Of a stretch of 64,000 nt of DNA, positions 1-64,000 are shown in pieces (position 1 is the first letter of the stretch; each line of letters starts with the position of its first letter). Under the pieces are notes generated by a model. It made no database searches and was not told where the DNA came from. It saw only the letters and a program-made list of their open reading frames with translations. The stretch lies in contig DATKRZ010000103.1 in the NCBI GenBank assembly GCA_035531955.1, positions 11,972 to 75,971 of the forward strand. The letters are read 5' to 3'. Position numbers and translations under genes: made by a program. Origin of the DNA: Acidimicrobiales bacterium. GTDB lineage: Bacteria > Actinomycetota > Acidimicrobiia > Acidimicrobiales > RAAP-2.

Positions 1-725
1 TTGTCCGACAGGCCGGTGAGGGTCTGGTTCGGGCCGCCCCCGGTGTACCCGTAGTCCCACCGGGCCGTGTGGAACGAGCGCCCGGCGAAGTCCTCCATGC
101 CCGGGATAGTGGGCAGCTTCATGAGGTTGAGGATCCCGACGGCCAGCACGTACCAGCGACAGCTGACCTCGTCGCCCCGGTCGGTGCCGATCCGCCACCG
201 GGCCACGTCCTCGTGCCACTCGGCCCGGGTCACCCCGGTGTGGAACAGGGCGTCGCCCACCAGGTCGAACCGGTCGGCGATGGCCTGGAGGTGCCCCCGG
301 ATCTCCTCGCCGAAGGCGTAGCGCCGGGTGGGGACGTAGCCGAGTTCCTCGAGCATGGGGAGGTAGATGTACGACTCAACGTCGCACATCACTCCCGGGT
401 AGCGGTTCCAGTACCAGGTGCCACCGATGCCGCCCGCCTGGTCGAGGATACGGATCCGTTCGAGTCCGGCCTGGCGGAGGCGGGCGCCGGCGAGCACCCC
501 GGCGATCCCCCCGCCCACGATCACCACATCGACGTCGTCGACGACCGGGTCGCGCTCGACGACCGGTGTGAACGGGTCGTCACGGTAGCGGGCGAAGTGC
601 TCGTCGGCCCTCAGGTCGCGGATGTCGGCGCGGTTGGGGACCAGCCGCTTGTCGCGCTCGGCGAGATACTTGGCGCGGACGGCCTCGGGGTCGTAGCTCG
701 CAGCCGTTGGAGGGAGCTCAGGCAT
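1..725 (-). CDS. Baeyer-Villiger-type flavoprotein monooxygenase, N-terminal ~241 codons (C-terminus lies beyond the window edge)
   Basis: Own translation of the minus strand from ATG (plus 723-725): MPELPPTAASYDPEAVRAKYL. Contains Rossmann VVIVGGGIAGV, GGTWYWNRYPG, and the BVMO fingerprint FAGRSFHTARWD (FxGxxxHxxxW[P/D]). Absent from the ORF track because no stop lies inside the window. Confidence 0.85.
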   Translation of the reverse strand, partial: MPELPPTAASYDPEAVRAKYLAERDKRLVPNRADIRDLRADEHFARYRDDPFTPVVERDPVVDDVDVVIVGGGIAGVLAGARLRQAGLERIRILDQAGGIGGTWYWNRYPGVMCDVESYIYLPMLEELGYVPTRRYAFGEEIRGHLQAIADRFDLVGDALFHTGVTRAEWHEDVARWRIGTDRGDEVSCRWYVLAVGILNLMKLPTIPGMEDFAGRSFHTARWDYGYTGGGPNQTLTGLSD

Positions 726-826
726 GGCGCAACCCTAGGCCAAGACCGGCTAGAGGCCTCGGGAGCGGCGAGCACCAAACGGGGGGTCGTTCGGGAGGCC
801 CGGAGGCCGGACGGACCGCACGGTGC

Positions 827-2080
827 TCAGGCCGGGGTGAAGGCGACCGGCAGGGAGATCGGCGAGCGGAAGGCCATGCCGCGGATGTGCAGGTCCTGTC
901 CGGGAGCCGGGTCCAGGCGCAGATCGGGCAATCGGTCGAACAGGGTGTTCATCGCCACCCGGGTCTCCATCCGGGCCAGGTGCATCCCCAGGCAGACGTG
1001 GATGCCGAACCCGAATCCCACGTTCTGGCGGGACTCCCGGAACAGATCGAACCGGTCGGGATCGGCGTACTTGCGCTCGTCACGATTGGCGGCGCCGAGG
1101 AGCAGGGCGATGTCGGCCCCCTCCTCCACCGGTACTCCGCCGATGTCGGTGTGCCGGGCGGCCCTCCGCAGGATCACCGTCACCGGCGGTTCCCAGCGGA
1201 TGACCTCCTCGAATGCGGGGACCAACAGCTCGCGGTCGGCAATCACCGCCCGCAGCTGATCTGGGTTGGTCAGCAGACCGTAGAGCAAACTGCCCGAGGC
1301 CCGGTAGGTGGTCTCCACCCCGGCCGGCAGCAGGAGCCGGAGGAACGAGTAGATCTCCTCGTCGCTCAGCACCCGCCCGTCCACCTCGGCCACCACCAGC
1401 TCGCTGATCAGGTCGTCGGCCGGCTGTCGGCGCCTTTGTTCGAGGATCCCGGCGAAGTAGTCGCGGAGCGCCTCCGAGGCGGCCATGCCGCGATCCCAGT
1501 TGGCCGCAACGCTGGTGATGGCGATGGCCCAGCGTTGGAACACCGGGAAGTCGGTTCGTGACAGCCCGAGGATCCGGGCGATCACCTGGACGGGGAAGTT
1601 GAAGGTGAGCTCTTGGACCAGGTCGGCGCGGCCACGATCGGCGAACCCGTCGACGAGCTCGTTCACCACGCACTGCACGAGGTCCTCCTCCCACCGCTGG
1701 AGGACCTTCGACCGGAAGGTGGGCGAGACCAGCGCCCGGTGAACCCGGTGGTCGGGCTCGTCCATCTGCAGGATGGTCCGGCCCATCACCGCCCCCATCA
1801 CGCCCTCGTAGACGCTGGAGGAGAAGGTCTCGTTGTCCCGCAGAACCTGGACCACTTCGTCGAACCCGAACACCGTCACCGGTGGCGGCCGGTCGGGATC
1901 GGCGGGGGTGGCCCCGTCCCCGAGGTCCACCGGGCCCACATGCACCGGGCTCACGCGGCAGAGCTCGTGCATCCGGGGATACGGGTCCCGGATGTCCCCG
2001 GACACGGTGTCCTGCAGTTCGAACGGGTCGAACCGCTCGGGCACAGGGTCAACGCCGGTGCCGGCTGCGACCGTCGACAT
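827..2080 (-). CDS. cytochrome P450
   Basis: ORF 827..2383 trimmed to ATG at 2080 (MSTVAAGTG), which is preceded by GGAGG. Heme-thiolate loop FGFGIHVCLG; EXXR region EEVIRWEPP. Confidence 0.9.
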   Translation of the reverse strand: MSTVAAGTGVDPVPERFDPFELQDTVSGDIRDPYPRMHELCRVSPVHVGPVDLGDGATPADPDRPPPVTVFGFDEVVQVLRDNETFSSSVYEGVMGAVMGRTILQMDEPDHRVHRALVSPTFRSKVLQRWEEDLVQCVVNELVDGFADRGRADLVQELTFNFPVQVIARILGLSRTDFPVFQRWAIAITSVAANWDRGMAASEALRDYFAGILEQRRRQPADDLISELVVAEVDGRVLSDEEIYSFLRLLLPAGVETTYRASGSLLYGLLTNPDQLRAVIADRELLVPAFEEVIRWEPPVTVILRRAARHTDIGGVPVEEGADIALLLGAANRDERKYADPDRFDLFRESRQNVGFGFGIHVCLGMHLARMETRVAMNTLFDRLPDLRLDPAPGQDLHIRGMAFRSPISLPVAFTPA

Positions 2081-2151
2081 GGATGGACCTCCTGGTCTGT
2101 CGGCCTCGAACGACCCGCCGGGACCCGAGGTCGGTTCGGGCCGATTGTAAC

Positions 2152-2161
2152 CGAACGTTCG
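2152..2161. promoter_or_regulatory. perfect 10-bp palindrome CGAACGTTCG in the P450/TetR divergent intergenic region (candidate TetR operator)
   Basis: Seen directly. Further GTTCG/CGAAC half-sites lie at about 2106 and 2133. Sits between divergent starts at 2080 and 2223. Confidence 0.3.
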
Positions 2162-2222
2162 TTGGGTTTCAACCCGACGTCGGTCCGGGCCGCGTTCGAC
2201 GCAGGCCGGATTTGGTCCGACA

Positions 2223-2867
2223 ATGGGTGTCGTGCCCTCCTCCGCCTCCGTCGACCGGCAGCCGCCCCGGCCGGCCGGCCGCGCCCAGCGGCAGCACATC
2301 CTGGCCGTCGCCCTCTCCTTGATGTCCCAGAACGGAGTGGACGGCACCAGCATGCGGGAACTGGCCGCAGCCACCGGTCTCAACGTGGCCTCGCTCTACC
2401 ACTACTTCCCGTCCAAGGCGGACCTGCTGGTGGCGGTGCTCGAGGAGCACGGCTTCGTCGACAACCTGGCCGCCCCCTCGCCTCCGGCACTGGCCCGGGA
2501 CCCGGCCACCGGGCTGGCCGACCTGCTCACCGACATCGTCCTGTCGATGCTGGAGGTGGAGGACTTCGTCCGCCTGATGCTCGGCGAGGTGATGCGCGGG
2601 GACGAGACCGCTCATGCGGTGGGCGTCGATCTTTTCGCTGCCACCCAGACATCGCTCGAGCGGTGGCTCGACGAGGCCCGTCCGAGCCTCTGCGAGCCCG
2701 GGTCCCGGGCCGCCATGGCGCGGGTGCTGAGGGCCGTGGTGGTCGGCGTGTTCATCGAGCACGTGGCCGGTGTGCTCGATGACGACGGCACCGATACGGC
2801 TGACGTGCTCCGGCGGCGGGCCCGGGAGGCGGCCGCCTTCTTCGAGGGCGATCGGCCACCGGACTGA
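2223..2867 (+). CDS. TetR family transcriptional regulator
   Basis: N-terminal HTH RQHILAVALSLMSQNGVDGTSMRELAAATGLNVASLYHYFPSKADLL. Divergent from the P450. Confidence 0.9.
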   Translation: MGVVPSSASVDRQPPRPAGRAQRQHILAVALSLMSQNGVDGTSMRELAAATGLNVASLYHYFPSKADLLVAVLEEHGFVDNLAAPSPPALARDPATGLADLLTDIVLSMLEVEDFVRLMLGEVMRGDETAHAVGVDLFAATQTSLERWLDEARPSLCEPGSRAAMARVLRAVVVGVFIEHVAGVLDDDGTDTADVLRRRAREAAAFFEGDRPPD

Positions 2868-2884
2868 GCCCGGCCCCGAGAGGG

Positions 2885-4084
2885 TCAGGGCAGGCGCTCG
2901 ATCACCATGGCGTTGGACTGGCCTCCCCCTTCACACATCGTCTGGAACCCGTAGCGGCCGCCGACCGCCTCGAGCCGGCTCAGCAGCGACGCGGCCAGGC
3001 GCACCCCGGATGCCCCCAGCGGGTGGCCCATCGCGATGGCGCCCCCGTGGGGGTTGAACACCTCGGGGTCGGGACCGAAGGCACGGGACCACATCAGCGC
3101 GATGGCGGCGAAGGCCTCGTTGCACTCGATGGCATCGAAGTCCCCGACCTTCATCCCCGACCGGTCGAGCAGTCGGTGGGTCACCGGCACCGGGGCGGAC
3201 AGGACGATGGCGGCGTCCTCGGCGGCCACTGCGAAATGGGCGAACCGGGCCCGGATGGGCAACCCGAGGCGCTCGGCCACCGATCGTTCAGCCACCAGCA
3301 TGGCCGCGGCGCCGTCGGTCATCTGGGAGGCGTTCCCGGCGGTGATGTCGGGCGCAGTCTCGGGCTCCCAGGACTGGGCCGGGGGCAGGCCGGCCAATGA
3401 TTCCATCGATCCTCCCCGGCGGATGCCCTCGTCGACGGCGAGCTTCAGCCCGGTGAGCGACCCGTCCTCGGCCTTGGTCGGAACCGGAACGACCTCGCGG
3501 GCGAGAGCGTCGGTGTCCCACGCCGCAGCCGCCCGGCGATGGCTCTCGAGCGAATAGGCGTCCATGTCCCGGCGCGAGATCCCGTAGCGGTCGGCCAGCA
3601 CCTGGGCCACCCGGAACTGGGCCCACAGCCGCCCGTCGATGGCCGAGAGGAAGGACGGAGGGAACGGCCCGGTTCCCCCGCGGGCGTTGCTCGCCATCGG
3701 CACCCGGCTCATCGACTCGACGCCGCAAGCCACTACCAGGTCGTAGTGGCCGGCCACCACGCCGGCGGCGGCAAAGTGCATCGCCTGCTGGGACGACCCG
3801 CACTGCCGGTCCACCGTGGTGGCCGGGACGTGCTGGGGCAGCCCGGCCGACACCCAGGCGTTCCGGGTCACATTGGTGCTCTGCTCCCCGACCTGGGCGA
3901 CGCACCCGCCGATGACGTCGTCGATGGTCGCCGGGTCGACCGCGGTCCGGTCGAGCAGGGAGGAGATGGCGAAGGCGAGCAGGTCGGCAGGGTGCCAGTG
4001 CTGGAGTGCGCCACCCCGCTTGCCGAACGCGGTCCGCACCACGTCGACGACGACCGCGTCGCGGCCTCCGGTGACCGTGCTCAT
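2885..4084 (-). CDS. acetyl-CoA C-acyltransferase (degradative thiolase)
   Basis: Nucleophile context DRQCGSSQQAM, NEAFAA, GHPLGASG, CEGGGQ. 399-aa ORF with ATG at 4084. Confidence 0.92.
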   Translation of the reverse strand: MSTVTGGRDAVVVDVVRTAFGKRGGALQHWHPADLLAFAISSLLDRTAVDPATIDDVIGGCVAQVGEQSTNVTRNAWVSAGLPQHVPATTVDRQCGSSQQAMHFAAAGVVAGHYDLVVACGVESMSRVPMASNARGGTGPFPPSFLSAIDGRLWAQFRVAQVLADRYGISRRDMDAYSLESHRRAAAAWDTDALAREVVPVPTKAEDGSLTGLKLAVDEGIRRGGSMESLAGLPPAQSWEPETAPDITAGNASQMTDGAAAMLVAERSVAERLGLPIRARFAHFAVAAEDAAIVLSAPVPVTHRLLDRSGMKVGDFDAIECNEAFAAIALMWSRAFGPDPEVFNPHGGAIAMGHPLGASGVRLAASLLSRLEAVGGRYGFQTMCEGGGQSNAMVIERLP

Positions 4085-4140
4085 GACTGCTGGCTCATGA
4101 CGGTTGGCTCATGACGGCTGGGCTCATCCTGGTTCCTCCC
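4081..4140 (-). promoter_or_regulatory. SD plus two ATGA-chained mini-ORFs (MSPAVMSQPS 4095-4127; MSQQS 4081-4098) built from a 14/15-nt tandem repeat and ending on the thiolase ATG
   Basis: Minus strand reads GGGAGGAA CCAGG ATGAGCCCAGCCGTCATGAGCCAACCGTCATGAGCCAGCAGTCATGAGCACG. The unit GTCATGAGCC occurs 4 times. The thiolase ATG has no SD of its own. Confidence 0.55.
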
Positions 4141-4175
4141 GGGCACCCGGTTCCTCCGGTTCCCCTCGAGCGAGA

Positions 4176-4934
4176 CTAGGGCAGGTCAACGAGACCCTCC
4201 CAGCCTGCCGGCGGGGGCGCAAGGCGCCAGTACTGCTCCCCCACGTTGGCCTCCAGGCGGGGCGTCAGCGCGTGCTCGGCCTCGAGAGGTGGGATCTGGC
4301 TCGAGTAGCACCAGACGGCCTGCCGTTTGCGCTCGGCATCCGGTTGCTGGGGCACCACAGCCGGGGTGGGCCAGATGCCGGCCCGGAACAGCTTGCCCAC
4401 CCGCCAGGCGAGCAGTCCCGGGAGGTGGGCGTAGCCCGCGTCCTCGTAGCAGAACCAGGCCAGGCTCATCATCCGCCGGCGCACGAGCATTCCGGCGTCG
4501 TGGGCGGTGCCGTGGTCCGGGTTGGCCAGGCCCATGGGCAGGAACACGGCCGTGGCCCCCGCCGACCGGATGGCCGTCTCCAGGTCGGGGGCCACCGCTT
4601 CGGGCGTCGGGCGGTCGGAGAGGGGAAGATACTGGTGCTCCACGAAGTCGAGCCAGACCGGCCGGGCGTCGACGAGTTCCAGCGCGCGACGGTCCTCCTG
4701 GCGGCGGGCACCGACGACGTCGTCACCCGACCGGAAGCCGCCGGCGGCATCCCAGGGCGCGGGCGGATCGGGGTAGCGCGCCGGGAATCCGGCGAACACG
4801 GTCACCACGGTTGACCCGCGGTGGCGCAAGAGGAGGTGGCTCGTGCCGAGCACGGCATCGTCGAGATGCGGTGAGACCACCACGATCCGGCGGAGCAGTT
4901 CCGGTGCCACCAGTCCCCAGGTCGGATCGTCCAT
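4176..4934 (-). CDS. PIG-L/LmbE family deacetylase-like protein
   Basis: VVVSPHLDDAVLG (PHxDD motif) and NPDHGTAHD. ORF 4176..5012 trimmed to ATG at 4934 to avoid overlapping the upstream gene end. Confidence 0.78.
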   Translation of the reverse strand: MDDPTWGLVAPELLRRIVVVSPHLDDAVLGTSHLLLRHRGSTVVTVFAGFPARYPDPPAPWDAAGGFRSGDDVVGARRQEDRRALELVDARPVWLDFVEHQYLPLSDRPTPEAVAPDLETAIRSAGATAVFLPMGLANPDHGTAHDAGMLVRRRMMSLAWFCYEDAGYAHLPGLLAWRVGKLFRAGIWPTPAVVPQQPDAERKRQAVWCYSSQIPPLEAEHALTPRLEANVGEQYWRLAPPPAGWEGLVDLP

Positions 4935-4971
4935 CAGAGCGGCGCATCGCCCGGCGTCGGCGTTGACCCGG

Positions 4972-6189
4972 TCAGAGCACGGCTCCTTTGACCTTGAGGT
5001 CGAGGATCGCATCCATCTCCAACCCCAGCTCCCCGAGAACTTCGTCGGTGTGCTCCCCGTGATCGGGCGCCCGGGTGAGGTCGGGGGGCTCCTCGTCGAA
5101 CTGGAGCGGGGAGGGCACCATGTGGAAGGTGGTGCCTGACGCCGAGACCACCTCCCGGAGGTAACCGTTGGCGATGGCCTGGGGGTCGACGAGCAGCTCG
5201 TCGGCGGTCTGCACCGGGGCCCACACCCCTTCGACGTCCATGAGGATGGGCTTCCACTCCTCCAGGGTGCGGCCGGCGAAGACCTCGTCCAGGGTGCGGC
5301 AGCACTCCTGGCAGTTCTCGGCCCGCGCCGCCGAGTCCGCGTATCGGGGGTCGTCAGCCAGGTCCGGCCGGCCGATCTTGGTGACCAGGTCGCCCCAGTA
5401 CCGGTCCGACTCCAGCATGATGAGGGACAAGAAGCGGTCGTCTTTGGTCTTGAAGTTGTTGACCAACGGGTTGGGCATCTTCGTCCGGTCCCCGCGCGGC
5501 ATACGGCTGAACCCGAAGAGGTCGGCGGCCAGCACCGTGGCCCCGATGGCCCACATCCCGTTGGCCAGCAGAGAATTGTCGACGATCACCGCCTCTCCGG
5601 TCCGCTCCCGGTGGAAGAGTGCCGCTGCCACCCCCCCGGCGATGGTCTGGCCCCCGATGACGTCGCCGAACCCGGGACCCGGCTGGCTGGCCGGGTACTC
5701 ACCCGGGGGGGAGATGATGTCCGCCGCGCCGCCGCGACCCCAGAACGTCGAGTTGTCATAGCCGCCCCGCTCGGCCTCGGGTCCCCGCTGACCGAGGCCC
5801 GAGCCCCGCACGTAGATGATGTCCGGGTTGACGGCCCGGATGTCCTCCACGTCGATCTTCAGCTTCTGTCGCGCCTGCGGGCGGAAGTTGGTCAGGAAGA
5901 CGTCGGCCCCCTTGGCCAGATCGAGGAGGATCTGGTGGCCCCCTTCGGTCTTGAGGTTGAGACCGACGCTCCGCTTCCCCCGGTTCGGCAACTCGATCAT
6001 GTGGTTGACCCCACCGGGGCCGCTCGGGACCAGTCCCGAATTCACCAGGCCCCGCTGGGGGTCACCCACCTCGGGATGCTCGATCTTGATGACGTCGGCG
6101 CCCCATTCGGCCAGGACGGCTCCGGCGATGGGCACATAGGTCCACGCCGCGACCTCGACCACCCGCACCCCACTCATGATGCCCTTCAC
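4972..6189 (-). CDS. family III CoA-transferase (CaiB/BaiF type)
   Basis: N-terminus GVRVVEVAAWTYVPIAGAVLAEWGADVIKIEHPEVGDPQRG. GTG start at 6189 preceded by AAGGAGGAGG. Confidence 0.9.
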   Translation of the reverse strand: MKGIMSGVRVVEVAAWTYVPIAGAVLAEWGADVIKIEHPEVGDPQRGLVNSGLVPSGPGGVNHMIELPNRGKRSVGLNLKTEGGHQILLDLAKGADVFLTNFRPQARQKLKIDVEDIRAVNPDIIYVRGSGLGQRGPEAERGGYDNSTFWGRGGAADIISPPGEYPASQPGPGFGDVIGGQTIAGGVAAALFHRERTGEAVIVDNSLLANGMWAIGATVLAADLFGFSRMPRGDRTKMPNPLVNNFKTKDDRFLSLIMLESDRYWGDLVTKIGRPDLADDPRYADSAARAENCQECCRTLDEVFAGRTLEEWKPILMDVEGVWAPVQTADELLVDPQAIANGYLREVVSASGTTFHMVPSPLQFDEEPPDLTRAPDHGEHTDEVLGELGLEMDAILDLKVKGAVL

Positions 6190-6232
6190 TGCGCCCTCCT
6201 CCTTGACGAGACTGACCTGCCGGCGGTGACGC

Positions 6233-7054
6233 TCATTCGGGGAAGGCGAACGCCGAGATGTCGAGGGTCCCCACTGCCATCGCCCCCATGGTGCCGCCGT
6301 CGGTCAGGATGTTCTCCCCGGTCATGGACGACGCCGCTCCCGAGTTCAGGAAGATGAGCGGGTAGGCCTGCTCCTCGGGGGTGGATCGGCGCCCCAGGGG
6401 GATCGGGTAGTTGTCCATGAAGGCCTTGCCGACCTGCTCCTCGAAGTCCGGCATCATCGGGGTGTCGGTCGGGCCCGGACTGGTGCAGTTGATGCGGATG
6501 CCCAGCTTCCCGAGCTCGAACGAGCGCCACACCGTCCACACGATGATCGCCTCCTTGGAGGGCGCATAACCGCTGGCGATCTCCTCGGGGTGGTCCTCCA
6601 GCCACCGGACGGTCTCGGCGAATCCGTCGCAGGCGACCAGTGGCATCCATTTGGCCACATTCCCCATCCACCCGGCGCCGGCCCCCGAGGAGATGCTGGC
6701 GATGGACGCACCCTCGCTCATACGGGTCACCACCAGGTCGGTGAGGTGCCGCAGGGAGGCGAAGTTCACCACCATGGTGTCGAGATCGGAGAACCGACCG
6801 CCCGGAAGGCCGGCGCAGTTGAACAGGGCGTCGACGCGCCCCCCGATGGCGTCCACGGCTGCGGCGATGGCGTCGGGCTGTCGGAGGTCGACGGCGTGGT
6901 ATCCGGCGACCTCGATCGGGGGCGCCTTCAGATCGAGGACGTGGATCTCGGCCCCGAGCCGGTGCAGCTCCCGGACGGTGGCCGCCCCCATGCCCGCACC
7001 ACCGCCCCCGCTGACGATGACCCGCTTGCCCTCGTAGCTCCACACCGAAGTCAT
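6233..7054 (-). CDS. SDR family oxidoreductase
   Basis: GKRVIVSGGGGAGMGAA dinucleotide fold and YAPSK (YxxxK). Trimmed to ATG at 7054 (MTSVWSYEGK). Confidence 0.88.
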   Translation of the reverse strand: MTSVWSYEGKRVIVSGGGGAGMGAATVRELHRLGAEIHVLDLKAPPIEVAGYHAVDLRQPDAIAAAVDAIGGRVDALFNCAGLPGGRFSDLDTMVVNFASLRHLTDLVVTRMSEGASIASISSGAGAGWMGNVAKWMPLVACDGFAETVRWLEDHPEEIASGYAPSKEAIIVWTVWRSFELGKLGIRINCTSPGPTDTPMMPDFEEQVGKAFMDNYPIPLGRRSTPEEQAYPLIFLNSGAASSMTGENILTDGGTMGAMAVGTLDISAFAFPE

Positions 7055-7108
7055 GTCGATCCCTCTCTCACTGGCTCCTACCAGAGCTCTCACTGTCCCA
7101 CTGCCGGG

Positions 7109-8302
7109 TCACCGCGGCAGGCCGAGCCCGTGCTCGGCCACGATGTTCCGGTTGATCTCGCTGGTTCCCCCGGCAATCGAGACTCCCGGCGAGGCGGTGA
7201 AACTGTCGGTCCAGGCGCCGGTCAGGCCGCCGGAGCCGAGCAGGCCGACGGCCAGGTCGGCAAGCTCTTGGGTGGCCCGGGCCCACATGAGCTTGGTCAG
7301 GCTGCCCATGGCCGCCGAGGGCTCCCCGCCCCCGCCGACCGTTTCCAGCTCACGGGAGGTCATCCAGCGCATGCAGGAGATGACCGCGAAGACCTGGGCC
7401 AGCCGGTCGCGCTGGACCGGCGTCGTCGACACGCCCGCCCGCCGCGCCGCTTCGACCAACTCGTCGAACCGGGCGGTCAGGCCGAGATGGAGGCGGGCCA
7501 CTCCGGCCCGCTCGTGGCTGAGCGTGGTCATGGCCACCCGCCAACCCTGGTGGATCGGCCCGAGCAGGGCGTCGTAGGGAACCCGGACATCGGTGAAGAA
7601 GAGCTCGGAGAAGGTGGAGTCGCCGGTCATCGTGCGCAGCGGACGGGCCTCGACACCGGGCGACCTCATGTCCACCAGCAGACAGCTGATCCCCCGGTGC
7701 TTCGGGGCAGAGGGATCGGTGCGGACGTAGAGCTGGCACCAGTCAGCGTACTGCCCGAGGCTGTTCCAGGCCTTCTGCCCGTTGACGAGGAATCCCCCGT
7801 CGCAGGCGACTGCCGCGGTCTTGAGCGATGCCAGGTCCGAGCCGGCGTCGGGCTCGGACATGCCCTGGCACCAGATCTCGTCGCCCCGCAGCATGGGCGC
7901 CAGGTACCGCTCCTTCTGCTCGGTGCGGCCCGCCGTCATGATGGCGGGCGCGATGTTGGCCACCCCGATGACATTGACCGGACCCGGGGCATGGAACCTG
8001 ACCATCACCTCGTGGAGGGCCAACTGATCTGCCAGCGGGGCGTCGCGGCCCCCGTACTCGGCCGGCCACGAGATCGCCGCCCATCCGGCATCGGCGAGGG
8101 TGCGGTTCCACCCGCGCAGGATCTCGAGCGTGGCGGGGGTGACAGCCCCGTCCCGTCCGGCCGCCACCACCTCGGGGGTGAGGTTGGCAGCGAGCCATTC
8201 GGTCAGCGGGCGGGCGATCCCGTCCTGTGGCCCGTCCTGTGGCCCGGGGCGGAACGGCGACGGCCGGTCGGGGGCCAGGGCGAGCGATCCGTCAGTGTCC
8301 AT
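7109..8302 (-). CDS. acyl-CoA dehydrogenase (catalytic-Glu, alpha-like type)
   Basis: ACAD-like throughout. C-terminal IAGGTSEINRNIVAEHGLGLPR. Trimmed to ATG at 8302 (MDTDGS), preceded by AAGGGGGG. Confidence 0.9.
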   Translation of the reverse strand: MDTDGSLALAPDRPSPFRPGPQDGPQDGIARPLTEWLAANLTPEVVAAGRDGAVTPATLEILRGWNRTLADAGWAAISWPAEYGGRDAPLADQLALHEVMVRFHAPGPVNVIGVANIAPAIMTAGRTEQKERYLAPMLRGDEIWCQGMSEPDAGSDLASLKTAAVACDGGFLVNGQKAWNSLGQYADWCQLYVRTDPSAPKHRGISCLLVDMRSPGVEARPLRTMTGDSTFSELFFTDVRVPYDALLGPIHQGWRVAMTTLSHERAGVARLHLGLTARFDELVEAARRAGVSTTPVQRDRLAQVFAVISCMRWMTSRELETVGGGGEPSAAMGSLTKLMWARATQELADLAVGLLGSGGLTGAWTDSFTASPGVSIAGGTSEINRNIVAEHGLGLPR

Positions 8303-8413
8303 GGCCCCCCTTGAGCGCCATCGGGTCGGCACGCCGTCCGTGCCTTGCCCGAAGTGCGAGACTAGTCCACCCCCGCCAGGGGCGACAATCCCGTTTTCAG
8401 TGCGGGGAGCCGG

Positions 8414-8605
8414 TCAATCCTCGAGTGCGATGGCCTGCTCGGGACAGTTGGACTCCGCCGTCCGGGCCTGACCCTCCGCTCCAGGCGGCACCTCCGGGTC
8501 GATGACCGTGCCGTACCCGCGGTCGTCGCAGTCGAAGAGGCCGGGAGCCAGCGAGTAACAGCGGCCGTGGCCCGTACACCGCTCGGTGTCCAAGACGATC
8601 CTCAC
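8414..8605 (-). CDS. small ferredoxin (3Fe-4S-type Cys pattern, CxxHxxC...CP)
   Basis: 63 aa: MRIVLDTERCTGHGRCYSLAPGLF...SNCPEQAIALED. Confidence 0.85.
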   Translation of the reverse strand: MRIVLDTERCTGHGRCYSLAPGLFDCDDRGYGTVIDPEVPPGAEGQARTAESNCPEQAIALED

Positions 8606-8662
8606 CCCTCCACCCTAGGACCCTCGGCCGTCGTGGGGACCCCGGCGCGGACGCTGCCCGCC

Positions 8663-9301
8663 TCATTCGCCCGGGTCCACCCCGAGCGCGGGGAGGCAGA
8701 AGCGCAGGATGTGCGACCTCGCCCGCTCCCGGTCCATCGGCCGGCGCTGGCGCACGTGGGGACCGGCCACGCTCCACAGCAGGTCGAAGATCGAGTAGGC
8801 ATCGGGGAACGGGTCCGTGTCGGGAAACGAGCCGTCGGCCGAACCGCGGCGGATGGCCTGGAGCAGGGGTGACACCAGCCGGTCCTGCAGGGACGCTTCT
8901 TCCGGCTCGTAGCCGACGGCCTGGCGGGCGACGGCATTGAACATGACCAGACGCTGGATCCGCTTCCGGTCATAGGCGATGGACAGGACCTCGTCGATCC
9001 ACACCCGGACCGCCTCGACGGTGGTCGGCGCCTCGCCGACCCGGCGTGCCACCTCGTCGACGTCGCCAGCGGATGCGGTGCGGAACATGGCCAGCAACAG
9101 ATCGTCCTTGGACTGGAACTGCCGGTAGAAGGCGCGTGTCGAGAGTCCGGCACGATCGAGGATGTCCTGCACGCTCGCACCCTGGAAGCCGTTGCGACGC
9201 ATCACCTTCAACGCCGCATCCATCAACTGGCTCCGCTCTGCCAGGGACTCCGGGGTCACCTGGGCAGCGCCGGAGACCGCATCGTCGGCGACCGCGGGCA
9301 C
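8663..9301 (-). CDS. TetR family transcriptional regulator
   Basis: HTH RSQLMDAALKVMRRNGFQGASVQDILDRAGLSTRAFYRQFQSKDDLL. Start is uncertain: GTG at 9301 or GTG at 9259. The long N-terminal extension in the ORF track would overlap the Rieske gene. Confidence 0.75.
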   Translation of the reverse strand: MPAVADDAVSGAAQVTPESLAERSQLMDAALKVMRRNGFQGASVQDILDRAGLSTRAFYRQFQSKDDLLLAMFRTASAGDVDEVARRVGEAPTTVEAVRVWIDEVLSIAYDRKRIQRLVMFNAVARQAVGYEPEEASLQDRLVSPLLQAIRRGSADGSFPDTDPFPDAYSIFDLLWSVAGPHVRQRRPMDRERARSHILRFCLPALGVDPGE

Positions 9302-9357
9302 CGGCAAAGGATACCGGCGAGCCGGCGGGAGTGCCCGAGCGGTGCCCCCCGGACCGT

Positions 9358-10743
9358 TCAGCCGAACAGGTGACCGTCGATGGCCCGGTGGTAGTTCCAG
9401 ATGGTCATCTCCTGTTCGGTGTTGAGGTGGTGGCCGTCGTAGCCGCGCGAGTGCAGGCCGGCGGTCACCTCTGACATGTTGGAGAAGTCCTGGCTCAGGA
9501 TCTCGCCCACGTCGCCGTCCCGCCAGTCGTCGAAGAACCGGGGCGCGGCGGTCTCCAGCCCGTCGGCTGTCGGGAGCTCGAGAGCCTGGACGTCGAAGAG
9601 GCAGCTGTCCGGATCGGTGCCGTTCGGCCGGGCCCGGTAGGTCAGACAACACCCCATGTCGACCAGGAACACGGTGTTGGGGAACAGATGCCAGTCGTAC
9701 ATGGCCCCCTTCAGCTGCTCGTCGGTCAGGTCGGGATAGTCGATCCCCACCCGGCGGGCATGCTTTTTCCTCAGTCGCTGGTAGATGGCGTTGCCGTCCG
9801 GGCCATCGGCCCCGGCGGTGGTCACCAGCTCGCCGGCGGCGTCGAGATCCGACCTCAGGTACAGGGCCCGGAGCTCGCGCAGCGAGTATTCGACGTTCCG
9901 CTGGATGGCCCCGGGATCCGCCCGGTAGGCGGCGCGCAGGCTGGTGGAGTCGCCCTCGGGCCCGTAGCGGAAGAGGTCGGCGTGCCGGGAGTGGAGGCGG
10001 AACAGCTCGTTGAACGTCGACCCGTACTGCTCACACTCGGCGATGGTCGGCGGCGTGGCGCTCTTGTCGGCTCGCAGGAGCTGCGGATGGGTCCCGGGCA
10101 CGTGCCAGCTCTCGATGAACGCATCGAGCGCCGTCTTCCAGTTGGCGGGAAGGACGACCGACTTGTACCAGGCGATCCGCATCTCCTCGAGCTTGAAGCC
10201 GTCCAGCCGTCGCGGGAGCGGGTCGAGGAAGTCCTCGAGCGGCTCGGCGTCCGCCTTCATGGTGACGAACACCCATCCACCCCACTGCCCCACCCGGCAT
10301 TCGGGTAGGCAGAGCTCCTCCTTCGGCCGGGGCTCGAAGTGGGCGGCATCGGCCTGGTACCTGATCGATCCGTCCAGGTTCCAGCGCCACGCGTGGAACG
10401 GACAGCGGAACTCGCCGATCCGGCCCTGTCCACTCACCAGCCTGGTCCCCCGGTGCCGGCAGGCATTGAAGTACGCCTTGAGTCCCGACTCGGTGCGGAC
10501 CACGACGATCGACTGATCGCCGATCTCGAAATTCACGTACTGCCCGACCTTCTCCACCTCGTCCATCCGACAGGCGTTCAGCCAGGTCTCCGGGAACAGC
10601 CGCTCCAGTTCGAGGCCGAGGAACTCGGGGTCGGTGTAGCGGCCCTTGGGCACGAAGGCCGGGCCCAGCCGCCACCTCGGGGGCACGTCCGACCCGGACC
10701 CGTCCCTCCCGGTCGACTCCATGGTGGTCGTCTCGGTACTCAT
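9358..10743 (-). CDS. Rieske [2Fe-2S] non-heme-iron oxygenase, alpha subunit type
   Basis: Rieske motif CRHRGTRLV...CPFHAWRW and mononuclear-iron region FIESWHVPGTHP. ATG at 10743 overlaps the upstream stop (ATGA). Confidence 0.9.
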   Translation of the reverse strand: MSTETTTMESTGRDGSGSDVPPRWRLGPAFVPKGRYTDPEFLGLELERLFPETWLNACRMDEVEKVGQYVNFEIGDQSIVVVRTESGLKAYFNACRHRGTRLVSGQGRIGEFRCPFHAWRWNLDGSIRYQADAAHFEPRPKEELCLPECRVGQWGGWVFVTMKADAEPLEDFLDPLPRRLDGFKLEEMRIAWYKSVVLPANWKTALDAFIESWHVPGTHPQLLRADKSATPPTIAECEQYGSTFNELFRLHSRHADLFRYGPEGDSTSLRAAYRADPGAIQRNVEYSLRELRALYLRSDLDAAGELVTTAGADGPDGNAIYQRLRKKHARRVGIDYPDLTDEQLKGAMYDWHLFPNTVFLVDMGCCLTYRARPNGTDPDSCLFDVQALELPTADGLETAAPRFFDDWRDGDVGEILSQDFSNMSEVTAGLHSRGYDGHHLNTEQEMTIWNYHRAIDGHLFG

Positions 10744-11366
10744 CGGCCTCCACCCTCCTCGAGCCAGCCTCCGATCCGTCGGGTCAGCGCGTCGTCCCGC
10801 GCCTGTCCCTCCGCGTCCCCCGACCACTGCCAGGTGTCCGAGTCGATGCGGTGAGCGGCGAGGTGGGCCCGGAGCTCACCGAGCGCCGCGGCCCTGCTCG
10901 CGGCGGTGGCCACCAGGAGGAGACGGGGGCCGGGGCCGGCCAGTGCCGCCGGCGGCAGGAGCTCGACGTGGGCCGGCGAGGCGTCGACGCACACCACCGG
11001 GCCGACCTCGTCGGCCCGGAGGAGTCCGGCCCCGAGCGCCACCACCCCGCCCTGCCCGCACCCGATGAGCGCAGGCCGCCCGAGGGCGAGGTCGTCGAGG
11101 AGGTCGCACACCTGCACCACCGCCTTGGTCAGGGAGACGGGATCGGTCCCCTCGTATCCCGGCAGGATCCGGTACCAGCAGGTGCCCGCCACCTCCATGC
11201 CGTTGGCGGTGTGGGCGTAGTCCCCGAAGGGGGCCACCACCCGTCCCAACCCGTCGACGGCCCGTGCGACCCCGGTGAGGTCGATCGAGCCCGTTCCGTC
11301 ACCGTGCAGCACCACGACGGGTAACCCCGGAGCGGCGGAGTCGGTGTCCCGGTAGGCGAGCTTCAC
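10740..11366 (-). CDS. alpha/beta-hydrolase-fold protein (phospholipase/carboxylesterase-like) lacking the Ser nucleophile
   Basis: VVVLHGDGTGSIDL N-terminus. The nucleophile elbow reads GCGQGG where the family has GFSQGG. GTG start overlaps the upstream stop (GTGA) and its own stop overlaps the Rieske ATG. Confidence 0.7.
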   Translation of the reverse strand: MKLAYRDTDSAAPGLPVVVLHGDGTGSIDLTGVARAVDGLGRVVAPFGDYAHTANGMEVAGTCWYRILPGYEGTDPVSLTKAVVQVCDLLDDLALGRPALIGCGQGGVVALGAGLLRADEVGPVVCVDASPAHVELLPPAALAGPGPRLLLVATAASRAAALGELRAHLAAHRIDSDTWQWSGDAEGQARDDALTRRIGGWLEEGGGR

Positions 11367-13087
11367 CGCCCGGCACCCGTCCGGGGCGACGAGGCGGCGG
11401 CGTGCGCCCCGGCCAGAAATCCGAACACCAGCCCCGGGCCGATCGTCGATCCTCCTCCCGGGTAGCCCTCCCCGAAGACGCCGTCGACGCAGTTGCCGGC
11501 GCCGTACAGCCCACTGATCGGTCCCGAGGCTCCGAGCATCTGACCGTTGGTCCCGACGAGCGGACCGCTGTCGGTGTCGAAGGTGGTACCGACCAGTGAG
11601 ATGGCATGCAGCATCCCGCCGGTGTCGATCGGGTACATGAGCGGATTGGGCAAGTGATTGTCGGGCGCGGCAGGACCGTGGAAGGCGAACTCCACTGCTT
11701 TGGACCCTCGACCGAATTCACCGTCGTGACCGGCTTCCGCCATGGCGTTGAAGCGGGAGATGGTGGTGGCCAGTGCCTCGGCGAACCCCGGCACCAACCC
11801 GACCGGGCCGATGCCCGGGGGCATGGCGGCATTGGTCAGTCGGAGCCGGTCCGCCAACGCAACGGTGAGCCCGGCCACCCCGGAGCCGCTCGTCACGTGG
11901 TCGGCGATCGCCCCGGGCGGCGGGATCGGATAGCGGCCGCCGAACCGATCGGCGGTCCGCTGGTCGTAGACCATGAACATGATCCGATTGACGTACTCGT
12001 CGCCGGCGAAGGCGTGGTGCACCCGCCCTCGGGACTCGTACTCGCGCTTCTCGTCGACGGCCCGTACTCCGAGCCGGTTCACCAGCACCATGCTGTCGCC
12101 AGGAATGGCCCAGACGTCGAGTACCGAGTTGGCGTAGTCGTCGACCGCCTCGAGGACCTGTTGGTTCCACCACCCGTTGTGCATCCCCCCGAACCGGGCG
12201 CCGGCCCGGAGCCCGATGTCCACCAGGTCGCCGGTGTTGGAGGGAACCCCCGAGCCGCCGGCTATGGGACCGCGGAGGAACCGCTCCCGGAGCTCGGGGC
12301 TGTGGGCGAAGCCGCCGGATCCGAACACGACGCCCCCGTGGCACCGGATCCTCCGACATGCCCTTCCGTCATCGACGACGACACCGGTCGTCACCCCGCA
12401 CTCCATCTCCAGGTCCACGACCCGGTGGCCGAGGCGGACCTCGGTTCCCCGCCGGGAGGCGAAGGCCATGAGCTGGCGGACCAGCTCACCCCCGTTGCCG
12501 GCTCCGCCGCCGGGGGCCAACGGCTGGATGCCCCGTCCCCGCACCGCTCGATTCTCCGGGAACTCGAAGTAGTCGGGGAACATCCGGCCGTCCCAGGCCA
12601 GCCAGGGAGCCTCCATCCGCACGGCACCGATCTGGGCCAGGCCGGCCATCACCTCGGCGCCCCGGTCGTAGTACGTCTCCAGCAGGGCATGGTCGGCCGG
12701 CTGGAGACCGAGGCACGGGGAGTCCGGGTCGTAGGTGGCCGGATAGCCCACCCGGGCCATGTAGGCCAGCGCCTCCGGGCGGGGGTCTTCGATGCCGGCG
12801 GCCTGCATCACCGAGTTGGCATAGATATGGGCCACACCGCCCGAACAGGCGGTCGTCCCGCCGTGCACCGGGCCCTTCTCGAAGATGACCACCGAAGCGC
12901 CCCGGCTGAGGGCGCCGGCTGCGGCCGAGAGCGCCGCCGCCCCGCTGCCCGCGACGACGACATCACACTCCTCGGGAACCGCGGAAGGGGGGGCTGCCGG
13001 CGACAGCCGGGCCCCGGGTCGGTGGGCCAGCCCGGCCAGCGCGGCCACCCGTTCGCCCAGAGGGAGCCGGTCCGTAGGTTCGGCCAT
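11363..13087 (-). CDS. FAD-dependent oxidoreductase (KstD / fumarate-reductase flavoprotein-like)
   Basis: CDVVVAGSGAAALSAAAGALSRGASVVIFEKGPVHGGTTACSGG and C-terminal GLYGAGNCVDG...GGGSTIGPGLVFG. ATG at 13087 preceded by GGGAGGG (a TTG at 13111 is also possible). Confidence 0.85.
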   Translation of the reverse strand: MAEPTDRLPLGERVAALAGLAHRPGARLSPAAPPSAVPEECDVVVAGSGAAALSAAAGALSRGASVVIFEKGPVHGGTTACSGGVAHIYANSVMQAAGIEDPRPEALAYMARVGYPATYDPDSPCLGLQPADHALLETYYDRGAEVMAGLAQIGAVRMEAPWLAWDGRMFPDYFEFPENRAVRGRGIQPLAPGGGAGNGGELVRQLMAFASRRGTEVRLGHRVVDLEMECGVTTGVVVDDGRACRRIRCHGGVVFGSGGFAHSPELRERFLRGPIAGGSGVPSNTGDLVDIGLRAGARFGGMHNGWWNQQVLEAVDDYANSVLDVWAIPGDSMVLVNRLGVRAVDEKREYESRGRVHHAFAGDEYVNRIMFMVYDQRTADRFGGRYPIPPPGAIADHVTSGSGVAGLTVALADRLRLTNAAMPPGIGPVGLVPGFAEALATTISRFNAMAEAGHDGEFGRGSKAVEFAFHGPAAPDNHLPNPLMYPIDTGGMLHAISLVGTTFDTDSGPLVGTNGQMLGASGPISGLYGAGNCVDGVFGEGYPGGGSTIGPGLVFGFLAGAHAAASSPRTGAGR

Positions 13088-13179
13088 TGGCGATGCCCTC
13101 CCGAGATCCAACCACCTGCCCCTGGCCCTCGGACGTTACGATATCAGCGGCGTCGAGCGTGGGAGCGGCGAGGGGGTCG

Positions 13180-13584
13180 ATGGCGAAGGTGGGGCTGACG
13201 GTAGAGGACCAGCTGGCCATCCAGCAGCTCGCGGCGCGCTACAACCACGCCATCGACAGCGGGGACGGGGCGGCGTACGCGGACACGTTCGTCGACGACG
13301 GGGTGCTCGACGCCGGCGAACTGGTGCTCGAGGGACGCACCGCCCTCCGGCGGTTCGCCTCGGCGTTCCCCGGTTCTGTCCGCAGTCCCCGCCATGTGGC
13401 GACCAGCCTCCTCATCGACGGCGGCGGCGGCGAGGCCGTGCTCCGCGCCTACGTGCAGATGTACGCCCTCGTCGGCGATCCGCCCCGGCCCACGGTCACC
13501 GCCTCGGGGACGTACACCGACTCCCTGGTCAAGCTCGGAGGGGCCTGGCGCTTCGTCCGACGGACATTCACCGCTGACGCATGA
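13180..13584 (+). CDS. SnoaL-like / NTF2-fold family protein
   Basis: LTVEDQLAIQQLAARYNHAIDSGDGAAYADTFVDDGVLD. ORF trimmed to ATG at 13180, after a GGGAGCGGCGAGGGGG purine tract. Confidence 0.72.
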   Translation: MAKVGLTVEDQLAIQQLAARYNHAIDSGDGAAYADTFVDDGVLDAGELVLEGRTALRRFASAFPGSVRSPRHVATSLLIDGGGGEAVLRAYVQMYALVGDPPRPTVTASGTYTDSLVKLGGAWRFVRRTFTADA

Positions 13585-13640
13585 CCCCAGACCACCCGGC
13601 CCCGACCCGCCGGGGCGCTCGGGACCCCGCCACCACGGAC

Positions 13641-14519
13641 TCAGGGACCATCCGGGCCCGTCGGGGCTCCTTCCCCGTCCCGCACCGCCTGTGACTGCCT
13701 CTCGGCCATCTGGCGGGGTCGCAGGCCCTTGCGGGCGGCCATGAACTCCCGCACATCGGTGGCCGAGCTGGCGATGGTGGTGAAGTCCGCGGTGCTCTGC
13801 AGATGGACCCGCATGCCCATCGTCTCCCAGGCCCGCTTGACCCCGGCCTTGATGGTCAGGATGGTGGTGAGCGGCATCTGGGCGATGGTCGACGCGGTCT
13901 GTTCGACCGCGGCCTCGAGGTCGGCCTTCGGAACCACCCGGTTCACCAGTCCCCACTCCTTCGCCTCCTCCGCCGACAGCGTCGGGGACAGGTAGAGGTA
14001 CTCGTAGGCCCGCTTCCAGTTCATCAACGCCCACGGCTCGACCAGGGTCTGGGCCCCTGGTAGGCCGAACCCCTGGGGTAGGGGCATCTGGAAGTACGCG
14101 TCATCCGACGCGATGGTGAGGTCGGTCAGGTAGCCGTAGATGGTGCCACCACCGAGGCAGTAGCCGTGGACCTGGGCGATGGTCGCCTTGGGGAATTCCC
14201 ACAGATTCAGCGGCGGCCAGACGAAGAGGTCGTAGTTGTGGGCCTTCCAGGTCCGCTCCGGCGTCGGCCCGGTGGTGGGGTACACCTCGGCCATCTCCTC
14301 GGGACTGACGATGGCGTGACCGGCGCAGAACCCCTTGCCGTTGGCCTTCACGATGAGGACCTTCACCTCGTCGTCTCGATCGGCCCATTTCAGCGCGTCC
14401 TCGAAGTCCCAGACCTGTTGGGCGGTCTGGATGTTCGCCTTCTCCGGCAGGTTCAAGACGATCCGGGCGATGGCGCCGTCCTTCTCGTAGATGATCGTCT
14501 CCATCTCGGTTCGCTCCAT
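13641..14519 (-). CDS. enoyl-CoA hydratase/isomerase (crotonase) family, long form
   Basis: IIYEKDGAIARIVLNLPEKAN...VLIVKANGKGFCAGHAIV. SD CAGGAG upstream of ATG at 14519. Confidence 0.9.
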   Translation of the reverse strand: MERTEMETIIYEKDGAIARIVLNLPEKANIQTAQQVWDFEDALKWADRDDEVKVLIVKANGKGFCAGHAIVSPEEMAEVYPTTGPTPERTWKAHNYDLFVWPPLNLWEFPKATIAQVHGYCLGGGTIYGYLTDLTIASDDAYFQMPLPQGFGLPGAQTLVEPWALMNWKRAYEYLYLSPTLSAEEAKEWGLVNRVVPKADLEAAVEQTASTIAQMPLTTILTIKAGVKRAWETMGMRVHLQSTADFTTIASSATDVREFMAARKGLRPRQMAERQSQAVRDGEGAPTGPDGP

Positions 14520-14627
14520 GCGGGCTCTCCTGGTCGTGCCGATAGAGCGGCGCAGACCACTCCGCCGGTAGCCGCCTCTCCGGCGGCTGCCGGTCGGGCC
14601 ACCACAGTACTGTGCGCATCGCGCCCG

Positions 14628-14876
14628 TCACGGCCCGTCGATATACCCGACCTCCTCGCCGACCGGGTAGAGCTGGCCGGGTCGGCCGGTGATGTGGATG
14701 ACGCCCGCCGCCGGGCACTCCACCTCCATCTCCACCTTTTCGGTTTCGAGCAGGTAGAGCGGCTGGCCGGGCCGGACACGCTCGCCCTCGGCGGCCAGCC
14801 ATTCGACGATGGTGCCCTCAGCCATCGCCACGCCGGCCTGGGGGATCTGGATGGGAGTTCGCCGGTTCTCGTTCAT
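14628..14876 (-). CDS. stand-alone lipoyl-attachment domain protein (82 aa, no acyltransferase core)
   Basis: IQIPQAGVAMAEGTIVEWLAAEGERVRPGQPLYLLETEKVEMEVECPAAGV, a lipoyl-Lys context (ETEKV). Trimmed to ATG at 14876, 22 nt after the E1beta stop. Confidence 0.8.
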   Translation of the reverse strand: MNENRRTPIQIPQAGVAMAEGTIVEWLAAEGERVRPGQPLYLLETEKVEMEVECPAAGVIHITGRPGQLYPVGEEVGYIDGP

Positions 14877-14898
14877 CGCCGTGGTCGGTGGCCCGGCG

Positions 14899-15918
14899 TC
14901 AGCCCGGCCGGGCCAGGGCACGGATCCGCTCGGCGATCCGATCCCGGTCGGGATAGTGCAGTTTCTCCAACTCCGCCGCATAGGGAACGGGGGAGTATGC
15001 CGCGCCCAACCGTTCCACCGGAGCCGACAGCCGGCCGAAGAGGTCATGGGACACCATCGAGGCGATCTCGGCCCCAGGTCCGGCGAACTCGGTGGCGGCG
15101 TGCACGACGAGCACCCGGCCGGTCCGGGACCCGCTGGCCAGGATGGTGTCCTTGTCCAGCGGCACCAGGGTCCGCACGTCGACGACCTCGACGCTGGTTC
15201 CCTCAGCGGACAAGGCGTCGGCTGCGGCCAGCGCCTCGGGGACCTGCCAGCCCCAGGTCACCACCGTCACGTCGTCGCCCGCCCGCTTCACGTCGGCGAC
15301 ACCGAGGGGGATCTCGAACCTTCCCGGCGGTACGGGTCCCCGGGTGAACAGCAGCGACATCGTCTCCATGAAGATGCAGGGATCGTCGTCGAAGATGCAC
15401 GAGTACAGGAGGCCCTTGGCCTCGCGGGGCGTGCTCGGAACCACCACCTTCAGACCGGGGATGTGCATCATCCACGCCTCGAGCGACTGCGAGTGCTGGG
15501 CGCCGAACTGGCGGCCGCCGCCGACCGCAGTGCGCAGGGTGATGGGCACGTTGGTCCGGCCCCCCGACATGTAGCGGAGCTTGGCGGCATGGTTGGCCAC
15601 CTGGTCCATGGCCACCGCGAAGAAGTCCATAAGCATCACCTCGGCGATGGGCCGCATCCCGACCAGCGATGCACCGATCGCCGCGCCCACGATGGCCTGC
15701 TCGGAGATCGGGGTGTTCCGAACCCGCTCCCGGCCGTACTTGGTCGAGAGTCCCTTGGTCCCCTTCATGACCCCGCCGATGGGGTCCTCGATGTCCTCCC
15801 CGATCACGAAGACGTCCGGATCGTCGGCCATGGCCTGGTCGATGGCCTGGTTCACCGCCTCCGACATGGTGGAGGCCGGGTCGCCCGGGGCTTCCCGCCT
15901 GCCAGGTTCCACCGTCAT
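14899..15918 (-). CDS. TPP-dependent 2-oxoacid/acetoin dehydrogenase E1 component, beta subunit
   Basis: MSEAVNQAIDQAMADDPDVFVIGEDI...RVRNTPISEQAIVGAAIGASLVGMRPIAEVM. ATG at 15918 overlaps the E1alpha stop (ATGA). Confidence 0.9.
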   Translation of the reverse strand: MTVEPGRREAPGDPASTMSEAVNQAIDQAMADDPDVFVIGEDIEDPIGGVMKGTKGLSTKYGRERVRNTPISEQAIVGAAIGASLVGMRPIAEVMLMDFFAVAMDQVANHAAKLRYMSGGRTNVPITLRTAVGGGRQFGAQHSQSLEAWMMHIPGLKVVVPSTPREAKGLLYSCIFDDDPCIFMETMSLLFTRGPVPPGRFEIPLGVADVKRAGDDVTVVTWGWQVPEALAAADALSAEGTSVEVVDVRTLVPLDKDTILASGSRTGRVLVVHAATEFAGPGAEIASMVSHDLFGRLSAPVERLGAAYSPVPYAAELEKLHYPDRDRIAERIRALARPG

Positions 15919-16940
15919 CCGGGCCCGGCCCCGCGGTCCGAGAAGACGTCGGTCAACAGCTCGTCGGGCGCAGGAGGCGCACTGGCCTTGGCCTGAACGA
16001 CTGCGGCATCCACCCGGGCAACGACGTCGCGCTCGATCTCGTCGAGGACCGCCTCTCCGATCCCCCGCTCCTGGACCAGCCACCGGCGGTAGCGGGCCAC
16101 CGGCTCGTCCGCCTCCGCCTCCGCGAACTCGGCGGGATCCATGTACTCGGTGGTCGATCCGAAGGTGTGCCCGCCCAACCGGTAGGTCATGCACTCGAGA
16201 AAGGTCGGGCCGCCGCCGGCCCGGGCCCGCCCGATGGCCTCCCCCGCGGCTTCGTCCATGGCCGGGACGCTGTTGCCGTCGACCGTCCTTGCTTCCATCC
16301 CGTAGCCCCGGAAGCGGTCGGCCAGGCTCACGGTCCTGGTGAAGTCGGCGAACCGGGTGTGCTCGCCGTACCGGTTGTGCTGGCACACGAACACCACGGG
16401 CACCTCCCACAGCGCGGCCAGGTTGCAGGCCTCGTGGGTTGCGCCGATGCTGGTGGCCCCGTCGCCGAAGTTGACCACGGTCACTTGATCGGTCCCCCTC
16501 AGCTTGCTCGACAGAGCCAGGCCCACGGCGATCGGCAGCCCACCACCGACGACCCCGGTGGTGACCATGAGCCCCGATTTCGGGTCCGAGAGGTGCATCG
16601 GCCCCCCCTTCCCTTTGGACGTCCCGGTGGCCTTTCCGCACATCTCCGCCACCAGCTCGTCGAGGGGGACCCCCTTGGCGATGCAGTCGTGGATCCCCCG
16701 ATAGGTGGTGACCATGTAGTCGTCTCGGCGCAGGTGCTCGCAGATCGCCGCCGGGATGGCTTCCTGGCCCCGCACCCCGTAGTAGGTCATCCGGAACTCC
16801 CCCGAGTTCAATCCCGCGGTTATCCGCTCCTCGGTGGACCGGATGGTGCGCATCGTCTTGAAGATGCGCAGCGCCGCATCCACCGCCGGCCCCCGGGTCC
16901 CGTTATCGGTCGGCTTGGTCCCCCCGGCAGAGGTGGTCAT
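15915..16940 (-). CDS. TPP-dependent 2-oxoacid/acetoin dehydrogenase E1 component, alpha subunit
   Basis: TPP motif GDGATSIGATHEACNLAALWEVPVVFVCQHN. ATG at 16940 overlaps the upstream synthetase stop (ATGA). Confidence 0.9.
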   Translation of the reverse strand: MTTSAGGTKPTDNGTRGPAVDAALRIFKTMRTIRSTEERITAGLNSGEFRMTYYGVRGQEAIPAAICEHLRRDDYMVTTYRGIHDCIAKGVPLDELVAEMCGKATGTSKGKGGPMHLSDPKSGLMVTTGVVGGGLPIAVGLALSSKLRGTDQVTVVNFGDGATSIGATHEACNLAALWEVPVVFVCQHNRYGEHTRFADFTRTVSLADRFRGYGMEARTVDGNSVPAMDEAAGEAIGRARAGGGPTFLECMTYRLGGHTFGSTTEYMDPAEFAEAEADEPVARYRRWLVQERGIGEAVLDEIERDVVARVDAAVVQAKASAPPAPDELLTDVFSDRGAGPG

Positions 16941-18490
16941 CCGGCTTCCCCCGCGGTCGGCACCGATCGGGCACCTCCGAGCCGGGCCCGCACCACCCTT
17001 CGATCGACCTTGCCGAAGTCGTTGTACGGGATCTCCTCCACGAACACCAATTGCTCGGGAATCTTGAAGCCGGCGATGCGACCGGCACAGAACTCCCGCA
17101 GCTGCTCGAGAGTCACCGGTTCGCGGACCACGACGGCGGCACCGACCCGGTGGCCCATCTCCGGGTCGGGGAACCCCACCACCGCCACGTCTCGGACCGC
17201 GGGGTGGGTCCGGACCACGGTCTCCACCTCCGAGGGCGAGAACTTCTCCCCTCCCCGGTTGATGGTGTCGGCCAGTCGTCCCCAGGGGTAGAGGTACCCG
17301 TCGGCGTCCTCGGACATCATGTCCCCGGTGCGGAACCATCCGGCGGGGATCGACGGGTCGTTGGCCTGGGAGTCGGGGATCACGCTGTTGTCACTCTTGA
17401 CCCAGAGCTCGCCGACCGCGCCCGTCGGTACCGACTCGTTGGTCACCGGGTCCGCAATGCGCACTTCGACGCCGGGAAGGGGGCGGCCCACCGAGGCCAG
17501 CCGCTCGGCCGAATGGTCACCGGGCCCCAGCAGGGTGATCGAGCCCAACGTCTCGGTCTGGCCGAAGGTGTTGGCCAGGCCCACGCCGGGGAGGGCGTCC
17601 ATGGCCCGGCGGATCAGCTCGGGCGACGCCGGCGCAGCCCCGTAGGTGAGTGCGGTCAGCGAGCTCAGGTCGGTGGTGGCGAAATCGGGATGCTCGAGGA
17701 TCCGGTAGAGCATGGTCGGCACGAGGAACGACGTGTTCACCCGGTGCCGCTCGACCAGCGCCAGCCACCCGCCGGCATCGAACCGGGTCTGGACCACGGT
17801 GGTGCTGCCCTTGGCCAGCGCCACCAACAGCCCCAGCATCCCGCCGATGTGCACGAACGGCACGCACATCAGGGCCACCGACGGAGCAGGCTCGACGGTC
17901 GGCGAGTAGGCGGCGATCCTCGAGGCGACCATGGAATGCGGAAGCGGCACCGCCTTCGGCGTCCCCGTCGTGCCGCTGGTGAAGAGCACCACGGCGTCCT
18001 CTTGCGGGGCGGGATCGAAGACCGGTGCGCCCTCGGGGTGGTGGTCGGACGCCAGCTCCCCGAGCCCGAGGACCACGCGCTGTCCGGCCTGGCGCAGCAC
18101 GTCGGCATAGGCGGCCCCGGCCACCCCGATCGGAGCCGACTCCACCACCTCCATCAGCACGCCCACCTCGTCGGCGGTCAGGCGGGGGTTCATCAGGGCA
18201 GTCGCCGCTCCGACCCGGGCGGCACCGACCAGGGCGGCCACCGACAGCAGGCTGGCGTCGTCGACCAGGGGGATCCGCCACCCGGGCCGGACCCCGGCCG
18301 AACGGAGGGCGGCGGCAGCTTTGCGGATGGACGCGTCGAGGTCGCCGTAGGTGGTCGACGTCCCGTCGATGACCACGGCCACCCGGCCGGGATCCACCTC
18401 GGTCACTCCTTCGATGACCCTTCCGAGTGTTCTAGCCGGGGGCACGCCGGCCCCGGTCCCTCGACGTCCCTCCGTCGTCGGGACCCCCAT
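16937..18490 (-). CDS. AMP-dependent acyl-CoA synthetase/ligase
   Basis: AMP-binding LFTSGTTGTPKAV and C-terminal GKVDRRV. Start is uncertain (ATG 18490, TTG 18508, or an internal GTG). Confidence 0.85.
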   Translation of the reverse strand: MGVPTTEGRRGTGAGVPPARTLGRVIEGVTEVDPGRVAVVIDGTSTTYGDLDASIRKAAAALRSAGVRPGWRIPLVDDASLLSVAALVGAARVGAATALMNPRLTADEVGVLMEVVESAPIGVAGAAYADVLRQAGQRVVLGLGELASDHHPEGAPVFDPAPQEDAVVLFTSGTTGTPKAVPLPHSMVASRIAAYSPTVEPAPSVALMCVPFVHIGGMLGLLVALAKGSTTVVQTRFDAGGWLALVERHRVNTSFLVPTMLYRILEHPDFATTDLSSLTALTYGAAPASPELIRRAMDALPGVGLANTFGQTETLGSITLLGPGDHSAERLASVGRPLPGVEVRIADPVTNESVPTGAVGELWVKSDNSVIPDSQANDPSIPAGWFRTGDMMSEDADGYLYPWGRLADTINRGGEKFSPSEVETVVRTHPAVRDVAVVGFPDPEMGHRVGAAVVVREPVTLEQLREFCAGRIAGFKIPEQLVFVEEIPYNDFGKVDRRVVRARLGGARSVPTAGEAG

Positions 18491-18555
18491 CTCCCCCGGT
18501 CCGGCCAAATCCGGTCATCGGTGTCCCTCCTCGTCGACCCGACGCGGGCCGGGCC

Positions 18556-19761
18556 TCAGTCTGTCGGTTCGCTGCCGACCACGCCGACGAAGCTGACGCA
18601 CTCTCCGGGGCCACCGCCGAGGTTGTGGGTCAGACCCAGGGTGCGCCCCGGGTCGGCCACGGTGGCGATCTGGCGCTCCGACGGCGCCTTCCGCCGCAGC
18701 TGGAGCCAGCACTCGAACAGCATCCGCAGGCCTGATGCGCCGATCGGGTGGCCGAAGCTCTTGAGGCCTCCGTCGGGATTGACCGGGAGCTCGCCGTCCC
18801 GGTCGAAGGTCCCGGCCAGTACCTCCTTCCACGCAGTGCCCCGCTCGGCGAAGCCGAGGTCCTCCATCAGGACCAGTTCGGTGGGAGTGAAGCAGTCGTG
18901 GACCTCGGCCATGGCCAGTTGGGACCGGGGATCGGTGATCCCCGCCTGCCGGTAGGCGTCGGCCGCCGATCGGACCACCTCCTCGAAGCTGGTGTAGTCG
19001 TACTCGGGGTCGATGATCCCGGCCGCCGGACCGGCGACGAAGCTCAGGCCTTTGACATAGAGGGGCGAGTCGGTATAGCGGGACGCGTCCTCGGTCCGGC
19101 ACACCACCACCGCGGCGGCACCGTCACTGACGCCGCTGCAGTCGAAGACGCCGAGCTGCCCGGCCACCAGCGGCGACGAGGCGATCTTCTCCATCGAGAC
19201 CCCGCTGCGGAACTGGGCCCTCGGGTTGACGGCACCGTTCTGGTGGTTCTTGAAGGCGATCCGGGTCATCACCGCCTTCAGCTCCTCGGGATCGACCCCG
19301 TACTTGTGGGCGTACGCGGGCACCAGAAGCGAGAAGACTGCCGGGGAGCTGAGGCCGGCGTTGGTCCCGTCGCCGACCTGGCGGATACCGGTGAGCCCCG
19401 AGTAGCCGGAGTCCTTCAGCTTCTCCACCCCGACGGCCATGGCCACGTCGTAGGCGCCGGATGCCACCGCGTAACAGGCGTTGCGAAACGCCTCCGAGCC
19501 GGTGGCGCAGAAATTCTCGACCCGGGTCACCGGCTTGTAGTCGATCTTGAGCGGCTTGGACAAGGTGAGCCCGGACTGGCCCGAGCCCATGGTCCCCAGC
19601 CAGAATGCGTCGACGTCCCCGAGGGCGATGCCGGCCGACCGGGCGCACTCGGTGGTGGCGTCGGTCAGGAGGTCGTCGGTGCTCTTGTCCCACAGTTCGC
19701 CGAACGGGGTGCAGCCCATCCCAACGATGGCCACCCGGTCACGAATCCCTCTACTGGCCAC
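18556..19761 (-). CDS. SCP-x/lipid-transfer-type thiolase (nucleophile Cys present)
   Basis: VAIVGMGCTPFGELW and VENFCATGSEAFRNACYAVASGAYDVAMAVGVEK. GTG at 19761 lies 1 nt after the upstream stop, with GGGAGAGGGAGG just upstream. Confidence 0.88.
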   Translation of the reverse strand: MASRGIRDRVAIVGMGCTPFGELWDKSTDDLLTDATTECARSAGIALGDVDAFWLGTMGSGQSGLTLSKPLKIDYKPVTRVENFCATGSEAFRNACYAVASGAYDVAMAVGVEKLKDSGYSGLTGIRQVGDGTNAGLSSPAVFSLLVPAYAHKYGVDPEELKAVMTRIAFKNHQNGAVNPRAQFRSGVSMEKIASSPLVAGQLGVFDCSGVSDGAAAVVVCRTEDASRYTDSPLYVKGLSFVAGPAAGIIDPEYDYTSFEEVVRSAADAYRQAGITDPRSQLAMAEVHDCFTPTELVLMEDLGFAERGTAWKEVLAGTFDRDGELPVNPDGGLKSFGHPIGASGLRMLFECWLQLRRKAPSERQIATVADPGRTLGLTHNLGGGPGECVSFVGVVGSEPTD

Positions 19762-19762
19762 T

Positions 19763-21259
19763 TCAGCCTCCCTCTCCCCCGCCCACCTCGGCGGGCACCA
19801 CCCCTCCGACCTGCTCGCCCCGGTCATCGATCCGGTCGGAGACCGGTCGTGCCTTCCAGAAGTAATTATGCACACCTTGGGCGCTGTAGAACCGACGGAA
19901 GGTCATCTCCACCCGGGTTCCGATGGCCAGTGCCTCCGGGTCGACGTCGGTCATCTCCCCCCGGTACCTGCCGCCGCCGTCGAAATCGATGACCGCGCCG
20001 ACCATCGGAGGGGAGAGGCTGAAGGCCAGCCGGTCCACGGTGAAGGTGGCGACCGTCCCCCGCACACCGGCCAGCCGTTGCGGCTCCATGTGGTCCACCG
20101 ATCGGCACGACAGGCAGACCCGGGTCGGGGGAAGGTGGACGAACCCGCACTCGAGGCAGCGGCTGGCGCCGAAGCCGAACTTCCAACCCTCGTTGCGCCG
20201 CATGGCGGGAGCGTCGGGTCGTTCGGGGTCGGGTCGGCGCGGTGGCTCCCGCCGGAGGTGCCCGCGCCAGGTCAGGTACACCGCGTAGGGCAGGTCGCGA
20301 CGCCCCTGGTCGACTGAGGCGGCCACCTCCATCATCCCCTCCCGGCGCCGTGCCTCCTGTACCCCGACCAGTGCGGGAGTGGTGCGGAAGACCACCGCGT
20401 CGGCGCCGTCGCCCACTCCCAGGACCACGACGGCCTGGTCGGGCCCCGCCCTCTCCAGCACCTCGGCCAGGCCGGTGGCGGCCTGGGCTGCGCCAAGGTT
20501 CCCGATCAGCGAGGTGTAATCGGTGGCCACCCGCTGGGGCGCCACGCCGAGTGTCTTGCGCAGGGTGCCGACGGCTCGGGCATGCAGCCCGGCCACCACC
20601 AGGTGGTCGATCTCGTCGACGGTCAGGCCGGCATCGGCGAGCGCCCCGGAAAACGCCGCCCGGCCCAGTGGCACCAGGGCCTCCTCCCCGAACCGGTCCT
20701 CCCACTGGCGCGAGGCGGAATCGCCCGGGACCCTCCAGCGGTCGAGGAATTCGTGGGTGACGGAGGCGTGGCCGAGCACCTCGGCCACCGCCCCCTCCGG
20801 TGCGAAGACGAAGGCGGCGGCTCCGTCCCCCCCCTGGCTCTCCTCGGCTCCCCCAGCCAACCCGGTACGCAGGTCGGAGACCACGGCGATTGATGCGTGG
20901 CGCTCGCCCTCCAGGGCGGCCAGGCGCATGGCCGCCCAGCCCGAACGGACTGATCCGCAGAGGTCGTAGGCGCCGGTGGACGGGGGGAGGCCCAGGGCGG
21001 CGTGGATGGTGGAGGCGTTGGTCTTGTCCAGGTAGGCCGGATCCGGAGTGGAGAAGAAGAGGTCATCGGGGACCGGCACCCCGGCCGGCTGCAACGCCCG
21101 ACGGGCGGCCTCCACGCCAAGGGTGGTGGTGTCCTCGTCGTAGGACGCCACGGCACGGGTGCCGCGGCCGGGCGTGGTGCCGAATGCGACGCCGATGGAG
21201 GCCCGTTCGAGACGCCAGTACGGGAGGTAGGTGGCCCACGACACGATCCCGGAGGCCAT
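19763..21259 (-). CDS. HMG-CoA-synthase-like (thiolase superfamily) domain fused to a C-terminal DUF35 Zn-ribbon/OB-fold domain
   Basis: N-terminus IVSWATYLPYWRLERASIG...ASYDEDTTTLGVEAARRAL, then YDLCGSVRSG and IGNLGAAQA. C-terminal CLECGFVHLPPTRVCLSCRS followed by an OB-like GTVATFTV...GAVIDFDGG. Confidence 0.85.
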   Translation of the reverse strand: MASGIVSWATYLPYWRLERASIGVAFGTTPGRGTRAVASYDEDTTTLGVEAARRALQPAGVPVPDDLFFSTPDPAYLDKTNASTIHAALGLPPSTGAYDLCGSVRSGWAAMRLAALEGERHASIAVVSDLRTGLAGGAEESQGGDGAAAFVFAPEGAVAEVLGHASVTHEFLDRWRVPGDSASRQWEDRFGEEALVPLGRAAFSGALADAGLTVDEIDHLVVAGLHARAVGTLRKTLGVAPQRVATDYTSLIGNLGAAQAATGLAEVLERAGPDQAVVVLGVGDGADAVVFRTTPALVGVQEARRREGMMEVAASVDQGRRDLPYAVYLTWRGHLRREPPRRPDPERPDAPAMRRNEGWKFGFGASRCLECGFVHLPPTRVCLSCRSVDHMEPQRLAGVRGTVATFTVDRLAFSLSPPMVGAVIDFDGGGRYRGEMTDVDPEALAIGTRVEMTFRRFYSAQGVHNYFWKARPVSDRIDDRGEQVGGVVPAEVGGGEGG

Positions 21260-21287
21260 CAGTACTGCCCTTCCCCTCGTCCCACGG

Positions 21288-22838
21288 TCAGCGCCCGACG
21301 CCGGCCAGCTGGGCCGCCCGGGCCTTCAGCGCCGACCGGTCGGGCTTCCCGATGCCCAGCAAGGGTATCTCGTCGACGTGGACGACCAACTCGGGAGTCT
21401 TGAACCGGGCCACGCCCTGTGCGGAAAACCATTGCCGGCACTCTTGCACGTCGAGACGGCCGTCCCCCACCACGAATGCCGCCACCCGCTCCCCCAGGCG
21501 CTCGTCCGGGCACCCGACCACCACGGCCTGGCGAACGCCCGGATACGCCTCCAGCAACCGCTCGACCTCCGCCGACGCGATGTTCTCCCCCGCCCGGATG
21601 ATCACGTCCTTGCACCTCCCCACGATGGTCAGCCAGCCGTCGGCATCGAGGGTGCCCAGGTCACCGGTGGCGAACCAGCCGCGGCGCACGGCCTCCGCCG
21701 TCTCCGACGCCTCGCCGTAGCCGACGAAGAGCTCGGGGCCCCGCAACAGGACCTCTCCCTGCTCACCGGGCGGGACACTCCGGTTGCTCAGCGGGTCCAC
21801 CACCCGGATGACCGCGTCGCCGACGCTGCGCCCGTCGGTGTCACGCGCCTTGTCGGGACCGTCGGCGGCGGTGGACGTGGTCACGGTGGGCGCCTCGGTC
21901 GACCCGTAGGTGCGCTTCACCGTCGCCCCCAGCCCCCGGCGGGCCGCATCGATGAACTCGGGGGTCACTCCCATGCCCCCGCAGGAGACCACCCGCAGGC
22001 TGGACAGTCGAGCCGGCGGGCCGGCCACGTCCATCATGTCGAGGAAGAGGGTCGGTGGACCGATCATGAACGAAACCGAGTGCTCGCCGGCCAGCCGCAC
22101 TCCCGCCTCGGGGTCCCACCTCTCCATCAGCACCACGTTCATGGCTGCGGCCCCCGGGACGAGCACGGCGTTCAGCAGTCCCGAGACGTGGGCCAGGGGC
22201 GAGGGCATGAGAGCCACGTCGGCACTCGAAAGGGCATGGGCCCTCACCATCGAGCGGGCCTTGTAGGCGAGGCCCCGGTTGGTGTGGAGCACGGCTTTGG
22301 GATGCCCGGTGGAACCCGAGGTGAACAGGACCACCGCCACGTCGGCGCCCCGCCCGGCTCCCGTCGCCACCGGGTGGCAGGCCAGCAGCTCGCCGAGGCG
22401 CCCGTTTGCGCCGCGCACTCCGATCGTCCCCTGGCGCTCGGCCAGGGGCATGCCCGGGGCGGCGAAGGACGCCGTCGGCCGGAGGGACTCGACCATCCGC
22501 CCCACCTCGGTCGGCCCGACCTGGTGGTGGATGGGGGCAGCCACCGCCCCGCACCGCCAACAGGCGCGGAACAGGGCGATCGCCTCCCACCAATTGGGGA
22601 GTTGCCAGGTGACGACGCTCCCCCTTCGGACGCCGAGCGACCGGAGCCCGCCCGACAGCGCGGCCACCACCCGCTCCAGGGCGGCCGCGTCGAGCCGGGC
22701 CTCTCCGTCGACGATGGCCGGGCCGGACGGCGGACGGCGGGACGACAGGAGCTGGTCGAGCGTCGGGACATCCCACGCGCCCCCGGGGCGCAGATACCGC
22801 GTGGCCTCGGCCTGGCGGTAGGTCGGTCGGAGGTTCAC
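21288..22838 (-). CDS. AMP-dependent acyl-CoA synthetase/ligase
   Basis: VVLFTSGSTGHPKAVLHTNRG. GTG at 22838 overlaps the upstream crotonase stop (GTGA). Confidence 0.88.
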   Translation of the reverse strand: MNLRPTYRQAEATRYLRPGGAWDVPTLDQLLSSRRPPSGPAIVDGEARLDAAALERVVAALSGGLRSLGVRRGSVVTWQLPNWWEAIALFRACWRCGAVAAPIHHQVGPTEVGRMVESLRPTASFAAPGMPLAERQGTIGVRGANGRLGELLACHPVATGAGRGADVAVVLFTSGSTGHPKAVLHTNRGLAYKARSMVRAHALSSADVALMPSPLAHVSGLLNAVLVPGAAAMNVVLMERWDPEAGVRLAGEHSVSFMIGPPTLFLDMMDVAGPPARLSSLRVVSCGGMGVTPEFIDAARRGLGATVKRTYGSTEAPTVTTSTAADGPDKARDTDGRSVGDAVIRVVDPLSNRSVPPGEQGEVLLRGPELFVGYGEASETAEAVRRGWFATGDLGTLDADGWLTIVGRCKDVIIRAGENIASAEVERLLEAYPGVRQAVVVGCPDERLGERVAAFVVGDGRLDVQECRQWFSAQGVARFKTPELVVHVDEIPLLGIGKPDRSALKARAAQLAGVGR

Positions 22839-23752
22839 CGGCCCGGGACAGGTCCCTCCACCAGGTCCGGAGTCGCCATTCGCACCGGTGGGGCATCCTT
22901 CCAATTGGGTATCCCGTCAGCGGGCTCGGCCACCGGATACTTGCTCTCATGGATCTCCGCCCAGTGGGAGTGGTTCAACTGGTGGAGGGTGAAGCAGGCC
23001 TGCAGGGAGTTGTAGAAGCCCATGTTGTCCACCGTCTGGTTCACCGACTCCTTGATCATCAGTGCGGTCATGGTCGGTACCTGGGCGATCCGGCGAGCGT
23101 AGGCGAGGGTCCGCTCCGACAGTTCGGCCGCGGGGAAGACCTTGCTCACCATCCCGAGCCGGTGGGCCTCGTGGACATCGATGGCGTCGCCGGTCAGCAT
23201 CATCTCCTTGGTGCGTCGCGGCCCGAATTCCCACGGGTGCCCGAAGTACTCCATCCCGCACATCCCGAGGCGGGTGCCGACGACATCGGCGAAGTACACG
23301 TCGTCGGCGGCCACGATCAGGTCGCAGGCCCACATCAGCATGAGGCCGGCCGAGTACACCGTGCCCTGCACCTGGGCCACCGTGATCTTCCGCAGATTGC
23401 GCCACCTCATCGTGTTCTGGAAGTAGTAGTGCCACTCCTGGAGCATGCGGGCCTCGGCACCCTTGCGGGTGGCGCCGTTGATGGTGGCGGTGCGGTGCTG
23501 GCCAGGGCCGGGCTCACGCTCGGCCCTGGCCTCCTTGGACCCCATGTCGTGGCCCGAGGAGAACAGCGGCCCCACCCCACCCAGGATGACCACCCGCACC
23601 TTGTCCTCCTCTTCGGCCCGGCCGAACGCGTCGTCGAGGTCCACCAGCAACCCGCGGTTCTGGGCGTTCCGGGTGTCGGGCCGGTTGAGCAGGATGCGGA
23701 CCACCTCGCCGCCCTCCAGCTCCTCGTACGTCACGTACCTGTAGTCAGTCAT
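22835..23752 (-). CDS. enoyl-CoA hydratase/isomerase (crotonase) family, long form
   Basis: VVRILLNRPDTRNAQN...VVILGGVGPLFSSGHDMG. Paralogous in layout to the 13641..14519 gene. Confidence 0.9.
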   Translation of the reverse strand: MTDYRYVTYEELEGGEVVRILLNRPDTRNAQNRGLLVDLDDAFGRAEEEDKVRVVILGGVGPLFSSGHDMGSKEARAEREPGPGQHRTATINGATRKGAEARMLQEWHYYFQNTMRWRNLRKITVAQVQGTVYSAGLMLMWACDLIVAADDVYFADVVGTRLGMCGMEYFGHPWEFGPRRTKEMMLTGDAIDVHEAHRLGMVSKVFPAAELSERTLAYARRIAQVPTMTALMIKESVNQTVDNMGFYNSLQACFTLHQLNHSHWAEIHESKYPVAEPADGIPNWKDAPPVRMATPDLVEGPVPGR

Positions 23753-23891
23753 CTCCGCATCTCCCTCCTGGTCGCCACCGGTGCCGTCGCAGGGGCCACG
23801 GTATACCTCGTTCCTCTGGGTCCCGCACGGACGGGTGGTGCGGCGAGTGGTGCGGTGGGAATGTGGGAGCAGGTGACGGGTCGGGCCGAAA

Positions 23892-24083
23892 TCAGTCGGC
23901 GATGCTCAGCGCGACCTTGGGGCAGGACCTCACGGCCATCTCGACCTTCGATCGAAGGCCTTCGTCCGGCTCCTCGGCGAGGACATGGAGCTCGTCGTCG
24001 TCGCTCACCTCGAACACCTCGGGGGCTGCGGCCATGCAAAGGGCGTTGGACTCGCACCGGCCCCGGTCCACGATCACCCGCAT
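23892..24083 (-). CDS. small ferredoxin (3-Cys pattern CxxNxxC...CP)
   Basis: C-terminal 63 codons of ORF 23892..25664: MRVIVDRGRCESNALCMAAAPEVF...VRSCPKVALSIAD. ATG at 24083. Confidence 0.8.
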   Translation of the reverse strand: MRVIVDRGRCESNALCMAAAPEVFEVSDDDELHVLAEEPDEGLRSKVEMAVRSCPKVALSIAD

Positions 24084-24278
24084 GGTCGGAGTGTACCGAA
24101 TGTCCTGTACCGGACCACCGTCGGCTCTTACTCCTCCCAGCGAAAACGGCATTTCCACTGGAGGCGCCGCGCTGGTAGTATGGCCACGGCTGCCGGGGAC
24201 CACCGGGAGCCAGGATGCATCACCCCCCGCCGTTCCGGCCGTGTTCGGGACCGGCGGCACAGCGAGCACAGGAAGGCG

Positions 24279-25487
24279 ATGGCCATGTCTCCGCGAACGT
24301 TGGATTTTCCGGTCTTCGATGCCGACAATCACATGTACGAGACAACTGACGCGTTCACCAAATTCCTCCCTCCGGAGTACTCGGGCCTCATCAAATACGT
24401 GGAGGTCGACGGGCGGACCAAGATCGCGGTGAACGGCCTGATCAGCAACTACATACCCAATCCCACCTTCGAGGTCGTGGCGGCCCCCGGCGCGCAGGAG
24501 GAGTACTTCAAGAGCGGCAACCCCGAGGGGAAGTCCCGGCGGGAGATCATGGGCAAGCCCATCCGGTCGCTGCCCGGGTTCAGCGCGCCCGAGCCCCGCC
24601 TCCGGCTCATGGACGAGCTGGGCATCGACAGGGCCTTGATGTGGCCCACCCTGGCCAGCCTGCTCGAGGAGCGGCTGCGCGACGATCCGATCGCCACGCA
24701 CGCGGTGGTGCACACCCTCAACCAGTGGATGCACGAGCACTGGTCCTTCAACTACGAGTCGCGGATCTTCCCCACCCCGGTGATCCATCTCGGGATCGTG
24801 GACCGGGCCATCGACGAGCTCGAGTGGGTGCTCGAGCGGGGCGCCAAGATCGTCCTCATCCGCCCGGCTCCGGTGCCCGGGTTCATGGGGCCGCGTTCGA
24901 TGGCTCTGCCCGAATTCGACCCGTTCTGGAAACTGGTGGTCGAAGCGGGCATTCCGGTGGGCATGCACGCCTCGGACAGCGGCTACCAGCGCTACATGAA
25001 CGAGTGGGAGGGTGTCACCAGGGGTGAGATGACTCCGTTCAAGGGTGGCTCTGGCTTCATGGCCATCATCGGCCACCAGGGCCGGCCCATCATCGACACC
25101 GTGGCATCGCTCATCGGCCATGGCCTGTGCAGCCGCTTCCCCGAGCTGCGGTTCGCCCCGGTGGAGAACGGCAGCAACTGGGTGCGCCCGATCCTCCGGG
25201 ACATGGAGCACGCCTACGCGGCTGCGCCGAAGTCCTTCGACGAGGATCCGGTGGAGGTGTTCAAGCGCAACATCTACGTGCATCCCTTCCACGAGGAGGA
25301 CCCGATCGGTCTGGTGGACATCCTCGGCCCGGACCGGGTGCTCTTCGGCTCGGACTACCCCCACCCCGAAGGAATGGCCGATCCCCTCAGTTTCGTAGAC
25401 GAGCTGTCCGACCTGCCCGACGAGGCGGTGCGGAAGATCATGGGAGGAAACCTGAACCGCCTGATGGGGTTCGAGTCTGCCGCCTGA
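24279..25487 (+). CDS. amidohydrolase-2 (metal-dependent hydrolase/decarboxylase) family protein
   Basis: LDFPVFDADNHMYETTDAF...FGSDYPHPEG. ATG at 24279 after AGGAAGG. Confidence 0.88.
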   Translation: MAMSPRTLDFPVFDADNHMYETTDAFTKFLPPEYSGLIKYVEVDGRTKIAVNGLISNYIPNPTFEVVAAPGAQEEYFKSGNPEGKSRREIMGKPIRSLPGFSAPEPRLRLMDELGIDRALMWPTLASLLEERLRDDPIATHAVVHTLNQWMHEHWSFNYESRIFPTPVIHLGIVDRAIDELEWVLERGAKIVLIRPAPVPGFMGPRSMALPEFDPFWKLVVEAGIPVGMHASDSGYQRYMNEWEGVTRGEMTPFKGGSGFMAIIGHQGRPIIDTVASLIGHGLCSRFPELRFAPVENGSNWVRPILRDMEHAYAAAPKSFDEDPVEVFKRNIYVHPFHEEDPIGLVDILGPDRVLFGSDYPHPEGMADPLSFVDELSDLPDEAVRKIMGGNLNRLMGFESAA

Positions 25488-25495
25488 ATGGAGTC

Positions 25496-25517
25496 GCCTC
25501 GACGGCCCGGTCGAGGC
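25496..25517 (+). terminator. GC-rich hairpin just after the amidohydrolase stop
   Basis: GCCTCGAC-GGCCCG-GTCGAGGC: perfect 8-bp stem starting 9 nt after TGA (25485-25487). No U-tract. Confidence 0.35.
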
Positions 25518-25681
25518 TCCCGGATCGCATATCCACCACGTAGGCGGCCGTGATCGATACTGCCGACGCGTATATCGGTGTCGAACAGAGGCCTGATCGA
25601 CGCGATGAGCGACCCGGCTGTGCCGACGGGAATGGTGAATTCCATCAGATGACCTCCGGTTCATGGTTCTTCACTGTTCAA

Positions 25682-26143
25682 TCAGTCCTCCTCAGGCGCC
25701 CTCCATTCGGCTAGCTCAATGGTGACATCCCCAGGTCCCACAAGGAAGACCAGGCGGCGGTCGTGAAAGTCCATCACTTCATTGCGGGTCTGTACGCCGC
25801 CATCCTCAAGAACCGCAAGGGTGGCGTCGAGATCGTCAACTGCGAAGCAGACATGATTGAAGCCCAAGCGGGCCAGATTCGATTCCGACGGATTGCCGGG
25901 CAGTGTCGGGTGATGGAAGCACAGGAGCTGTACCTCCTGGTGGGTCGGAGCTTCCACCAGCTCGAGGGTGACGTGGTCGGCCTCCCACTCCGGGATTCCC
26001 ATGTACCGGGACATCTCATCGCCGGAGACAACGGTTGCCTTGGTCTCGTGAAAGCCGAGCAGTCCGAAGAATCGCTTTGCCTTGTCCAGGTCGGTAACGG
26101 CAATCGTCACATGATCGAACCCACTGTGCCTGACCCGCACCAT
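25682..26143 (-). CDS. VOC/glyoxalase-fold family protein
   Basis: FDHVTIAVTDLDKAKRFFGLLGF and FNHVCFAVDDLDATLAVLEDGG. Trimmed to ATG at 26143. Visibly lower GC than its neighbours. Confidence 0.85.
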   Translation of the reverse strand: MVRVRHSGFDHVTIAVTDLDKAKRFFGLLGFHETKATVVSGDEMSRYMGIPEWEADHVTLELVEAPTHQEVQLLCFHHPTLPGNPSESNLARLGFNHVCFAVDDLDATLAVLEDGGVQTRNEVMDFHDRRLVFLVGPGDVTIELAEWRAPEED

Positions 26144-26300
26144 CGAATCAGCGTAGATCGCCGTGCGGCTCGAGGGCGCGGCCCCAGTCGACTTTCGTCT
26201 GGCGGCGTCACAGAGGTCGTGTCCAACCCGCCCACTTGGCTTCACCGGGCCAGCAATCGGGAGCACGCTCAGACCCACCGGACTGGAGCATGCGTGCCCT

Positions 26301-27047
26301 CTACCCCTTGAGGACAGCGGCGGCCGCGATCACCGCGTCGGCAAATCCGCGTCGATCGACCGCTGAGAGGAGGCGGTCCACCTCACGGGCGCAGAGATCG
26401 TCGGTGATCGCTTCGGCATCGACCTGGAGGGCCGCAACCCCTGTCCAGTCCGGAAAAGGCTCCGACCAGCCGAAGAACTTCGCCTGACCCGGGCCGTCGC
26501 TGGTGAGGATTGCCTCGAGAGGTGTGAGCCCCACTGCGGTGGTGCCCACCAGGTGCGCGGCACCCCGCCATTCGCGCAGGATCTGGAAGAGCTGGGCTGC
26601 CCGTCCCTCCGTGTCGTCCACCCGGGCCTGGGCCCGCCATCCCGCGAAGAGCGTCAGGGCTGCGCCCTCGGCACCGTCCACCAATCGGTCGGCCAACCTC
26701 ACGAAGGTGGCCAGACCCTCGACGCCTTCCAGGTGGTCCCTCCCCCAGGCCGCGGTCGCCTCCATCATGCGGTCCGCCGCGCCCTGTGGTCCGGCGACGG
26801 CCAGCCCTTCGGCATAGAGATCGGTGAGGACCACCGGATTGAAATAGCCCATGGCCGACGAGATCACGTCGGCGTCTGTCGAGCCGAGGACACCGCCACG
26901 ACCCCCGAAGTAGAAGGCGAACGGGTTCGCCCATCCCCACTCCGCCGCCCGGGCGAACGTCTCGGGGCTGAGGTAGATCGCCGTGCCGATCTCATGGATC
27001 GGATCGGACGTGCTTCGGACCATGTCCAGTGCGCTCAGGTCGTCCAT
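26301..27047 (-). CDS. hypothetical helical protein (reminiscent of SCO6745-type proteins)
   Basis: High third-position GC (GC3) from about 27047 downward. IHEIGTAIYLSPETFARAAEWGWANPFAFYFGGRGGVLG. Start is uncertain (ATG 27047; ATG 27134 possible but codon bias there is poor). Confidence 0.55.
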   Translation of the reverse strand: MDDLSALDMVRSTSDPIHEIGTAIYLSPETFARAAEWGWANPFAFYFGGRGGVLGSTDADVISSAMGYFNPVVLTDLYAEGLAVAGPQGAADRMMEATAAWGRDHLEGVEGLATFVRLADRLVDGAEGAALTLFAGWRAQARVDDTEGRAAQLFQILREWRGAAHLVGTTAVGLTPLEAILTSDGPGQAKFFGWSEPFPDWTGVAALQVDAEAITDDLCAREVDRLLSAVDRRGFADAVIAAAAVLKG

Positions 27048-27315
27048 TGGCGCAATGTACCCCTTCGCACCGACGAGGGCCCGATTGCCGGCTGTGGCAA
27101 CGACACGAAGCGCAGCGGGCATTGCCAGTTGCATTCCGGCCTCGACCGTATGCGCCCGACGCTCGCCAAAGCGGCGACGGTGGACACGCCGATCCAGCCG
27201 TCGCGAGGTATCCTGCGTTTCGTTCATCCAGAGCGACCTGAGGGACCTGGCCCTTTGAAGGTCCGGCAGCCGGCTTCGGCACGGTGCCAATGCCAGGATC
27301 GATGAGGAGGCCGCC

Positions 27316-27891
27316 ATGGCGGATGCCCGGTTCGACCACCACCGACCTGCTCCAGTTGTGCACTATCGAGAGGCCACTGAACAGGATGCAGGTGATATCG
27401 CCGCGCTCCACGCCGACAGTTGGCGGCGCCACTATCGGGGTGCGTACCTGGATTCATACCTTGAGGGCGACGTCGTCGCCGATCGTCTCGAGGTCTGGAC
27501 GGCTCGCCTTGCTCCTCCCCGGCACGACCAATGCACCGTGATCGCCGATGCCGGCGGTGAGGTCGTCGGATTCGCCCACACCGTGTTCGACATCGATCCG
27601 ATATGGGGAGCCCTTCTCGACAATCTGCACGTCAGGAGCCGCTTGAAAGGAACAGGCATCGGCACCCGGTTGTTGTCCCACGCCGCTCTCGGGCTCCTCC
27701 GACATCGGCCATCGGATGCCATCCACCTCTGGGTGCTCGACCAGAACAAGGCGGCGCAGTCCTTCTACGATGCTCGGGGAGGGATCCGGGTCGATAGCCA
27801 GCTCCGTGGGCCGTTCCCCGGGGGTGGAACGGCAATAGGGTACCGGTACTTCTGGCCTGATGCCTCCTCGCTCATCGTGCGGGACGCCTGA
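27316..27891 (+). CDS. GNAT family N-acetyltransferase
   Basis: LHVRSRLKGTGIGTRLL (acetyl-CoA loop) and WVLDQNKAAQSFYDARG. ATG at 27316 after GAGGAGG. Confidence 0.88.
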   Translation: MADARFDHHRPAPVVHYREATEQDAGDIAALHADSWRRHYRGAYLDSYLEGDVVADRLEVWTARLAPPRHDQCTVIADAGGEVVGFAHTVFDIDPIWGALLDNLHVRSRLKGTGIGTRLLSHAALGLLRHRPSDAIHLWVLDQNKAAQSFYDARGGIRVDSQLRGPFPGGGTAIGYRYFWPDASSLIVRDA

Positions 27892-27900
27892 GCCCCGGCT

Positions 27901-27917
27901 GGGCCACCTGGTGGCCC
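27901..27917. terminator. 17-bp perfect palindrome GGGCCACC-T-GGTGGCCC after the GNAT stop
   Basis: Seen directly, 10 nt after TGA (27889-27891). No U-tract; it could equally be a protein-binding site. Confidence 0.25.
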
Positions 27918-28036
27918 TTCGGCGGCATCGGGATTCCGAGAGTCGATGTCTCTCACCGGTGCCCGAGCCCTCTGGCCGACCCGGCAACGGTGACCCTCGA
28001 CACGACACCGACTCCTTCCACGAGTAAGAATGAGGC

Positions 28037-28291
28037 ATGGCACCACATCCAGCCCACTCCACGTGGTCGCTGTGGTCGGAGAATTCGGTCTTGTCGATCG
28101 GCAGTCGCGGATCCTTCATGTCAATCGGCTCGATCGGTTCGGCACTCTCGATCGGCTCGGTCGGGTCGTTCCTCTCAGCCTTCTCGATCGGCTCCTTCGG
28201 CTCGGTCGGGTCGGTGCTCTCGGCCGGCTCCCGATCCTCGGTCATGTCATCGAGGTCGCGCAGGGCGATCATGAAGGCCGGACCGGGATAG
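28037..28291 (+). CDS. 84-aa serine-periodic micro-protein, (Ser-X-X)x23
   Basis: MAPHPAH then STW SLW SEN SVL SIG SRG SFM SIG SIG SAL SIG SVG SFL SAF SIG SFG SVG SVL SAG SRS SVM SSR SRR, then AIMKAGPG. The Ser periodicity holds across TCN and AGT codons. The ORF is cleanly bounded, with a low-GC patch and a TAAGAA -10-like box just upstream. The antisense frame is an alternative (see findings). Confidence 0.5.
   Translation: MAPHPAHSTWSLWSENSVLSIGSRGSFMSIGSIGSALSIGSVGSFLSAFSIGSFGSVGSVLSAGSRSSVMSSRSRRAIMKAGPG
28058..28264. repeat. imperfect 9-bp-periodic tandem repeat (core TCGATCGGC, several exact copies)
   Basis: TCGATCGG recurs at about 28094, 28131, 28149 and 28185, with related TCAATCGGC and TCGGTCGGG units. 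The period is a multiple of 3. Confidence 0.7.
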
Positions 28292-28324
28292 CCCCGACCT
28301 TCGGCCGGCACGACCAAGGGCACT

Positions 28325-28343
28325 CTCAGCCTCCTCGGCTGAG
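28325..28343. terminator. perfect hairpin CTCAGCC-TCCTC-GGCTGAG
   Basis: 7-bp stem, 34 nt after the TAG of the Ser-periodic ORF and followed by TT. On the minus strand the same hairpin would bury an AGGAGG. Confidence 0.3.
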
Positions 28344-28424
28344 TTGCCGGGGGATCGATGACTGCACTTTTCGATGCTTTCCCCGGCCGATCACCGCGGC
28401 CGGCGGCAGCAAGGGAAGACCTCC

Positions 28425-29096
28425 TCAACGGACGGTGAGCACGCGTCCCAGCTGCTTGACCGACATTGGGGGCTGCGCCGGCGGCATATGTCCCGGCCTC
28501 AGGCCATCGAGGGCGAGCTCCAGGAAGCGACGGGAAGTGCCCGGGGCGTCAGCGTCGCAGAGGTCGCCGAGGGCCCGTACCGACATCAGGGTCACCATCA
28601 AATCGGTTGGGACGATGTCGGACCGGACCGTACCCGCCCGCTGGCCGGCCTCGAGGATCCGCCCGATGAGCGGCACCAAGGCGGCCAGAGCCCGGTCAGC
28701 CCCACCCCCGCTCCAGGGTCGCCGCGAGGTGGCGGCCCGCCAACAGCTCGGCGCGTCCACGCAGCGCCGGACGAACTCGAAGGCCCCCTCGCCCGGAGTC
28801 ACCTCGAGGAGGACCTCGTCGGCGATCTGGCGGGTCCGGTCCGTCGCCGCGTCGACCACGGCGGCAAAGAGGTCGGCCTTGTTCGGAAAGCGGCGGTACA
28901 GGGTCCCGATCCCGACCTCGGCCCTGGCGGCGATCTGTTCCATCGACGCCTCGTAGCCGTGCTCGGCGAAGACGTCCCGGGCAGCCAAGAGAATGCGGGC
29001 CAGGTTGAGCTCGGCATCCCGGCGCAGCGACTTGGCCTCGGTCACTCCAGGCACCACCTTTGCGCTTCGGGGACCCACGTCAGTTCTCGGCGACAT
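28425..29096 (-). CDS. TetR family transcriptional regulator
   Basis: LNLARILLAARDVFAEHGYEASMEQIAARAEVGIGTLYRRFPNKADLF. Overlaps the 3' end of the MFS gene by 17 nt. Confidence 0.88.
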   Translation of the reverse strand: MSPRTDVGPRSAKVVPGVTEAKSLRRDAELNLARILLAARDVFAEHGYEASMEQIAARAEVGIGTLYRRFPNKADLFAAVVDAATDRTRQIADEVLLEVTPGEGAFEFVRRCVDAPSCWRAATSRRPWSGGGADRALAALVPLIGRILEAGQRAGTVRSDIVPTDLMVTLMSVRALGDLCDADAPGTSRRFLELALDGLRPGHMPPAQPPMSVKQLGRVLTVR

Positions 29097-30540
29097 AGCC
29101 GATGGCCCCGACGACCACCTCCGCCTCGGCGGTCAGGGCGGGATGAGACTCGCTGAGAACGACCGAGGGCCGGCTGCGAGTCGGGATCATGAGGGCGGCG
29201 ATCGCCGCCACCACCAGTGCCCCGCCGCACACGACGAAAGCCAGCACATAGCCGCCCTCCTTCGGGTAGCCCCGCACCAGCCTCCCGCTCACAATCAGGC
29301 TGGTGGCGACCCCGCTGCCGAGCGCGGCGCCGATATTGCGGATGTTCGTGTTCATACCGGTCGCGACCCCGGTCTGGCTGGGCGGCACGGCCTCGACGAT
29401 CAGGTTCGACATCGAGGCATAGCCAAGCGCCACACCGATTCCCAGCAGACCGGCGGCCACATAGATGTCCCAGGACTCCCCGTGGGCCAGAGCCAGGAAT
29501 CCGTAGCTCGCGGCGGCGAAGAGCGCCCCGAGGATCAAGATTGGCTTGGAGCCGATGGCGACGGTCAGGCGACCGGTCAGCGGGGCGATGACCAGCATGG
29601 CCACGGCGAAGGGAAGGAGGTAGAGGCCCGACTGGGTCACTGAGGCGTCGAACCCGTAACCCACCCGCGCCGGAGTCTGGGCGAACTGGGGCACGGTGAT
29701 GAACATGGCAAACATTCCGAACCCGAACAGCAGAGCGGCCAGGTTCGTGCTCCACACGGCGGGGATCCTCATCATCTTCATGTCGACCATCGGCGTGTCC
29801 GAACGCGTCTCCGAACGGATCCAGCACGGGATCAACACGACGGTGGCGCTGAAGAGCCCGACCACCGAGGCGCTCCCCCATCCCCACAGCGGCCCGTATG
29901 ACAGGGCCAGCAGCCCGGTCACCAGCCAGGCCGACATGATCGATGCACCGAGCCAATTGACCCGACCAGGCGACCGGATCGGTGACTCCGGCACGAACAG
30001 GAACGTCGTCACCGTCGCCCCGACCGACAGGACGAGGGGGATCCAGAACAGCCAGTGGTACGACAGGTGCTCGATGATCGGTCCGGCGAGGACGATCCCG
30101 GTGCCCACGCCCACACCCAGGATGGCCGAGAGCACTCCGATAGCCCCGGCCACCTTCTCGGGGGGGAACTCGTCACGGATGATCCCGAAGGCCAGCGGGA
30201 AGACCGCCCCCCCTGCGCCCTGGACGATCCGGCCGGCCAACATGACCGGGAACGTGGTGGCCAGGGCGCTGATCAGGGTGCCCACCGACAGCGCTACGAG
30301 GACGACGACGATCATCTTCTCCTTGCCGACCATGTCGCCGATCCGCCCGAGGATCGGCGTGGCGATCGCCGCACTGAGCAGGTAGCCCGTCAGGAGCCAG
30401 GTGGCTCCGGAGGTGGTCGTGTGCAGCGTGCGCTCGAGGAGCGGGATCGCCGGAACGATGAGCGACTGCAGGAGGCTGAAGGCCAGGGCCGCCGTCGCCA
30501 GCACGGCGAACGTGGTCACGTGGTGGATGCGCTTCTCCAC
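29080..30540 (-). CDS. MFS transporter (DHA2/EmrB-like drug:H+ antiporter type)
   Basis: 486 aa with many hydrophobic spans. LTGYLLSAAIATPILGRIGDMVGKEKM (MFS motif A-like). GTG start at 30540. Confidence 0.9.
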   Translation of the reverse strand: MEKRIHHVTTFAVLATAALAFSLLQSLIVPAIPLLERTLHTTTSGATWLLTGYLLSAAIATPILGRIGDMVGKEKMIVVVLVALSVGTLISALATTFPVMLAGRIVQGAGGAVFPLAFGIIRDEFPPEKVAGAIGVLSAILGVGVGTGIVLAGPIIEHLSYHWLFWIPLVLSVGATVTTFLFVPESPIRSPGRVNWLGASIMSAWLVTGLLALSYGPLWGWGSASVVGLFSATVVLIPCWIRSETRSDTPMVDMKMMRIPAVWSTNLAALLFGFGMFAMFITVPQFAQTPARVGYGFDASVTQSGLYLLPFAVAMLVIAPLTGRLTVAIGSKPILILGALFAAASYGFLALAHGESWDIYVAAGLLGIGVALGYASMSNLIVEAVPPSQTGVATGMNTNIRNIGAALGSGVATSLIVSGRLVRGYPKEGGYVLAFVVCGGALVVAAIAALMIPTRSRPSVVLSESHPALTAEAEVVVGAIGYVAEN

Positions 30541-30566
30541 GGGCTCTCCCCTGGGCTCCAGATGAG

Positions 30567-30583
30567 CGGAATGAAGGATTCCG
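30567..30583. promoter_or_regulatory. palindrome CGGAAT-GAAGG-ATTCCG upstream of the MFS-TetR operon (candidate TetR operator 1)
   Basis: Seen directly, 27 nt upstream of the MFS start, in a low-GC patch. Confidence 0.45.
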
Positions 30584-30605
30584 ATTGCTCGAAGCTAGCA
30601 GAACC

Positions 30606-30620
30606 GGAACTGAGGGTTCC
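30606..30620. promoter_or_regulatory. palindrome GGAAC-TGAGG-GTTCC (candidate TetR operator 2)
   Basis: Same GGAAY-N5-RTTCC architecture as 30567-30583, with centres about 38 bp apart. Confidence 0.4.
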
Positions 30621-30677
30621 ACTTGTGCAACGGCGGTGGAGGGCTCGGTGATGACGGTCGGAGCGATCGCCCCGAGT

Positions 30678-31961
30678 TCAGTTGTGGCGGATCTCGTCGA
30701 AGGGCTTGTCGCGGTCGGCCGCGTACTCCCTCGGCATGCCCAACACTCGCTCGCTGATGATGTTCCGCTGCATCTCGGTGCTCCCGCCCCCGAGGCTGGT
30801 CCCTTGACGCTGTAGGTAGTGCTCACCCAGGGGCAGGGCTTCATCGCCCATCCAGGCCCCGATGCCGGCGCCGGCGATCTCGAGACCGATGTCGAAGCGG
30901 CGCTCGCTGCTGGTGGCGGCGAACAGCCGGGCCAGTGCGCCCGCAGGGGGCGGGAACGCGCCGGTGCGGATGCCGGTGGTCACCCGCTCGACGAGCTGAC
31001 CTTGGATCCGTTCGTTGATCCGGTCCTCGGCCACCAGCTGGCGGATCCGGGGGTCGCCTTCCTGGCCGGTCGACCGGGCCAAGGCCGCCAGCTCAGATCG
31101 CTGGCCGCCTTGGCCTGCGGCGGCGACCACCGCCCCACTGGCAAAGGGAGAGCCACCACCAACCGCATCGCGCTCGTGGAAGAGCAACCGCGAGGCAACC
31201 GTCCACCCGTCGTTGATGTCCCCCACGACATCGGCCACCGGAATGGGCACGTCATCGAAGAACTCCTGGCAGAACTCGGCCGTCCGGTTGGACATCTTGA
31301 TCTGTCGGACCTCGACCCCGGGCTGATGGATCTTGAGGATGAACATGGTCAGCCCCCGGTGCTTGGGCACACTCCAGTCGGTGCGAGCCAGGCACAAGGA
31401 GTAGTCGGAGCGGAACGCCCCCGAGCTCCAGATCTTCGACCCGTTGAGGACGAAGACGTCGCCGTCCCTGGTCGCCCTGGTCACCAGGCCGGCCAGATCG
31501 GAGCCGCCGCTCGGCTCGGACAGGAACTGGACCCACAGCTCGTCGCCCCGGAGGATGGCGGGGATGTGGCGCAGCTTCTGCTCCTCGGTGCCGAAGTCGA
31601 GGAGGGTCGGCGCCAGGATGGTCAGCGTCGGCACGTTGAACACGGTGGGCATCCGGTACGGTAACGACTCCCGGGTGAAGGCCTGCTGGTGGGCTCGGGA
31701 GAGGCCGAGGCCGCCGTAGGCGGCGGGAAAGCAGATCCCGGCGAACCCGCCGTCGAAGAGGGTCCGCTGCAACTGGCGGGCCAGCGCCCCCGACTCGTCC
31801 TGGCGGGACAGCTGCTGGTTGGTGTACCCCTCGGGGAGGAGCGGCATCGATTCGGCCAGCCACACCCGGGCCCGCTCACGGAAGGAGTCGACGGGCTCCT
31901 GCGAGCCGGTCTCTCCCTCGGCGACCTCGGTACCGTCGTTGTCGCCCCGGTTGAAGCTCAT
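30678..31961 (-). CDS. acyl-CoA dehydrogenase (catalytic-Glu, alpha-like)
   Basis: C-terminal LGGGSTEMQRNIISERVLGMPRE. ATG at 31961 overlaps the upstream stop (ATGA). Confidence 0.9.
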   Translation of the reverse strand: MSFNRGDNDGTEVAEGETGSQEPVDSFRERARVWLAESMPLLPEGYTNQQLSRQDESGALARQLQRTLFDGGFAGICFPAAYGGLGLSRAHQQAFTRESLPYRMPTVFNVPTLTILAPTLLDFGTEEQKLRHIPAILRGDELWVQFLSEPSGGSDLAGLVTRATRDGDVFVLNGSKIWSSGAFRSDYSLCLARTDWSVPKHRGLTMFILKIHQPGVEVRQIKMSNRTAEFCQEFFDDVPIPVADVVGDINDGWTVASRLLFHERDAVGGGSPFASGAVVAAAGQGGQRSELAALARSTGQEGDPRIRQLVAEDRINERIQGQLVERVTTGIRTGAFPPPAGALARLFAATSSERRFDIGLEIAGAGIGAWMGDEALPLGEHYLQRQGTSLGGGSTEMQRNIISERVLGMPREYAADRDKPFDEIRHN

Positions 31962-33100
31962 CCCTCCCCCTTCTCCATCCCCATGGCCACGGCCACCCGC
32001 TCCCGGTGGTCGGCCGGAGTCCCCCACTGGGTACGGTCCACCACCATCCGGCGGAGGTAGAGGTGGAGGTCGTGGTCCCAGGTCACGCCGATGCCGCCAT
32101 GGATCTGCACACAGTCCTGGATGAGGGCTGGGCCCCGCTCGCCGATGTAGGCCTTCGCCACGCTGACCAACTCGGGCGCGTGCTTCGACTCCGAGTCCAC
32201 CGCCCGGGCTGCGGCGTTGGCGGTGGCGTGGGCCGCCTCGAGCCACAGCTTCATGTCGGCGAAGCGGTGCTTCAGCGCCTGGTACGAGTTCAGGGGCCGC
32301 CCGAAGGAGTACCTGTCGGCTGCATACTCCACGGTGAACTCGAACACCCGGTCCAACACTCCTGCCATCTCGGCGCACTGGAGCACCGCTGCCGTCTGCA
32401 GCTGGTGCTCGATGTCGCCGACGGCGCTCCCAGGCGTCCCGAGCGCCGCATCGTCGGCCAGCCGCACCTCGTCGAATCGGACCTCGGCGAAGCGCCTCAC
32501 CAGATCGAGGCTGTGTGCCGGCTCGACCGTCAGCCCCGGCGCATCCGACGGCACCACGAACTGGGCGACCCCATGGGGGGTCCCGGCTGTCACCAGATAG
32601 AGGTCGGTGCGGGCCGCCGCCTCCACGGGGCCGACGGCGCCGTCGAGGACCGCGCCGTCCTCCCGGACGTCAGCCCGAACCTGCCCACCGGGCGCGATCC
32701 CGGCCGCCGGCGCACCCAGGCACCAGGCGGCCACCGAGTCGCCGCTCATCAGGCCGGGGAGGAATTCCATTCGCTGGGCGGGCGTACCCGATCGGACCAA
32801 TGCCTCTGCCACCACGTTGGTCTGCGCCAACGGACCCGGCGAGACCAACCGGCCCATCTCCTCGGCCACCAGGACCAGGTCGAGCAGCCCGTGACCCGAG
32901 ACGCTGCCTCCTCCGTCGTCCTCGGGGACCAGCAGCGATGTCCAGCCCAACTCGGCGCCTCTCCTCCACCAGGCCGCGTCGAAACCTTCCGGCTCGACAT
33001 CCGCCAGCCGGCGGACGGCCTCCAGGGGCACGGTGCTCTCCAGGAACTTCCGGGTCGTCTCCTGAAGCAGCTGCTGTTCGTCGGTGATGCGCAGGTCCAC
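31958..33100 (-). CDS. acyl-CoA dehydrogenase-fold protein (no catalytic-Glu motif, beta-like)
   Basis: VDLRITDEQQLLQETTRKF N-terminus (GTG at 33100). The C-terminus IHGGIGVTWDHDLHLYLRRMVVDRTQWG lacks GG(T/S)xE. Confidence 0.85.
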   Translation of the reverse strand: MDLRITDEQQLLQETTRKFLESTVPLEAVRRLADVEPEGFDAAWWRRGAELGWTSLLVPEDDGGGSVSGHGLLDLVLVAEEMGRLVSPGPLAQTNVVAEALVRSGTPAQRMEFLPGLMSGDSVAAWCLGAPAAGIAPGGQVRADVREDGAVLDGAVGPVEAAARTDLYLVTAGTPHGVAQFVVPSDAPGLTVEPAHSLDLVRRFAEVRFDEVRLADDAALGTPGSAVGDIEHQLQTAAVLQCAEMAGVLDRVFEFTVEYAADRYSFGRPLNSYQALKHRFADMKLWLEAAHATANAAARAVDSESKHAPELVSVAKAYIGERGPALIQDCVQIHGGIGVTWDHDLHLYLRRMVVDRTQWGTPADHRERVAVAMGMEKGEG

Positions 33101-33107
33101 CCGGGCC

Positions 33108-34310
33108 CTACCCGCTCGAGCCGTCTGCGTTGAAGACCAGCGGCAGCTTCTCGATCTGGCGCAGACCCGCCTGGTAGACCAGTTCGGCCCCGGGGGCGAG
33201 CGAGTAGTCGGGAATCCGTTGGTGCCACTCGCGCAGCGCGATGCGAAGCTCCAAGCGGGCCAGGTGGGACCCGAGGCAGCGGTGGATCCCGCCACCGAAG
33301 GCGAGGTGCTTGTTCGGGTTGCGCTCGAGATCCACGGTGAAGGCGTCGGGCAACGCCTCCTCGTCGATGTTGGCGGCGCCGATCATGATCCCGACGGTGG
33401 AGCCCTTCGAGATCGGGCAACCGTCGAGCTCGAGGTCGGAGGTCGTCGTTCGGGACACGGTGGTGACCGGTGACTCCCATCGCAGGAGCTCTTCCACCGT
33501 CGAGGGGATGAGCGACGGGTCGTCCACGATCCGGCGCCGTTGGTCGGGATGCTGGGCCAGGTAGGCGAAGAAGCACTCGAGGCTGTCGGTCACCGTGTCG
33601 AGGCCGGCGAGGATGAACAAAAAGCAGATCCCCACGATCTCGTCGACCGTGAGCCGTTGGCCCTCGACTTCGGCGCCGAGGAAGAGGCTCAAAAGGTCGT
33701 CCTGTTCCCCGGGGCTCGTCTGGCGTCCGCGCACGATCTCGGCGAAGTACTCCTCGATCTGGCGGGCCGCCGCCTTCTGGCTGGCCTGGATCTCGACGAG
33801 GTCCGAGCCGGATGGCCGGAGGATCCCGTCCTTCATGGTCAAGAACAGGTCGAGCTGGGACAGCGGGAGGCCCACCAGTCGCAGGAACACCGATGACGGC
33901 AGGGGTACCGCCAGCTCGTCGGCGAACTCACACTCGCCCCGGCCGATGAACCCGTCGATACGCTCATTGACCAGCCGGGCGATGTCCGGCTCGAGCAGGT
34001 TCATCTGGCGGGGAGCGAATATCGGATCGAGGAGCCGGCGATACTTCCGGTGGTCCGGAGGGTCCACCTGCAGGGGGATCAGCGGCACCGACTGGCCCAG
34101 CTCGACCGCCTCCATTGCCGAGGAGAATTCCTCTGGATGCTGGAGGGCGTATTCCACCGCCGACCGGCGGACGACCTGGGGTCCGAACGTGCCCGCGACC
34201 ACCGTTCCGGCGGCTTGCGCCCGGCGGTAGAAGGGCTGCGGATTGGCGCTCACGTCCGGGTCCATGAACCCTTCCGGCTCGAAGGCCCCAGACTCCTCAG
34301 CCTGCGACAT
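33108..34310 (-). CDS. cytochrome P450
   Basis: Heme loop FGGGIHRCLGSHLA; EELLRWESP. ATG at 34310 after GGGAGG. Confidence 0.92.
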   Translation of the reverse strand: MSQAEESGAFEPEGFMDPDVSANPQPFYRRAQAAGTVVAGTFGPQVVRRSAVEYALQHPEEFSSAMEAVELGQSVPLIPLQVDPPDHRKYRRLLDPIFAPRQMNLLEPDIARLVNERIDGFIGRGECEFADELAVPLPSSVFLRLVGLPLSQLDLFLTMKDGILRPSGSDLVEIQASQKAAARQIEEYFAEIVRGRQTSPGEQDDLLSLFLGAEVEGQRLTVDEIVGICFLFILAGLDTVTDSLECFFAYLAQHPDQRRRIVDDPSLIPSTVEELLRWESPVTTVSRTTTSDLELDGCPISKGSTVGIMIGAANIDEEALPDAFTVDLERNPNKHLAFGGGIHRCLGSHLARLELRIALREWHQRIPDYSLAPGAELVYQAGLRQIEKLPLVFNADGSSG

Positions 34311-34491
34311 GGCTTACCTCCCTGGCCGCGTCCCGGCGGGTCGGAGCCGAGGGGCCCCGAGGTGAGAATCGGCTTTTCGCTCACAGTACCCCAAGGCGCA
34401 TCCGCCTTCAGGTTTCCGACGGTCCGGCCCTCCGGATGGCCCGGACCCAGGCCCGGCAACGGCAGCGCCGACCCTTCCTACCCCTCGGCGC

Positions 34492-35538
34492 CTACCCCTC
34501 GGCGATCTCATCGATGAGCCCCCAGTCACGTCCGGTGTCCGCGCCGATGAATCGACCGGTGAGGGCCAACCATCCGGTCCGGTGCCGCCCGATCCGTCTC
34601 GGGAGCGTCGCCGTGCCGCCGGCCCCGGGGATCAGCCCCATGGCCACCTCGGGGAGGCGGAGGCGGGTGTCCGAGCGGGCCACGACGCCGGCAGCCAGGG
34701 CGGGGAGCTCGACGCCCGCGCCGACACACGCCCCGTGGAGGTGGGCCACGGTCCGGTCCCTGACGACGGCCAGCAACCGGGCCGCGCTGCGCGAGGTTCG
34801 GATCAGGTGGGCGGTGGCGGGGTCGGGGAGCGTGCCGAAATCGCTGAGGTCGCCCCCGCTGCTGAAGTCCGGTCCGCTCCCGTGCAGGTGTACCTCCCGG
34901 ACGGACGGGTCGGCGCACGCCACCGTCAGCGCCTCGCACAGCTCGTCGCGCATGGCTCCGTTGTAGGCGTTGCGGACCCGGGGTCGATCGAAGGTGATCG
35001 ACAGCCGGTCGCCGATCCGTTCGACCAAAAGGGAGGGGACCCCGGTCGGCGTCGTGGGCGTCGTCGGCGTGGCGGCCAGCCAGCGGGCGAACTCCGGTCC
35101 GCCCTGCAGCGTCGAATAGGCCAGGGACTCGAGGACCAGGTCGTGGTCGAGCGATTCGGAGCGGCCCGACCGGAGGACCTGAACCAAGGCGACCGACGCC
35201 ATCGGTGAGCGCTGCACCGCGACTGCCATGGCGTCCAACTCGGCGTCGAGATCGGCCACCGAGACCCAGGGGCGTGCCGACCGGTCCGCCTCGGTGATGG
35301 CGACGTCCACCCCGGACAGCCCCTCGCACGAGGCTCCGGTGCGGCTGATCCCGACGACCACCGACCCGAAGGCCGGGGGGATGTCGAGCCGGCCGGCCCG
35401 CGTGGGGCGGTCGAGGTCCACGACCAGCATCGGATCCCCCTCCAGCGTGCCGAGGATCTCCGCCGATCCCCCGCGCACCCGCTCGAACAGGTCGGCAAGG
35501 GCCGCTTCGTCGAGCAGGTCTGAACCGGAGGCCGGCAT
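34492..35538 (-). CDS. crotonase-fold protein with atypical domain order (degenerate/partial crotonase segment + TP-rich linker + crotonase core lacking C-terminal helices)
   Basis: C-terminal half: LLVERIGDRLSITFDRPRVRNAYN...HGSGPDFSSGGDL...HGACVGAGVELP...LPEVAMGLIPGAGGT, and it ends at GLIDEIAEG. N-terminal half ends with RSPMASVALVQVLR...ESLAYSTLQGGPEFARWLA. ATG at 35538. Confidence 0.8.
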   Translation of the reverse strand: MPASGSDLLDEAALADLFERVRGGSAEILGTLEGDPMLVVDLDRPTRAGRLDIPPAFGSVVVGISRTGASCEGLSGVDVAITEADRSARPWVSVADLDAELDAMAVAVQRSPMASVALVQVLRSGRSESLDHDLVLESLAYSTLQGGPEFARWLAATPTTPTTPTGVPSLLVERIGDRLSITFDRPRVRNAYNGAMRDELCEALTVACADPSVREVHLHGSGPDFSSGGDLSDFGTLPDPATAHLIRTSRSAARLLAVVRDRTVAHLHGACVGAGVELPALAAGVVARSDTRLRLPEVAMGLIPGAGGTATLPRRIGRHRTGWLALTGRFIGADTGRDWGLIDEIAEG

Positions 35539-35635
35539 GACACGAGCGTAACGTGCACCGGCGATGCCGCCCCTCGACCTGATCATGGCAACGGCGATCA
35601 TGCATAATGGCCGTCCATGACACCGGTCCCACACC

Positions 35636-37120
35636 ATGGGAGCTGACGGCCGGCCCCTGCCCGTCACCGTGGGCATCGACATCGGGACCACCGCGGTAAA
35701 GGCCCTGGCCGTCACCGAGGACGGGGTGGTGGTGGCCCGCTCCCGGGTGCCCCACCGGATCATCCACACATCGGCTGACCACATGGAGCACGACGCCCGG
35801 GCCGCCTGGCGCAGGGGTCCCCGTCGCGCTCTGGCCGCGGTCCGAGCGGCGGTCACCGGTTCGGACGGCGGGGAGCGGCGGCCGGCGGATTCTGTGCGCG
35901 TTGCCGGAATCTGCGTTGCCGGCATGGTCCCGTCCCTCACCGCGGTGGATCGTCGGGGGATACCTCGGACCTCCGGGCTCCTGTACGGCGACGTCCGCGG
36001 TCGGACCGGGGGCACGCCTCCGGAGGACCACCGGGCGGGGCCGATGCCGGATGCCGAGGGATTCCTCCAATGGACGTCCCGGCAGATGCCGGATGCCTAC
36101 GGCTACTGGCCGGCCCAGGCGGTGGCGACCCATGCCCTGAGTGGCCACGCGGCCATCGACACCGCGGTGGCGTCGACCCTCGGCGACCTGCAGGTGTCGG
36201 GACGGTGGAACGACGAGTTGATGGCCCGGCTCGGCGTTGAGCTGCGCCAGCTTCCGAGGGTGGTGCCGACCGGCCAGGCCGCGGGCACCTTGCGGCCGGA
36301 CCGGCGCGTCCCCCCCGGCCGCGTCACCCCCCGCGTCGAGGGAGCCTGGGACGACCGGGGAGCCGTCGTTGCCGGCGGCTCCATCGATGCCTTCTGCGAT
36401 CAGATCGTCGCCGGGGCGGACCAGGTGGGCGACGTACTGGTCATCTTCGGTGCCACCCTGATCGTCTGGGTGGTCACCGACACCTGGATCGAAGCCCCCG
36501 GCCTGTGGACAGTGCCGCACACCGAGCCCGGCCGGGTACTCATCGGGGGGCCCTCCAACGCCGGAGCGCTTTTCGTGGATTGGGCCCGGTCCCTGCTTCG
36601 GGGGGCGCACGCCCCCGACACTTCGGCAGACGGCCCGGCGGACTGCCGTTCAGGGGATCCGCGTCGTGTGCCGCTGTGGCTCCCCTACCTCCGAGGCGAA
36701 CGCGTGCCGTTCCACGACACGACGCTGCGGGCCGGCCTGTTCGACCTCGACATCACCGACGGCCCATCGGGTGTCTCCCGCGCCGCCTACGAGGCCAGCG
36801 GATTCGTGGTGCGGAGCATGATCGAACGTTCGGGAGTCACGGCGCGGAGAATCGTGGCCAGTGGCGGCGGCACACGGGTGGGGGCATGGATGGCCGCCGT
36901 GGCCGACACCACCGGCCTCCCGGTCGAGACGGTGGCCGTCCCCGAGGGCGCCGCCCTCGGTGCCGCCTTCCTCGCCCGCATGGCGGCGGGGCTCGAGCCG
37001 TCCCTCGACGGATCGGGTCGATGGGCCCGGCCTGGAACCCGGGTCGACCCCGACGACCGGTGGAGGCCGGCGGCTGACGACCGCTATCGGCGCTTCACCG
37101 ACCTGGGTTCAGGGCCGTAG
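35636..37120 (+). CDS. FGGY-family carbohydrate kinase
   Basis: VGIDIGTTAVKALAV near the N-terminus; GGGTRVGAWMAAVADTTGLPVE near the C-terminus. Confidence 0.85.
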   Translation: MGADGRPLPVTVGIDIGTTAVKALAVTEDGVVVARSRVPHRIIHTSADHMEHDARAAWRRGPRRALAAVRAAVTGSDGGERRPADSVRVAGICVAGMVPSLTAVDRRGIPRTSGLLYGDVRGRTGGTPPEDHRAGPMPDAEGFLQWTSRQMPDAYGYWPAQAVATHALSGHAAIDTAVASTLGDLQVSGRWNDELMARLGVELRQLPRVVPTGQAAGTLRPDRRVPPGRVTPRVEGAWDDRGAVVAGGSIDAFCDQIVAGADQVGDVLVIFGATLIVWVVTDTWIEAPGLWTVPHTEPGRVLIGGPSNAGALFVDWARSLLRGAHAPDTSADGPADCRSGDPRRVPLWLPYLRGERVPFHDTTLRAGLFDLDITDGPSGVSRAAYEASGFVVRSMIERSGVTARRIVASGGGTRVGAWMAAVADTTGLPVETVAVPEGAALGAAFLARMAAGLEPSLDGSGRWARPGTRVDPDDRWRPAADDRYRRFTDLGSGP

Positions 37121-37127
37121 TCGTAGG

Positions 37128-38372
37128 TCAGCCGGTGGTGGCCGGTTCGAAGGCCACCTTCACCGCCCCGCTCTCCTCCTGGGTGGAGAGGGCGCGGAGG
37201 GCGTCGTGCCAATGGTCGAGCGGGAAGCGGTGGGTGAGCATGCCGGTGAGGTCCACCCGCCCCTCCTGTACGAAGTCGAGATAGTGGCGTATGGCGTGTT
37301 GGCGCACCCCCTCCACCTCCTCGATGCCGAAGGCGTTGGAGCCGACGATGGACAGTTCCTTGAAGTAGATGGGCGTGTACTCCCACCGCCCGGGAGTGTG
37401 CACCCCGGTCTGCACGAGGGAACCGCGCTCGGCGAGCACCCGGACACCGACTTCGAGGGTCTCGGGTCGGGCCACCGTGTCGTAGACCACGTCGATACCT
37501 CCGGGGTGGGCCATCGGTAGCCCGGCGAATGCGGTGTGCAGCACGCCCCCCGACCATTCGGCCAGGGACTCGATCAACTCCAACCTTGGCTCGTGGGGGA
37601 GCACCAGGCCGGCGCCGAACCTGGCGGCCAGGTCGGCCTGGGCGGGGAAGCGGGCCACCACCGCCACCTCCACTTCCGGGTACAGCGAATGCAGGATGGC
37701 GACGCTGGTCACCCCGAGCGCCCCAGCACCGTAGACGAGGGCGCGGCCATTCGGAGGCGGCGGGCAGCGGAGGATGGCGTGAAGTGACACGGCGAACGGA
37801 TCGGCCAGTACCGCCACCTCGTCGGTGACCGAATCGGGAACCGGAATGAGCATCGAGTCGTGGGCCGCCATCAGGTCGGCCCAGCCACCGGGCGCGTCAC
37901 TGGCCACTCCGACGTGGACTCCCGGACCGAGGGCACCGGTGGTGAAACTCCAGCACAGGTTCAGCTCGCCGCGTCGGCAGGCCGGGCACGGCGGATCCAC
38001 CCCACGGGGACCACACGTCAACCACGGATTGAGCAGTACCCGCTGGCCGACCTCGAGGCCCGAGGCATCCGGGCCGAGGCTCACCACCTCGGCTACCACC
38101 TCATGGCCGGGGATGTGGGGAATGGAGGAGAACGCGGCCATCGGATTGTCGATGTCGCCGGTGTCGAAGTCCCCCAGCACGAGCTTGGTCTCCGACCCGC
38201 ACACCCCGGAGAGAAGCGGCCGGGTGATGACCCAGTCTGGACGGACCATCCGGGCGTCATCGACCTCGTGCAGGCCGAAGGGGAGCGAGTCGATCCGGCG
38301 ATCGAGATCGTCGCCCGGACCCTCATGGGCGTCGTCGGCGTCGCGTGGCACGCCGAACACCAGTGCTCTCAT
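37128..38372 (-). CDS. zinc-binding medium-chain alcohol dehydrogenase family protein
   Basis: GHEVVAEVVSLG and the Cys cluster CPACRRGELNLC. 414-aa ORF with ATG at 38372. Confidence 0.88.
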   Translation of the reverse strand: MRALVFGVPRDADDAHEGPGDDLDRRIDSLPFGLHEVDDARMVRPDWVITRPLLSGVCGSETKLVLGDFDTGDIDNPMAAFSSIPHIPGHEVVAEVVSLGPDASGLEVGQRVLLNPWLTCGPRGVDPPCPACRRGELNLCWSFTTGALGPGVHVGVASDAPGGWADLMAAHDSMLIPVPDSVTDEVAVLADPFAVSLHAILRCPPPPNGRALVYGAGALGVTSVAILHSLYPEVEVAVVARFPAQADLAARFGAGLVLPHEPRLELIESLAEWSGGVLHTAFAGLPMAHPGGIDVVYDTVARPETLEVGVRVLAERGSLVQTGVHTPGRWEYTPIYFKELSIVGSNAFGIEEVEGVRQHAIRHYLDFVQEGRVDLTGMLTHRFPLDHWHDALRALSTQEESGAVKVAFEPATTG

Positions 38373-38428
38373 CGACGGCAGTTTCTCATCGGCGACACAG
38401 CTTCATCGGTGACACGGTAGCCACCTCC
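38369..38428 (-). promoter_or_regulatory. SD plus two ATGA-chained mini-ORFs ((V)SPMKLCRR 38386-38415; MRNCRR 38369-38389) built from a 17-nt tandem repeat and ending on the ADH ATG
   Basis: Minus strand reads GGAGG TGGCTACC GTGTCACCGATGAAGCTGTGTCGCCGATGAGAAACTGCCGTCGATGAGAGCACTG. Three CG(Y)CGATGA units are spaced 17 nt apart. The ADH ATG has no SD of its own. Confidence 0.55.
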
Positions 38429-38445
38429 GAGCCCGGTCGGCACGG

Positions 38446-40101
38446 TCAGGCCAGCATGGCCGCAGCGGAGCGGGCCGCCAGGGCGGCCAAGGTCAGAGTG
38501 GGTCCGTAGCCCGAGGAGGTGACGAAGACCGAGGAGTCGGCGATGACCACGTTCTCCAACTGGTGGAGCCGCCCGTGGCCGTCGGCCACCGACGTCGCCG
38601 GGTCCGTCCCCATCCGAACCGTGCCCATGACATGGCGGCTCATGGGCGCATGCTCGGTGGTGCGGCCCCCCGGCCCTCCGGCGGTCCCGGGCGAGGTGAC
38701 GATGGAGGTCCAGCCCGCGCCCATGACCTCGAGGATTGCGGCCAACCGGGGGCCATGGTGGGCGGCGGCGGCCAGCTCGTGGCGGTGGGGCTTGTAGGTG
38801 TAGCGGGCGACGGGGAAGCCCCGGACGTCACGGATGGTCGGGTCCAGGTCGATCCGGTTGGTGGCCACCGGGAGGTCCTCCCCCTGCATGGTGAAGGCCC
38901 ACATCCGGTCGCGCATGGGCGACGAGCGCATGCTCTCCTTGTGGGACCGTCCCCACGGGTAGATCTTCGCCTCGAGGATGGGGAGCGATGGCCCACCGTG
39001 CTCGACCATCCCCCCCTTGATCCAGGGAAGCCCTGCCTCCTTGGCCGCGGCCCGCGAGGCGTCGTCGGGGACCAGGGCGTCGTCCTGCATCTCGGTGACC
39101 GCCCGGCCCCGCTCGCCGTGAAGGCGGAGGTGGGCGAAACCGCCCACCACGATGGTCTGGAAGTGGGTCATCAGGTGCCGGCCGATCAGCGGATGGTCGA
39201 TCCCCGACAGAAGCAGCAGACGCGGGGTCTCGACCGCTCCGCCCGCCACCACCACATGTCGGGCGTCCATCGAGTGCTCGATGCCGTCGGGGCCGATGTA
39301 GTCCACCCCGGTGGCGCGATCGCCCGCGGTTCGTATCCGGGACACGAAGGTCTCCGGCCGGAGCTCGGCGTTCCCGGTCAGGAGGGCCCGCTGCAACATG
39401 GCCACCGGGTCTCCCTTGGCGTGGATCGGGCAGCCGAAGAAGGCGCAGAACCCACAGTTGTTGCAGGCGGGCCGGCCGTCGTAGTGCTCGGAATTGGTGG
39501 CGCCCGGAGCCGGGTAGGGATGGAACCCGAGGGACTCGGCGGCTGCCGATGACAGGTTCGAGCCGTACATCGACGGCCCTGGCGGCATGGGGTACGGGCC
39601 CGACCGCCATGCCGCGAACGGGTTGGCGCCCGCTTGCCCGGAGACGCCGATCATGCGTTCGGCCTCGGCATAGAAGGGCTCGAGCTCGGCATAGTCGAGG
39701 GGCCAGTCGGCCACGGACGCACCCTCGTGGGGGCCGCGGCTGGTCAGCATGGCGAAATCCTCTTCGCGGAAGCGGGGGACCTTGCCGTCGGCATGGGTGC
39801 CCCCGCCTCCGACGGTGGAGGGGATGGAGTTCACCTCCCCCACGAAGGAGTGGTCACCGTCGTCGGGACCGACCCGGAAGGTGCGCGGCTCGAGGAACGG
39901 GTCGGGACCGAGGAAGTGGCGATCGATGAACTTGATCTCGTCGTTCGAGAAGTCGCCCAGCAGCCGGGCGGGCTCGTCGAGATCGATCAGATGGTTGCGG
40001 CCCTTCTCGAAGATCACCACCGACCATCCGGCCGCGGTCAGCACGTCGGCGGCAGTCGCTCCCCCGGGCCCGGACCCGACGACGATGGCGTCGGCGGTCA
40101 C
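38446..40101 (-). CDS. GMC family FAD oxidoreductase
   Basis: AIVVGSGPGGATAADVLTAAGWSVVIFEKG. GTG at 40101 overlaps the upstream stop (GTGA). Confidence 0.9.
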   Translation of the reverse strand: MTADAIVVGSGPGGATAADVLTAAGWSVVIFEKGRNHLIDLDEPARLLGDFSNDEIKFIDRHFLGPDPFLEPRTFRVGPDDGDHSFVGEVNSIPSTVGGGGTHADGKVPRFREEDFAMLTSRGPHEGASVADWPLDYAELEPFYAEAERMIGVSGQAGANPFAAWRSGPYPMPPGPSMYGSNLSSAAAESLGFHPYPAPGATNSEHYDGRPACNNCGFCAFFGCPIHAKGDPVAMLQRALLTGNAELRPETFVSRIRTAGDRATGVDYIGPDGIEHSMDARHVVVAGGAVETPRLLLLSGIDHPLIGRHLMTHFQTIVVGGFAHLRLHGERGRAVTEMQDDALVPDDASRAAAKEAGLPWIKGGMVEHGGPSLPILEAKIYPWGRSHKESMRSSPMRDRMWAFTMQGEDLPVATNRIDLDPTIRDVRGFPVARYTYKPHRHELAAAAHHGPRLAAILEVMGAGWTSIVTSPGTAGGPGGRTTEHAPMSRHVMGTVRMGTDPATSVADGHGRLHQLENVVIADSSVFVTSSGYGPTLTLAALAARSAAAMLA

Positions 40102-40658
40102 GGCTCCGAGACCTCCCGGTCGGTCCATCCCCGGGGCTGGACGTCACCGGCGAACCCGATGTTCGACCATCCGACCCCGTCCCGGTTCCCCCCGTACTCG
40201 GGTGCCCCGTACATGCCCTCGCAGGCGTGCCCGTAGACCAGCCCGGTGAAGTCGGGGTCGGCATGGAGCCGGGCACCCTGTTCCTCGGGGCCGCAGTCGG
40301 CGAAGTCGGGCCCGAGCGCGGCCAGACCGGCCCGGTAGCGCTCCTGCAGACCGACCACCGGGCCGTTGAACTCGCGCTCGGGCAGGCCGAGCGAGCCTTC
40401 GATCCGGGTGCGCCAGGCCAGCTCGTCCAGAGCGGTGAGAGGATGGAACCCGGCGAATCCGCCCGGGCCACCGAATCGTCCCGAGGCCGGACCACCGGCC
40501 CAGATCCGCGGTGGATCGAAGGAGAACGCACCCAGAAGACCGTCGATGTAGTCGGCGACGCCGGCGTCCGTCGCCCCGGGCGTATGGTCGGCGGGAATGA
40601 GTCGCTCGCACACCGCGGTCAGCGTCCGGTACTCGTCGTCTGTCAACCAGGTCGCCAC
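40098..40658 (-). CDS. gluconate 2-dehydrogenase subunit 3-like small subunit
   Basis: LTDDEYRTLTAVCERLIPADHTPGATDAGVADYIDGLL. Directly coupled to the GMC gene. No twin-arginine leader visible. Confidence 0.78.
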   Translation of the reverse strand: MATWLTDDEYRTLTAVCERLIPADHTPGATDAGVADYIDGLLGAFSFDPPRIWAGGPASGRFGGPGGFAGFHPLTALDELAWRTRIEGSLGLPEREFNGPVVGLQERYRAGLAALGPDFADCGPEEQGARLHADPDFTGLVYGHACEGMYGAPEYGGNRDGVGWSNIGFAGDVQPRGWTDREVSEP

Positions 40659-40723
40659 CGACAGGGAAGCTAACAGAACCGACCGGCGCGCGACACCGTG
40701 GCCGGCGCCGCCGGGACGCCGGT

Positions 40724-41194
40724 TTGGCTAGCATCCGGCCGGTGTTCGCAAACGGCCCCGCCATCCGACTGCTTCCCCGGCTCGATGCCGACAACCGGTT
40801 CTTCTGGACGGGGGGAGGAGACGGGACCCTGCGGTTCCTGCGGTGCCGATCGTGTCGTCAGTTCATCCACCCACCGGTTCCACGTTGCCCGGCCTGTCTC
40901 AGCGACAGACTGGGCCCGGAACCGGTCAGCGGGCGCGGCACGGTCCATTCGTTCACCGTCAACCACCAGGCTTGGATCCCGGGGTCGGACCCGTATGTGA
41001 TCGGTCTGGTCGCCATCGACGAGCAGCCGGACGTGCGCCTGATGACCAACCTCGTCGACTGCGAGCCCGACGACACCCTGATCGGCCGCGCCGTCGAGGT
41101 GACCTTCGAACACAGCGAAGACGTGTACCTGCCTTTGTTCCGACCCGCATCGACCCTGCCGGACGACCCGTCGGCCACCGGCGGTGGGCAGTGA
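40724..41194 (+). CDS. DUF35 Zn-ribbon/OB-fold protein
   Basis: FWTGGGDGTLRFLRCRSCRQFIHPPVPRCPACLS...GRGTVHSFTVNHQ. Start is uncertain (TTG at 40724). Confidence 0.8.
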   Translation: MASIRPVFANGPAIRLLPRLDADNRFFWTGGGDGTLRFLRCRSCRQFIHPPVPRCPACLSDRLGPEPVSGRGTVHSFTVNHQAWIPGSDPYVIGLVAIDEQPDVRLMTNLVDCEPDDTLIGRAVEVTFEHSEDVYLPLFRPASTLPDDPSATGGGQ

Positions 41195-42399
41195 ACGGAT
41201 CTCCGGCCGAGCGCCGGGCGGCCATCACCGGCATCGGCCAGTCGGCCGTCGGGCGGCGCCTCGGCCGCACCGATCTCGACCTGACCCTCGAGGCCTGTCT
41301 GGAGGCCATGGCGGACGCCGGCTTGACCAGGGACGACATCGACGGCCTGGCCACCTACCCCGGGGCCGGGCTGGGTACCGGCGGATTCGCGGGACCGGGA
41401 ACACCCGAGGTGCAGGACGCCCTGCGCCTCCGGCTCAACTGGCACGACGGCGGGGCCGAGGGCCCCGGCCAGATGAGGGCGGTGATCGCCGCCTGCTTCG
41501 CCATCGCCGCCGGCGCCGCCCGTCATGTGCTCGTCTACCGCACGGTCTCCGAGTCGACGGCCCAGGGCGAAGGGGGCCGCCAGGGAATCGGCGGGAGCGG
41601 TGGCGGCGGGAGTACCCCCCGCTTCTCTGGCTTCCTCCAGTGGTCGCTGCCCTTCGGCGCAGTCTCAGCCGTCAACTGGATCGCCCTGGTGGGCCAGCGC
41701 CGCGTCCACGAATTCGGGCTCACCCGCGAGCAGCTGGCCCAGGTGGCGTTGAACGGAAGGCGCAATGCCGGACTGAATCCGAAGGCCATCTACCGGGAGC
41801 CGATGACCCTGGACGACTACCTGGACGCCCGCATGATCTCGTCCCCACTGTGCCTGTTCGACTGCGATGCGCCCTGTGACGGGTCCACCGCGTTGGTGGT
41901 GTCCCATGCCGGCTATGCCGCGGACGCGCCGCATCCCTCCTGCCACGTCAACGCAGTGGGCACCGCTCTGCGGGGGCGGCCCAGCTGGGACCAGTTCGAC
42001 GACATGACCTCCATGGCGGCCAGGGACGCCGCCGCCAGCATGTGGGAGCGGACCGATCTGCGTCCCACCGACGTGGACATCGCCCAGCTCTATGACGGCT
42101 TCAGCATTCTGGCCATGGTGTGGTTGGAGGCGCTCGGGTTCTGCGGAAGGGGCGAGGGCGGGCCCTTCGTCGAGGGCGGTTCGCGTATCGCCCTCGACGG
42201 CCGGCTTCCGCTCAACACTGCGGGTGGGCAGCTCTCGGCCGGCCGGCTCCATGGATTCGGCCTGCTGCACGAGGCTTGCGTGCAGCTCCGCGGCGACGGA
42301 GGGGCACGCCAGGTCCAGGGCCGTCACGAAGTAGCGGTGGTGGCCAACGGCGGCGGTCCCATCGCCGGATCCCTGCTTCTGACCCGTGGGCCTGGATGA
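41191..42399 (+). CDS. thiolase-fold lipid-transfer-type protein (nucleophile Cys context not recognisable)
   Basis: AAITGIGQSAVGRR...CDAPCDGSTALVV...NTAGGQLSAGRLHGFG. GTG at 41191 overlaps the DUF35 stop (GTGA). The segment where CxxG is expected reads DGGAEGPGQ. Confidence 0.85.
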   Translation: MNGSPAERRAAITGIGQSAVGRRLGRTDLDLTLEACLEAMADAGLTRDDIDGLATYPGAGLGTGGFAGPGTPEVQDALRLRLNWHDGGAEGPGQMRAVIAACFAIAAGAARHVLVYRTVSESTAQGEGGRQGIGGSGGGGSTPRFSGFLQWSLPFGAVSAVNWIALVGQRRVHEFGLTREQLAQVALNGRRNAGLNPKAIYREPMTLDDYLDARMISSPLCLFDCDAPCDGSTALVVSHAGYAADAPHPSCHVNAVGTALRGRPSWDQFDDMTSMAARDAAASMWERTDLRPTDVDIAQLYDGFSILAMVWLEALGFCGRGEGGPFVEGGSRIALDGRLPLNTAGGQLSAGRLHGFGLLHEACVQLRGDGGARQVQGRHEVAVVANGGGPIAGSLLLTRGPG

Positions 42400-42441
42400 C
42401 CGTTTGCCGCCGGCGCTGAGCCGGAGGCGTCCACCCGGAAC

Positions 42442-43569
42442 TCAGAAGAGGTCATGGTCGGTGCCCCGCTGATCGGACAGCATGGCTGCGATCCGCTCGC
42501 GGTGGAAGTCGGCGTCACCCCAGCTCACCTGGTCGAGCTGGGACCGCTTCACGTACAGATGCAGATCGTGCTCCCAGGTGAACCCGACGCCACCGTGCAC
42601 CTGGAGGCCAGACGCCATCACCCGGCGGGATGCATCGGAGCACCAGGCCTTGGCAGCCGACGCGGCCAGGGACGCACCGGGATGGCCCGAGGCGATGCAC
42701 CACGCGGCGTAGAACACACCCGATCGCATTCCCTCGACGTCCACCAGTGCATCGGCCAGACGGTGCTTGACCGCCTGGAAGCTGCCGATCGGCTTGCCGA
42801 ATTGGACGCGTTCTGTGGCGTACTCCACACTCATCTCGAGCACCCGGCTCGATGCGCCGAGCATCTCGGCCGCCAGCGCCGTGGCGGCCCGGTCGAGCAT
42901 GCGGCGGGCCGCGGCCGCGTCGCCGATCCGATGGGCGGGCGCGCCCTCGAGCGGTAGCCACGCCAGGGTCCGGGTCCGGTCCATGGCCGGTTCGGGCGCG
43001 GGGCGGGCGTCCGGACCGAGGGGGACCTCGTAGACCGCATCGCCGGTGACGACGACGGCGACGTCGGCGACGGACGCGTACACGGTCGGCTCCGGGCACA
43101 GGGTGAGGAGGCAGTCATCGCCGGCGGACGCGATGGTGGCGGCCGGCGAAGCCGACCAGGCCAGGCACCCGACCACCTCGCCGGTGGTCAGCCGGTCTAC
43201 CCGGGTCTTCGATTCCACCCTGGTTGCCGGGGACAGGCTCTCGTCGGCGGCCGCGGCCCGGAAGGCGCTCTGGGCCAGGGTGGTCCCGGTGAACGGGACC
43301 GGAGCCACCCGGCGCCCCAACTGCTCGCACAGGATGGCCACCTCGACCATCCCCAGCCCGAGCCCGCCGTCGTCCTCGGGCTGCTCGATGGCGAGCCAAC
43401 CCTGCTCGGCCATGGCCAGCCACAGGCGGCGGTCGAAGCCCCCGTCAGCGGGAGCCGAGTCCGCCGGTCCGACGCACTCGCGCACCCGATCGCCGGAGGC
43501 GAGGTCATCGAGCACCCGACCGGCCGCCTCGCGGAGGGCCACCTGTTCCGACGACAGCTCGAAGTCCAC
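42442..43569 (-). CDS. acyl-CoA dehydrogenase-fold protein (beta-like, no catalytic-Glu motif)
   Basis: VDFELSSEQVALREAAGRVL (GTG at 43569). C-terminus VHGGVGFTWEHDLHLYVKRSQLDQVSWG. Confidence 0.85.
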   Translation of the reverse strand: MDFELSSEQVALREAAGRVLDDLASGDRVRECVGPADSAPADGGFDRRLWLAMAEQGWLAIEQPEDDGGLGLGMVEVAILCEQLGRRVAPVPFTGTTLAQSAFRAAAADESLSPATRVESKTRVDRLTTGEVVGCLAWSASPAATIASAGDDCLLTLCPEPTVYASVADVAVVVTGDAVYEVPLGPDARPAPEPAMDRTRTLAWLPLEGAPAHRIGDAAAARRMLDRAATALAAEMLGASSRVLEMSVEYATERVQFGKPIGSFQAVKHRLADALVDVEGMRSGVFYAAWCIASGHPGASLAASAAKAWCSDASRRVMASGLQVHGGVGFTWEHDLHLYVKRSQLDQVSWGDADFHRERIAAMLSDQRGTDHDLF

Positions 43570-43595
43570 GAGCCGGGAGTCTACGGTTGCCCGAC

Positions 43596-44777
43596 ATGGA
43601 CCTGGGGATGACACCGGCACAGACCGAGCTGCGAAACCAGCTCCACGGCTGGCTGGTGGCGAACCTGCCGTGGGAGTACGGCGTCGGCCTCCCGCCGCGG
43701 TCCCCCGACCTCGAGGAGGAGGTGGCCTTCGGACGCCGATGGCAGGCGCTGCTGGCCGCCGACCGGTGGGTGGGGATCACCTGGCCGGTCGAGCTCGGCG
43801 GTCGTGGCCTCGGGCCGACCGACCACTTCGTGGTCACCGAGGAGCTGGCGCGGGCCCGGGCCCCCGAATTGGTCGGGCGGATCGGCATCAACCTGGTCGG
43901 ACCCACCTTGTTGGCCAACGGTACCGAGGAACAGCGCCGGCGCTGGCTCCCGCCCATCCTCGGAGCCGAGGAGTTGTGGTGCCAGTTGTTCTCCGAGCCC
44001 GACGCCGGCAGCGACCTGGCGTCGCTTTCCACCCGCGCCGAGCGGGTGGACGGCGGCTACGTGGTGACCGGTCGCAAGGTCTGGACGTCGTACGCCCAGT
44101 TCGCCGACTGGGGTCTGTGCCTGGCCCGCAGCGACCCCGATGCCCCCAAGCGGCAACTGGGCATGACCTGCCTGGTCGTCGACATGCATGCGGCAGGTGT
44201 CGAGGTCCGGCCCCTGGTGCAGATCACCGGCGAGGCCGAGTTCAACCAGGTGTTCCTCGATGAGGTCTTCGTCCCCGACGACCACGTCGTCGGGGACCCC
44301 GGGGCCGGCTGGACCGTCGCCAACTCGACCCTGTCCCACGAGCGGGGCGTCAACCCGCGCCAGCTCGGCATCCACTGCCAACTCCTGTTGGGCCTCCTCG
44401 AATTGGCCCGGGACCGCACGCCCGGCTTCGGCGACTGGGGCACGCGCCAGCGCCTGGCCGAGGCCTATATCGAGGTGAAGCTGTTCCAACTGCACAACTG
44501 GCGGACCCTGACCCGGCTCGAACGGGGCGAGCCTCCGGGACCGGAGGGGAGCACGCTCAAGCTCTACTGGAGCGAGATGTCCAAGCGGGTGCACGACACG
44601 GTCCTCGCCGTGCTCGGGCCCAGTGCCGGGCTGTGGCTGGGCGCCACCGGCAATCCGGGCGACGGCACGTGGCAGCGGTCGTGGCTCTACTACCAGGCGG
44701 CGTCGATCTTCTCGGGGACCAACGAGATACAGAGGACCCTGGTGGGCGAACGGGTGCTCGGCCTGCCCAGGGGCTGA
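43596..44777 (+). CDS. acyl-CoA dehydrogenase (alpha-like)
   Basis: MDLGMTPAQTELRNQL. C-terminus IFSGTNEIQRTLVGERVLGLPRG. Confidence 0.88.
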   Translation: MDLGMTPAQTELRNQLHGWLVANLPWEYGVGLPPRSPDLEEEVAFGRRWQALLAADRWVGITWPVELGGRGLGPTDHFVVTEELARARAPELVGRIGINLVGPTLLANGTEEQRRRWLPPILGAEELWCQLFSEPDAGSDLASLSTRAERVDGGYVVTGRKVWTSYAQFADWGLCLARSDPDAPKRQLGMTCLVVDMHAAGVEVRPLVQITGEAEFNQVFLDEVFVPDDHVVGDPGAGWTVANSTLSHERGVNPRQLGIHCQLLLGLLELARDRTPGFGDWGTRQRLAEAYIEVKLFQLHNWRTLTRLERGEPPGPEGSTLKLYWSEMSKRVHDTVLAVLGPSAGLWLGATGNPGDGTWQRSWLYYQAASIFSGTNEIQRTLVGERVLGLPRG

Positions 44778-44828
44778 CGCCCGGTCCGGCGCAAGGCGGT
44801 CAGCCGTCGGCGGCCCGGCATCGAGGGG

Positions 44829-47048
44829 TCAGGCCCCCGGCTCCGGGTCGCGGGGAAGGCCGAGTAGCCGCTCGGCGATGACGTTGCGCTGGATCTCGCT
44901 GGTCCCGCCGGCGATGGTGAGGCACCGGGTCACCAGAAATCCGTGCGCCCACCGTTTGGCATGGCCGTCGAGGGCCGAGCCCTCGGGGCCGAACATGAGA
45001 AGTCCCATCTCCTGCACCCGTTGCTCGTGCTCGGCCCCGAGCAGCTTCCGCACGCTCGTCCCGGGCCCGGGGTCGGTGCCCGCCAGCGTCTGCAGCATCG
45101 AGCGGTGGGCCATCAGGCCGAGCGACTGTGCCTCGACCACCAGCTCAGCGAGCCTCAGCCTGGTGGCGGCCGCCACCGGCGCCTCCTGCCGTTGTGCGAG
45201 GCGGAGCAGGGATTCGATCCCGATGCCGAAGGTCGACCCCGACGACATCGACACCCGCTCGTTGGCCAGAGTGGCGCGGGCGATCTTCCAGCCGTCCCCC
45301 ACCGATCCGATGACGCAGTCGTCGGGGACGAAGAGGTCGTCGATGAACACCTCGTTGAACATCGCCTCGCCGGTGATCTCGCGCAGCGGCCGGACATCCA
45401 GGCCCGCCGAGCGCATGTCGACGATGAAATAGCTGATGCCCTGGTGCTTGGGCACCGAGGGATCCGTCCGCGCCAGGCAGATGCCCCAGTCCGACTCGAG
45501 GGCCATCGACGTCCACACCTTCTGGCCGTTGAGCAACCAGCCGCCGTCGGCCCGCTCCGCCCTGGTGATGAGGCTGGCCAGGTCGGATCCGGCCCCGGGC
45601 TCGGAGAACAGCTGGCACCACTTCAGCTCGCCGAGCAGTGTCGGGCCCACCCACCGGCGACGTTGCTCCTCCGTTCCGTGGGCGATGATCACCGGAAGTG
45701 CCCACGCCCCCACCCCGAGGTGGGGGCGGATGATGCCCGCCGCGGCCAACTCCTCGTCGATGACCAGCTGCTCGACGGCGGTGGCATCCCTTCCCCAGGG
45801 GACGGGCCAGTGGGGCACCACCAGTCCGGCGTCCACCAGGCCCCGCCGCCGGTCCGCCCCGTCGAGGGCCGCCACCTCGTCGAACACCGGGGCCAGCCGG
45901 GCGCGGACCCGGGCGGCTTCCTCGGGGAGCTCGGTGGACATGGCCCGCCGGGCACCACCGAGGGCCAGGTCCACCACCTCGTCCAGGTACCGGTCGGACC
46001 CACCGAGCAGCTGGCGGGTGGCCAGCGCCCGCCGCAGACGGAGATGGGTGTCGTGCTCCCAGGTGAAGCCCAGTCCCCCCAACAGCTGCACGCAGTCCTT
46101 GGCGCGGTCGACGCACCCGTCGAACACCATGGCCCCGGCGGCGGCCACCGCCAGGGCCGACGCCTCGGAGCGGCCCGAAGCCGCGGCCAGCACGGCGTCC
46201 CATGCCAGCGCGGTCATCTGCTCCACCCCGACCAGCATGTCGGCCAGCCGGTGCTTCACCGCCTGGAACTGCCCGATCGGGCGGCCGAACTGCTCGCGCA
46301 CCTTGGCGTAGTCGGAGGCCGTCTCGAGGCACCAACGGGCTCCGCCGACGAGCTCGGCCGCGCCCAGGGAGACCACCATCTCCCGCACCCGTTCCGTGGT
46401 GAGCGAGGGGAGTTGCCGCCAGGCCGGGACGCTCACTGCGCCGACGGTGAGCGTGCCCACCCGGCGGGTCGGATCCAGGCTGTCCAGCGGGCCGGCCTGC
46501 ACCGCTCCCCCGCCCGGGCCGACCTCGAGGAGGCACCACACCGTCGGGCCGTCTCCGTCTCGGGCCGGAACCAGGACCAGTGATGCGGTTGACGCGCCGA
46601 GCACGGGCCGGAGGGTGCCGGAGACGATGACGGAACCCGCGTCCCCCCTCCTGACGACATCGAGGTGCCCCGACCCGAGAGAGACCGCACCGGTGGTGCT
46701 CCCGTCGACGAGCCCGGGGAGCAGGTCGCCGGCCTGGCCACCCGTCCCCGCCTCGGCGATCAGCGCCGACAGGGCGACCGTCGGGAGGAGCGGACCGGGG
46801 AGCAGGGATCGACCGGCCTGTTCGAGCACGACGGCCAGCTCGAAGAGCCCGTGGCCCTGGCCGCCCCACCGCTCCGGGATGTGGATGCCGAGCCAGCCCT
46901 GCGCGGCGAACTCCTTCCAGACCGGTTGGAGGTCCTCGACGGCCGCATCGAGGAGGGCACGGGGAACGGCGGGCGGGCAGTGGACCTCGAGCCAACGGCG
47001 CGCCGTGGCCCCGAGTGCCTCGTGCTCTTCGGAGATGGCTAGGGACAT
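44829..47048 (-). CDS. two-domain acyl-CoA dehydrogenase (beta-like N-half fused to alpha-like C-half)
   Basis: 739 aa. N-half ends LLGGLGFTWEHDTHLRLRRALATRQLLGGSDRY (no Glu motif). C-half has WCQLFSEPGAGSDLASL and IAGGTSEIQRNVIAERLLGLPRD. ATG at 47048 (MSLAISEEHEAL). Confidence 0.88.
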   Translation of the reverse strand: MSLAISEEHEALGATARRWLEVHCPPAVPRALLDAAVEDLQPVWKEFAAQGWLGIHIPERWGGQGHGLFELAVVLEQAGRSLLPGPLLPTVALSALIAEAGTGGQAGDLLPGLVDGSTTGAVSLGSGHLDVVRRGDAGSVIVSGTLRPVLGASTASLVLVPARDGDGPTVWCLLEVGPGGGAVQAGPLDSLDPTRRVGTLTVGAVSVPAWRQLPSLTTERVREMVVSLGAAELVGGARWCLETASDYAKVREQFGRPIGQFQAVKHRLADMLVGVEQMTALAWDAVLAAASGRSEASALAVAAAGAMVFDGCVDRAKDCVQLLGGLGFTWEHDTHLRLRRALATRQLLGGSDRYLDEVVDLALGGARRAMSTELPEEAARVRARLAPVFDEVAALDGADRRRGLVDAGLVVPHWPVPWGRDATAVEQLVIDEELAAAGIIRPHLGVGAWALPVIIAHGTEEQRRRWVGPTLLGELKWCQLFSEPGAGSDLASLITRAERADGGWLLNGQKVWTSMALESDWGICLARTDPSVPKHQGISYFIVDMRSAGLDVRPLREITGEAMFNEVFIDDLFVPDDCVIGSVGDGWKIARATLANERVSMSSGSTFGIGIESLLRLAQRQEAPVAAATRLRLAELVVEAQSLGLMAHRSMLQTLAGTDPGPGTSVRKLLGAEHEQRVQEMGLLMFGPEGSALDGHAKRWAHGFLVTRCLTIAGGTSEIQRNVIAERLLGLPRDPEPGA

Positions 47049-47127
47049 GGTCGGACCTTTCGGGCCTGGCGGAGTTGGCACCCCCGCCCCATCAGCATGC
47101 CATTTTGCGTCCCCGAGCCGATCAGGG

Positions 47128-48648
47128 TCAGCCCGGGGGACGGTGCTTGGCGCGGAGCAGCCGCTTCAGTACCTTGCCGTTCTGGTCACGTGGGATCTCC
47201 GGGACCAACTCCCATGCGCGGGGGACCTTGTAGCTCGCCAGCCTCGCCCCGACGTGGGACTCCAGCTCGTCGGTTCCCACCGTCCCGCGGACCTGCACCA
47301 TGGCGCACAGGCGTTCACCGTCACGCTCGTCGGGAATGCCGTAGACGGCACAGTCGACCACCTCGGGATGCTCGTAGAGGACCTCTTCGATCTCTCGGGG
47401 TGCGATGTTGACCCCGCCCCACAGCACCATGTCCGAGATGCGGTCGGTGATGGTGAGGTAGCCGTCCTCGTCGAGGTGGCCGATGTCGCCGACCGTGAAG
47501 GCATCGCCGCGCCACGCCCGGGAGGTGGCGGCATCGTCGTTGCGGTAGGAGAAGCGACGGTCACCGGGCGGTCGGATGTAGACCAGGCCGGGCTCGCCGG
47601 TCGGCACGGCGGAGCCGTCCTCGCCGAGGATGCGGATCTCCACGCCGGGCCACGGCCGGCCGACACTCCCGGGATGCGCCCGCCACTCCTCCGGCGAGAT
47701 CTTGGTGGCCCCGCCCTCGCTGGCGCCGTACAGCTCGTGGATCTCGGTACCGGGGAAGGCGTCCATCATCCGGGTCTTGACGACGATCGGACACGGTGCG
47801 GCGGCATGCACGATCAATTTGAGGCTGGAGAGGTCAATGGCGGCCAGCTCCTCGGCGGGGATCTCCAGGATCCTGATGAAGTGGGAGGGAACCATGAACG
47901 ACCGGGTGCCGCGGGTCCGGCTGACCTCGGCCAGCCACAACCTGGCCTCGAAGCGGTCGGTGATCACCGTGGTGGCCCCGATGTAGAGGGCGCAGAGGGC
48001 CCAGCCGGCGTGGGAGGCGTGGTAGGAGGGACCGCTCATCACATAGACGTCGTCGGGGGTCCATCCCCACAGGGCCACCTGGCCCTCGGTCCCCTGGCGG
48101 CGGCCGGCGGCGTCGGCCATGGCCCCGTGCACCACCCCCTTGGGCCGCGCCGTGGTGCCCGAGGTGTAGAACATCAGCCCCGGCCCCGAGCCGCTGTCCG
48201 CGCCGGGGAGGGGCGGGGCCGCGGCGATGGCCGCCTCGTATCCCCGGCCCACCAACAGCAACGGGATGACAGGCTCCGTGCCGTCGATCGCCCCGGCCAG
48301 CTCCTCCTCGAAGTCGGTGTGGCCGACGATCACCGCGGCGTCCGCATCGGAGAAGATGTAGGCCAGCTCGCCCGAGCGGAGATGGTGGTTGACCGGCAGG
48401 TACGGGGCCTCGGCCATGGCTGCGGCGATGGCCACCTCGAATTGCTCCGCCCCGTTGGGCAGGACCGTCGCCACCGGGCGCCCCGGCCCGGCTCCGTACT
48501 CCACCAGCACCGAGGCCAGGCGGGCGGCCCGGTCCTGGAGCCGGCCGTAGCTGAGGACCGACTGCCCCACCACGATGGCCGGTCGGTCGGGGCCGCTCCT
48601 GGCGTGGGTGGTGACCCCTCGGTCCTGGGCAATGGTCGGCGCTCCCAC
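47128..48648 (-). CDS. AMP-dependent acyl-CoA synthetase/ligase
   Basis: LMFYTSGTTARPKGVVHG. Start is provisional at GTG 48648, downstream of GGAGGAGG. Confidence 0.83.
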   Translation of the reverse strand: MGAPTIAQDRGVTTHARSGPDRPAIVVGQSVLSYGRLQDRAARLASVLVEYGAGPGRPVATVLPNGAEQFEVAIAAAMAEAPYLPVNHHLRSGELAYIFSDADAAVIVGHTDFEEELAGAIDGTEPVIPLLLVGRGYEAAIAAAPPLPGADSGSGPGLMFYTSGTTARPKGVVHGAMADAAGRRQGTEGQVALWGWTPDDVYVMSGPSYHASHAGWALCALYIGATTVITDRFEARLWLAEVSRTRGTRSFMVPSHFIRILEIPAEELAAIDLSSLKLIVHAAAPCPIVVKTRMMDAFPGTEIHELYGASEGGATKISPEEWRAHPGSVGRPWPGVEIRILGEDGSAVPTGEPGLVYIRPPGDRRFSYRNDDAATSRAWRGDAFTVGDIGHLDEDGYLTITDRISDMVLWGGVNIAPREIEEVLYEHPEVVDCAVYGIPDERDGERLCAMVQVRGTVGTDELESHVGARLASYKVPRAWELVPEIPRDQNGKVLKRLLRAKHRPPG

Positions 48649-48712
48649 GACCGGCGACGCTACCTCCTCCGCCGTGGCCCGCTCTCCTTCTCGTGACCCG
48701 GCCACGGGGGCG

Positions 48713-50659
48713 ATGCCCGTCGGTCCGGGTACGGTGGCAGCCGTGACCGAGCTCGCCGGATCCGTCCGCACCCCGGCCCACCCCCTGGAGCCGGTCACCG
48801 GGGAGGAGATCCGCGCCGCGGTCGCCGCGGTACGGGCCACCGGGCGACTGGACAAGCGGGCGCGCTTCGCCGCCATCACCCTCGAACCTCCGACCAAGGA
48901 GGTGCTGGCCGCCCACCGTCCCGGCGATCCGTTCCGACGCCTGGTCCGCCTGGTCGTCGTGCCCGGCCTCGACAGCTCGGTGATCGAGGCCCTGGTCGAC
49001 GGTGCCTCCGGGGAGATCGTGTCGTGGGAGCCGCGGCCCGACGTCCGCCCGGCCCTCCTCTTCGACGATTCCCTCCGCTCCATCCAGGCCCTGGAGAAGC
49101 ATCCCGACTGGCAGGCGGCGATGCGGCGGCGGGGCATCTTCGACTTCGACAAGGTGCAGATCGACCCGTGGCCGACCGGCAACTTCGGGAGGGAGATGGA
49201 GGAGGGCCGGCGGGTCACCCGATGCCTCGCCTACTACCGCGAGAACCCGACCGACAACGGCTACGCCCGGCCCATCGAGGGCGTGGTCGCCACCGTCGAC
49301 GGGGCCCGCGGCGAAGTGCTCGAGGTACTCGACTTCGGGGTCGTACCCCTTCCGCCCGAAGCCGGCAGCTACTACCCCGAGGACCACCAGCCCCAGCGCA
49401 CCGACCTGCTGCCCCTCGAGATCATCCAGCCCGAGGGGCCCAGCTTCACCGTCGAATCCAACCTGATCCGCTGGCAGCGCTGGTCCCTGCGGGTGTCGAT
49501 GGACCCCAACGACGGGTTGGTCCTGCACACCGTCGGCTATCTCGACGGTGACCGGGTACGACCCGTCCTGCACCGTGCCTCGATCACCGAGATGGTGGTC
49601 CCCTACGGCGACCCCGGTCCCCTGCACGGATGGAAGAACGCCTTCGATGCCGGCGAGTGGGGCCTCGGCCGCATGGTCAACTCGCTCACCCTGGGCTGCG
49701 ACTGCCTCGGGGTCATCTCGTATCTTGACGCCACCTTCGCCACCGAGCGGGGCGAGCCGTACGTGGTGGAGAACGCGGTGTGCATCCACGAGGAGGACTA
49801 CGGGATCCTCTGGAAGCACCAGGACCAACGCGCTGGCCGGACCGAGGTGCGGCGGTCGCGGCGGCTCGTGGTCTCCTCCATCTCCACGGTTGGCAATTAC
49901 GAGTACGGCTTCTACTGGTACTTCTACCTCGACGGCACCATCCAGTTCGAGGTGAAGCTGACCGGGATCCTCTCGACCCGGGCCATGGCGCCCGGTGAGC
50001 GCTCGCCCTTCGCCCCCCTCGTCGCACCCGACCTCGCTGCTCCCGTCCACCAGCACCTGTTCTGCGCCCGACTCGACCTGGAGGTCGACGGCCGGGTGAA
50101 CGAGGCCTTCGAGGTGTCCACCGAGCCCCTGCCCGGCGGGGACGACAATCCGTGGTCCAACGGGTTCGTCCCCGTGGCCAGGAGGCTCGAGTCGGAACGG
50201 GAGGCGCAACGGGACGTCGACCCCGCCTCCGGCCGATTCTGGAAGTTCGCCAATCCCGCTGTCCGCAACCGCCTGGGCGAGCCGGTGGCCTACAAGCTGG
50301 TCCCGTCGTCCACACCCACCATGCTGGCCCACCCCGACTCGAGTGTGGGGCGAAGGGCGGGCTTTGCCCGCCACAACCTGTGGGTCACGCCGTTCGCACC
50401 CGACGAGCGGCGGGGTGCCGGGGACTACCCCAACCAGCACCCGGGCGGTGACGGGCTACCCCGGTGGGCGGCGCAAGACCGGCCGCTCACCGGCACCGAC
50501 ATCGTCGCCTGGCACACCTTCGGTATCACCCACGTCCCCCGGCCCGAGGACTGGCCGGTGATGCCCGTGGAGTACTGCGGGTTCCATCTCGTCCCGGTGG
50601 GCTTCTTCGAGGCCAACCCGTCCCTGGACGTCCCCCCGCCCGACGGGGCGTGCCACTGA
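48713..50659 (+). CDS. copper-containing primary amine oxidase (topaquinone type)
   Basis: TPQ consensus STVGNYEYGFYWYFY (TxxNY[DE]Y), His-x-His APVHQHLF, and third His region WHTFGITHVPRPEDWPVMP. Start at ATG 48713 (GTG 48743 possible). Confidence 0.9.
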   Translation: MPVGPGTVAAVTELAGSVRTPAHPLEPVTGEEIRAAVAAVRATGRLDKRARFAAITLEPPTKEVLAAHRPGDPFRRLVRLVVVPGLDSSVIEALVDGASGEIVSWEPRPDVRPALLFDDSLRSIQALEKHPDWQAAMRRRGIFDFDKVQIDPWPTGNFGREMEEGRRVTRCLAYYRENPTDNGYARPIEGVVATVDGARGEVLEVLDFGVVPLPPEAGSYYPEDHQPQRTDLLPLEIIQPEGPSFTVESNLIRWQRWSLRVSMDPNDGLVLHTVGYLDGDRVRPVLHRASITEMVVPYGDPGPLHGWKNAFDAGEWGLGRMVNSLTLGCDCLGVISYLDATFATERGEPYVVENAVCIHEEDYGILWKHQDQRAGRTEVRRSRRLVVSSISTVGNYEYGFYWYFYLDGTIQFEVKLTGILSTRAMAPGERSPFAPLVAPDLAAPVHQHLFCARLDLEVDGRVNEAFEVSTEPLPGGDDNPWSNGFVPVARRLESEREAQRDVDPASGRFWKFANPAVRNRLGEPVAYKLVPSSTPTMLAHPDSSVGRRAGFARHNLWVTPFAPDERRGAGDYPNQHPGGDGLPRWAAQDRPLTGTDIVAWHTFGITHVPRPEDWPVMPVEYCGFHLVPVGFFEANPSLDVPPPDGACH

Positions 50660-50679
50660 GCGGGCGCCAGGGCGCCCGG

Positions 50680-51774
50680 CTACGCGGTGTCGACGAGCAT
50701 GGCGGCCAGCCGTTTGCGATGGGTGGCGTGGCCACCGAGCAGCACGTCGTTCTGCTTGGCCCGCTTGAACAGGAAGTGGGCGTCATTCGCCCATGTGAAG
50801 CCCACACCCCCGTGGAGCTGGATGTCCTCGCCGGTGACCTTGACCGCCGCCTCGGTGGTGTAGCCGGCGGCCATGGCCGCGGCCCGCTGGCGGGCCGGGT
50901 CCTCGGCGTCGGACGCCCACGCCGCGAACTGCACCGCCACCCGGGCCATCTCCACCTGGTGGAACATGTCCACGATCTTGTGCTTGACCACCTGGAAGGA
51001 CGCCACTGGCCGGTCGAACACCACCCGTTCCTTGGTGTAGCCGATGGCCAGCTCCAGAGCCCGGTCCGCCACCCCGAGCGTCTCGGCGGCCAGTGCCACC
51101 GACGTGTCGTCGACGATCCGACGCCAGATGGGGGCCTGGTTGCCAGCCGGGCCGATGGGTACGCACGGGCGGTCGTGCAGGTCCAGACGCGCCACCTTGC
51201 GCAGGGGGTCGAGAGCAGGGACCGGCTCGCCGTCGGGCTTCTCGACCAGGAAGGCGCGCCGGCCCTGCTCGGTTCCGGCGACCACGATGGCCCAGTCGGC
51301 GGTGTGGCCGTCGAGGACCAGCGGCTTCAGGCCGTCGAGGACCCATCCCGCCCCTCTTCGCCGTGCCCGGGTCCGCACGGTGTCCAGCGGGTCGCCATGG
51401 CCGGACTCGTGCAGGGCTACGGTCCCGCGGGTGCGACCGGCCGCCAGGTCGGCGAGGAGCTCGTCGGCCTCGAGAGCCCGGGCGGCCAGCGTGGCCAACA
51501 CCCCCGACGAGAAGAAGGGTCCGGGTAACGGCACCCGACCCGTCTCATGGAGGACGATGCAGAGCTCGGCCAGGCCGGCTCCCGCACCGCCGGATCCGAC
51601 GGGAATGACCAGACCGGTCCAGCCCAGGTCGACCAGCTTCTGCCACAGGGCGGCGTCCACTCCGTCGGGATCGTCGGCCATCCGGCGCACCAGGGCACTG
51701 CCGACCTCGCGGTCCATGGCCTGCCGGGCCACATCCGCGAGCGCCTCCTGTTCGGCGTCGTACGTGAAGTCCAT
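50680..51774 (-). CDS. acyl-CoA dehydrogenase-fold protein (beta-like)
   Basis: MDFTYDAEQEALADVARQAM. C-terminus LHGGVGFTWANDAHFLFKRAKQNDVLLGG lacks the Glu motif. Confidence 0.88.
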   Translation of the reverse strand: MDFTYDAEQEALADVARQAMDREVGSALVRRMADDPDGVDAALWQKLVDLGWTGLVIPVGSGGAGAGLAELCIVLHETGRVPLPGPFFSSGVLATLAARALEADELLADLAAGRTRGTVALHESGHGDPLDTVRTRARRRGAGWVLDGLKPLVLDGHTADWAIVVAGTEQGRRAFLVEKPDGEPVPALDPLRKVARLDLHDRPCVPIGPAGNQAPIWRRIVDDTSVALAAETLGVADRALELAIGYTKERVVFDRPVASFQVVKHKIVDMFHQVEMARVAVQFAAWASDAEDPARQRAAAMAAGYTTEAAVKVTGEDIQLHGGVGFTWANDAHFLFKRAKQNDVLLGGHATHRKRLAAMLVDTA

Positions 51775-51934
51775 GCCTTCTCCCGCTTCGGCTTTCCCCT
51801 GGTCGGAGGCCGTCCCGCCTCACCTGACGGTGGACGACCCTGACAGGAGCGTCAGTGTAGACCCCCCGCCCGCCCGGCCGGGCGGAACGGGATCCGGTCG
51901 CACATGATGAAGGCCCAACCTCGACGGAACTGAG

Positions 51935-51970
51935 TTGTACGTATCGGTACAATCCGGTACAATCACCGCC
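51935..51970 (+). promoter_or_regulatory. leaderless-type promoter and operator of TA cassette 1
   Basis: TTGTAC (51935-51940), 17 nt, TACAAT (51958-51963), 7 nt, ATG. Inverted repeat TTGTAC-N6-GTACAA, plus a perfect 10-bp tandem CGGTACAATC x2 (51945-51964). Confidence 0.5.
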
Positions 51971-52264
51971 ATGGCCCGAACGGTGACCGCGAGCGAGGCC
52001 CGGGCGGGGCTCCCGGAGATCCTGGACACCGTGAGCCGAGGGGAAGAGGTGACGATCACCCGGCATGGCCGTGCCGTCGCGGTGGTCGTCCGGCCCGACG
52101 CCCTCCGGGTGAGGAGGGCTGATGCGGCCCTCGAGTCGGCGGCGACGGTACGAGAGCTGGTCGAGCGCAGCCGGAAGAACCCGCTCGACGTAAGTCCCGC
52201 CCTCTCCGAGGCGCGTGCCGAGGAGCTGGTGACGGACGTCCGTGCCGGTCGTTCGCGGCACTGA
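51971..52264 (+). CDS. Phd/YefM-type antitoxin
   Basis: MARTVTASEARAGLPEILDTVSRGEEVTITRHGRAVAVVVRPD. Trimmed to ATG at 51971. Confidence 0.85.
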   Translation: MARTVTASEARAGLPEILDTVSRGEEVTITRHGRAVAVVVRPDALRVRRADAALESAATVRELVERSRKNPLDVSPALSEARAEELVTDVRAGRSRH

Positions 52265-52279
52265 GGCCGGCGGCGGTCG

Positions 52280-52711
52280 ATGGACGCCTTCGACGCCGAC
52301 GTCTTGATCTATGCCGCGGCCCCCGGCCACCCGCTCGGACGGCGGGTGCGGGCGCTGTTCCCCGCCGGACCGGTTGAACGGTCAGGCCCGGTTGCCGGTG
52401 TCGGCTCCGTACTCCTGGTCCCGGAGCTGTTGGCCCAGCCCATGCACGATCGGTCCACAGACGAGCTGGTTGCCCTCGGTGCGATTCTCAGCCGGCTCGA
52501 GCTTCTCCCGACCGATCAGTCGACGGCTGAGCTGGCCGCGGCGCTGGGAGCGTCGTACGGAATGCGAGCCGCAGATGCAGTTCATCTCGCCACCGCCGTC
52601 ACCGCCGCAGCTGACCGCTTCATCACCAACAACCGGGCGGACTTCCCGCAGTCGATCTCCGAGATAGCCATCACCTACCCGGACGAGCTCCCGGATCCGT
52701 CCCGACATTGA
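52280..52711 (+). CDS. vapC: PIN-domain ribonuclease toxin (VapC type)
   Basis: MDAFDADVLIYAA...AADAVHLATAV...FITNNRADF. Starts 15 nt after the antitoxin stop. Confidence 0.85.
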   Translation: MDAFDADVLIYAAAPGHPLGRRVRALFPAGPVERSGPVAGVGSVLLVPELLAQPMHDRSTDELVALGAILSRLELLPTDQSTAELAAALGASYGMRAADAVHLATAVTAAADRFITNNRADFPQSISEIAITYPDELPDPSRH

Positions 52712-52793
52712 CCGGGCCCCCGACCGGTCAATGTCGGCACGGCATTCCCGGGTCGGCTCGGGGGTCACGCCTCGTACACTGCAGGTTGCTGTC

Positions 52794-53738
52794 ATGACCT
52801 ACCTGTTCGCACTCGGAGCGGCACTATCGAACGCCCTCGTCAGCGTGCTCCAGCGCATGGGCGTGGAGGACGCCGGGGAGGGTGACACCCTCCGGCTGAG
52901 CCTTCTGACCCACGCCCTGAGACGAGGGGTGTGGCTCCTCGGATTCGCCTTCATGGTGTGCGCGTTCGTCCTCCAGGCACTGGCACTGCATGCCGGTGAC
53001 CTGACCGAGGTCCAGCCCATATTGGTCACCGAGCTCCTGTTCCTGGTCTTCATCCTGTCCACCTGGTTCGGCTATCGGACCGGTCCCCGCGAATGGCTCG
53101 GGATCGGGCTGGCGTCGGCAGGCCTCGCCGGCTTCTTGGCCTTCTCCGCCCCGACCGGGGGGGACGGAGTGCCCGGCAGCCTCGGATGGATCGTCGTCGG
53201 CGGGTCGTGCGTGGCCGGCATGGTGCTGACGGCGGCGTTGGCGCTCCACGGACCGCGCTGGTGGCGGGCGGCGATGTTCGGTTCGTCGGCGGCCATCGGC
53301 TTCGCCTTCACCGCGTCGCTGACCAAGGTGGTCTCGCACTTCGTCGCCGCCGATTGGACGACGATGTTCTCCCACTGGGAGACCTACGCCCTGGCGGTGT
53401 TCGGAGCGACCTCGTTCTTCCTCACCCAGAACGCCTTCCACGCCGGGCCGATCGGCGCCTCCCAGGCCGCCCTGGTGCTCGTCGACCCTCTGGTCAGCAT
53501 CGCCATCGGCATCGCCCTGTTCGGCGACGACCTGCAGACCAACGGGGCCCGCGGACCGCTCGAGGCGGTCTCGCTCCTGTGCCTGATCGTCGGCGGGTTC
53601 GTGCTGTCGCACTCCTCGGCGGTGACCATGTTGAAGGGCGAGGACGCGGCCGCAGGGGACCTCCTCACCCCCCGACTCCGCGCCCGCCGGCCGGCGCCGG
53701 CCCGCCCCGAGCCGTTGCCGCCGGGCCTCACCCCCTGA
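52794..53738 (+). CDS. DMT-superfamily-like integral membrane protein
   Basis: About 10 hydrophobic spans. MTYLFALGAALSNALVSVLQRMG. Trimmed to ATG at 52794. Confidence 0.72.
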   Translation: MTYLFALGAALSNALVSVLQRMGVEDAGEGDTLRLSLLTHALRRGVWLLGFAFMVCAFVLQALALHAGDLTEVQPILVTELLFLVFILSTWFGYRTGPREWLGIGLASAGLAGFLAFSAPTGGDGVPGSLGWIVVGGSCVAGMVLTAALALHGPRWWRAAMFGSSAAIGFAFTASLTKVVSHFVAADWTTMFSHWETYALAVFGATSFFLTQNAFHAGPIGASQAALVLVDPLVSIAIGIALFGDDLQTNGARGPLEAVSLLCLIVGGFVLSHSSAVTMLKGEDAAAGDLLTPRLRARRPAPARPEPLPPGLTP

Positions 53739-53768
53739 GCGGCGGAGGCCTTCGCTACACTCCCGTCC

Positions 53769-54977
53769 GTGGACTTCTCTCTGACTGCCGAGGACGAGGC
53801 GTTCGGTGCCGAGCTCCGGGGGTGGCTCGACGAGAACCTCGAGCGGTTCCTGACCGAGACCGAGGACGAAGACCAGCGGAACGCCGGGGTTCCCTCCCAG
53901 TCGCGCCGCAAGGCATGGCAACACCTGTTGAGCGAGGGGGGCTGGGCCGCCGTCCACTGGCCGACCGAATGGGGGGGCCGGGAGACCACACCCGTCCAGC
54001 GCCTCCTCTACTCGGAGATCATGGCGGAGTACCGCACACCGGGCGTGTTCAACGCCAACGGCCTCTGGCAGATCGGTCCCATGCTCATCCAATGGGGAAC
54101 CGAGGAGCAGCAGAACCGCTGGCTCCCTTCGATCCTCAACGCCGAGGACCACTGGTGCCAGGGATTCTCCGAGCCCGACGCCGGCAACGACCTGGCCAAC
54201 CTGCGGACCATGGCCATCCTCGACGGCGACCACTACGTGGTCAACGGGCAGAAGATCTGGATCTCGACGGCTCACCTGGCCAAGTGGGGCCTATTCCTGT
54301 TCCGCACCGATCCGACGGCCATCGAGCGCGGGGCCAAGCACGAGGGAATCACCGCGTTCATCGTCGACCTCGAGTCCCCGGGCGTCGAGCGTCGACCCAT
54401 ACGCGACATGTCGGGCGACGAGATGTTCAACGAGGTCTACTTCCGGGACGTCCAGGTCCCGGTGGGCGACCGGTTGGGAGGCGAGGGCGAGGGGTGGATG
54501 GTGGCCATGGGCACCCTCGGCCACGAGCGCTTGGGCATCGCCGGGCAGATCACCGGCCTGGCCGCCGACCTCCGGGCCATGATCGAGGCGGCCCGCGCCG
54601 TCAACCCCGAAGCCCTGGACGATCCCGGGATCACCGATCGGCTGGCCCGGGCCTGGACGGAGATCGAACTGACCCGACTGCTGGTCTACCGGGCCCTGAG
54701 CAAGGTCATCCGCGGCGAGAAGAACTGGCCGGAGGTGCCGTTCTCCAAGCTCCAGTACTCGATGCTGGCCCAGACCCTGGCCGAGTTGGCCGTCGACCTC
54801 CTCGGCCCGGTCGGGCTCCTCGCCCGGGGTGGGCCCGAGACGGTCGACCGCGGCAAGTGGACCCGGCTCTACTCGTTCCAGCGGTATACGACGATCGGCG
54901 GCGGGTCGACCGAGGTCCAGAAGAACATCATCGCCGACCGGGCCATCAAGCTGCCCGGTCAGACCCGGTTGTCATGA
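53769..54977 (+). CDS. acyl-CoA dehydrogenase (alpha-like)
   Basis: VDFSLTAEDEAFGAELRGWL (GTG start), WCQGFSEPDAGNDLANL, and IGGGSTEVQKNIIADRAIKLPG. Confidence 0.9.
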   Translation: MDFSLTAEDEAFGAELRGWLDENLERFLTETEDEDQRNAGVPSQSRRKAWQHLLSEGGWAAVHWPTEWGGRETTPVQRLLYSEIMAEYRTPGVFNANGLWQIGPMLIQWGTEEQQNRWLPSILNAEDHWCQGFSEPDAGNDLANLRTMAILDGDHYVVNGQKIWISTAHLAKWGLFLFRTDPTAIERGAKHEGITAFIVDLESPGVERRPIRDMSGDEMFNEVYFRDVQVPVGDRLGGEGEGWMVAMGTLGHERLGIAGQITGLAADLRAMIEAARAVNPEALDDPGITDRLARAWTEIELTRLLVYRALSKVIRGEKNWPEVPFSKLQYSMLAQTLAELAVDLLGPVGLLARGGPETVDRGKWTRLYSFQRYTTIGGGSTEVQKNIIADRAIKLPGQTRLS

Positions 54978-54989
54978 CCGGCCGGAGCG

Positions 54990-56531
54990 GTGCCGACCAC
55001 CCGTAGCGGGCGCGCCCCCTGCCTCATCGGGGTGGGGCGACGGACCTGGCGGCCCGGGGAGTGTGGGCCCGACGGCGCGCCCGAGCCGCTGGACATGTGG
55101 GAGGAGGTGGCCAGGCTGGCCGCCGACGACACCGGCCGGCCCGGGGCGATCGACGGGTTCGAGCGGATCGACGGCGTCTACTGCCAGGCCTGGCAGTACG
55201 ACGATCCGCCAGCACGCCTGGCCGAGCGGTTGGGTGCCCACCCCCGGGCGGGGCGCTACTCGGGGATCGGGGGCACCGTCCCCCAGACCATCGTCTCGGA
55301 CGTGTCCCGGGACATCCTGCGGGGCGGCCTGGACCTGGCCCTGGTCGTCGGCGGGGAGGCTCTGGCCACCCGGCGGCGACTGGCCAAGGAGGGGCGCAAG
55401 CCGGCCTGGAGCTTCCGACCCGAGGAGCGGCGACCCTTCCCCTTCGACGTCCCGCTCCACCCGGGCGAGGTGGCCAACGGCATCTTCGAGGCGTGGCTCA
55501 CCTTCGCCCTGTTCGAGAGCAGTCGTCGAGCGCACCTGGGCCAACCCATGGACCCGTACCGCCACTCGCTCGGGCAGCTGCTGGCCCCGATGACCGCGGT
55601 GGCCGCGGCCAACCCCTACGCCTGGTTCCCCGTCGAGCGGACGGCCGACGAGATCGTCGGGCCGTCGCCGCAGAACCGGATGGTCGGCTATCCGTACTCG
55701 AAGCTCATGACGGCCATCATGGACGTGGACATGGCGGCCGCGGTCATCGTGGCCAGTGACGCCATGGCCGACTCACTCGGAGTCCCTCTCGACCGGCGCG
55801 TCTACCTGCGCGGCTGGGGGTACGCGGAGGATCCCCCGGCCGTCGCCCAGCGGTCGGAGCTGTGGCGCTCGGGGGCCATGGAGGCCGCAGGGGCGGCGGC
55901 GCTGCAAGGGGCGGGGGCGGGGATCGATGACATCGCCCACTTCGACCTGTACTCGTGCTTCGCCAGTTCGGTCGGGTTCGCCCTCGACGCGCTGGGCATC
56001 GACCCGTTGGCCGCCCGGAGCGCGGCCGGCGCGGCGCCCGAACGCCCTGTGACGGTCACCGGGGGCCTGGCCTACCACGGCGGGCCCGGGAGCAACTATG
56101 TGACCCACGCCCTGGCCTCGATGGTCGAGACGCTCCGGGCCGACCCCGGCTCGCTGGGGATGGTCAGCGGGGTCGGGATGCACATGCACAAGCACGCCTT
56201 CGCCACCTATTCGACCACGCCGGGGGACCTCTCCCCTCCCGATGACCCAGCCGTGTCGGCCCGCGGGTCCATGGCGGAGACCCCCGTCCTCGCCACCTTC
56301 GACGGGGCGGCGAAGGTGGCGACCTACTCGGTCGTCCACGGGAGGGACGGCCGGCCCGAATGGGCGGCCCTGGTCTGCGACGTCCCGTCGGACGGCGTGC
56401 CCGTTGCGGCCAGGTGCTATGCCCGGCTCACCGATCCGGAGGCGCTGCTCTCGGCCGAGTCGCAAGAGTTGATCGGGCACCCGGTGCACCTGGCGACCGA
56501 CGGCGACGGCCGCACCACGGCCCGGGTGTAG
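54990..56531 (+). CDS. thiolase-fold protein with a ~100-aa C-terminal OB-like extension
   Basis: PCLIGVGRRTW...LALVVGGEAL...DLYSCFASSV...VTGGLAYHGGPGSNY. C-terminal GAAKVATYSVVHGRDGRPEWAALVCDV. GTG start at 54990. Confidence 0.78.
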   Translation: MPTTRSGRAPCLIGVGRRTWRPGECGPDGAPEPLDMWEEVARLAADDTGRPGAIDGFERIDGVYCQAWQYDDPPARLAERLGAHPRAGRYSGIGGTVPQTIVSDVSRDILRGGLDLALVVGGEALATRRRLAKEGRKPAWSFRPEERRPFPFDVPLHPGEVANGIFEAWLTFALFESSRRAHLGQPMDPYRHSLGQLLAPMTAVAAANPYAWFPVERTADEIVGPSPQNRMVGYPYSKLMTAIMDVDMAAAVIVASDAMADSLGVPLDRRVYLRGWGYAEDPPAVAQRSELWRSGAMEAAGAAALQGAGAGIDDIAHFDLYSCFASSVGFALDALGIDPLAARSAAGAAPERPVTVTGGLAYHGGPGSNYVTHALASMVETLRADPGSLGMVSGVGMHMHKHAFATYSTTPGDLSPPDDPAVSARGSMAETPVLATFDGAAKVATYSVVHGRDGRPEWAALVCDVPSDGVPVAARCYARLTDPEALLSAESQELIGHPVHLATDGDGRTTARV

Positions 56532-56601
56532 GTAGTCTTCATGACATGGGCGTCAGGCTCCCAGGGGAACCGGGAGCTGCGCGGACCAAGGAGGGATGCC
56601 G

Positions 56602-57891
56602 ATGCATGCCGAGGACCTGATTCTCGTGAGCGTGGACGACCATGTCGTCGAGCCACCCGACATGTTCGAAGGCCGTCTCGAGGCCAAGTATCAGGATCTG
56701 GCACCAAAGCTGGTCCGCAAGGACGACGGCACCGACGTCTGGGTCTACGACGGGAACGAGATCCCAAACATCGGGCTCAACGCCGTGGTCGGGCGACCAC
56801 CCGAGGAGTACGGCATCGAGCCCACCTCCCTCGACGACATGCGCAAGGGTTGCTACGACATCGGCGAACGGGTCCGCGACATGAACGCCAACGGTGTGCT
56901 CGGCTCGATGTGCTTCCCGTCGTTCCCGCAGTTCTGCGGCCAGCTCTTCGCCCGCACCGAGGACAAGGATGTCGCCCTGGCCATGCTCCGTGCCTACAAC
57001 GACTGGCACATCGAGGGATGGTGCGGCGCCGCCCCTGGCCGCTTCATCCCGCTCGCCCTGCCGGTCATCTGGGATCCCGACATGGCCGCGGCGGAGATCC
57101 ACCGGATGGCCGCCAAGGGCTGTCACGCGGTGACCTTCTCGGAGAACCCGGAGAAGCTGGGCTGGCCGAGCTTCCACTCCGACCACTGGGACCCGTTCTG
57201 GCAGGCCTGCTCCGAGGAGGGCACGGTCGCCTGCCTGCACATCGGCTCCTCCTCGCAGTTGGTCATCACCTCGGTCGAAGCACCAATCGACGTGCTCATC
57301 ACCCTTCAGCCGATGAACGTGGTCCAGGCCGCGGCCGACCTCTTGTGGTCGCCGGTCTTGCGCAAGTTCCCCGATCTGCGGGTCGCCCTGTCCGAGGGTG
57401 GGATCGGGTGGATCCCCTACTTTCTCGAGCGGGCCGACTACGTCTACCAGCACCACAAGGCCTGGACCGGCCAGGACTTCGGCGACGTCCTGCCCAGCCA
57501 GTTGTTCAAGGAGCGGATCATCACCTGCTTCATCGACGACGCCTTCGGGGTGGCCAACCGGCACTACCTCAACATGGACAACATCACCTGGGAGTGCGAC
57601 TACCCCCACTCCGACTCCACCTGGCCCCAGGCCCCGGAGATGGCCATGAAGTATCTCGAGGGCGTCCCCGATGACGAAGTGAACAAGATCACCCACCTCA
57701 ACGCCATGCGCCACTTCTCCTACGATCCCTTCAGTGTGCGACCTCGTGAGAAGTGCACCGTGGCCGCCCTGCGGGCCGAGGCCGGCGATGTCGACCTGTC
57801 CGTCATGCGTCGCTCGGCGGGGGCGATCGGGCACAAGGACACCTCGATCAACGCATTGAGCAAACTCAACCGGTCGTCCGACAGCGACTGA
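56602..57891 (+). CDS. amidohydrolase-2 family protein
   Basis: LILVSVDDHVVEPPDMFEGRL...NITWECDYPHSDSTWP. ATG at 56602 is 7 nt after GGAGGG (ATG at 56596 is also possible). Confidence 0.88.
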   Translation: MHAEDLILVSVDDHVVEPPDMFEGRLEAKYQDLAPKLVRKDDGTDVWVYDGNEIPNIGLNAVVGRPPEEYGIEPTSLDDMRKGCYDIGERVRDMNANGVLGSMCFPSFPQFCGQLFARTEDKDVALAMLRAYNDWHIEGWCGAAPGRFIPLALPVIWDPDMAAAEIHRMAAKGCHAVTFSENPEKLGWPSFHSDHWDPFWQACSEEGTVACLHIGSSSQLVITSVEAPIDVLITLQPMNVVQAAADLLWSPVLRKFPDLRVALSEGGIGWIPYFLERADYVYQHHKAWTGQDFGDVLPSQLFKERIITCFIDDAFGVANRHYLNMDNITWECDYPHSDSTWPQAPEMAMKYLEGVPDDEVNKITHLNAMRHFSYDPFSVRPREKCTVAALRAEAGDVDLSVMRRSAGAIGHKDTSINALSKLNRSSDSD

Positions 57892-57945
57892 CCCGACACC
57901 ACACACCAACCGCAACCAGGCCGAGCAGATAGAGCGGACAGCACC

Positions 57946-58755
57946 GTGCCCATCCACTACCGGTTGGGCGATGACCACATCGCCCGCATCGTCATCGACC
58001 GTCCCGAGGCGAAGAACGCCATGGACATGGACCACTTCTTCCAGCTCCGCAGCGCCTGGGACCGGTTCGGGGAGGAGGACGATGCCTGGGTCGCGGTGAT
58101 CACCGGCGTGAAGGACGTCTTTCTGGTGGGCGCCGACCTCAAGACCTACATCCCCCAGATCACCGAGCACCAGAAGAAGATCAGCTCCGGCGACGTGGAC
58201 ACCGTCGGCGGCTACCGCCTCGATGACGGGAGCCGGGCCGTGCTGCGCGGGGTGAAGCTCTACAAGCCGATCATCGCCGCCGTCAACGGGACGTGCGTGG
58301 CCGGCGGCATGGAGATGCTGGGCGGCTGCGACATCCGGGTCGCCGCCGACACCGCCACCTTCGGTGTGCTCGAGCCGAAGCGGGGCCTGTTCGCCGGCGG
58401 GGGGACGACCGTCCGCCTTCCACGCCAGATCCCGTATCCGGCGGCCATGGAATTCCTCCTCTGCGCCGACCAGATCGGGGCCCGGCAGGCCCTGGCCATG
58501 GGCCTGCTCAACGAGGTGACCGATCCCGGTCGGCTGATGGAGCGGGCCGATGACTTCGCCCACCGGATCATCGCCAACGGCCCGCTGGCGGTCCGCAAGA
58601 CCAAAGAGTCGGTCCTCCGGGGCCTGGCCACCGACATGCGGGAGGCCTATCGCATCGAGTCGGAACTGGCCGGGGAGGTCTTCGGCAGCGACGACGCCAA
58701 GGAGGGTCCGCTGGCGTTCAAGGAGAAGCGCCCGCCGGTCTGGACGGGCCGGTAA
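57946..58755 (+). CDS. enoyl-CoA hydratase/isomerase (canonical crotonase)
   Basis: IARIVIDRPEAKNAM...VITGVKDVFLVGADLK...AVNGTCVAGGMEMLGGCDIRVA...EGPLAFKEKRPP. Confidence 0.9.
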   Translation: MPIHYRLGDDHIARIVIDRPEAKNAMDMDHFFQLRSAWDRFGEEDDAWVAVITGVKDVFLVGADLKTYIPQITEHQKKISSGDVDTVGGYRLDDGSRAVLRGVKLYKPIIAAVNGTCVAGGMEMLGGCDIRVAADTATFGVLEPKRGLFAGGGTTVRLPRQIPYPAAMEFLLCADQIGARQALAMGLLNEVTDPGRLMERADDFAHRIIANGPLAVRKTKESVLRGLATDMREAYRIESELAGEVFGSDDAKEGPLAFKEKRPPVWTGR

Positions 58756-58818
58756 TACCTCTGGCAGCAAAGCCGCCACAGCCACGCTGAACTGATCCCA
58801 AAACGGCCCTCCAGGCGT

Positions 58819-58856
58819 GATTGCAGATTGCAAGCTGGTTGCTAGTATTGTGCAAC
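58819..58856 (+). promoter_or_regulatory. leaderless-type promoter and TTGCA-repeat operator of TA cassette 2
   Basis: GATTGCA x2 in tandem (58819-58832). TTGCAG, 16 nt, TAGTAT, 8 nt, ATG. Inverted partner TGCAA at 58851-58855. Confidence 0.4.
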
Positions 58857-59078
58857 ATGAGGACTCTCTACCTGCGCAATGTGCCGGATGAAGTCATCGA
58901 GCGCTTGGAACGGCTCGCCGCTCGTGACGCCACCTCCGTTGGGGCGGTAGCGGTGAGGGAGCTCGCCGAGGTTTCGCGCCGAGCGGACAACCCCGCGTTG
59001 CTGGGTGCCCTTCCTGACCTCGGTGTGGACGTGGCGACGATCCTGGGTGACCTGGACACCGGCCGAGCCGATCGGTGA
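58857..59078 (+). CDS. ribbon-helix-helix antitoxin (FitA/VapB-like)
   Basis: [39 protein letters not shown]. Trimmed to ATG at 58857. Confidence 0.75.
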
Positions 59079-59458
59079 TCGTTGTCGACGCTTCGGCGGC
59101 CTTGTCCGCCGTGCTCAACGACGGACCGGCACGAAGGGCGCTCGCCGACGACCAGCTGAATGCTCCCCACCTCATCGACTCCGAGGTGGCCAGCGGGCTC
59201 CGCCGCAGGGTCGCCGCCCGACAGCTGGGTGCGGACGCCGGTTGGACCGCCCTGGACGCTTTCCGGCGGCTCGGGATGATGCGGTACCCGGTGTTCTCAC
59301 TTCTGGACCGAATCTGGGAACTCCGCGACGACTTGACGGCCTACGACGCTTCGTACGTCGCGCTGGCGGAACTACTGGACTGCAACTTGCTCACCGCCGA
59401 TGCCCGATTGGGCCGGGCGGTCGGCACCCGGTGCCCGATCACGGTGGTACCCCGTTAG
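59075..59458 (+). CDS. vapC: PIN-domain ribonuclease toxin (VapC type)
   Basis: [14 protein letters not shown]...[26 protein letters not shown] overlaps the antitoxin stop (GTGA). Confidence 0.85.
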
Positions 59459-59515
59459 CGGGTAGCCAACGACGTCCGTGAGCGCCGGCCGCAACGTCGG
59501 GAGCGCTCAGGCGGA

Positions 59516-60172
59516 TCAGCCCTTGTAGGTTCGCATGAAGCCGCTGTAGACACCGGCGAAGCCGGAGTTCACGTCGTCCGGCAGCGGGTGGAGCTCGCCC
59601 ATCTGGCTGGCACCCCAGAGGATGTGGGCGCTGCGCTCCACCAAGGCGGTGATGTGGAGCACCTTCTCCGGCGTGGGCCCGACCGCCACCATCCCGTGGT
59701 TGGCGATCAACGCCGCGCCCCTGTCCTTCAGCGCCGCCACCGCCTGGTTCCCGACGTCGGCCGTGCCGCTGGCCGCGTACTCGGTCACCCGGACATCGCC
59801 GCCGACATAGATGGAGAACTCGTCGATGCACGGGGGGATCGACCGGTGGGCCACCGCGAACATGGTGGCGTGCACCGGATGGGAGTGGATCACCGAGCCC
59901 ACGTCTTCGTAGGCCGCGTAGCAGGCCAGGTGCAGCGCCATCTCGGACGAGGGGGAACGGGTGCCGGCGATCACCTTCCCCTCCGGATCCACGGTCACCA
60001 GGTCGTCGAGCACCATGGCGGCGTAGCTGATCGACGACGGCGTGATGCAGATGGTGCCGTCCTCGTTTCGGGCCGAGATGTTCCCGGCCGTGCCCTCCAC
60101 CAGGCCGCGGGCCAGCATGTCCTTGGCCGCGGCCAAGACCGCGTCGGCGGCGCCTTCCACGAATGCAGCCAC
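59516..60172 (-). CDS. class II aldolase/adducin-domain protein
   Basis: VEGTAGNISAR and VIHSHPVHATMFA. GTG at 60172 is 7 nt after AGGAGG. Confidence 0.88.
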   Translation of the reverse strand: MAAFVEGAADAVLAAAKDMLARGLVEGTAGNISARNEDGTICITPSSISYAAMVLDDLVTVDPEGKVIAGTRSPSSEMALHLACYAAYEDVGSVIHSHPVHATMFAVAHRSIPPCIDEFSIYVGGDVRVTEYAASGTADVGNQAVAALKDRGAALIANHGMVAVGPTPEKVLHITALVERSAHILWGASQMGELHPLPDDVNSGFAGVYSGFMRTYKG

Positions 60173-60310
60173 TCCCCTACCTCCTGGACGGTCGTCGGGA
60201 CCCACGGCGTTCCGATTCTGCGCAGCACGCCTGCGCCGATGGTATCCGGCGGCGCCCGGCATTGCCTGACACCAGAGTCAGGGACGGTCGACTGTGGCTA
60301 TCCTGGCCCG

Positions 60311-61216
60311 ATGGGACTACTCGACACCCGGGTCGCCATCGTCACCGGTGCCGGGAGGGGCATCGGCCGCCGGGTGGCCCTGTGCCTGGCCGCGGAGGGG
60401 GCCAAGGTGGTGGTCAACGACATCGGGGTCGGCCTCGACGGTCGCAGCGGATCCGAGGGGGGCGGGGACGAGGGCCCGGCCGCCCAGGTCTGCCGGGAGA
60501 TCACCGCCTCGGGCGGGCAGGCGGTGGTCAGCCACGACTCGGTGAGCGACTACCAGGGAGCCGGACGGATCGTCGACACCGCCATCGATGCCTTCGGACA
60601 GGTGGACATCCTGGTCAACAACGCCGGCATTGTGCGCGACCGCTCGCTGCTCAAGATGACCGAGGACGACTACGACGCCGTCGTCGCCGTGCACCAGAAG
60701 GGCACCTTCAACACCACCCGGCATGCCGCACCCCACATGAAGGAGGCCGGGTACGGGCGCATCGTCAACATGACCTCGTCGGCCGGGCTGCGGGGGAACT
60801 TCGGACAGACCAACTACGGCGCGGCCAAGGCGGCCATCATGGGCATGACCTTCGTGTGGGCCGTCGAGCTCGGCAAGTACGGGATCACCGTCAACGCCCT
60901 GGCCCCGTCCGGAACCACCCGGATGACCGAGGGCCTGTACCAGGGGGCCGAGCCTCCGGCCAACGAGGATCCCGCCCTCAACGCGCCGATGGTGGCCTTC
61001 CTGGCCTCCGAGGCGGCGTCCTTCGTGAACGGACAGGTCCTGGGTCGGACCGGATACGGGTACACCTTGTTCCAGACGCCGCGCCAGATCGCCACCATGT
61101 GGCAGGAGGGCGGGTGGACCCCGTTGGAGGTGGCCGACCACTTCCACGAGGTCCTGGGCCAGCACCTGCAGCCGGTGGGCATGCCCAGCCATCCCCTGCT
61201 GGGCAAGCGGGACTGA
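60311..61216 (+). CDS. SDR oxidoreductase resembling the (3R)-hydroxyacyl-CoA dehydrogenase domain of MFE-2 type enzymes
   Basis: VAIVTGAGRGIGRRVA, NNAGIVRD, and NYGAAKAAIMGMT (YxxxK). ATG at 60311. Confidence 0.86.
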   Translation: MGLLDTRVAIVTGAGRGIGRRVALCLAAEGAKVVVNDIGVGLDGRSGSEGGGDEGPAAQVCREITASGGQAVVSHDSVSDYQGAGRIVDTAIDAFGQVDILVNNAGIVRDRSLLKMTEDDYDAVVAVHQKGTFNTTRHAAPHMKEAGYGRIVNMTSSAGLRGNFGQTNYGAAKAAIMGMTFVWAVELGKYGITVNALAPSGTTRMTEGLYQGAEPPANEDPALNAPMVAFLASEAASFVNGQVLGRTGYGYTLFQTPRQIATMWQEGGWTPLEVADHFHEVLGQHLQPVGMPSHPLLGKRD

Positions 61217-61220
61217 GACC

Positions 61221-61239
61221 GGGGCGGACCTACCGCCCC
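61221..61239. terminator. hairpin GGGGCGG-ACCTA-CCGCCCC between convergent genes
   Basis: Seen directly between the SDR stop (61216) and the synthetase stop (61253). No U-tract. Confidence 0.3.
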
Positions 61240-61252
61240 CAGACAGTGGTTC

Positions 61253-62878
61253 TCAGGAGCCCTCGTTCACGGCGATGCCGTCGGCGAAGCGGGCCCGGAG
61301 CTCCTGTTTGAGGACCTTGCCGGCCGGATTGCGGGGCAGTCCGTCGGTGAACTCCCACCGTCGGGGCACCTTGTAGGCGGCCAGCGAGGGAAGGCAGTGG
61401 CGGCGGAGGTCGTCGGCATCGAGCCCCCACCCGGGGCGCACCACCACGATGGCAGCCAGGTCCTCGCCCAGGACGTCGTGGGGGACGCCGATCACCGCCG
61501 CTTCTTCCACGCCCGGATGCGACAGGATCGCAGACTCGACGTCCACGGCGTACACGTTGGAGCCGCCCCTGATGATCACGTCCTTGGCCCGGCCCACGAT
61601 GTAGAGGTAGCCGTCCTCGTCGATCCGGCCGATGTCGCCGGTGCGAAGCCAGCCGTCGACCCACGTGGCGGCCGTCGCCTCCGGGTCCTCGAAGTACTCG
61701 CGCGGGCGCCCGGGGATCCGCAACTCGATCTCCCCGTAGCCATCGGCCGCGGCCGGCTCTCCGTCAGGGCCGACACAGCGGACCTCGGCGGGGGGGACCG
61801 GCCTTCCGACCGAACCCGGGCGCCGAACCGCCTCGCCCTTCGGCATCACGCAGTAGACCGACCCGGCTTCGGTCATCCCGTAGTTGTTGGAGACGACGGC
61901 GTCGGGCATCCGCGCCTGCAGGCGGTCGATGGCCGAAGGCGCCAGCGGAGCGCTGCCCACCGAGCAGATGGCCACCGAGGAGAAGTCGACCTCCTCGAAG
62001 CGCGGGTGGCCCAGCAGCAGCTGCACCATCGAGGGCACGAGGAAGAGCGCCTGGGGGGCGTCCGACTCGATGAAGTCCAGCCACTGGTCGGCGTCGAAGC
62101 GGGGCTGGTACACACAGGTCATCCCGAGCTTCATGGGGGCGTAGACGAAGGCCAGACCGGCGAAGGTGGTCAACGGGCTGGCGTGGAGCCAGAGCCGCCC
62201 GGTCCACGTCGGCACACCGTTGGGGACGGTCGACGCGTTGGCATGGCGCACGGCGACACCCTTGGGCCGGCCGGTGGTCCCCGACGTGAACATGATGTCG
62301 GCGAGGTCGTCGTCGTCGACCGGGACCTGGTAGGCGGACCCGTCCTCGTCGAGCACCTCGTCCCAGTGGATGCACCGGGGCCGGTCCCCCCGGGCCCCGC
62401 CCGGCGACGGAGGCACGACGCCGGTCGGGGGCCGCTCACCCCTCGAGGCGTCGATGACCACGTCCAGCGGGGAGCCATCGTCCGGTCCCCCCAGGGCACC
62501 GTCCACGGCATCGTGGACCCGCTCGTCGTCGGCCACCTCGGCCACCACGTGGGCGTGGACGAACATGTGCCCGATCTCTGCCGGCGCAAGTCGGGGATCG
62601 AGGGGCACGGCCACCCCGCCGGAGCGGTGGATGGCCGCGTAGGCAATGACCCAGCGCAGCGCGTTGGGAGCAGCCAGCCGGATGGCCACGCGGTCGCCGC
62701 GGTTGATGCCGAGCCCGGCCATTCCCCGGGCCAGCCGATTGGCCTCGCCGTCCCACTGGCCGAAGGTGAGCTGGCCCTCCCCGATGACCCGGAAGGCGAC
62801 CTCGTCCGGATAGCGCTCCGCCATGGCGGCCAACTGGGCCACCTGGAGCGCCGAGCCACCCTTTCCCGTTCCACTCAC
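61253..62878 (-). CDS. AMP-dependent acyl-CoA synthetase/ligase
   Basis: IMFTSGTTGRPKGVAVRHAN. GTG at 62878 is 4 nt after GAGGAG. Confidence 0.88.
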   Translation of the reverse strand: MSGTGKGGSALQVAQLAAMAERYPDEVAFRVIGEGQLTFGQWDGEANRLARGMAGLGINRGDRVAIRLAAPNALRWVIAYAAIHRSGGVAVPLDPRLAPAEIGHMFVHAHVVAEVADDERVHDAVDGALGGPDDGSPLDVVIDASRGERPPTGVVPPSPGGARGDRPRCIHWDEVLDEDGSAYQVPVDDDDLADIMFTSGTTGRPKGVAVRHANASTVPNGVPTWTGRLWLHASPLTTFAGLAFVYAPMKLGMTCVYQPRFDADQWLDFIESDAPQALFLVPSMVQLLLGHPRFEEVDFSSVAICSVGSAPLAPSAIDRLQARMPDAVVSNNYGMTEAGSVYCVMPKGEAVRRPGSVGRPVPPAEVRCVGPDGEPAAADGYGEIELRIPGRPREYFEDPEATAATWVDGWLRTGDIGRIDEDGYLYIVGRAKDVIIRGGSNVYAVDVESAILSHPGVEEAAVIGVPHDVLGEDLAAIVVVRPGWGLDADDLRRHCLPSLAAYKVPRRWEFTDGLPRNPAGKVLKQELRARFADGIAVNEGS

Positions 62879-62974
62879 CGATCTCCTCTTTTCCGCACCG
62901 GACGGCGGTGCCGTCCATCGGCCCGTCCCCGGCGCGTGGGACCCCTACTCTGGCCGATCAGCTCCATCGGCCGC

Positions 62975-63808
62975 TCAGCCCAACGCCCGGCGGAGGAATC
63001 CCACCAGGCCCACCGAGGTCAGCACCGCCAACGAGAAGACCGCCACCACGAAGCAGATCCAGGTTTGGATGTGGGGCACATCGGGAGCCATCAGTCCTCT
63101 GAGCCCCTCGCTCACATAGGTCATCGGGTTGAGGGCGGAGACGACCTGGAACCACCGGATGTGGGAGAGCGAAGGCCACGGGTATTGACTCGATCCGGTG
63201 AACAGCAGGGGCGTCGTGACCAGGGCGAACGTGAGGTTGATCCGGTTGGGGGAGACAAAGGTCCCCAACACGAGGCCCATGGCCGCGCCGATGAGGGCGC
63301 CGATCACCGTCATCGCCGCCACACCGGCCGCCGCTCCGGCGCTCCACGGGATCGATCCCAACAGCCAGAGCCCGATGGGGAACATCACGGCGGCGGCGAT
63401 CACTCCCCGCATGGCCGAGACCACCACCTTCTCCAGGGCCACCGCCCCGATGGGGAGCGGCGCCAACAGGCGGTCCTCGATCTCGTTGCTGTAGGAGAAC
63501 TCGATGACCAGCGGCAGCGCCGTGCTCTGAAACCCGGTCAGGACGGCAGCCAGGGCCACCAACCCCGGAAAGAGCACATCGACGTAGCCGGGTCGGGCGT
63601 ATCCCAACTGGGTGAGGACCTTTCCGAACACGAAGAGCAAAAACAGCGGCTGGAGGATCACCTGGGCGAGGAAGAAGGGGAACTCCCGGCCGGTCACGAA
63701 GAGGTCTCGGCGCAGGATGGCCAGTGCGGCGCGCCAGGGGGTCCACGGACGGGCTCGCTCCGAAGGGGTCGGGTCAACCACCTCCTCCGTCCCTGCCGCG
63801 GTCGTCAT
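62975..63808 (-). CDS. ABC-2 type transporter permease
   Basis: About 6 hydrophobic spans: FFLAQVILQPLFLLFVFGKVL...ALNPMTYVSEGLRGLM. ATG at 63808 overlaps the upstream stop (ATGA). Confidence 0.85.
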   Translation of the reverse strand: MTTAAGTEEVVDPTPSERARPWTPWRAALAILRRDLFVTGREFPFFLAQVILQPLFLLFVFGKVLTQLGYARPGYVDVLFPGLVALAAVLTGFQSTALPLVIEFSYSNEIEDRLLAPLPIGAVALEKVVVSAMRGVIAAAVMFPIGLWLLGSIPWSAGAAAGVAAMTVIGALIGAAMGLVLGTFVSPNRINLTFALVTTPLLFTGSSQYPWPSLSHIRWFQVVSALNPMTYVSEGLRGLMAPDVPHIQTWICFVVAVFSLAVLTSVGLVGFLRRALG

Positions 63809-64000
63809 CGCAGCGACCTCCCGGTGAGGTGGATGAAGACGTCCTCCAGGGTCGGTTCGCCGAGCCGGACGTCGATGAGCCGGGCACCGACCTCGCCGAT
63901 CGCCTGGGCCACCGGCGCCACCACCGAGGCCGGATCGGCCTGTACGTAGACCCGGAAGCGCCATCCGCCGGCCCCGGGGTCGTCGAGCTCCTCCACCCGG
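63805..64000 (-). CDS. ABC transporter ATP-binding protein, C-terminal end only (rest lies beyond the window)
   Basis: Ends ...RLIDVRLGEPTLEDVFIHLTGRSLR, a typical ABC ATPase C-terminus. Coupled to the permease. Confidence 0.7.
   Translation of the reverse strand, partial: RVEELDDPGAGGWRFRVYVQADPASVVAPVAQAIGEVGARLIDVRLGEPTLEDVFIHLTGRSLR

Follow-up and report, generated by a model that had tools for sequence, protein, structure and literature searches.

How do ribosomes reach a gene that has no Shine-Dalgarno (SD) sequence of its own and whose ATG is preceded by tandem copies of a unit that itself opens with ATG? The leader of a thiolase gene from an uncultured Acidimicrobiales bacterium raises this question, and we addressed it within the window (the whole stretch of 64,000 nucleotides that was analysed) and by comparison with alleles of relatives. 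We favour the answer, with a probability of roughly 0.6 given these sequence comparisons, that duplications displaced the SD from the gene, that translation now depends on termination-reinitiation (TeRe) and that selection keeps the stop/start overlaps. The comparisons indicate that the overlaps persist because they keep the genes translated; the chains of mini-ORFs would thus be a known coupling mechanism built from repeats, and are not a proven new regulator.

Thiolase closes a cluster of genes on one strand, in the order SDR, CoA-transferase, PIG-L and thiolase, with 91 nt between the TAG stop of the PIG-L gene and the thiolase ATG (Table 1). A TetR-family gene adjoins this cluster. A misplaced thiolase start can be ruled out, since no start lies between 4084 and the in-frame stop upstream of it and the N-termini of orthologues (e.g. 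MSTEGRDAVVVD) align with it. The gene calls of public assemblies likewise start thiolase at 4084, and the conserved RDAVVVD strand of the protein has no other start ahead of it.

Table 1. Coordinates of genes, mini-ORFs, repeats and SD-like motifs at the thiolase leader (locus 1) and the dehydrogenase leader (locus 2)
Feature	Position in window	Strand	Basis or remark
Thiolase gene, 399 aa	2885..4084	-	Thiolase_N and Thiolase_C domains
PIG-L family gene, upstream of thiolase	4176..4934	-	L001 gene call mapped to window; ORF list
Locus 1 tandem array	4079..4127	-	units of 15, 14 and 14 nt resembling ATGAGCC(C)AGCCGTC; continues into the ATGAGC of the gene
Locus 1 mini-ORF 1, MSPAVMSQPS then stop	4095..4127	-	translation; internal in-frame ATG at 4112
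Locus 1 mini-ORF 2, MSQQS then stop	4081..4098	-	translation
First SD-like motif, GGAGGAA	4151..4157	-	6 nt upstream of GTG 4146-4144; direct reading
Second SD, GGGAGGAA	4133..4140	-	5 nt upstream of first mini-ORF ATG 4127
GTG-started 21-codon uORF, VPGRNQDEPSRHEPTVMSQQS then stop	4081..4146	-	in frame of ATG 4098; translation
Zn-dependent alcohol/threonine-dehydrogenase-like gene, 414 aa	37128..38372	-	
GMC oxidoreductase gene, upstream of dehydrogenase	38446..40128	-	73-nt spacer to dehydrogenase
Locus 2 SD-like motif, GGAGG	38424..38428	-	8 nt before GTG 38415
Locus 2 conserved motif, TGGCTACCGTGTC	38411..38423	-	contains TANNNT-type hexamer TACCGT
Locus 2 mini-ORF 1, (V)SPMKLCRR then stop	38386..38415	-	translation; ATG at 38406
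Locus 2 mini-ORF 2, MRNCRR then stop	38369..38389	-	translation
Locus 2 GTG-started 24-codon ORF	38369..38443	-	begins 2 nt after GMC-oxidoreductase stop

Read directly on the minus strand, the thiolase leader runs from GGGAGGAA through CCAGG and three units of 15, 14 and 14 nt (ATGAGCCCAGCCGTC, 4127-4113; ATGAGCCAACCGTC, 4112-4099; ATGAGCCAGCAGTC, 4098-4085) to the ATG at 4084, where the coding sequence opens with ATGAGCACG. Tandem Repeats Finder reports the array with a period of 14, 3.4 copies, 88% matches and a score of 75, the second highest in the window. The TGA of the first mini-ORF (4097-4095) overlaps the ATG at 4098 and the TGA of the second (4083-4081) overlaps the thiolase ATG, each junction reading ATGA. 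Reading and translation thus confirm the sequence, the coordinates, the mini-ORFs and the geometry of the chain as an earlier, sequence-only reading had described them. That reading was wrong, however, in taking the motif at 4133-4140 for the only SD, as an identical GGAGGAA lies at 4157-4151 together with a GTG-started uORF, whose stop is the very TGA that overlaps the thiolase ATG. The frame of this uORF relative to thiolase varies among alleles, and its GGAGGAA is also found in the L003 allele, reads GGAGG in L083 and is absent from L004 and L084. The 5-nt spacing between GGGAGGAA and the first mini-ORF ATG is unchanged in all five thiolase alleles.

The gene start itself is devoid of an SD, again in keeping with the earlier description: scored by a core of at least 4 nt at -17 to -4 of the thiolase start, an SD adjoins the gene in 68 of 74 other, more distant orthologues versus 0 of 5 alleles of the repeat-bearing clade.

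The same layout recurs at 38369-38428, before the ATG (38372) of a Zn-dehydrogenase gene. Here, the TGA of the first mini-ORF (38388-38386) overlaps the ATG at 38389 and the TGA of the second (38371-38369) overlaps the dehydrogenase ATG, both junctions being ATGA, and the 24-codon GTG ORF shares its end with the junction at the gene. No SD-like motif occurs within the units (which end in GTGTCACCG before the next ATG), and the GGAGG upstream of them is confined to the repeat-bearing clade, more distant orthologues having only the conserved TACCGT motif.

Alleles of relatives uphold two further proposals of the earlier description, namely that the dehydrogenase leader is a true parallel and that units can be gained or lost with the chain left intact. 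Thiolase alleles carry one unit (L004 and L084), two (L083) or three (the window and L003), and in all five, ATGA or GTGA overlaps link the SD-led ATG to the gene start. The array of L003 is fused by two 15-nt units into one 15-codon uORF. A pattern scan of metagenome DNA for further thiolase alleles returned two contigs, one of them new. At the dehydrogenase, there are two units in the window, four in each of four samples (L086-L089) and five in L090, all of them chained. The L086-type alleles consist of four near-identical MKPCHR-stop units, one junction in L090 reads TGATG, and all junctions in relatives are ATGA, GTGA or TGATG. More distant dehydrogenase orthologues have a single non-repeat uORF of 19-21 codons that likewise ends in an ATGA or GTGA overlap, and the peptide sequence of this uORF differs among them. 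Unit number differs independently at the two loci, as a MAG with the DATBOO01 prefix has one thiolase unit (L004) and four dehydrogenase units (L089) compared to three and two in the window.

At the level of assemblies, these copy-number differences are confined to lineages that are about 7-10% diverged in DNA. An assembly artefact can be dismissed, as identical arrays come from independent ENA, JGI and NCBI assemblies: L001 and L002 match the window at the thiolase array and L576-L578 match it at the dehydrogenase array. One pair seemed to point to fast variation within a species, since the thiolase bodies of L003 and L083 are 99.3% identical and their arrays differ. In the alignment, the upstream gene and spacer of this pair are only about 90% identical, and the contrast thus stems from a recombination breakpoint and not from hypermutation.

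Comparison of the units revealed that the junctions on the path to the gene are conserved. Substitutions were found at 0 of 68 sites of on-path ATGA heads, versus 3 of 16 sites of off-path heads and 30 of 241 other (tail) positions of the units. Pooling both loci gives a binomial P of about 0.0006 in a test that ignores shared ancestry and in which all three off-path changes come from L003; for locus 1 alone the difference is not significant (P = 0.18). Across units, ATGA plus 1-3 following bases are fixed, the tails vary freely, and the two loci have no motif in common except ATGA.

Whether such chains exceed chance depends on how a chain is defined, and so does the verdict on the sequence-only reading, which would itself have taken a frequency no higher than chance as a refutation. 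Under strict rules (no start but ATG, ORFs of 10 codons or fewer, two or more junctions, all of them ATGA) there is an excess, with three chains in the window versus a mean of 0.38 in Markov-2 shuffles, whereas with a permissive one (GTG allowed, up to 25 codons) there is no enrichment (15 observed versus 47.6 expected). The three strict chains are locus 1, locus 2 and the antisense image of locus 1, the latter arising because TCATGA is palindromic. Strict chains that end at long ORFs number two versus 0.145 expected, and 2% of shuffles reach two. About 550 kb of related Acidimicrobiales DNA held no further strict chain. Thiolase leaders in other Acidimicrobiales do contain unrelated tandem repeats, which make up 4.8% of bases upstream of the gene versus 1.0% elsewhere (about fivefold), and the mutational source of such arrays is therefore common. 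Among the viral matches listed, arrays abutting ORFs of at least 80 codons amounted to 5.7, 6.2, 2.4 and 2.3% for periods of 13, 14, 16 and 17, a weak test in which AT-rich intergenic repeats dominate; ATGA-bearing arrays that abut long ORFs on viral contigs likewise exhibited no excess of 3n+2 over 3n+1 periods among the matches listed.

These observations suggest how the arrays may have arisen and may work. Both loci are intercistronic operon spacers in which a start-codon-bearing unit (14/15 nt at thiolase, 17 nt at the dehydrogenase) was probably duplicated in tandem. Because the unit begins with ATGA and has a length of 2 mod 3, each copy makes up an entire mini-ORF, with a TGA that overlaps the ATG coming next. 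At thiolase, the duplication would have put distance between the ancestral SD and the ATG of the gene. Initiation most likely takes place at the first mini-ORF, which is SD-led, and possibly also at the SD-led GTG uORF, and ribosomes would then reach thiolase through one or several rounds of termination-reinitiation, each at an ATGA overlap. Selection would hold the on-path overlaps, and what would drift between lineages is the number of units, their length (14 or 15) and the peptide sequence. Three sequence features expected of TeRe are found at both loci: stop/start overlaps of the NUGA or URRUG kind (ATGA at both junctions of each window locus), an upstream ORF with its own initiation signal (GGGAGGAA at locus 1; GGAGG, in the repeat clade only, at locus 2) and a downstream ORF without an independent ribosome-binding site. 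TeRe would further imply that two separate polypeptides are made and that the downstream ORF relies on translation and termination of the upstream one, to which the conservation of on-path junctions (0 of 68 sites substituted) lends indirect support. We infer from these features that reinitiation delivers ribosomes to the genes; direct SD-independent initiation at the gene ATG is a possible alternative to such a relay, which might lose efficiency over four or five SD-less reinitiations in a row.

A different origin for the same pattern would be neutral slippage in a repeat-prone spacer, with ribosomes initiating at the gene ATG directly, independently of an SD, or after sliding down to it from the SD upstream; the mini-ORFs would be an idle by-product that inevitably comes with the duplication of a unit containing ATGA. 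We regard this as doubtful. It would accommodate the unrelated repeats upstream of thiolase in other lineages, the equal frequency with which viral 3n+1 and 3n+2 arrays abut long ORFs (among the matches listed), the absence of enrichment of permissive chains in the window and the finding that about 58% of NUGA/URRUG-initiated ORFs in M. tuberculosis have no canonical SD (bioRxiv 10.1101/2022.06.01.494293). Idle debris does not readily account, however, for on-path heads that are free of substitutions when tails and off-path heads are not, for the exact SD-to-ATG spacing in 5/5 thiolase alleles with no SD evolved beside the gene ATG, or for the two locus 2 units of the window, whose identity is down to 11/17 and yet each of which is exactly 17 nt with ATGA intact. 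The sequence-only reading had proposed a regulatory device in which slippage changes the number of reinitiation steps. As a rival explanation, this becomes an adaptive rheostat or contingency device in which frequent slippage would alter the reinitiation steps or entry points and so tune the distal gene within populations. A known counterpart is provided by SSR contingency loci, such as the tetra- or pentanucleotide repeats that Haemophilus and Neisseria genes carry in their 5' coding regions. For slippage at high rates, arrays with only 2-5 copies of 14-17 nt are short. Both types of locus share a 5' repeat tract with a unit that is not a multiple of three (14/15 and 17 nt here) and a copy number changed by slippage, but in SSR phase variation (PMC12721329) a copy change shifts the frame and turns the gene off or on, whereas here each unit has its own start and stop and, by sequence logic, copy numbers of 1-5 and mixes of 14, 15 and 17 nt all keep the path. 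Contingency loci also vary within populations, and no variation within a population or between near-identical strains was seen among the assemblies compared. A rheostat would fit the independent differences in unit number at the two loci, a gene that is reachable at all copy numbers and the near identity of the four L086-type units, which suggests recent expansion. Against it stand the identical arrays of same-population assemblies (L001 and L002; L576-L578; L086-L089), the restriction of differences to diverged lineages and the breakpoint behind the L003/L083 contrast. A tunable device is thus not supported, and we consider it quite improbable; were expression tuned by copy number, the arrays would represent a new kind of repeat-based control in which the gene is never switched off. 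It is likewise unlikely, in our judgement, that the arrays form a distinct class of translational element maintained by selection in this Acidimicrobiales lineage, a self-propagating, frame-proof minisatellite of complete start-to-stop links that would funnel ribosomes from any unit and any frame to the gene start and whose unit number would set the expression of the last operon gene by per-step attenuation or added entry sites.

Two other proposals concern the peptides and the DNA. If the mini-ORFs encoded regulatory leader peptides acting through ribosome stalling, for instance in Cys-responsive attenuation at the dehydrogenase, the Cys codon present in 10 of 11 locus 2 units and in the 21-codon uORF of L091-L097 would make sense, and a leaderless start would be compatible with the TACCGT hexamer that lies 7 nt ahead of the first ATG. 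Polycysteine leaderless sORFs with attenuator function are known in mycobacteria (bioRxiv 10.1101/834739) and share with our loci their short ORFs before operon genes and their occurrence in Actinobacteria. They carry runs of consecutive Cys codons, however, whereas here no mini-ORF of locus 2 has more than one, L090 unit 1 and the L093 uORF have none, locus 1 peptides have none, and peptide sequences are not conserved across lineages. No attenuator structure was found: a scan of both loci gave no intrinsic terminator-like site, an alternative terminator/antiterminator hairpin was seen at neither, and folding of the leaders is not more stable than that of shuffles (MFE z = +1.34 and +0.18). 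Rfam 15 covariance models gave no match at E <=1 at either locus, which together with the folding result leads us to reject a known RNA element or structured leader, and a scan for sigma-70 consensus promoters returned nothing at either locus. Leader peptides are accordingly very improbable. We give even less credence to a role at the DNA level, in which the direct repeats would be iteron- or operator-like transcription-factor sites and the ORF pattern incidental. Direct repeats do lie in an intergenic spacer, and a regulator of the TetR family is encoded next to the thiolase cluster, but neither period (14/15 or 17 bp) corresponds to a helical repeat, only ATGA and the next 1-3 bases are fixed between freely varying tails, nothing but ATGA is common to both loci, and unit number spans 1 to 5.

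The sequence-only reading knew of no description of such a repeat-built relay as a regulatory device, but termination-reinitiation along an ATGA chain, which we prefer, draws on a basic mechanism that has precedent. In M. tuberculosis, it has been demonstrated for PPE2, a gene devoid of an SD whose expression requires that a uORF linked to it through an AUGA overlap be translated and which is reached mainly by termination-reinitiation (PMC11260477). NUGA overlaps are widespread there, uORF-uORF overlaps included (bioRxiv 10.1101/2022.06.01.494293). Like the present loci, uPPE2-PPE2 is actinobacterial with a uORF-dependent main ORF, but it consists of one uORF of ordinary sequence under riboswitch control, with no tandem repeats, chain or known copy-number variation (PMC11260477). 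Overlapping gene pairs of E. coli and of Haloferax volcanii have also been studied for TeRe, and removal of the SD cut reinitiation by 60-90% in most E. coli pairs tested (PMC6728339). With these NUGA/URRUG overlaps and TeRe pairs our loci share common junction types (the 4-nt NUGA; the 1-nt TGATG in L090), a downstream ORF that is often SD-less and the same proposed mechanism. The pairs of M. tuberculosis, E. coli and H. volcanii are made of unrelated ORFs, whereas here 2-5 near-identical ORFs of 5-6 codons derive from one unit, with the number of links depending on the lineage. We found no match for repeat-built uORF relays in the open-access literature.

A tandem duplication across a start codon thus need not inactivate the gene, as an ATGA head and a length of 2 mod 3 would let the copy act as a translational bridge by itself. 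Natural alleles, which span 1 to 5 links, offer a ready series for measuring how efficient each step of SD-less termination-reinitiation is in Actinobacteria, a quantification that has been called for (PMC6728339). They also hold a warning for annotation, in that gene callers place the start correctly and miss the ribosome-binding site 43-85 nt upstream, behind unannotated mini-ORFs. At the dehydrogenase leader, TGGCTACCGTGTC always lies 4 nt before the first uORF ATG and might be imagined as an internal promoter or a leaderless start, ideas only at this point; it is kept in every examined orthologue that retains the GMC-oxidoreductase neighbour (about 83-94% DNA identity).

Both mini-ORF arrays occupy a spacer between two genes of the same strand, and at each locus the array-bearing gene closes its cluster (SDR, CoA-transferase, PIG-L, a 91-nt spacer and thiolase at locus 1; GMC oxidoreductase, a 73-nt spacer and dehydrogenase at locus 2). 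Thiolase and dehydrogenase match proteins of uncultured Acidimicrobiales MAGs. The chain that a sequence-only reading had described ahead of the thiolase is accurate in sequence and translation, both mini-ORFs stopping at a TGA within an ATGA whose ATG opens the following ORF, and a second, unrelated gene does show the same layout at 38369-38428. The thiolase start can be regarded as secure, since an in-frame stop precedes it with no other start codon in between, 120 homologues place their N-terminus 1-8 residues ahead of the conserved R-D/E-A-V-V/I-V/I-D strand (typically MSTEGRDAVVVD) and no alternative start lies between ATG 4084 and that strand.

Features of the two leaders (window positions; peptides are given up to the stop codon)
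Feature	Position	Strand	Description
Locus 1, GGGAGGAA	4140-4133	minus	followed in order by CCAGG, ATGAGCCCAGCCGTC, ATGAGCCAACCGTC, ATGAGCCAGCAGTC, ATGAGCACG…
Locus 1, period-14 array	4079-4127		3.4 copies, 88% matches, score 75 (Tandem Repeats Finder)
Locus 1, mini-ORF 1	4127-4095	minus	MSPAVMSQPS
Locus 1, mini-ORF 2	4098-4081	minus	MSQQS
Locus 1, thiolase	ATG 4084	minus	399 aa, Thiolase_N and Thiolase_C domains
Locus 1, second SD-like GGAGGAA	4157-4151	minus	identical to the first; 6 nt before the GTG
Locus 1, GTG ORF	GTG 4146-4144	minus	21 codons; its stop is the TGA that overlaps the thiolase ATG
Locus 2, GGAGG	38428-38424		
Locus 2, first mini-ORF	38415-38386		(V)SPMKLCRR
Locus 2, second mini-ORF	38389-38369		MRNCRR
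Locus 2, Zn-dependent dehydrogenase	ATG 38372		414 aa
Locus 2, TGGCTACCGTGTC	38411-38423	minus	motif shared with L086-L097
Locus 2, upstream GTG	38441-38448	minus	2 nt past the GMC-oxidoreductase stop; opens a 24-codon ORF ending at the dehydrogenase ATGA

By Tandem Repeats Finder score the locus 1 array ranks second in the 64-kb window, and the two 17-nt units of locus 2 (11/17 identical) are absent from the calls. The top-scoring repeat (28125-28231, period 9/36, about 3 copies of a 36-nt unit, score 102) sits in a region of lower G+C, 0.65-0.68 at 24-32 kb versus about 0.70 elsewhere. The SD of mini-ORF 1 had been taken as the only one serving the thiolase, which does not hold, as the second, identical GGAGGAA leads the GTG ORF. 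The two SD-start modules, GGAGGAACC-GG-GTG and GGAGGAACC-AGG-ATG (4144-4157 and 4128-4140, minus strand, 17 nt apart), look duplicated (about 13/18 identical by eye). The upstream RTG shares a mini-ORF's frame in the window and in thiolase allele L083, and in the thiolase's own frame in alleles L003, L004 and L084, where it would give an N-terminally extended thiolase. At both loci, two or more upstream reading frames run into the gene start.

The thiolase repeat is confined to the closest relatives, whose thiolase DNA is 92-93% identical to that of the window. Alleles L004 (uORF MSQPS) and L084 (MSRLS) have one 14-nt unit and an ATGA junction at the gene start; L083 has two (14+14 nt; MSQPS, MSQPA) and a GTGA junction, its gene start being GTG; the window (15+14+14 nt) and L003 (15+15+14 nt; MSPAVVSPAVVSRPS) have three and an ATGA junction. 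In L003 the internal unit heads are mutated to GTG and GTC, and the 15-nt length of two units makes the array one continuous uORF of 15 codons, whose end nonetheless overlaps the gene start in ATGA. The spacing from the SD GGAGGAA to the first ATG is 5 nt in 5/5 alleles. An SD core at -17 to -4 of the thiolase start is found in 0/5 alleles of this clade versus 68 of 74 more distant orthologues, which lack the repeat, bearing out the claim that the thiolase ATG has no SD of its own. The simplest history would be duplication of a 14-nt unit, start codon included, within an ancestral SD-ATG gene start.

Locus 2 is more striking in relatives than in the window. At dehydrogenase loci L086-L089, from four samples (L089 and L004 belong to one MAG), there are four 17-nt units that are nearly identical (ATGAAGCCGTGTCACCG, MKPCHR), each ATGA-chained, and L090 carries five (17, 15, 17, 17 and 17 nt; MKPFHR, MKQCPMKQCH, MKQCHR, MKPCRS) with one TGATG junction. 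L091-L097 (about 83-85% DNA identity) have no repeat and a single uORF of 19-21 codons, whose peptide varies by lineage and which always starts 4 nt past a conserved TGGCTACCGTGTC and always meets the gene start through ATGA or GTGA. In L098-L100, where an 85%-identical orthologue has an SDR gene rather than GMC oxidoreductase as upstream neighbour, the TGA of the full SDR gene overlaps the dehydrogenase ATG (TGATG), with a GGAGG within the SDR gene. The upstream ORF to which the dehydrogenase appears to be coupled thus varies by lineage, and this coupling predates the repeat, because repeat-less and more distant orthologues also overlap an upstream ORF. The motif TGGCTACCGTGTC, exactly 4 nt ahead of the first uORF ATG, is kept in every examined orthologue whose upstream neighbour is still the GMC oxidoreductase (DNA identity about 83-94%), in contrast to the spacer around it. 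The motif includes TACCGT, a hexamer of the TANNNT type placed 7 nt ahead of the ATG, and could be a candidate internal promoter for a leaderless uORF, or another signal.

Unit copy number differs while the chain stays unbroken (thiolase 1, 1, 2, 3, 3; dehydrogenase 2, 4, 5), as had been anticipated. When all 21 units were aligned to their own locus consensus, ATGA heads on the relay path were substituted at 0/68 sites, against 3/16 for off-path heads (all in L003) and 30/241 for the remaining unit positions. The binomial P, which ignores shared ancestry, is about 0.0006 pooled, 0.003 for locus 2 alone and 0.18 for locus 1 alone, and is only suggestive of selection on on-path junctions; it agrees with the window's locus 2 units, diverged to 65% identity and still exactly 17 nt with ATGA intact, and with the lack of a new SD beside the gene start at either locus.

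Chain counts against shuffled sequence depended on the definition. Strict chains (ATG starts, at most 10 codons, at least 2 junctions, all ATGA) numbered three in the window versus a mean of 0.38 in Markov-2 shuffles, namely locus 1, locus 2 and the antisense reading of locus 1, a consequence of TCATGA being a palindrome; two ended at long ORFs versus 0.145 expected (2% of shuffles reach two), and about 550 kb of related Acidimicrobiales DNA held no further one. Permissive chains (GTG allowed, up to 25 codons) were not enriched in the window, 15 versus 47.6 expected. What stands out is therefore the repeats and their placement at true gene starts, not ORF chains per se.

Termination-reinitiation coupling is the best-supported account of how ribosomes would be delivered to both genes. 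They would initiate at the SD-led first mini-ORF, possibly also at the SD-led GTG uORF, terminate at the TGA overlapping the next ATG and reinitiate there, so arriving at the gene. The same single-step arrangement has been demonstrated experimentally for uPPE2-PPE2 of M. tuberculosis, also an actinobacterium, where PPE2, lacking an SD, overlaps an out-of-frame uORF at AUGA and requires translation of that uORF (PMC11260477). NUGA and URRUG overlaps, uORF-uORF ones included, are common in that species, and, of its ORFs that are initiated at them, about 58% have no canonical SD (bioRxiv 10.1101/2022.06.01.494293). Neither leader shows more structure than shuffles or matches an Rfam family, as would be expected of a translated spacer rather than a riboswitch-like element. 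Ribosomes may instead initiate directly at the gene ATG; since reinitiation without an SD can be inefficient (PMC6728339), four or five such steps may cost much expression.

Copy number as a tunable regulatory device, in a rheostat or contingency role, is possible but would predict copy-number variation within populations, and at neither locus do independent assemblies of one population differ. The contrast between L003 and L083, whose arrays differ although the gene bodies are 99.3% identical, was rejected as such variation: upstream, the end of the PIG-L gene and the spacer reach just about 90% identity, pointing to a homologous-recombination breakpoint at or near the array. The device proposal of the sequence-only reading found no direct support. 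Identity changes sharply at the thiolase 5' end (L003:2600-3120 versus L083:20-540).

The repeats as such look like a common outcome of mutation, unrelated tandem repeats being about 5x denser in the 150 nt upstream of thiolase at 76 orthologous loci (4.8% of bases versus 1.0% in the rest of the loci). In other Acidimicrobiales, repeats of 16 nt x5.5, 33 nt x3, 27 nt x2, 15 nt x3.5 and 15 nt x6 lie 100-150 nt upstream of the thiolase start (L008, L018, L025, L026, L046). The relay had been put forward as undescribed; its junction mechanism is already known from PPE2 (PMC11260477), and what the open-access literature did not yield is a chain of two to five mini-ORFs built by tandem repetition of one start-to-stop unit, the occurrence of such chains ahead of two unrelated genes in a single lineage, or copy numbers that differ between lineages and always leave the path intact. 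The alleles form a natural series for measuring reinitiation efficiency, and illustrate that start-proximal duplications can be rescued via translational coupling.

Among the matches listed from viral contigs, ATGA-bearing tandem arrays abut ORFs of at least 80 codons no more often at periods 14/17 than at 13/16. Phage and viral look-alikes (L111:2146-2189, L117:1904-1947, L296 at about 453-540 on the minus strand, L312:865-922, L453:17-82, L404:9795-9860) have 3-5 tandem units of 13, 14 or 17 nt with ATGA heads and end at the ATG of a predicted 80-770-codon ORF; in L117 and L296 a GAGGA SD-like motif is built into some of the units.

Follow-up and report, generated by a model that had tools for sequence, protein, structure and literature searches.

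The stretch of DNA that we analyzed, from a soil Acidimicrobiales bacterium, encodes a TPP-dependent E1alpha/E1beta pair whose lipoyl domain is a separate protein of 82 amino acids, and this arrangement of an E1 with a free-standing carrier is real and widely conserved. Textbook lipoyl-dependent dehydrogenases are built on an E2 core that bears the lipoyl arms, and substrate channelling is seen as their raison d'être. Our data suggest that a large and phylogenetically broad family carries out this chemistry with unattached components whose genes lie in catabolic clusters for hydrophobic compounds. This unbundled form of the 2-oxoacid/acetoin dehydrogenase complex has apparently been uncharacterized so far. 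Our preferred reading is tentative, with a probability of roughly 45%: the genes would encode a noncomplexed module for lipoyl-dependent oxidative C-C cleavage, placed in an operon that would break down a hydrophobic, alicyclic compound of the terpenoid/steroid-like type and relying on an acyltransferase supplied in trans.

In the window (the whole 64-kb stretch), the operon runs on the minus strand. Its first gene encodes an enoyl-CoA hydratase (ECH)-family protein (positions 22835 to 23752; ECH_1, 1.2e-34) and keeps the same place in the group of Acidimicrobiales loci that the window most resembles, here called type A. Next, on the same strand, come the second of two acyl-CoA synthetases, AMP1 (21288 to 22904; AMP-binding, 5.2e-63), an HMG-CoA-synthase (HMGCS)-like domain fused to DUF35, a zinc ribbon plus OB fold (19763 to 21259; ACP_syn_III_C, zf-ChsH2, and OB_ChsH2_C), an SCP-x/Ltp-type thiolase-like protein (18556 to 19875; Thiolase_C_1 and Thiolase_N; NF004810 at 587 bits, over cutoff), and the acyl-CoA synthetase AMP2 (16937 to 18508; AMP-binding, 5.8e-71, plus AMP-binding_C; exact start codon uncertain). 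The HMGCS-like/DUF35 protein matched the HMGCS model PRK04262 at 1.1e-38, under the model cutoff. The module itself, also on the minus strand, consists of E1alpha (15915 to 16940; 341 aa; PF00676, 1.9e-62), E1beta (14899 to 15918; 339 aa; Transket_pyr, 1.3e-41, and Transketolase_C, 1e-35), and the stand-alone lipoyl carrier (14628 to 14876; 82 aa; PF00364, 3.7e-14 over residues 8 to 73, with Lys47). Gene calls, Pfam matches, and ATGA overlaps at both the synthetase/E1alpha and E1alpha/E1beta junctions confirm the original prediction of a coupled synthetase-E1alpha-E1beta unit followed by a lipoyl-only protein, whose gene starts 22 nt past E1beta. No terminators were found over positions 13000 to 25000, which is consistent with a single long operon.

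A structured spacer of 108 nt (14520 to 14627, minus strand; predicted fold of -60 kcal/mol, z = -2.7 versus shuffles), which we read in all three frames, separates the lipoyl gene from a gene for a crotonase-family protein of subfamily PRK08290 (13641 to 14519, minus strand; ECH_1, 1.1e-26), which is no remnant of an E2. A crotonase gene lies 3' of the carrier gene in most Acidimicrobiales loci. The closest solved structures to this protein are the uncharacterized mycobacterial ECHs 3OME and 3T3W, and it apparently lacks both hydratase glutamates when its sequence is set against the canonical motif. Further along the minus strand lie a KstD-like FAD_binding_2 flavoprotein (11363 to 13111; PF00890, 1.5e-37), for which 3-ketosteroid-delta1-dehydrogenase models rank first in NCBIfam, though all score far under cutoff; a conserved alpha/beta-hydrolase-like protein of 208 aa (10740 to 11366); and a Rieske oxygenase alpha subunit (9358 to 10827; Rieske and Ring_hydroxyl_A). 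The 208-aa protein had no match in Pfam or NCBIfam and has no nucleophile: an alignment of 19 homologues gives G[CWSR]GQG[GA] at the expected GFSQGG nucleophile elbow. On the plus strand lie a gene for a SnoaL/NTF2-like protein (13087 to 13584; ORF GC3 of 0.86), whose same-position homologues in related loci match PF13577 (SnoaL_4), and a divergently transcribed gene for an Amidohydro_2 protein (23985 to 25487; PF04909, 3.4e-21). In type A loci the latter consistently marks the boundary of the operon, and the Nocardia and Streptomyces clusters have it as well. With P450s, a KstD-like flavoprotein, a Rieske oxygenase, Ltp-type thiolases, DUF35, many acyl-CoA dehydrogenases (ACADs), and a family III CoA-transferase, the window is rich in families of steroid/terpenoid-type catabolism, and we counted this in favor of a terpenoid/steroid-like substrate.

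The catalytic residues of the E1 are intact. In E1alpha, the TPP motif GDG-x27-N lies at residue 159, and His258 (in YRLGGH) aligned with the histidine of YRYHGHS/YRYGPHS in solved E1alpha structures, including H271alpha of the G. stearothermophilus E1p. In E1beta, the cofactor-activating Glu is kept and His142 (in GAQHSQ) aligned with H128beta of the same enzyme. Both of these G. stearothermophilus histidines have been implicated in reductive acylation (PMC2663715). Family assignment is less clear-cut: E1beta scored over cutoff against NF006667 (329 bits), E1alpha reached 264 bits against the NCBIfam model PDH_E1_alph_y (cutoff, 394), and the KEGG-based JGI names of orthologues switch between acoA and pdhA, with many auto-named acoA. 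In a neighbor-joining tree without bootstrap, which included no characterized AcoA, the single AcoA example fell outside the E1alpha clade of the window protein.

Can the carrier be recognized as a true lipoyl domain? Its lipoyl lysine, K47, lies within ETEKVEMEV at the tip of the domain, and this residue and 18 further positions are invariant among 21 homologues. Among NCBIfam models, the AcoC lipoyl domain fits best (PRK14875, 8.4e-18). The domain fills the 82-aa protein; no Pfam scan of the window gave an E3_binding match that would mark a peripheral-subunit-binding domain (PSBD), and the carrier matched PF00364 only, with no match to GCV_H (PF01597).

An E2 core and an E3 had been predicted to be absent from the 64 kb, and our searches bear this out. 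Pfam scans of all high-GC3 ORFs in the window found neither PF00198 nor a dihydrolipoamide dehydrogenase. When E. coli AceF and Lpd were run by phmmer against all six-frame ORFs of at least 40 aa in the window, the lipoyl domain was the only match, and a jackhmmer profile from at least 14 E2 catalytic domains found no such domain there. The same searches did detect positive controls in canonical loci. Likewise, neither Lpd nor an E2 catalytic domain came up within 10 kb in any of 50 nonredundant related loci. Because several complexes commonly use one E3 that is encoded elsewhere, the missing linked E3 is unremarkable.

From these absences, the original prediction had drawn the need for a noncanonical acceptor or transferase. 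Proteobacterial relatives argue against such a need, although the idea itself is possible. In Paraburkholderia, Pseudomonas, and Marinobacter, the gene order is E1alpha, E1beta, a lipoyl protein of ∼76 aa, and then a protein of ∼250 aa that consists of the E2 catalytic domain only (PF00198 alone), in which we read the motif DHRVINGA in Paraburkholderia. At least 120 clusters of such catalytic-domain-only proteins exist. In the unbootstrapped tree, the Paraburkholderia E1alpha is nested in the clade of E1alpha proteins with stand-alone lipoyl partners. These operons, which are apparently uncharacterized, resemble the window in that E1alpha clade, as seen for the Paraburkholderia sequence, and in the stand-alone lipoyl gene directly after E1beta; Marinobacter, in addition, has an ECH gene in the neighborhood together with a pair of thiolase and ACP_syn_III_C genes. 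They differ from it by the PF00198 protein right after the carrier and by adjoining genes for an AmeABCD-type transporter (DUF1302/BNR/MMPL/DUF1329), both of which the window lacks. Transporters of this type move hydrophobic compounds (PMC6394551), and we counted this neighborhood, too, in favor of the preferred reading. The split-E2 relatives indicate that the family can carry out the canonical reaction of E2 even when its parts are not fused, and that the transferase serving the window may simply be encoded elsewhere.

On the basis of these data, we propose the following route. E1alpha2beta2 with TPP would decarboxylate a 2-oxoacid intermediate or cleave an alpha-ketol/alpha-diketone intermediate and would reductively acylate the lipoyl group on Lys47 of the free carrier. 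The carrier would then diffuse between enzymes, like the H-protein of glycine cleavage, rather than swing from an E2 core. An E2-type catalytic domain encoded outside the cluster, which could belong to the housekeeping E2 or be a separate protein with no other domain, like that of the proteobacterial sisters, would pass the acyl group to CoA; the dihydrolipoyl carrier would be reoxidized by the general dihydrolipoamide dehydrogenase of the cell; and the acyl-CoA would enter the crotonase, acyl-CoA dehydrogenase, and thiolase enzymes of the same cluster. For the window genome and its actinobacterial relatives, the trans-acting transferase is an assumption, because the 20 kb covered per related locus gave no E2 catalytic-domain gene. 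The version with a housekeeping E2 is weakened by the demands on that enzyme, which would need to work with a foreign lipoyl domain and take on a probably bulky acyl group.

Known systems offer partial precedents. Acetoin dehydrogenase (AcoA/AcoB/AcoC/AcoL) likewise pairs a heterotetramer-type TPP E1alpha/E1beta with a catabolic operon, and the AcoC lipoyl domain is the family closest to our carrier. In the window, however, the lipoyl domain is separate, with neither a PSBD nor a fused transferase, AcoL/E3 is missing, and E1alpha lies outside the branch of the AcoA example. The AcoC of Terrarubrum combines a lipoyl domain, a PSBD, and an alpha/beta-hydrolase, which indicates that the acyltransferase partner need not have the classical E2 fold; its C-terminal part, the AcoC-type hydrolase domain, matched nothing in the window or in type A loci. 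Pyruvate and branched-chain 2-oxoacid dehydrogenases with an alpha2beta2 E1 (G. stearothermophilus PDH and human BCKDH) share the E1 fold, TPP motif, catalytic histidines, and lipoyl-lysine acceptor domain. The window differs from them in having no E2 core, PSBD, or linked E3, and thus no scaffold for a multienzyme complex, and its E1alpha scores under the equivalog cutoffs for PDH E1alpha.

Separation of carrier and transferase has a parallel within Actinobacteria, where the lipoyl-lysine is given in trans to the succinyltransferase domain of OdhA, so that in the mixed PDH/ODH supercomplex of OdhA/KGD and AceF the two elements sit on separate polypeptides (PMC10415282). This arrangement shows that a separation of lipoyl from catalytic domains is tolerated in Actinobacteria. 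Even there, E1o and the catalytic domain form one polypeptide and a full E2p bears the lipoyl domains, whereas the lipoyl domain of the window stands alone with no catalytic domain near. The glycine cleavage H-protein is a free lipoyl carrier that a decarboxylase loads, a separate transferase unloads, and a shared L-protein/E3 reoxidizes, with no assembled complex. The window protein, as we propose it, is likewise a small free carrier, but it belongs to PF00364 rather than PF01597, and its loader would be a TPP-dependent E1 rather than the PLP-dependent P-protein. Natural-product biosynthesis has E1/E2/ACP systems that donate C2 units, for example in glycolicacyl-ACP formation for quinocarcin and naphthyridinomycin, and there, too, lipoyl loading by a TPP-dependent E1-type enzyme serves a purpose other than central metabolism. 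In those systems, which belong to NRPS clusters, the acyltransferase is an E2 with its own lipoyl group and the acceptor is an ACP; the window has no E2, ACP, or NRPS, and its context is catabolic.

Loci related to the window bear on whether the acyl-lipoyl carrier could instead be resolved inside the cluster. We defined the module by a lipoyl-only ORF of 72 to 87 aa next to E1beta, an E1alpha scoring at least 300 bits against the window protein, and no fused E2, and all of these features are present in the window. As the original prediction had asked, gene order is conserved elsewhere, in dozens of genomes; the type A locus L008, for example, has a lipoyl protein 90% identical to that of the window and the same gene order over 20 kb. 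Across the 50 related loci, an AMP-binding gene occurs in 88%, an ECH gene in 78%, Rieske genes in 56% (including Nocardia and Streptomyces), a thiolase and KstD-like genes in 50% each, and an HMGCS-like gene in 38%. The gene 3' of the carrier varies by lineage (crotonase, patatin, a 141-aa protein of unknown function, TRAP transporter, a Rieske gene, and others), and the lack of a universal neighbor argues against one dedicated in-cluster replacement for E2.

The foremost alternative, unlikely in our view but serious, holds that the lipoyl protein is a true carrier for non-E2 enzymes of the cluster. In one route, a hydrolase-type enzyme would free the acid, and the coupled AMP-binding ligase would reactivate it to the CoA ester; for the release, Acidimicrobiales would use the crotonase or the alpha/beta-fold protein, Streptomyces its patatin, and Nocardia a thioesterase or an alpha/beta-hydrolase. 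In the other, the thioester would be passed to the active-site cysteine of the thiolase/HMGCS-like enzymes or to CoA on the crotonase. The absence of an E2 catalytic domain from all 50 loci and the frequency of AMP-binding genes mean that the acyl-lipoyl group could indeed be resolved differently, and ECH genes are nearly as frequent. The ATGA junction of ligase and E1alpha, a ligase directly 3' of E1beta in two loci (L056 and L057), patatin next to the carrier in Streptomyces, and a TesB-like thioesterase and alpha/beta-hydrolase near it in Nocardia point the same way, as does the crotonase, whose subfamily has no known function and whose hydratase glutamates are presumably missing. The thiolase gene is linked to the module in type A and type C Acidimicrobiales loci and in Marinobacter, and the thiolase/HMGCS-like pair accompanies it in both Acidimicrobiales and Marinobacter. 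The adenylate-forming enzymes and this pair had been named as acceptors originally: they do share the operon with E1alpha/E1beta, but none is universally linked to the module, the thiolase and HMGCS-like genes least of all. In addition, the alpha/beta-fold protein has no nucleophile and no similarity to the AcoC hydrolase domain, hydrolysis followed by ATP-dependent reactivation would waste the thioester, and the proteobacterial relatives retain a canonical E2 catalytic protein.

A more specific version is doubtful: the 82-aa protein would be a diffusible carrier for an acyl group that the TPP-dependent E1 takes from an alicyclic (terpenoid/steroid-like) intermediate, and it would hand this group to non-E2 enzymes of the cluster after the actinobacterial lineage had lost the E2 catalytic protein. 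The group would go to the thiolase/HMGCS-like-DUF35 complex, to the crotonase that apparently lacks its glutamates, or to a hydrolase working with the coupled AMP-ligase. If true, it would amount to a lipoyl-based carrier-protein logic analogous to that of ACP/PCP pathways.

It is improbable that the E1 acts mainly as a TPP lyase or decarboxylase releasing an aldehyde or ketone, with the lipoyl protein as a regulator or redox mediator that might, for instance, pass electrons to the FAD_binding_2 flavoprotein. No locus among the 50 has an E3, and FAD_binding_2 genes, like that of the window, are tightly linked to the module: they adjoin it in Nocardia, Streptomyces, and Sphingobium, and the FAD_binding_2 stop overlaps the E1alpha start in the first two. 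Against this, both reductive-acylation histidines are conserved, half of the loci have no KstD-like gene, and the existence of relatives with a split E2 implies that the acyl group goes to CoA. FAD_binding_2/KstD-like enzymes are not known to be disulfide oxidoreductases.

Two other identities of the small protein can be set aside. A BCCP-like biotin carrier for a carboxylase, unrelated to E1, is very improbable: PF00364 spans biotinyl as well as lipoyl domains and BCCP models did match weakly (∼1e-5), but the E2/AcoC lipoyl models fit far better, the motif is ETEKVE rather than the (A/V)MKM of biotinyl domains, Pfam scans found no carboxylase or carboxyltransferase gene within the window, and the gene constantly adjoins E1beta. 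That the ORF is an artefact, left by gene decay or by a frameshift that broke up a full-length E2, is next to impossible, since the 55 homologous protein clusters all measure 65 to 99 aa, ∼65 genomic loci from independent assemblies and cultured strains have a stand-alone lipoyl ORF of 72 to 87 aa (adjoining E1beta in nearly all), 19 positions including the lipoyl lysine are invariant, spacer length differs among relatives, and the downstream sequence (14520 to 14627) has no E2 similarity in any frame; the sole coincidence in its favor is that the lipoyl and crotonase ORFs share a frame, with one TGA and 36 codons between them. The conservation data thus refute a frameshifted E2, one of the outcomes that would have undone the original prediction.

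If the unbundled module with a transferase in trans is confirmed, it would give a second free-lipoyl-carrier paradigm besides the glycine cleavage system and a way into the step by which abundant soil Acidimicrobiales cleave a ring or chain when they degrade terpenoid/steroid-like compounds, and the identity of the unloading enzyme in the actinobacterial version, which lacks E2, would become the question. The family extends to cultured Nocardia and a Streptomyces plasmid, and its cultured carriers (Nocardia jiangxiensis, N. miyunensis, Streptomyces sp. NBC_00564, Paraburkholderia, Pseudomonas umsongensis, Marinobacter, and Thermus thermophilus) make the question directly testable. Complete genomes with the module include OY970164.1, Nocardia jiangxiensis NBRC 101359, and Streptomyces sp. 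NBC_00564.

The combination of E1alpha and E1beta (TPP-dependent dehydrogenase subunits) with a stand-alone lipoyl protein (Lip) is a real and broadly distributed module that is testable in cultured strains. In the window (G+C of ~70%), we called genes by third-position GC and then assigned them by family searches. The minus-strand run opens with a member of the enoyl-CoA hydratase family (22835-23752), after which come genes for an AMP-binding ligase (21288-22904), an HMG-CoA-synthase-like protein fused to a DUF35 zinc-ribbon/OB domain (19763-21259), an SCP-x/Ltp-type thiolase (18556-19875), a second AMP-binding ligase (16937-18508), the 341-aa E1alpha (15915-16940; PF00676 at 1.9e-62), the 339-aa E1beta (14899-15918), the 82-aa Lip, which consists of a lipoyl domain and nothing else (14628-14876; PF00364 at 3.7e-14), and a crotonase-family protein (13641-14519). 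Downstream of the crotonase gene come a KstD-like flavoprotein (FAD_binding_2), a protein of 208 aa with no family match, the alpha subunit of a Rieske oxygenase, and a TetR regulator. ATGA overlaps join the ligase to E1alpha and E1alpha to E1beta, 22 nt separate the end of E1beta from the start of Lip, 108 nt separate Lip from the crotonase gene, and no terminator-like sites were found between positions 13000 and 25000. Gene calls, Pfam, and profile searches agreed in every respect with the original prediction of an E1alpha/E1beta pair with a lipoyl-only partner. The 108-nt spacer between Lip and the crotonase gene (14520-14630, minus strand) has a fold of -60 kcal/mol (z = -2.7 versus shuffled sequence) and contains a perfect GC hairpin of 7 bp. 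The ORFs that flank the spacer are in the same frame, with one TGA and 36 codons between them, and the length of the spacer varies among relatives.

Can Lip be a fragment of a frameshifted E2, the case that the original prediction had named against itself? Reading the three frames of 13600-14900 and searching the six-frame translation with E2 profiles recovered no E2 remnant, and the downstream ORF encodes the crotonase. Lip homologues in a large protein collection form 55 clusters, all of 65 to 99 aa, and the putative lipoyl-lysine, Lys47, is invariant together with 18 other positions in an alignment of 21 sequences. Scanning species-representative genomes yielded 80 loci, in which lipoyl matches of at least about 59-62 bits all belong to a stand-alone ORF of 72 to 87 aa, in most cases within 200 nt downstream of E1beta; the one exception to this size range is an N-terminally cut match at a contig edge (locus L067). 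Weaker-scoring matches are the N-terminal domains of full-length E2 proteins (400 to 650 aa). Frame reading, E2 profiles, and the conserved short length thus rule out the frameshift. A fusion (Rosetta-stone) search with the Lip clade was uninformative, with multi-lipoyl E2 proteins topping the ranking on additive domain scores. On four Microflora Danica long-read MAG contigs (L003, L005, L025, and L048), many cluster genes lie in two to seven consecutive fragments, which are probably indel errors and not pseudogenes; this fragmentation disturbs automated gene calls, as with the split E1beta of L003.

In Pfam scans of every window ORF with coding-type composition, the 2-oxoacid dehydrogenase catalytic domain, the E3_binding domain, and dihydrolipoamide dehydrogenase (Lpd, the E3 component) were all missing. 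When Escherichia coli AceF and Lpd were compared by phmmer with all six-frame window ORFs, the lipoyl domain was the sole match. A jackhmmer search that started from a more closely related E2 catalytic protein, with its profile built from at least 14 catalytic domains of the comparison loci, likewise had no match in the window. The same searches found E2 and Lpd in canonical loci, which served as positive controls. The absence of an E2 catalytic core and an E3 from these 64 kb was therefore borne out by Pfam, phmmer, and jackhmmer alike.

The TPP motif and His258 are intact in E1alpha, as are His142 and the cofactor-activating Glu in E1beta. In alignments with the Geobacillus stearothermophilus enzyme, the two histidines correspond to H271alpha and H128beta, residues implicated in lipoyl reductive acetylation (PMC2663715). 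Family model scores place Lip far closer to the lipoyl domains of E2 and AcoC than to biotin carriers. On these grounds, the retained motif, Glu, and histidines together with an E2/AcoC-like carrier, we infer that Lys47 is the putative site loaded by the cluster E1, a reading that the sequences support well.

We then asked how widely the arrangement is conserved. In the nearest Acidimicrobiales MAGs, Lip is 90-91% identical and the gene order is the same as in the window. This order holds across 20 kb in one related locus (L008) and across the recovered downstream half of another (L007): a divergent Amidohydro_2 gene, then ECH, ligase, HMGCS/DUF35, thiolase, ligase, E1alpha, E1beta, Lip, and ECH, followed by a SnoaL-like gene on the opposite strand and by KstD-like, 208-aa protein, Rieske, TetR, ACAD, SDR, and family III CoA-transferase genes. 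Other Acidimicrobiales variants retain E1alpha-E1beta-Lip with different neighbors. The gene order proposed for checking elsewhere is conserved in dozens of genomes. The comparison covered 50 nonredundant loci in which Lip stands alone and E1alpha matches the window protein with a score of 300 bits or more. No E2 catalytic domain and no Lpd lies within 10 kb in any of them; an AMP-binding ligase is present in 88%, a crotonase in 78%, a Rieske oxygenase in 56%, and a KstD-like flavoprotein in 50%. The cultured species Nocardia jiangxiensis and N. miyunensis carry TetR / Rieske-ferredoxin-FAD_binding_2-E1alpha-E1beta-Lip, and a plasmid of Streptomyces sp. NBC_00564 shares this order and has a patatin-like gene next. 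The module also occurs on Sphingobium plasmids and, as E1alpha-E1beta-Lip-TRAP transporter, on Thermus thermophilus plasmids. In one of the latter (L089, 6050-8231), the three genes overlap, Lip has 80 aa, and the trio, with the TRAP transporter directly downstream, lies in a sugar-acid-like context.

A different arrangement was found on a Paraburkholderia plasmid, where the gene directly after Lip encodes a catalytic domain alone (250 aa, annotated "2-oxo acid dehydrogenase subunit E2"), with its DHRVINGA motif present. Close homologues of this protein form at least 120 clusters, nearly all of 234 to 269 aa with PF00198 as the sole domain; one exception of 383 aa also has an E3-binding domain. 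Where an organism is named, it belongs to the Proteobacteria. Pseudomonas umsongensis and Marinobacter share the order DUF1302-BNR-MMPL-E1alpha-E1beta-Lip (76 aa)-E2 catalytic protein (251 aa), with DUF1329 next in P. umsongensis and a thiolase/ACP_syn_III_C pair, ECH, and MaoC hydratase adjoining in Marinobacter. A Micavibrio locus likewise has a separate catalytic-domain ORF. Such ORFs of about 250 aa lie at 9252-10004 in L091, 9001-9759 in L093, and 9001-9756 in L094. These split-E2 operons, set in AmeABCD-like (DUF1302/BNR/MMPL/DUF1329) transporter clusters, seem to be uncharacterized. In an unbootstrapped neighbor-joining tree, the E1alphas of stand-alone-Lip loci from Acidimicrobiia, Nocardia, Streptomyces, Sphingobium, Acidobacteriota, and Proteobacteria form one group with the Paraburkholderia split-E2 sequence, apart from the E1alphas of full-length-E2 loci and from one AcoA example. 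Together with the split-E2 operons, this grouping indicates that the family includes a fully "unbundled" four-protein version; the window represents a version with no catalytic protein in the cluster. Thermus and one other Lip-only sequence fall outside the clade, and the position of the Thermus E1alpha suggests an independent origin of its E2-less arrangement.

Among known systems, the module resembles PDH/BCKDH and AcoABC at the E1 step. It is structurally outside the PDH/BCKDH family because both the E2 core and the PSBD were absent on testing, and it is not an AcoABC system because it has neither a fused nor a separate AcoC-type transferase. With glycine cleavage it shares the logic of a free carrier. 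Our literature searches found no description of an E1alpha/beta module with a stand-alone lipoyl protein or of the function of proteins consisting of the E2 catalytic domain alone. An archaeal survey lists single-domain lipoyl proteins as a class and no more (PMC3904984), the Pelobacter "lipoyl carrier protein" is GcvH-like and was set aside as a precedent, and automated annotation names the parts generically ("lipoyl domain-containing protein").

How would the acyl group leave Lip? We favor transfer by a trans-acting E2-type catalytic domain with the general Lpd (probability of roughly 0.45), because the sister operons rely on a separate, canonical catalytic protein, because Actinobacteria already supply lipoyl-lysine in trans for OdhA (PMC10415282), and because no single neighbor recurs widely enough to serve as a dedicated substitute. 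The non-E2 acceptor is the other of two live options, although a less likely one: the acyl-carrier would be resolved inside the cluster, through hydrolysis and reactivation by the coupled ligase or through direct transfer to the thiolase/HMGCS-like pair or the crotonase. Consistent with this are the frequent linkage of the ligase in the 50 loci, the hydrolase-type genes adjoining Lip in Streptomyces and Nocardia, and the post-Lip crotonase, which belongs to an uncharacterized subfamily (PRK08290 type; nearest solved structures, the uncharacterized mycobacterial ECHs 3OME and 3T3W) and apparently lacks the hydratase glutamates. Where canonical enoyl-CoA hydratase has its two catalytic glutamates, this crotonase seems to have Ile and Leu. 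A split AcoC was rejected, as neither the window nor Acidimicrobiales loci of window-like order encode a homologue of the Terrarubrum AcoC C-terminal domain, and so was the Streptomyces patatin, which has no homologue in any other locus. The 208-aa protein (10740-11366, minus strand), whose gene is flanked by those of the KstD-like flavoprotein and Rieske oxygenase, was dismissed as an AcoC-type transferase for want of a nucleophile. It is conserved and has the look of an Abhydrolase_2-type alpha/beta-hydrolase, but the elbow GFSQGG has become G[CWSR]GQG[GA], with an invariant Gly for Ser; GDY, GME..G.CWYR, and AVVQ..DL motifs are conserved, and Pfam and NCBIfam gave no match. It may be a pseudo-hydrolase or an accessory subunit.

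Families of steroid/terpenoid-type catabolism abound in the window: two P450s, a KstD-like flavoprotein, a Rieske oxygenase, a SnoaL-like protein, Ltp-type thiolases, DUF35, many ACADs including a fused double ACAD, and a family III CoA-transferase. From this context, the substrate is predicted no more closely than as a hydrophobic compound of alicyclic or terpenoid/steroid-like type. Proteobacterial relatives of the module adjoin an AmeABCD-type transporter, which has been linked to monoterpene metabolism (PMC6394551). The substrate of E1 may be a 2-oxoacid, or an alpha-ketol/alpha-diketone made by the oxygenase and flavoprotein. The actinobacterial estrogen (aed) cluster was rejected as a known context, having no E1 genes. 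Elsewhere among the catabolic genes are a Phd/YefM antitoxin and PIN-domain toxin pair (51911-52711, plus strand) and a second, solitary PIN-domain gene (59051-59458, plus strand). A 356-aa ORF (52668-53738, plus strand) with coding-type GC3 of 0.88 and no Pfam match immediately precedes genes for an ACAD and a thiolase-like protein. A GMC oxidoreductase is paired with a Gluconate_2-dh3-type small subunit (38446-40727, minus strand), adjoined by a zinc alcohol dehydrogenase and an FGGY kinase. The double ACAD is a 778-aa ORF (44829-47165, minus strand) of two tandem acyl-CoA dehydrogenase units, with two N-terminal and two C-terminal ACAD domain matches, and resembles a fused heteromeric FadE/ChsE-type steroid ACAD pair.

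Follow-up and report, generated by a model that had tools for sequence, protein, structure and literature searches.

Proteins in which DUF35 is fused to thiolase-superfamily domains were already noted in 2010 (PMC2954200), and one such system, PfACAT/HMGS-DUF35 of Pseudomonas fluorescens, in which a fused HMGS-DUF35 polypeptide accompanies an ACAT, has been characterised biochemically (Nat Commun 2026;17:2196; PMC12960953). Its HMGS part is inactive and neither HMG-CoA nor acetoacetyl-CoA is made; the complex cleaves acetoacetyl-CoA thiolytically, and an H294Y exchange in the HDxF motif nearly abolishes this cleavage (PMC12960953). The complex falls in the majority class among bacterial loci with HMGS, ACAT and DUF35 (1,001 of 1,030), and its authors regard it as an unrecruited evolutionary intermediate (PMC12960953).

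Related assemblies differ in how the DUF35 module is carried and in which subunits are active. The archaeal thiolase/HMGCS/DUF35 complex (6esq) serves mevalonate biosynthesis, has a free DUF35 protein, and makes no HMG-CoA after a quadruple mutation of the HMGS tetrad (PMC12960953). PhlACB of Pseudomonas protegens (5M3K/5MG5) and MucABC of Streptococcus (9VBO/9VBT) are Friedel-Crafts acyltransferases composed of three separate proteins and encoded in secondary-metabolite clusters, with a thiolase-like subunit that acylates small-molecule acceptors. Structures of the archaeal, PhlACB and MucABC complexes have DUF35 as the bridge between thiolase and synthase-like subunit. In BbsAB (7PXP), Sulfolobus KT/DUF35, Ltp2-ChsH2(DUF35) (6OK1) and Sal-Shy(DUF35), the partner bound by DUF35 is a catabolic SCP2-fold enzyme with bulky acyl-CoAs as substrates; all of these lack an HMGS-like domain, and their DUF35 is either free or carried on a MaoC hydratase. 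The cluster for oestrogen degradation (edc) of Novosphingobium tardaugens includes a gene annotated as "HMG-CoA synthase" (EGO55_13555) next to a thiolase (EGO55_13550); no function was assigned to EGO55_13555, which was placed outside the canonical HMGS groups (PMC7793797).

The fusion protein and its thiolase

The locus described here lies in a 64-kb window, the whole stretch of DNA that was analysed, and consists of a fusion gene (gene A) and a thiolase gene (gene B) with their neighbours (Table 1).

Table 1 Features of the locus, with positions in the window
Feature	Position	Strand	Basis
SDR, PRK12428	6233-7093	minus	Pfam; NCBIfam (261 bits, cutoff 242)
Acyl-CoA dehydrogenase, pimC-like	7109-8332	minus	Pfam, NCBIfam
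E1 beta, thiamine-diphosphate 2-oxoacid dehydrogenase (variable block)	14899-15918	minus	Pfam Transket_pyr, Transketolase_C; NCBIfam
E1 alpha, thiamine-diphosphate 2-oxoacid dehydrogenase (variable block)	15915-16940	minus	Pfam E1_dh (5.4e-62); NCBIfam
Acyl-CoA synthetase ACS1 (first gene of variable block)	16937-18508	minus	Pfam AMP-binding (5.8e-71)
Gene B, SCP2/archaeal-type thiolase, 401 aa	18556-19761	minus	Pfam, NCBIfam, PDB matches
Gene A, HMGS-like pseudoenzyme + DUF35 (predicted), 498 aa	19763-21259	minus	ORF, translation, Pfam, PDB matches, AF2, Foldseek
Gene A: Gly-rich disordered tail, aa 477-498, unconserved	19766-19831	minus	pLDDT <50; homologues align only to ~aa 475
Gene A: DUF35 module, C4 zinc ribbon + OB fold, aa 361-476	19832-20179	minus	Pfam zf-ChsH2, OB_ChsH2_C
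Gene A: Pro/Arg-rich linker (EPPRRP...), aa 336-360, conserved	20180-20254	minus	Family consensus; alignment ends of 6esq_I and 6esq_E
Gene A: HMGS-like thiolase-fold domain, aa 1-335	20255-21259	minus	phmmer, MAFFT, profile-HMM alignments
Acyl-CoA synthetase ACS2 (conserved core)	21288-22838 (maximal ORF to 22904)	minus	Pfam AMP-binding (5.2e-63)
Enoyl-CoA hydratase, PRK08290 subfamily (conserved core)	22835-23752	minus	Pfam ECH_1 (1.2e-34); NF006140 (387 bits, cutoff 280)

An earlier note on this DNA had read gene A as an archaeal-type HMGS-like fold joined to DUF35; the motifs that it quoted are all present, and Pfam, PDB matches and structure prediction bear the reading out. Pfam recognises ACP_syn_III_C at aa 207-286 (E 5.6e-9), zf-ChsH2 at aa 365-387 and OB_ChsH2_C at aa 395-455 (E 6.6e-13). 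Against the PDB, the N-terminal part matches PhlA (9skh_A, 3.4e-21) and archaeal HMGCS (6esq_I, 1.1e-20), and the C-terminal part matches archaeal DUF35 (6esq_E, 8.6e-9); with a family profile the E values are 3.5e-63, 9.6e-62 and 1.2e-25, respectively, archaeal HMGCS thus being second only to PhlA in the sequence searches with the HMGS part. The AlphaFold2 model (pLDDT 94.4, pTM 0.92) has the 6esq HMGCS as its top Foldseek match, with a TM-score of 0.89-0.90 (target) and an rmsd of 2.1 Å. The linker is modelled at pLDDT 92-96 and bridges the end of archaeal HMGCS (6esq_I, aa 335) to the start of the free DUF35 protein (6esq_E, ~aa 346-360). In the DUF35 module the zinc-ribbon cysteines are Cys368, Cys371, Cys382 and Cys385, all four about 90% conserved in the family, and D409, R455, Y466, W468 and K469 are invariant in the family alignment. 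Its best PDB match, the archaeal 6esq_E, aligns to its C-terminus, including the Y-x-[YW]-K-x-x-P motif that reads Y466-x-W468-K469-x-x-P472 in gene A.

Gene B follows as described in the earlier note, with one base between the TGA of gene A (19765-19763) and a GTG start at 19761 that is preceded by the ribosome-binding site GGAGAGGGAGG. It has the Thiolase_C_1 fold (PF22691, E 4.2e-32) and scores 587 bits against NCBIfam NF004810 (cutoff 403). The best PDB match is the archaeal ACAT 6esq_A (1.7e-59), whose Cys, HDCF and GH motifs align with those of gene B, and the SCP2-thiolases 6hsj and 3zbg are matched as well. The catalytic set is complete, comprising the nucleophile Cys85 (NFCATGS) that had been pointed out before, His288/Cys290 (VHDCF) and the oxyanion His338 (GHPIGASG), which places gene B among the SCP2-type (type-1, HDCF class) thiolases. 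All 87 partner thiolases retain Cys85; 82 of them retain HDCF and 81-82 GHP.

The HMGS-like domain of gene A has lost the HMGS triad. Three independent alignments (phmmer, MAFFT and profile-HMM), with 6esq_I, PhlA and S. aureus HMGCS as references, agree that the catalytic Glu, Cys and His of HMGS are replaced by Pro72, Val104 and Ala223, and none of the three is kept in any of the 96 diverse fusion-family members examined. The cysteine of YDLCGSVRSG, which had been taken for the HMGS cysteine, is Cys101, three residues away from the nucleophile equivalent Val104, and is present in 67 of 118 close orthologues. The HMGCS equivalog scores lie below cutoff, at 133 bits against 244 for NF003274 and 84 against 353 for TIGR00748 (NCBIfam). 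Judged from these residues, the domain appears to be non-condensing and catalytically dead. The earlier note had proposed it as a catalytic partner and had itself named loss of the triad as an argument against this; an active HMGS condensing partner was rejected on that ground. Asn254 of the HMGS tetrad is retained in gene A and its clade and varies family-wide, and His226, near Asn254, is also conserved in the close clade, so the former HMGS pocket could conceivably still bind a ligand or have some residual activity of a non-canonical kind.

Family spread and gene neighbourhood

An assembly artefact, which had been considered a possible origin of the fusion, does not account for it. In each of the 87 loci examined, the fusion gene has a same-strand thiolase gene within the next 400 nt. 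Loci with both genes span Bacillota, Syntrophales, Dehalococcoidales, Binatia, Rhodococcus and sphingomonads, the last with the order SDR, fusion, thiolase, and three more plasmid loci (M. avium, Azoarcus and Variovorax) have an identical arrangement. The HMGS-DUF35 fusion is a large bacterial family, extending to Pseudomonadota at 30-33% full-length identity; nor is it new, given the reports of 2010 (PMC2954200) and 2026 (PMC12960953). Mean identity is 82% for the thiolase vs. 66% for its fusion partner, and dN/dS is 0.06-0.085 for the thiolase, 0.16-0.24 for the HMGS-like domain and 0.07-0.13 for DUF35. Every part of the pair is under purifying selection, and the slower evolution of the thiolase is the pattern expected of a catalytic subunit with a selected structural partner. 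Some family members, in Binatia, Syntrophales and a second Acidimicrobiaceae paralogue group, stand alone, without beta-oxidation neighbours, so that the pathway role is not necessarily uniform.

The new contribution of the present analysis is synteny. The conserved core consists of hydratase, CoA ligase, fusion, thiolase, acyl-CoA dehydrogenase and SDR, and beta-oxidation genes are syntenic with the pair in most independent contexts examined. The enoyl-CoA hydratase is kept in 41 loci. The ligase ACS2 likely begins with a GTG at 22838 that overlaps the hydratase stop (GTGA); it is conserved upstream of the fusion throughout the closest orthologous group, and its best NCBIfam matches are medium-chain and cyclohexanecarboxylate CoA ligases, both below cutoff. 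The pair does lie between two acyl-CoA synthetases, both AMP-binding ligases, as had been stated, with E1 alpha and E1 beta beyond the second. ACS1 and the E1 genes are translationally coupled via ATGA overlaps. The "E1/synthetase operon" of the earlier note thus exists in this genome, but the association is not a conserved one: E1 alpha/beta occur in 17-18 of 80 loci, E1 together with the second ligase in only ~18 of the ~44 closest orthologous loci, and an ACS1 orthologue (62-89% identity) stands directly 3' of the thiolase only in some related E1-bearing loci. Closest orthologous loci without the E1 block have an acyl-CoA dehydrogenase and/or an SDR after the thiolase (orthologues in L019, L020, L023, L024, L027, L029, L031, L033, L036, L037, L039, L040 and L073). 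The E1, second-ligase and Rieske genes together form an insert that varies between loci.

In the window, the Rieske oxygenase alpha subunit and the second CoA ligase share a minus-strand gene string with the pair. VOC and amidohydrolase genes also lie near it, and the neighbourhood carries a KstD-like flavoprotein, P450s, many acyl-CoA dehydrogenases and a TetR regulator. The ORFs scanned over the window include no PKS or NRPS genes. The M. avium plasmid pP7a encodes, in this order, three hydratases, a CoA ligase, the alpha and beta subunits of a dioxygenase, a hypothetical protein, a thiolase, the fusion and its thiolase.

Proposed function of the pair

The pair belongs to the known ACAT/HMGS-DUF35 kind, and the operon that carries it here is one of fatty-acid-style breakdown. 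This kinship to PfACAT/HMGS-DUF35 is judged by shared architecture and motifs, not by sequence identity: both have a fused HMGS-DUF35 polypeptide adjoining an ACAT-type thiolase, have lost the HMGS Glu, Cys and His, keep the thiolase Cys (CxS), HDxF and GHx, and have no PKS/NRPS nearby. The present pair differs in its retained tetrad Asn, in its gene order of fusion then thiolase, and in its beta-oxidation-type catabolic operon, whereas the Pf complex was called unrecruited. All three modules have the archaeal complex among their closest matches, in agreement with the kinship suggested earlier, but there DUF35 is free and the HMGS triad intact, while here DUF35 is fused to the C-terminus of a triad-less HMGS fold in a bacterial host and a catabolic context.

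The best explanation, which we consider likely, is a two-protein thiolase complex of the ACAT/HMGS-DUF35 type for the thiolytic step of a beta-oxidation-type round. Gene B would be the sole catalyst, with Cys85 as the nucleophile towards a 3-oxoacyl-CoA, the His/Cys pair of HDCF and the His of GHP in charge of acid-base and oxyanion chemistry, and CoA releasing the shortened acyl-CoA together with acetyl-CoA or propionyl-CoA. Gene A, its HMGS fold devoid of Glu, Cys and His, would be the non-catalytic partner, and by analogy with the solved complexes its fused zinc-ribbon/OB module may help to hold and solubilise the thiolase dimer and to shape a shared CoA/acyl chamber. The pair would provide the last step of a round whose hydratase, CoA ligase, acyl-CoA dehydrogenase and SDR are encoded alongside. 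Since the core of beta-oxidation-type genes is conserved and the E1 block variable, the pair most likely performs the thiolysis in a specialised beta-oxidation route, and the substrate would be a carboxylic acid, probably a bulky, branched or alicyclic one. A physical complex of the two proteins in this organism and a degradative direction in vivo are inferred, as is this substrate class, and that such a complex would be inactive as an HMGS and active in thiolysis is argued from the fused Pf complex (PMC12960953). The C-C bond machine acting on an acyl-CoA that the earlier note envisaged holds as a general idea in its retro-condensing sense.

The same thiolase chemistry might serve another substrate, an acyl-CoA side chain on a ring just oxidised by a CoA-ester-specific Rieske oxygenase. 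Removal of the side chain from a Rieske-oxidised ring has been proposed for the SCPx-thiolase/DUF35 pair IpfD/IpfE of ibuprofen degradation, and both the gene string in the window and the dioxygenase genes of pP7a would suit such a role. We nevertheless consider it unlikely: most orthologous loci lack the Rieske/E1/ACS1 block and have the pair amid plain beta-oxidation genes, and chemistry of the dihydrodiol type is not inferable from sequence.

A biosynthetic direction, in which the DUF35-scaffolded thiolase would drive a Claisen condensation and hand the product to partner enzymes, has a very low probability in our view. Thiolases are reversible, some family members stand without catabolic neighbours, such a mechanism has been proposed for the archaeal ketothiolase/DUF35 fatty-acid synthase complex, and DUF35-mediated assemblies favouring condensation exist in archaea (bioRxiv 10.1101/2024.07.05.601840). 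However, the fused Pf complex, given acetyl-CoA, formed no acetoacetyl-CoA (PMC12960953), the HMGS that would pull the reaction appears dead, and the neighbours, among them CoA ligase, acyl-CoA dehydrogenase, hydratases, SDR, oxygenases and TetR regulator, are typical of catabolism.

Equally improbable is a Friedel-Crafts C-acyltransferase of the PhlACB/MucABC type, or the reverse deacylase, with a phenolic or 1,3-dicarbonyl small molecule in place of a CoA thioester as the acetyl acceptor or donor of the thiolase-like subunit. In common with these systems the pair combines an HMGS-like partner without the tetrad (as in PhlA and MucA, and with a structural role that is presumed here), a DUF35 bridge and a thiolase-fold catalyst; PhlA is the top sequence match, and the Rieske oxygenase, VOC and amidohydrolase genes nearby are suggestive of chemistry on aromatics or rings. 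Yet PhlC and MucB lack HDxF (PMC12960953), which gene B and 82 of the 87 partner thiolases have as HDCF, gene B is far closer to archaeal ACAT than to PhlC (~1e-21 to 4e-23), and PKS/NRPS genes are missing from the ORFs scanned.

An archaeal-style condensing enzyme, receiving the 3-oxoacyl-CoA of the thiolase by channelling for a second Claisen-type condensation to an HMG-CoA-like product, is hardly credible, because the closeness of both proteins to the archaeal channelling complex and the retained Asn254 are set against the missing triad, the inconstant Cys101, the low equivalog scores, the catabolic gene context and the failure of both the tetrad-mutant archaeal complex and the natural fused Pf complex to make HMG-CoA (PMC12960953). 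A retro-aldolase of the Ltp2/Sal type, a DUF35-held thiolase fold cleaving a 3-hydroxyacyl-CoA side chain with no covalent intermediate, would suit an SCP2 fold amid steroid-like catabolic genes, but is just as implausible, as Ltp2 and Sal lack the nucleophilic Cys (Gly in Sal) and have YDHF or YDCY in place of HDCF (PMC12329534), gene B carries both the Cys and HDCF, much as BbsB and KT keep the Cys and HDxF, and scores 74 bits against Ltp2 (6ok1_A) vs. 205 against archaeal ACAT, and the DUF35 of those aldolase systems sits on a MaoC hydratase, not on an HMGS fold.

Within the favoured reading of a thiolytic complex, a narrower proposal is put forward tentatively: the pair may be a thiolase specialised in degrading bulky alicyclic, branched or steroid-derived 3-oxoacyl-CoAs, with the dead HMGS cavity selected as part of the substrate/CoA chamber or as an entry gate. 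If so, the fused complex would not be an unrecruited evolutionary intermediate, and the unassigned "HMG-CoA synthase" gene of bacterial edc clusters would be explained. By gene description, EGO55_13555 and EGO55_13550 resemble the present pair in that an HMGS homologue and a thiolase share a catabolic operon with a 3-hydroxyacyl-CoA dehydrogenase and an acyl-CoA dehydrogenase.

Architecture and distribution of the fused protein

The fusion gene (gene A) encodes an HMG-CoA synthase (HMGS)-like domain joined to a DUF35 domain. It is followed by gene B, a thiolase of the SCP2/archaeal type, whose GTG start is separated by one base from the gene A stop codon (TGA, 19765-19763) and whose ribosome-binding site, GGAGAGGGAGG, sits within the 3' end of gene A. 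Against solved structures, the N-terminal part matched PhlA (3.4e-21) and the HMG-CoA synthase of 6ESQ, the archaeal thiolase/HMGCS/DUF35 complex (1.1e-20), and the C-terminal part matched the DUF35 protein of the same complex (8.6e-9); a profile of 101 family members gave 3.5e-63, 9.6e-62 and 1.2e-25 for PhlA, the 6ESQ HMGS and the 6ESQ DUF35 protein, respectively. An AlphaFold2 model of the gene A product, built from the same family alignment, had a mean pLDDT of 94.4 and a pTM of 0.92, with disorder limited to a Gly-rich tail (477-498). Its best Foldseek matches were the HMGCS chains of 6ESQ/6ET9 (TM 0.89-0.90 on target, rmsd 2.0-2.1 A), followed by PhlA (0.84-0.85) and MucA (0.80-0.84). 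Since the ORF, domain, structure-match and model results agree, the HMGS-like::DUF35 fusion with an adjoining thiolase, described in an earlier note on this DNA, is confirmed.

The closest relatives of the window (G+C about 70%) are exclusively metagenome-assembled genomes of soil and peat Acidimicrobiales/Acidimicrobiaceae, with protein identity of at most 91%, and the fusion family itself extends much further. A word-indexed homologue search returned over 7,700 matches, the best 120 of which are all full-length (470-520 aa). When 50%-identity representatives were searched exhaustively, 3,179 clusters matched at E<=1e-3 and 573 at E<=1e-30, and many of these are full-length fusions (450-500 aa, 30-55% identity). 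Members occur in Bacillota (Peribacillus), Chloroflexota (Dehalococcoidales), Syntrophales, Binatia, sphingomonads, Azoarcus and Variovorax, and on Rhodococcus and Mycobacterium megaplasmids. The size of this family, the fusions on finished plasmids and chromosomes and the pTM of the model lead us to reject an assembly artefact, which the earlier note had named as grounds for dismissing the fusion. The four zinc-ribbon Cys residues are about 90% conserved in the family, and D41, D43, G285, D409, R455, Y466, W468 and K469 are invariant; R105, R131, R176 and R189 are conserved as well. At one related locus (L038, 10001-11499), a 90%-identical orthologue is seemingly split or truncated: the database protein (P0083) has 350 aa, and 189 codons of the HMGS-like domain align as one piece. 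This short orthologue could reflect a frameshift or an assembly error.

Features of the window (aa, residues of the encoded protein)
Feature	Position	Strand	Details
P450	827-2383		one of the window's two P450 genes
Rieske oxygenase alpha subunit, ACAD, SDR, family-III CoA-transferase; then PIG-L-family gene, conventional thiolase, P450			further on from the 208-aa ORF in the same minus-strand string; the last three end it
Second hydratase, SnoaL-like gene, KstD-like flavoprotein, 208-aa ORF		- (SnoaL-like gene +)	follow E1 beta
E1 alpha, then E1 beta	14899-16940	-	an ATGA overlap links each to the gene before it
ACS1 (acyl-CoA synthetase)	16937-18508	-	next after gene B
Gene B, thiolase	18556-19761	-	401 aa; Pfam Thiolase_N and Thiolase_C_1
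Gene A, fusion	19763-21259	-	498 aa; Pfam ACP_syn_III_C (aa 207-286), zf-ChsH2 (aa 365-387), OB_ChsH2_C (aa 395-455); 28-nt gap after ACS2
ACS2 (acyl-CoA synthetase)	21288-22838	-	likely GTG start overlaps hydratase stop (GTGA)
Hydratase		-	precedes ACS2
Ferredoxin	23892-24083	-	63 aa; Fer4_13/Fer4_15; MRVIVDRGRCESNALC...SCPKVALSIAD; head of operon
P450	33108-34313		one of the window's two P450 genes
Free-standing DUF35 protein	40724-41194	+	156 aa; zf-ChsH2 2.9e-8, OB_ChsH2_C 2.1e-17
SCP2-like thiolase	~41184-42399	+	directly after free DUF35 gene; 28% identical to gene B
Tandem ACAD protein	44829-47081	-	750 aa; Acyl-CoA_dh_N and Acyl-CoA_dh_1, two stretches each
ACAD	53769-54977
513-aa protein	54990-56531	+	faint Thiolase_C_1 match (7e-5); weakly similar to genes A and B
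Amidohydro_2 gene	56596-57891

A predicted pseudoenzyme beside a predicted intact thiolase

Alignment of the catalytic Glu, Cys and His of HMGS, which the earlier note regarded as decisive, went against a catalytic role for the domain. In a phmmer comparison with 6esq_I, the Glu of GSES, the Cys of FACKAG and the His of FHQPNG fall on Pro72, Val104 and Ala223 of gene A. The same mapping was obtained in a MAFFT alignment of gene A with 96 diverse full-length fusions (30-55% identity), 6esq_I and PhlA, and in a profile-HMM comparison with S. aureus HMGCS (Glu79, Cys111, His233). None of the 96 family members has Glu, Cys or His at the triad positions, where Thr, Leu and Ser/Ala/Tyr make up the family consensus. 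Asn254 (IGNLG) is the counterpart of the tetrad Asn of HMGS, conserved within the close clade and variable family-wide. The HMGCS equivalog models score 133 and 84 bits on gene A against cutoffs of 244 and 353. Cys101, the Cys pointed to in the earlier note, is rejected as a displaced nucleophile: it aligns with the Glu of the archaeal LEFAC, three residues before the true Cys, is present in 67 of 118 close orthologues, and is replaced by Gly, Ala, Thr or Ser in the fusion family. As judged from these alignments, and as far as the canonical mechanism is concerned, the HMGS-like domain is a pseudoenzyme.

Gene B matches the 6ESQ thiolase (1.7e-59) and passes NCBIfam NF004810 (587 bits against a cutoff of 403). 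Its Cys85 (NFCATGS), His288/Cys290 (HDCF) and His338 (GHP) align with their archaeal thiolase equivalents, and among 87 partner thiolases Cys85 is kept in all, HDCF in 82 and GHP in 81-82, the exceptions being gapped or oddly aligned sequences. The claim that the thiolase retains its nucleophile Cys therefore holds, and gene B, carrying the SCP2-thiolase motif set, is predicted to be intact. A thiolase gene lies within 400 nt after the fusion gene on the same strand at 87/87 loci, and three additional plasmid loci (M. avium, Azoarcus, Variovorax) likewise have the fusion and then the thiolase. The fusion forms a large and old family whose neighbour is obligate. At the same loci the mean identity is 82% for the thiolase vs. 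66% for its fusion partner (61% vs. 36% in Peribacillus, 71% vs. 50% in Rhodococcus). In comparison with seven close orthologues, the thiolase has a dN/dS of 0.06-0.085, the DUF35 part 0.07-0.13 and the HMGS-like domain 0.16-0.24, so that every part of the pair is under purifying selection and the dead HMGS-like domain is the most relaxed. This pattern of conservation, adjacency and dN/dS is what a single catalytic subunit with a structural partner under selection would be expected to show.

Fusion of DUF35 to thiolase-superfamily domains was noted with the first DUF35 structure (PMC2954200). Genome mining has since identified 1,030 bacterial loci with HMGS, ACAT and DUF35, 1,001 of them without secondary-metabolism genes, and PfACAT/HMGS-DUF35 of P. 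fluorescens, in which HMGS and DUF35 are fused, was chosen as their representative (PMC12960953; Nat Commun 2026;17:2196). The Pf HMGS lacks the E-C-H-N tetrad and the Pf ACAT keeps Cys, HDxF and GHx; the complex forms neither acetoacetyl-CoA nor HMG-CoA from acetyl-CoA and catalyses thiolytic cleavage of acetoacetyl-CoA, an activity nearly abolished by H294Y in HDxF (PMC12960953). In architecture and motifs the window pair has exactly the same feature set, which places it in this recently characterised kind as an ordinary member. It falls outside the active archaeal complex family because the gene A triad is lost, and outside PhlACB/MucABC because gene B keeps HDxF, whereas PhlC and MucB lack it (PMC12960953), and because the window ORFs scanned included no PKS or NRPS. 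It is likewise distinct from the Ltp2/Sal aldolases, which lack the Cys and carry YDHF/YDCY (PMC12329534), because gene B keeps both the nucleophile and HDCF.

In the mechanism proposed here, a 3-oxoacyl-CoA would undergo CoA-dependent thiolysis on the thiolase dimer, via an acyl-Cys85 intermediate. The fusion protein would supply a DUF35 bridge and an HMGS-shaped body which, by analogy with the solved tripartite complexes, may stabilise the thiolase and complete a shared CoA/acyl chamber. Sequence, fold, conservation and synteny come from the present analysis and the activity pattern from the literature; from these we infer complex formation in this organism, the in vivo direction and the substrate class. 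The pair would offer a clean natural case of a pseudoenzyme kept and fused as a scaffold.

Genomic setting and apparent recruitment into catabolic operons

The ferredoxin gene at the head of the operon lies concealed within the last part of a long ORF on the minus strand that is spurious, and its product may be a redox partner of a P450, two of which are encoded in the window. The convergent Amidohydro_2 gene (+) near it has a probable start at about 24300, not 23877 or 23985, as judged by GC3. The ATGA chain of ACS1, E1 alpha and E1 beta (14899-18508) suggests that translation of a CoA ligase is coupled to that of a thiamine-diphosphate 2-oxoacid dehydrogenase E1; the window ORFs scanned included no gene for E2 (lipoyl-acyltransferase) or E3. 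A substrate that is an alicyclic, dicarboxylic or steroid-like acid is hinted at by below-cutoff NCBIfam similarities: the ligase resembles cyclohexanecarboxylate-CoA ligase, the ACAD the pimeloyl-CoA dehydrogenase large subunit, and the flavoprotein both KstD and ChcC1.

In a comparison of 80 Acidimicrobiales loci, the conserved core consists of hydratase, ACS2, fusion and thiolase. E1 alpha/beta occur at 17-18 of the 80. The second hydratase usually accompanies them, the SnoaL, flavoprotein and Rieske genes do so less regularly, and an ACS1 orthologue is there only in some cases. At another 19 or so, orthologues of the ACAD and/or SDR, which in the window lie 10 kb further on, come after the thiolase. 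The block from ACS1 to the Rieske gene (~8400-18508; E1 alpha/beta, hydratase, SnoaL, KstD-like flavoprotein, 208-aa ORF), compared with L019, L020, L023, L024, L027, L031, L036, L037, L039, L040 and L073, is shared by some orthologous loci only, and has the look of an insert placed between the thiolase and the ACAD/SDR that follow it elsewhere. The E1/synthetase operon in which the earlier note had set the pair would therefore have been inserted into a unit of the beta-oxidation type (ligase, dehydrogenase, hydratase, hydroxyacyl-CoA dehydrogenase, thiolase), and a conserved functional link to E1 is rejected. Of the condensing or retro-condensing machine envisaged there, the intact thiolase and the kinship with the archaeal complex stand; the HMGS-like domain lacks the triad and the E1 setting is not conserved.

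In Peribacillus the pair is preceded by ACS, ACAD, a MaoC pair, ECH and SDR and followed by an ACAD pair, TetR and a CoA-transferase. Similar neighbour sets are found in Rhodococcus sp. DK17 (pDK3, where PST05_RS38995/38990 are the module genes), Sphingobium, N. pentaromativorans, Azoarcus and Variovorax, and on M. avium pP7a, there with a CoA ligase and Rieske dioxygenase alpha/beta in addition. The pP7a locus (L088, 1688-11545) comprises three hydratases, the CoA ligase, the dioxygenase alpha and beta genes, a hypothetical gene, a conventional thiolase, the fusion gene, an SCP2-type thiolase and, after these, a TetR gene in divergent orientation. We take its combination of CoA ligase, ring-hydroxylating dioxygenase and DUF35-associated thiolase to be reminiscent of the ibuprofen ipf cluster. 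Syntrophales, Binatia and a second Acidimicrobiaceae paralogue group have the pair in seemingly greater isolation. At a Syntrophales locus (L082, 5856-11899) it is preceded by genes for an ApbA-like reductase and BKACE (beta-keto acid cleavage enzyme) and followed by a DUF362 gene, with no beta-oxidation genes close by; in anaerobes the family may thus act in another pathway.

Synteny shows frequent recruitment of the pair into CoA-dependent catabolic operons, one point of difference from PMC12960953, whose authors called the Pf complex an unrecruited evolutionary intermediate, and it extends the published view in that the module appears to have been recruited into operons of the beta-oxidation type. 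Thousands of such genes are annotated as "hydroxymethylglutaryl-CoA synthase" or "OB-fold domain-containing protein", and the former label wrongly implies mevalonate or HMG-CoA biosynthesis in hosts that actually degrade lipids and terpenoid-like or steroid-like acids. Once the gene is read as a thiolase's non-catalytic half, pathway reconstructions for soil Acidimicrobiia, Rhodococcus, and mycobacterial and sphingomonad catabolic islands would be corrected. A likely candidate for a related case, compared by description and gene neighbourhood, is the unassigned "HMG-CoA synthase" gene EGO55_13555, whose neighbour in the N. tardaugens oestrogen-degradation cluster is the thiolase EGO55_13550 (PMC7793797); this module may account for EGO55_13555. 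With a sphingomonad member as query, a homologue search gave proteins of about 480 aa from Novosphingobium and Sphingobium, and no entry named N. tardaugens.

Other thiolase-fold and ACAD genes in the window

With the second, classical pair on the plus strand, the region has both free-DUF35 and HMGS-fused-DUF35 thiolase partnerships. The 513-aa protein encoded between an ACAD and an Amidohydro_2 gene may represent one more divergent protein of the thiolase fold, perhaps a non-catalytic one. In total at least eight ACAD genes lie in the window, and the tandem one encodes a protein that looks like the two-subunit ACADs of steroid and bulky-acid catabolism joined into one chain.
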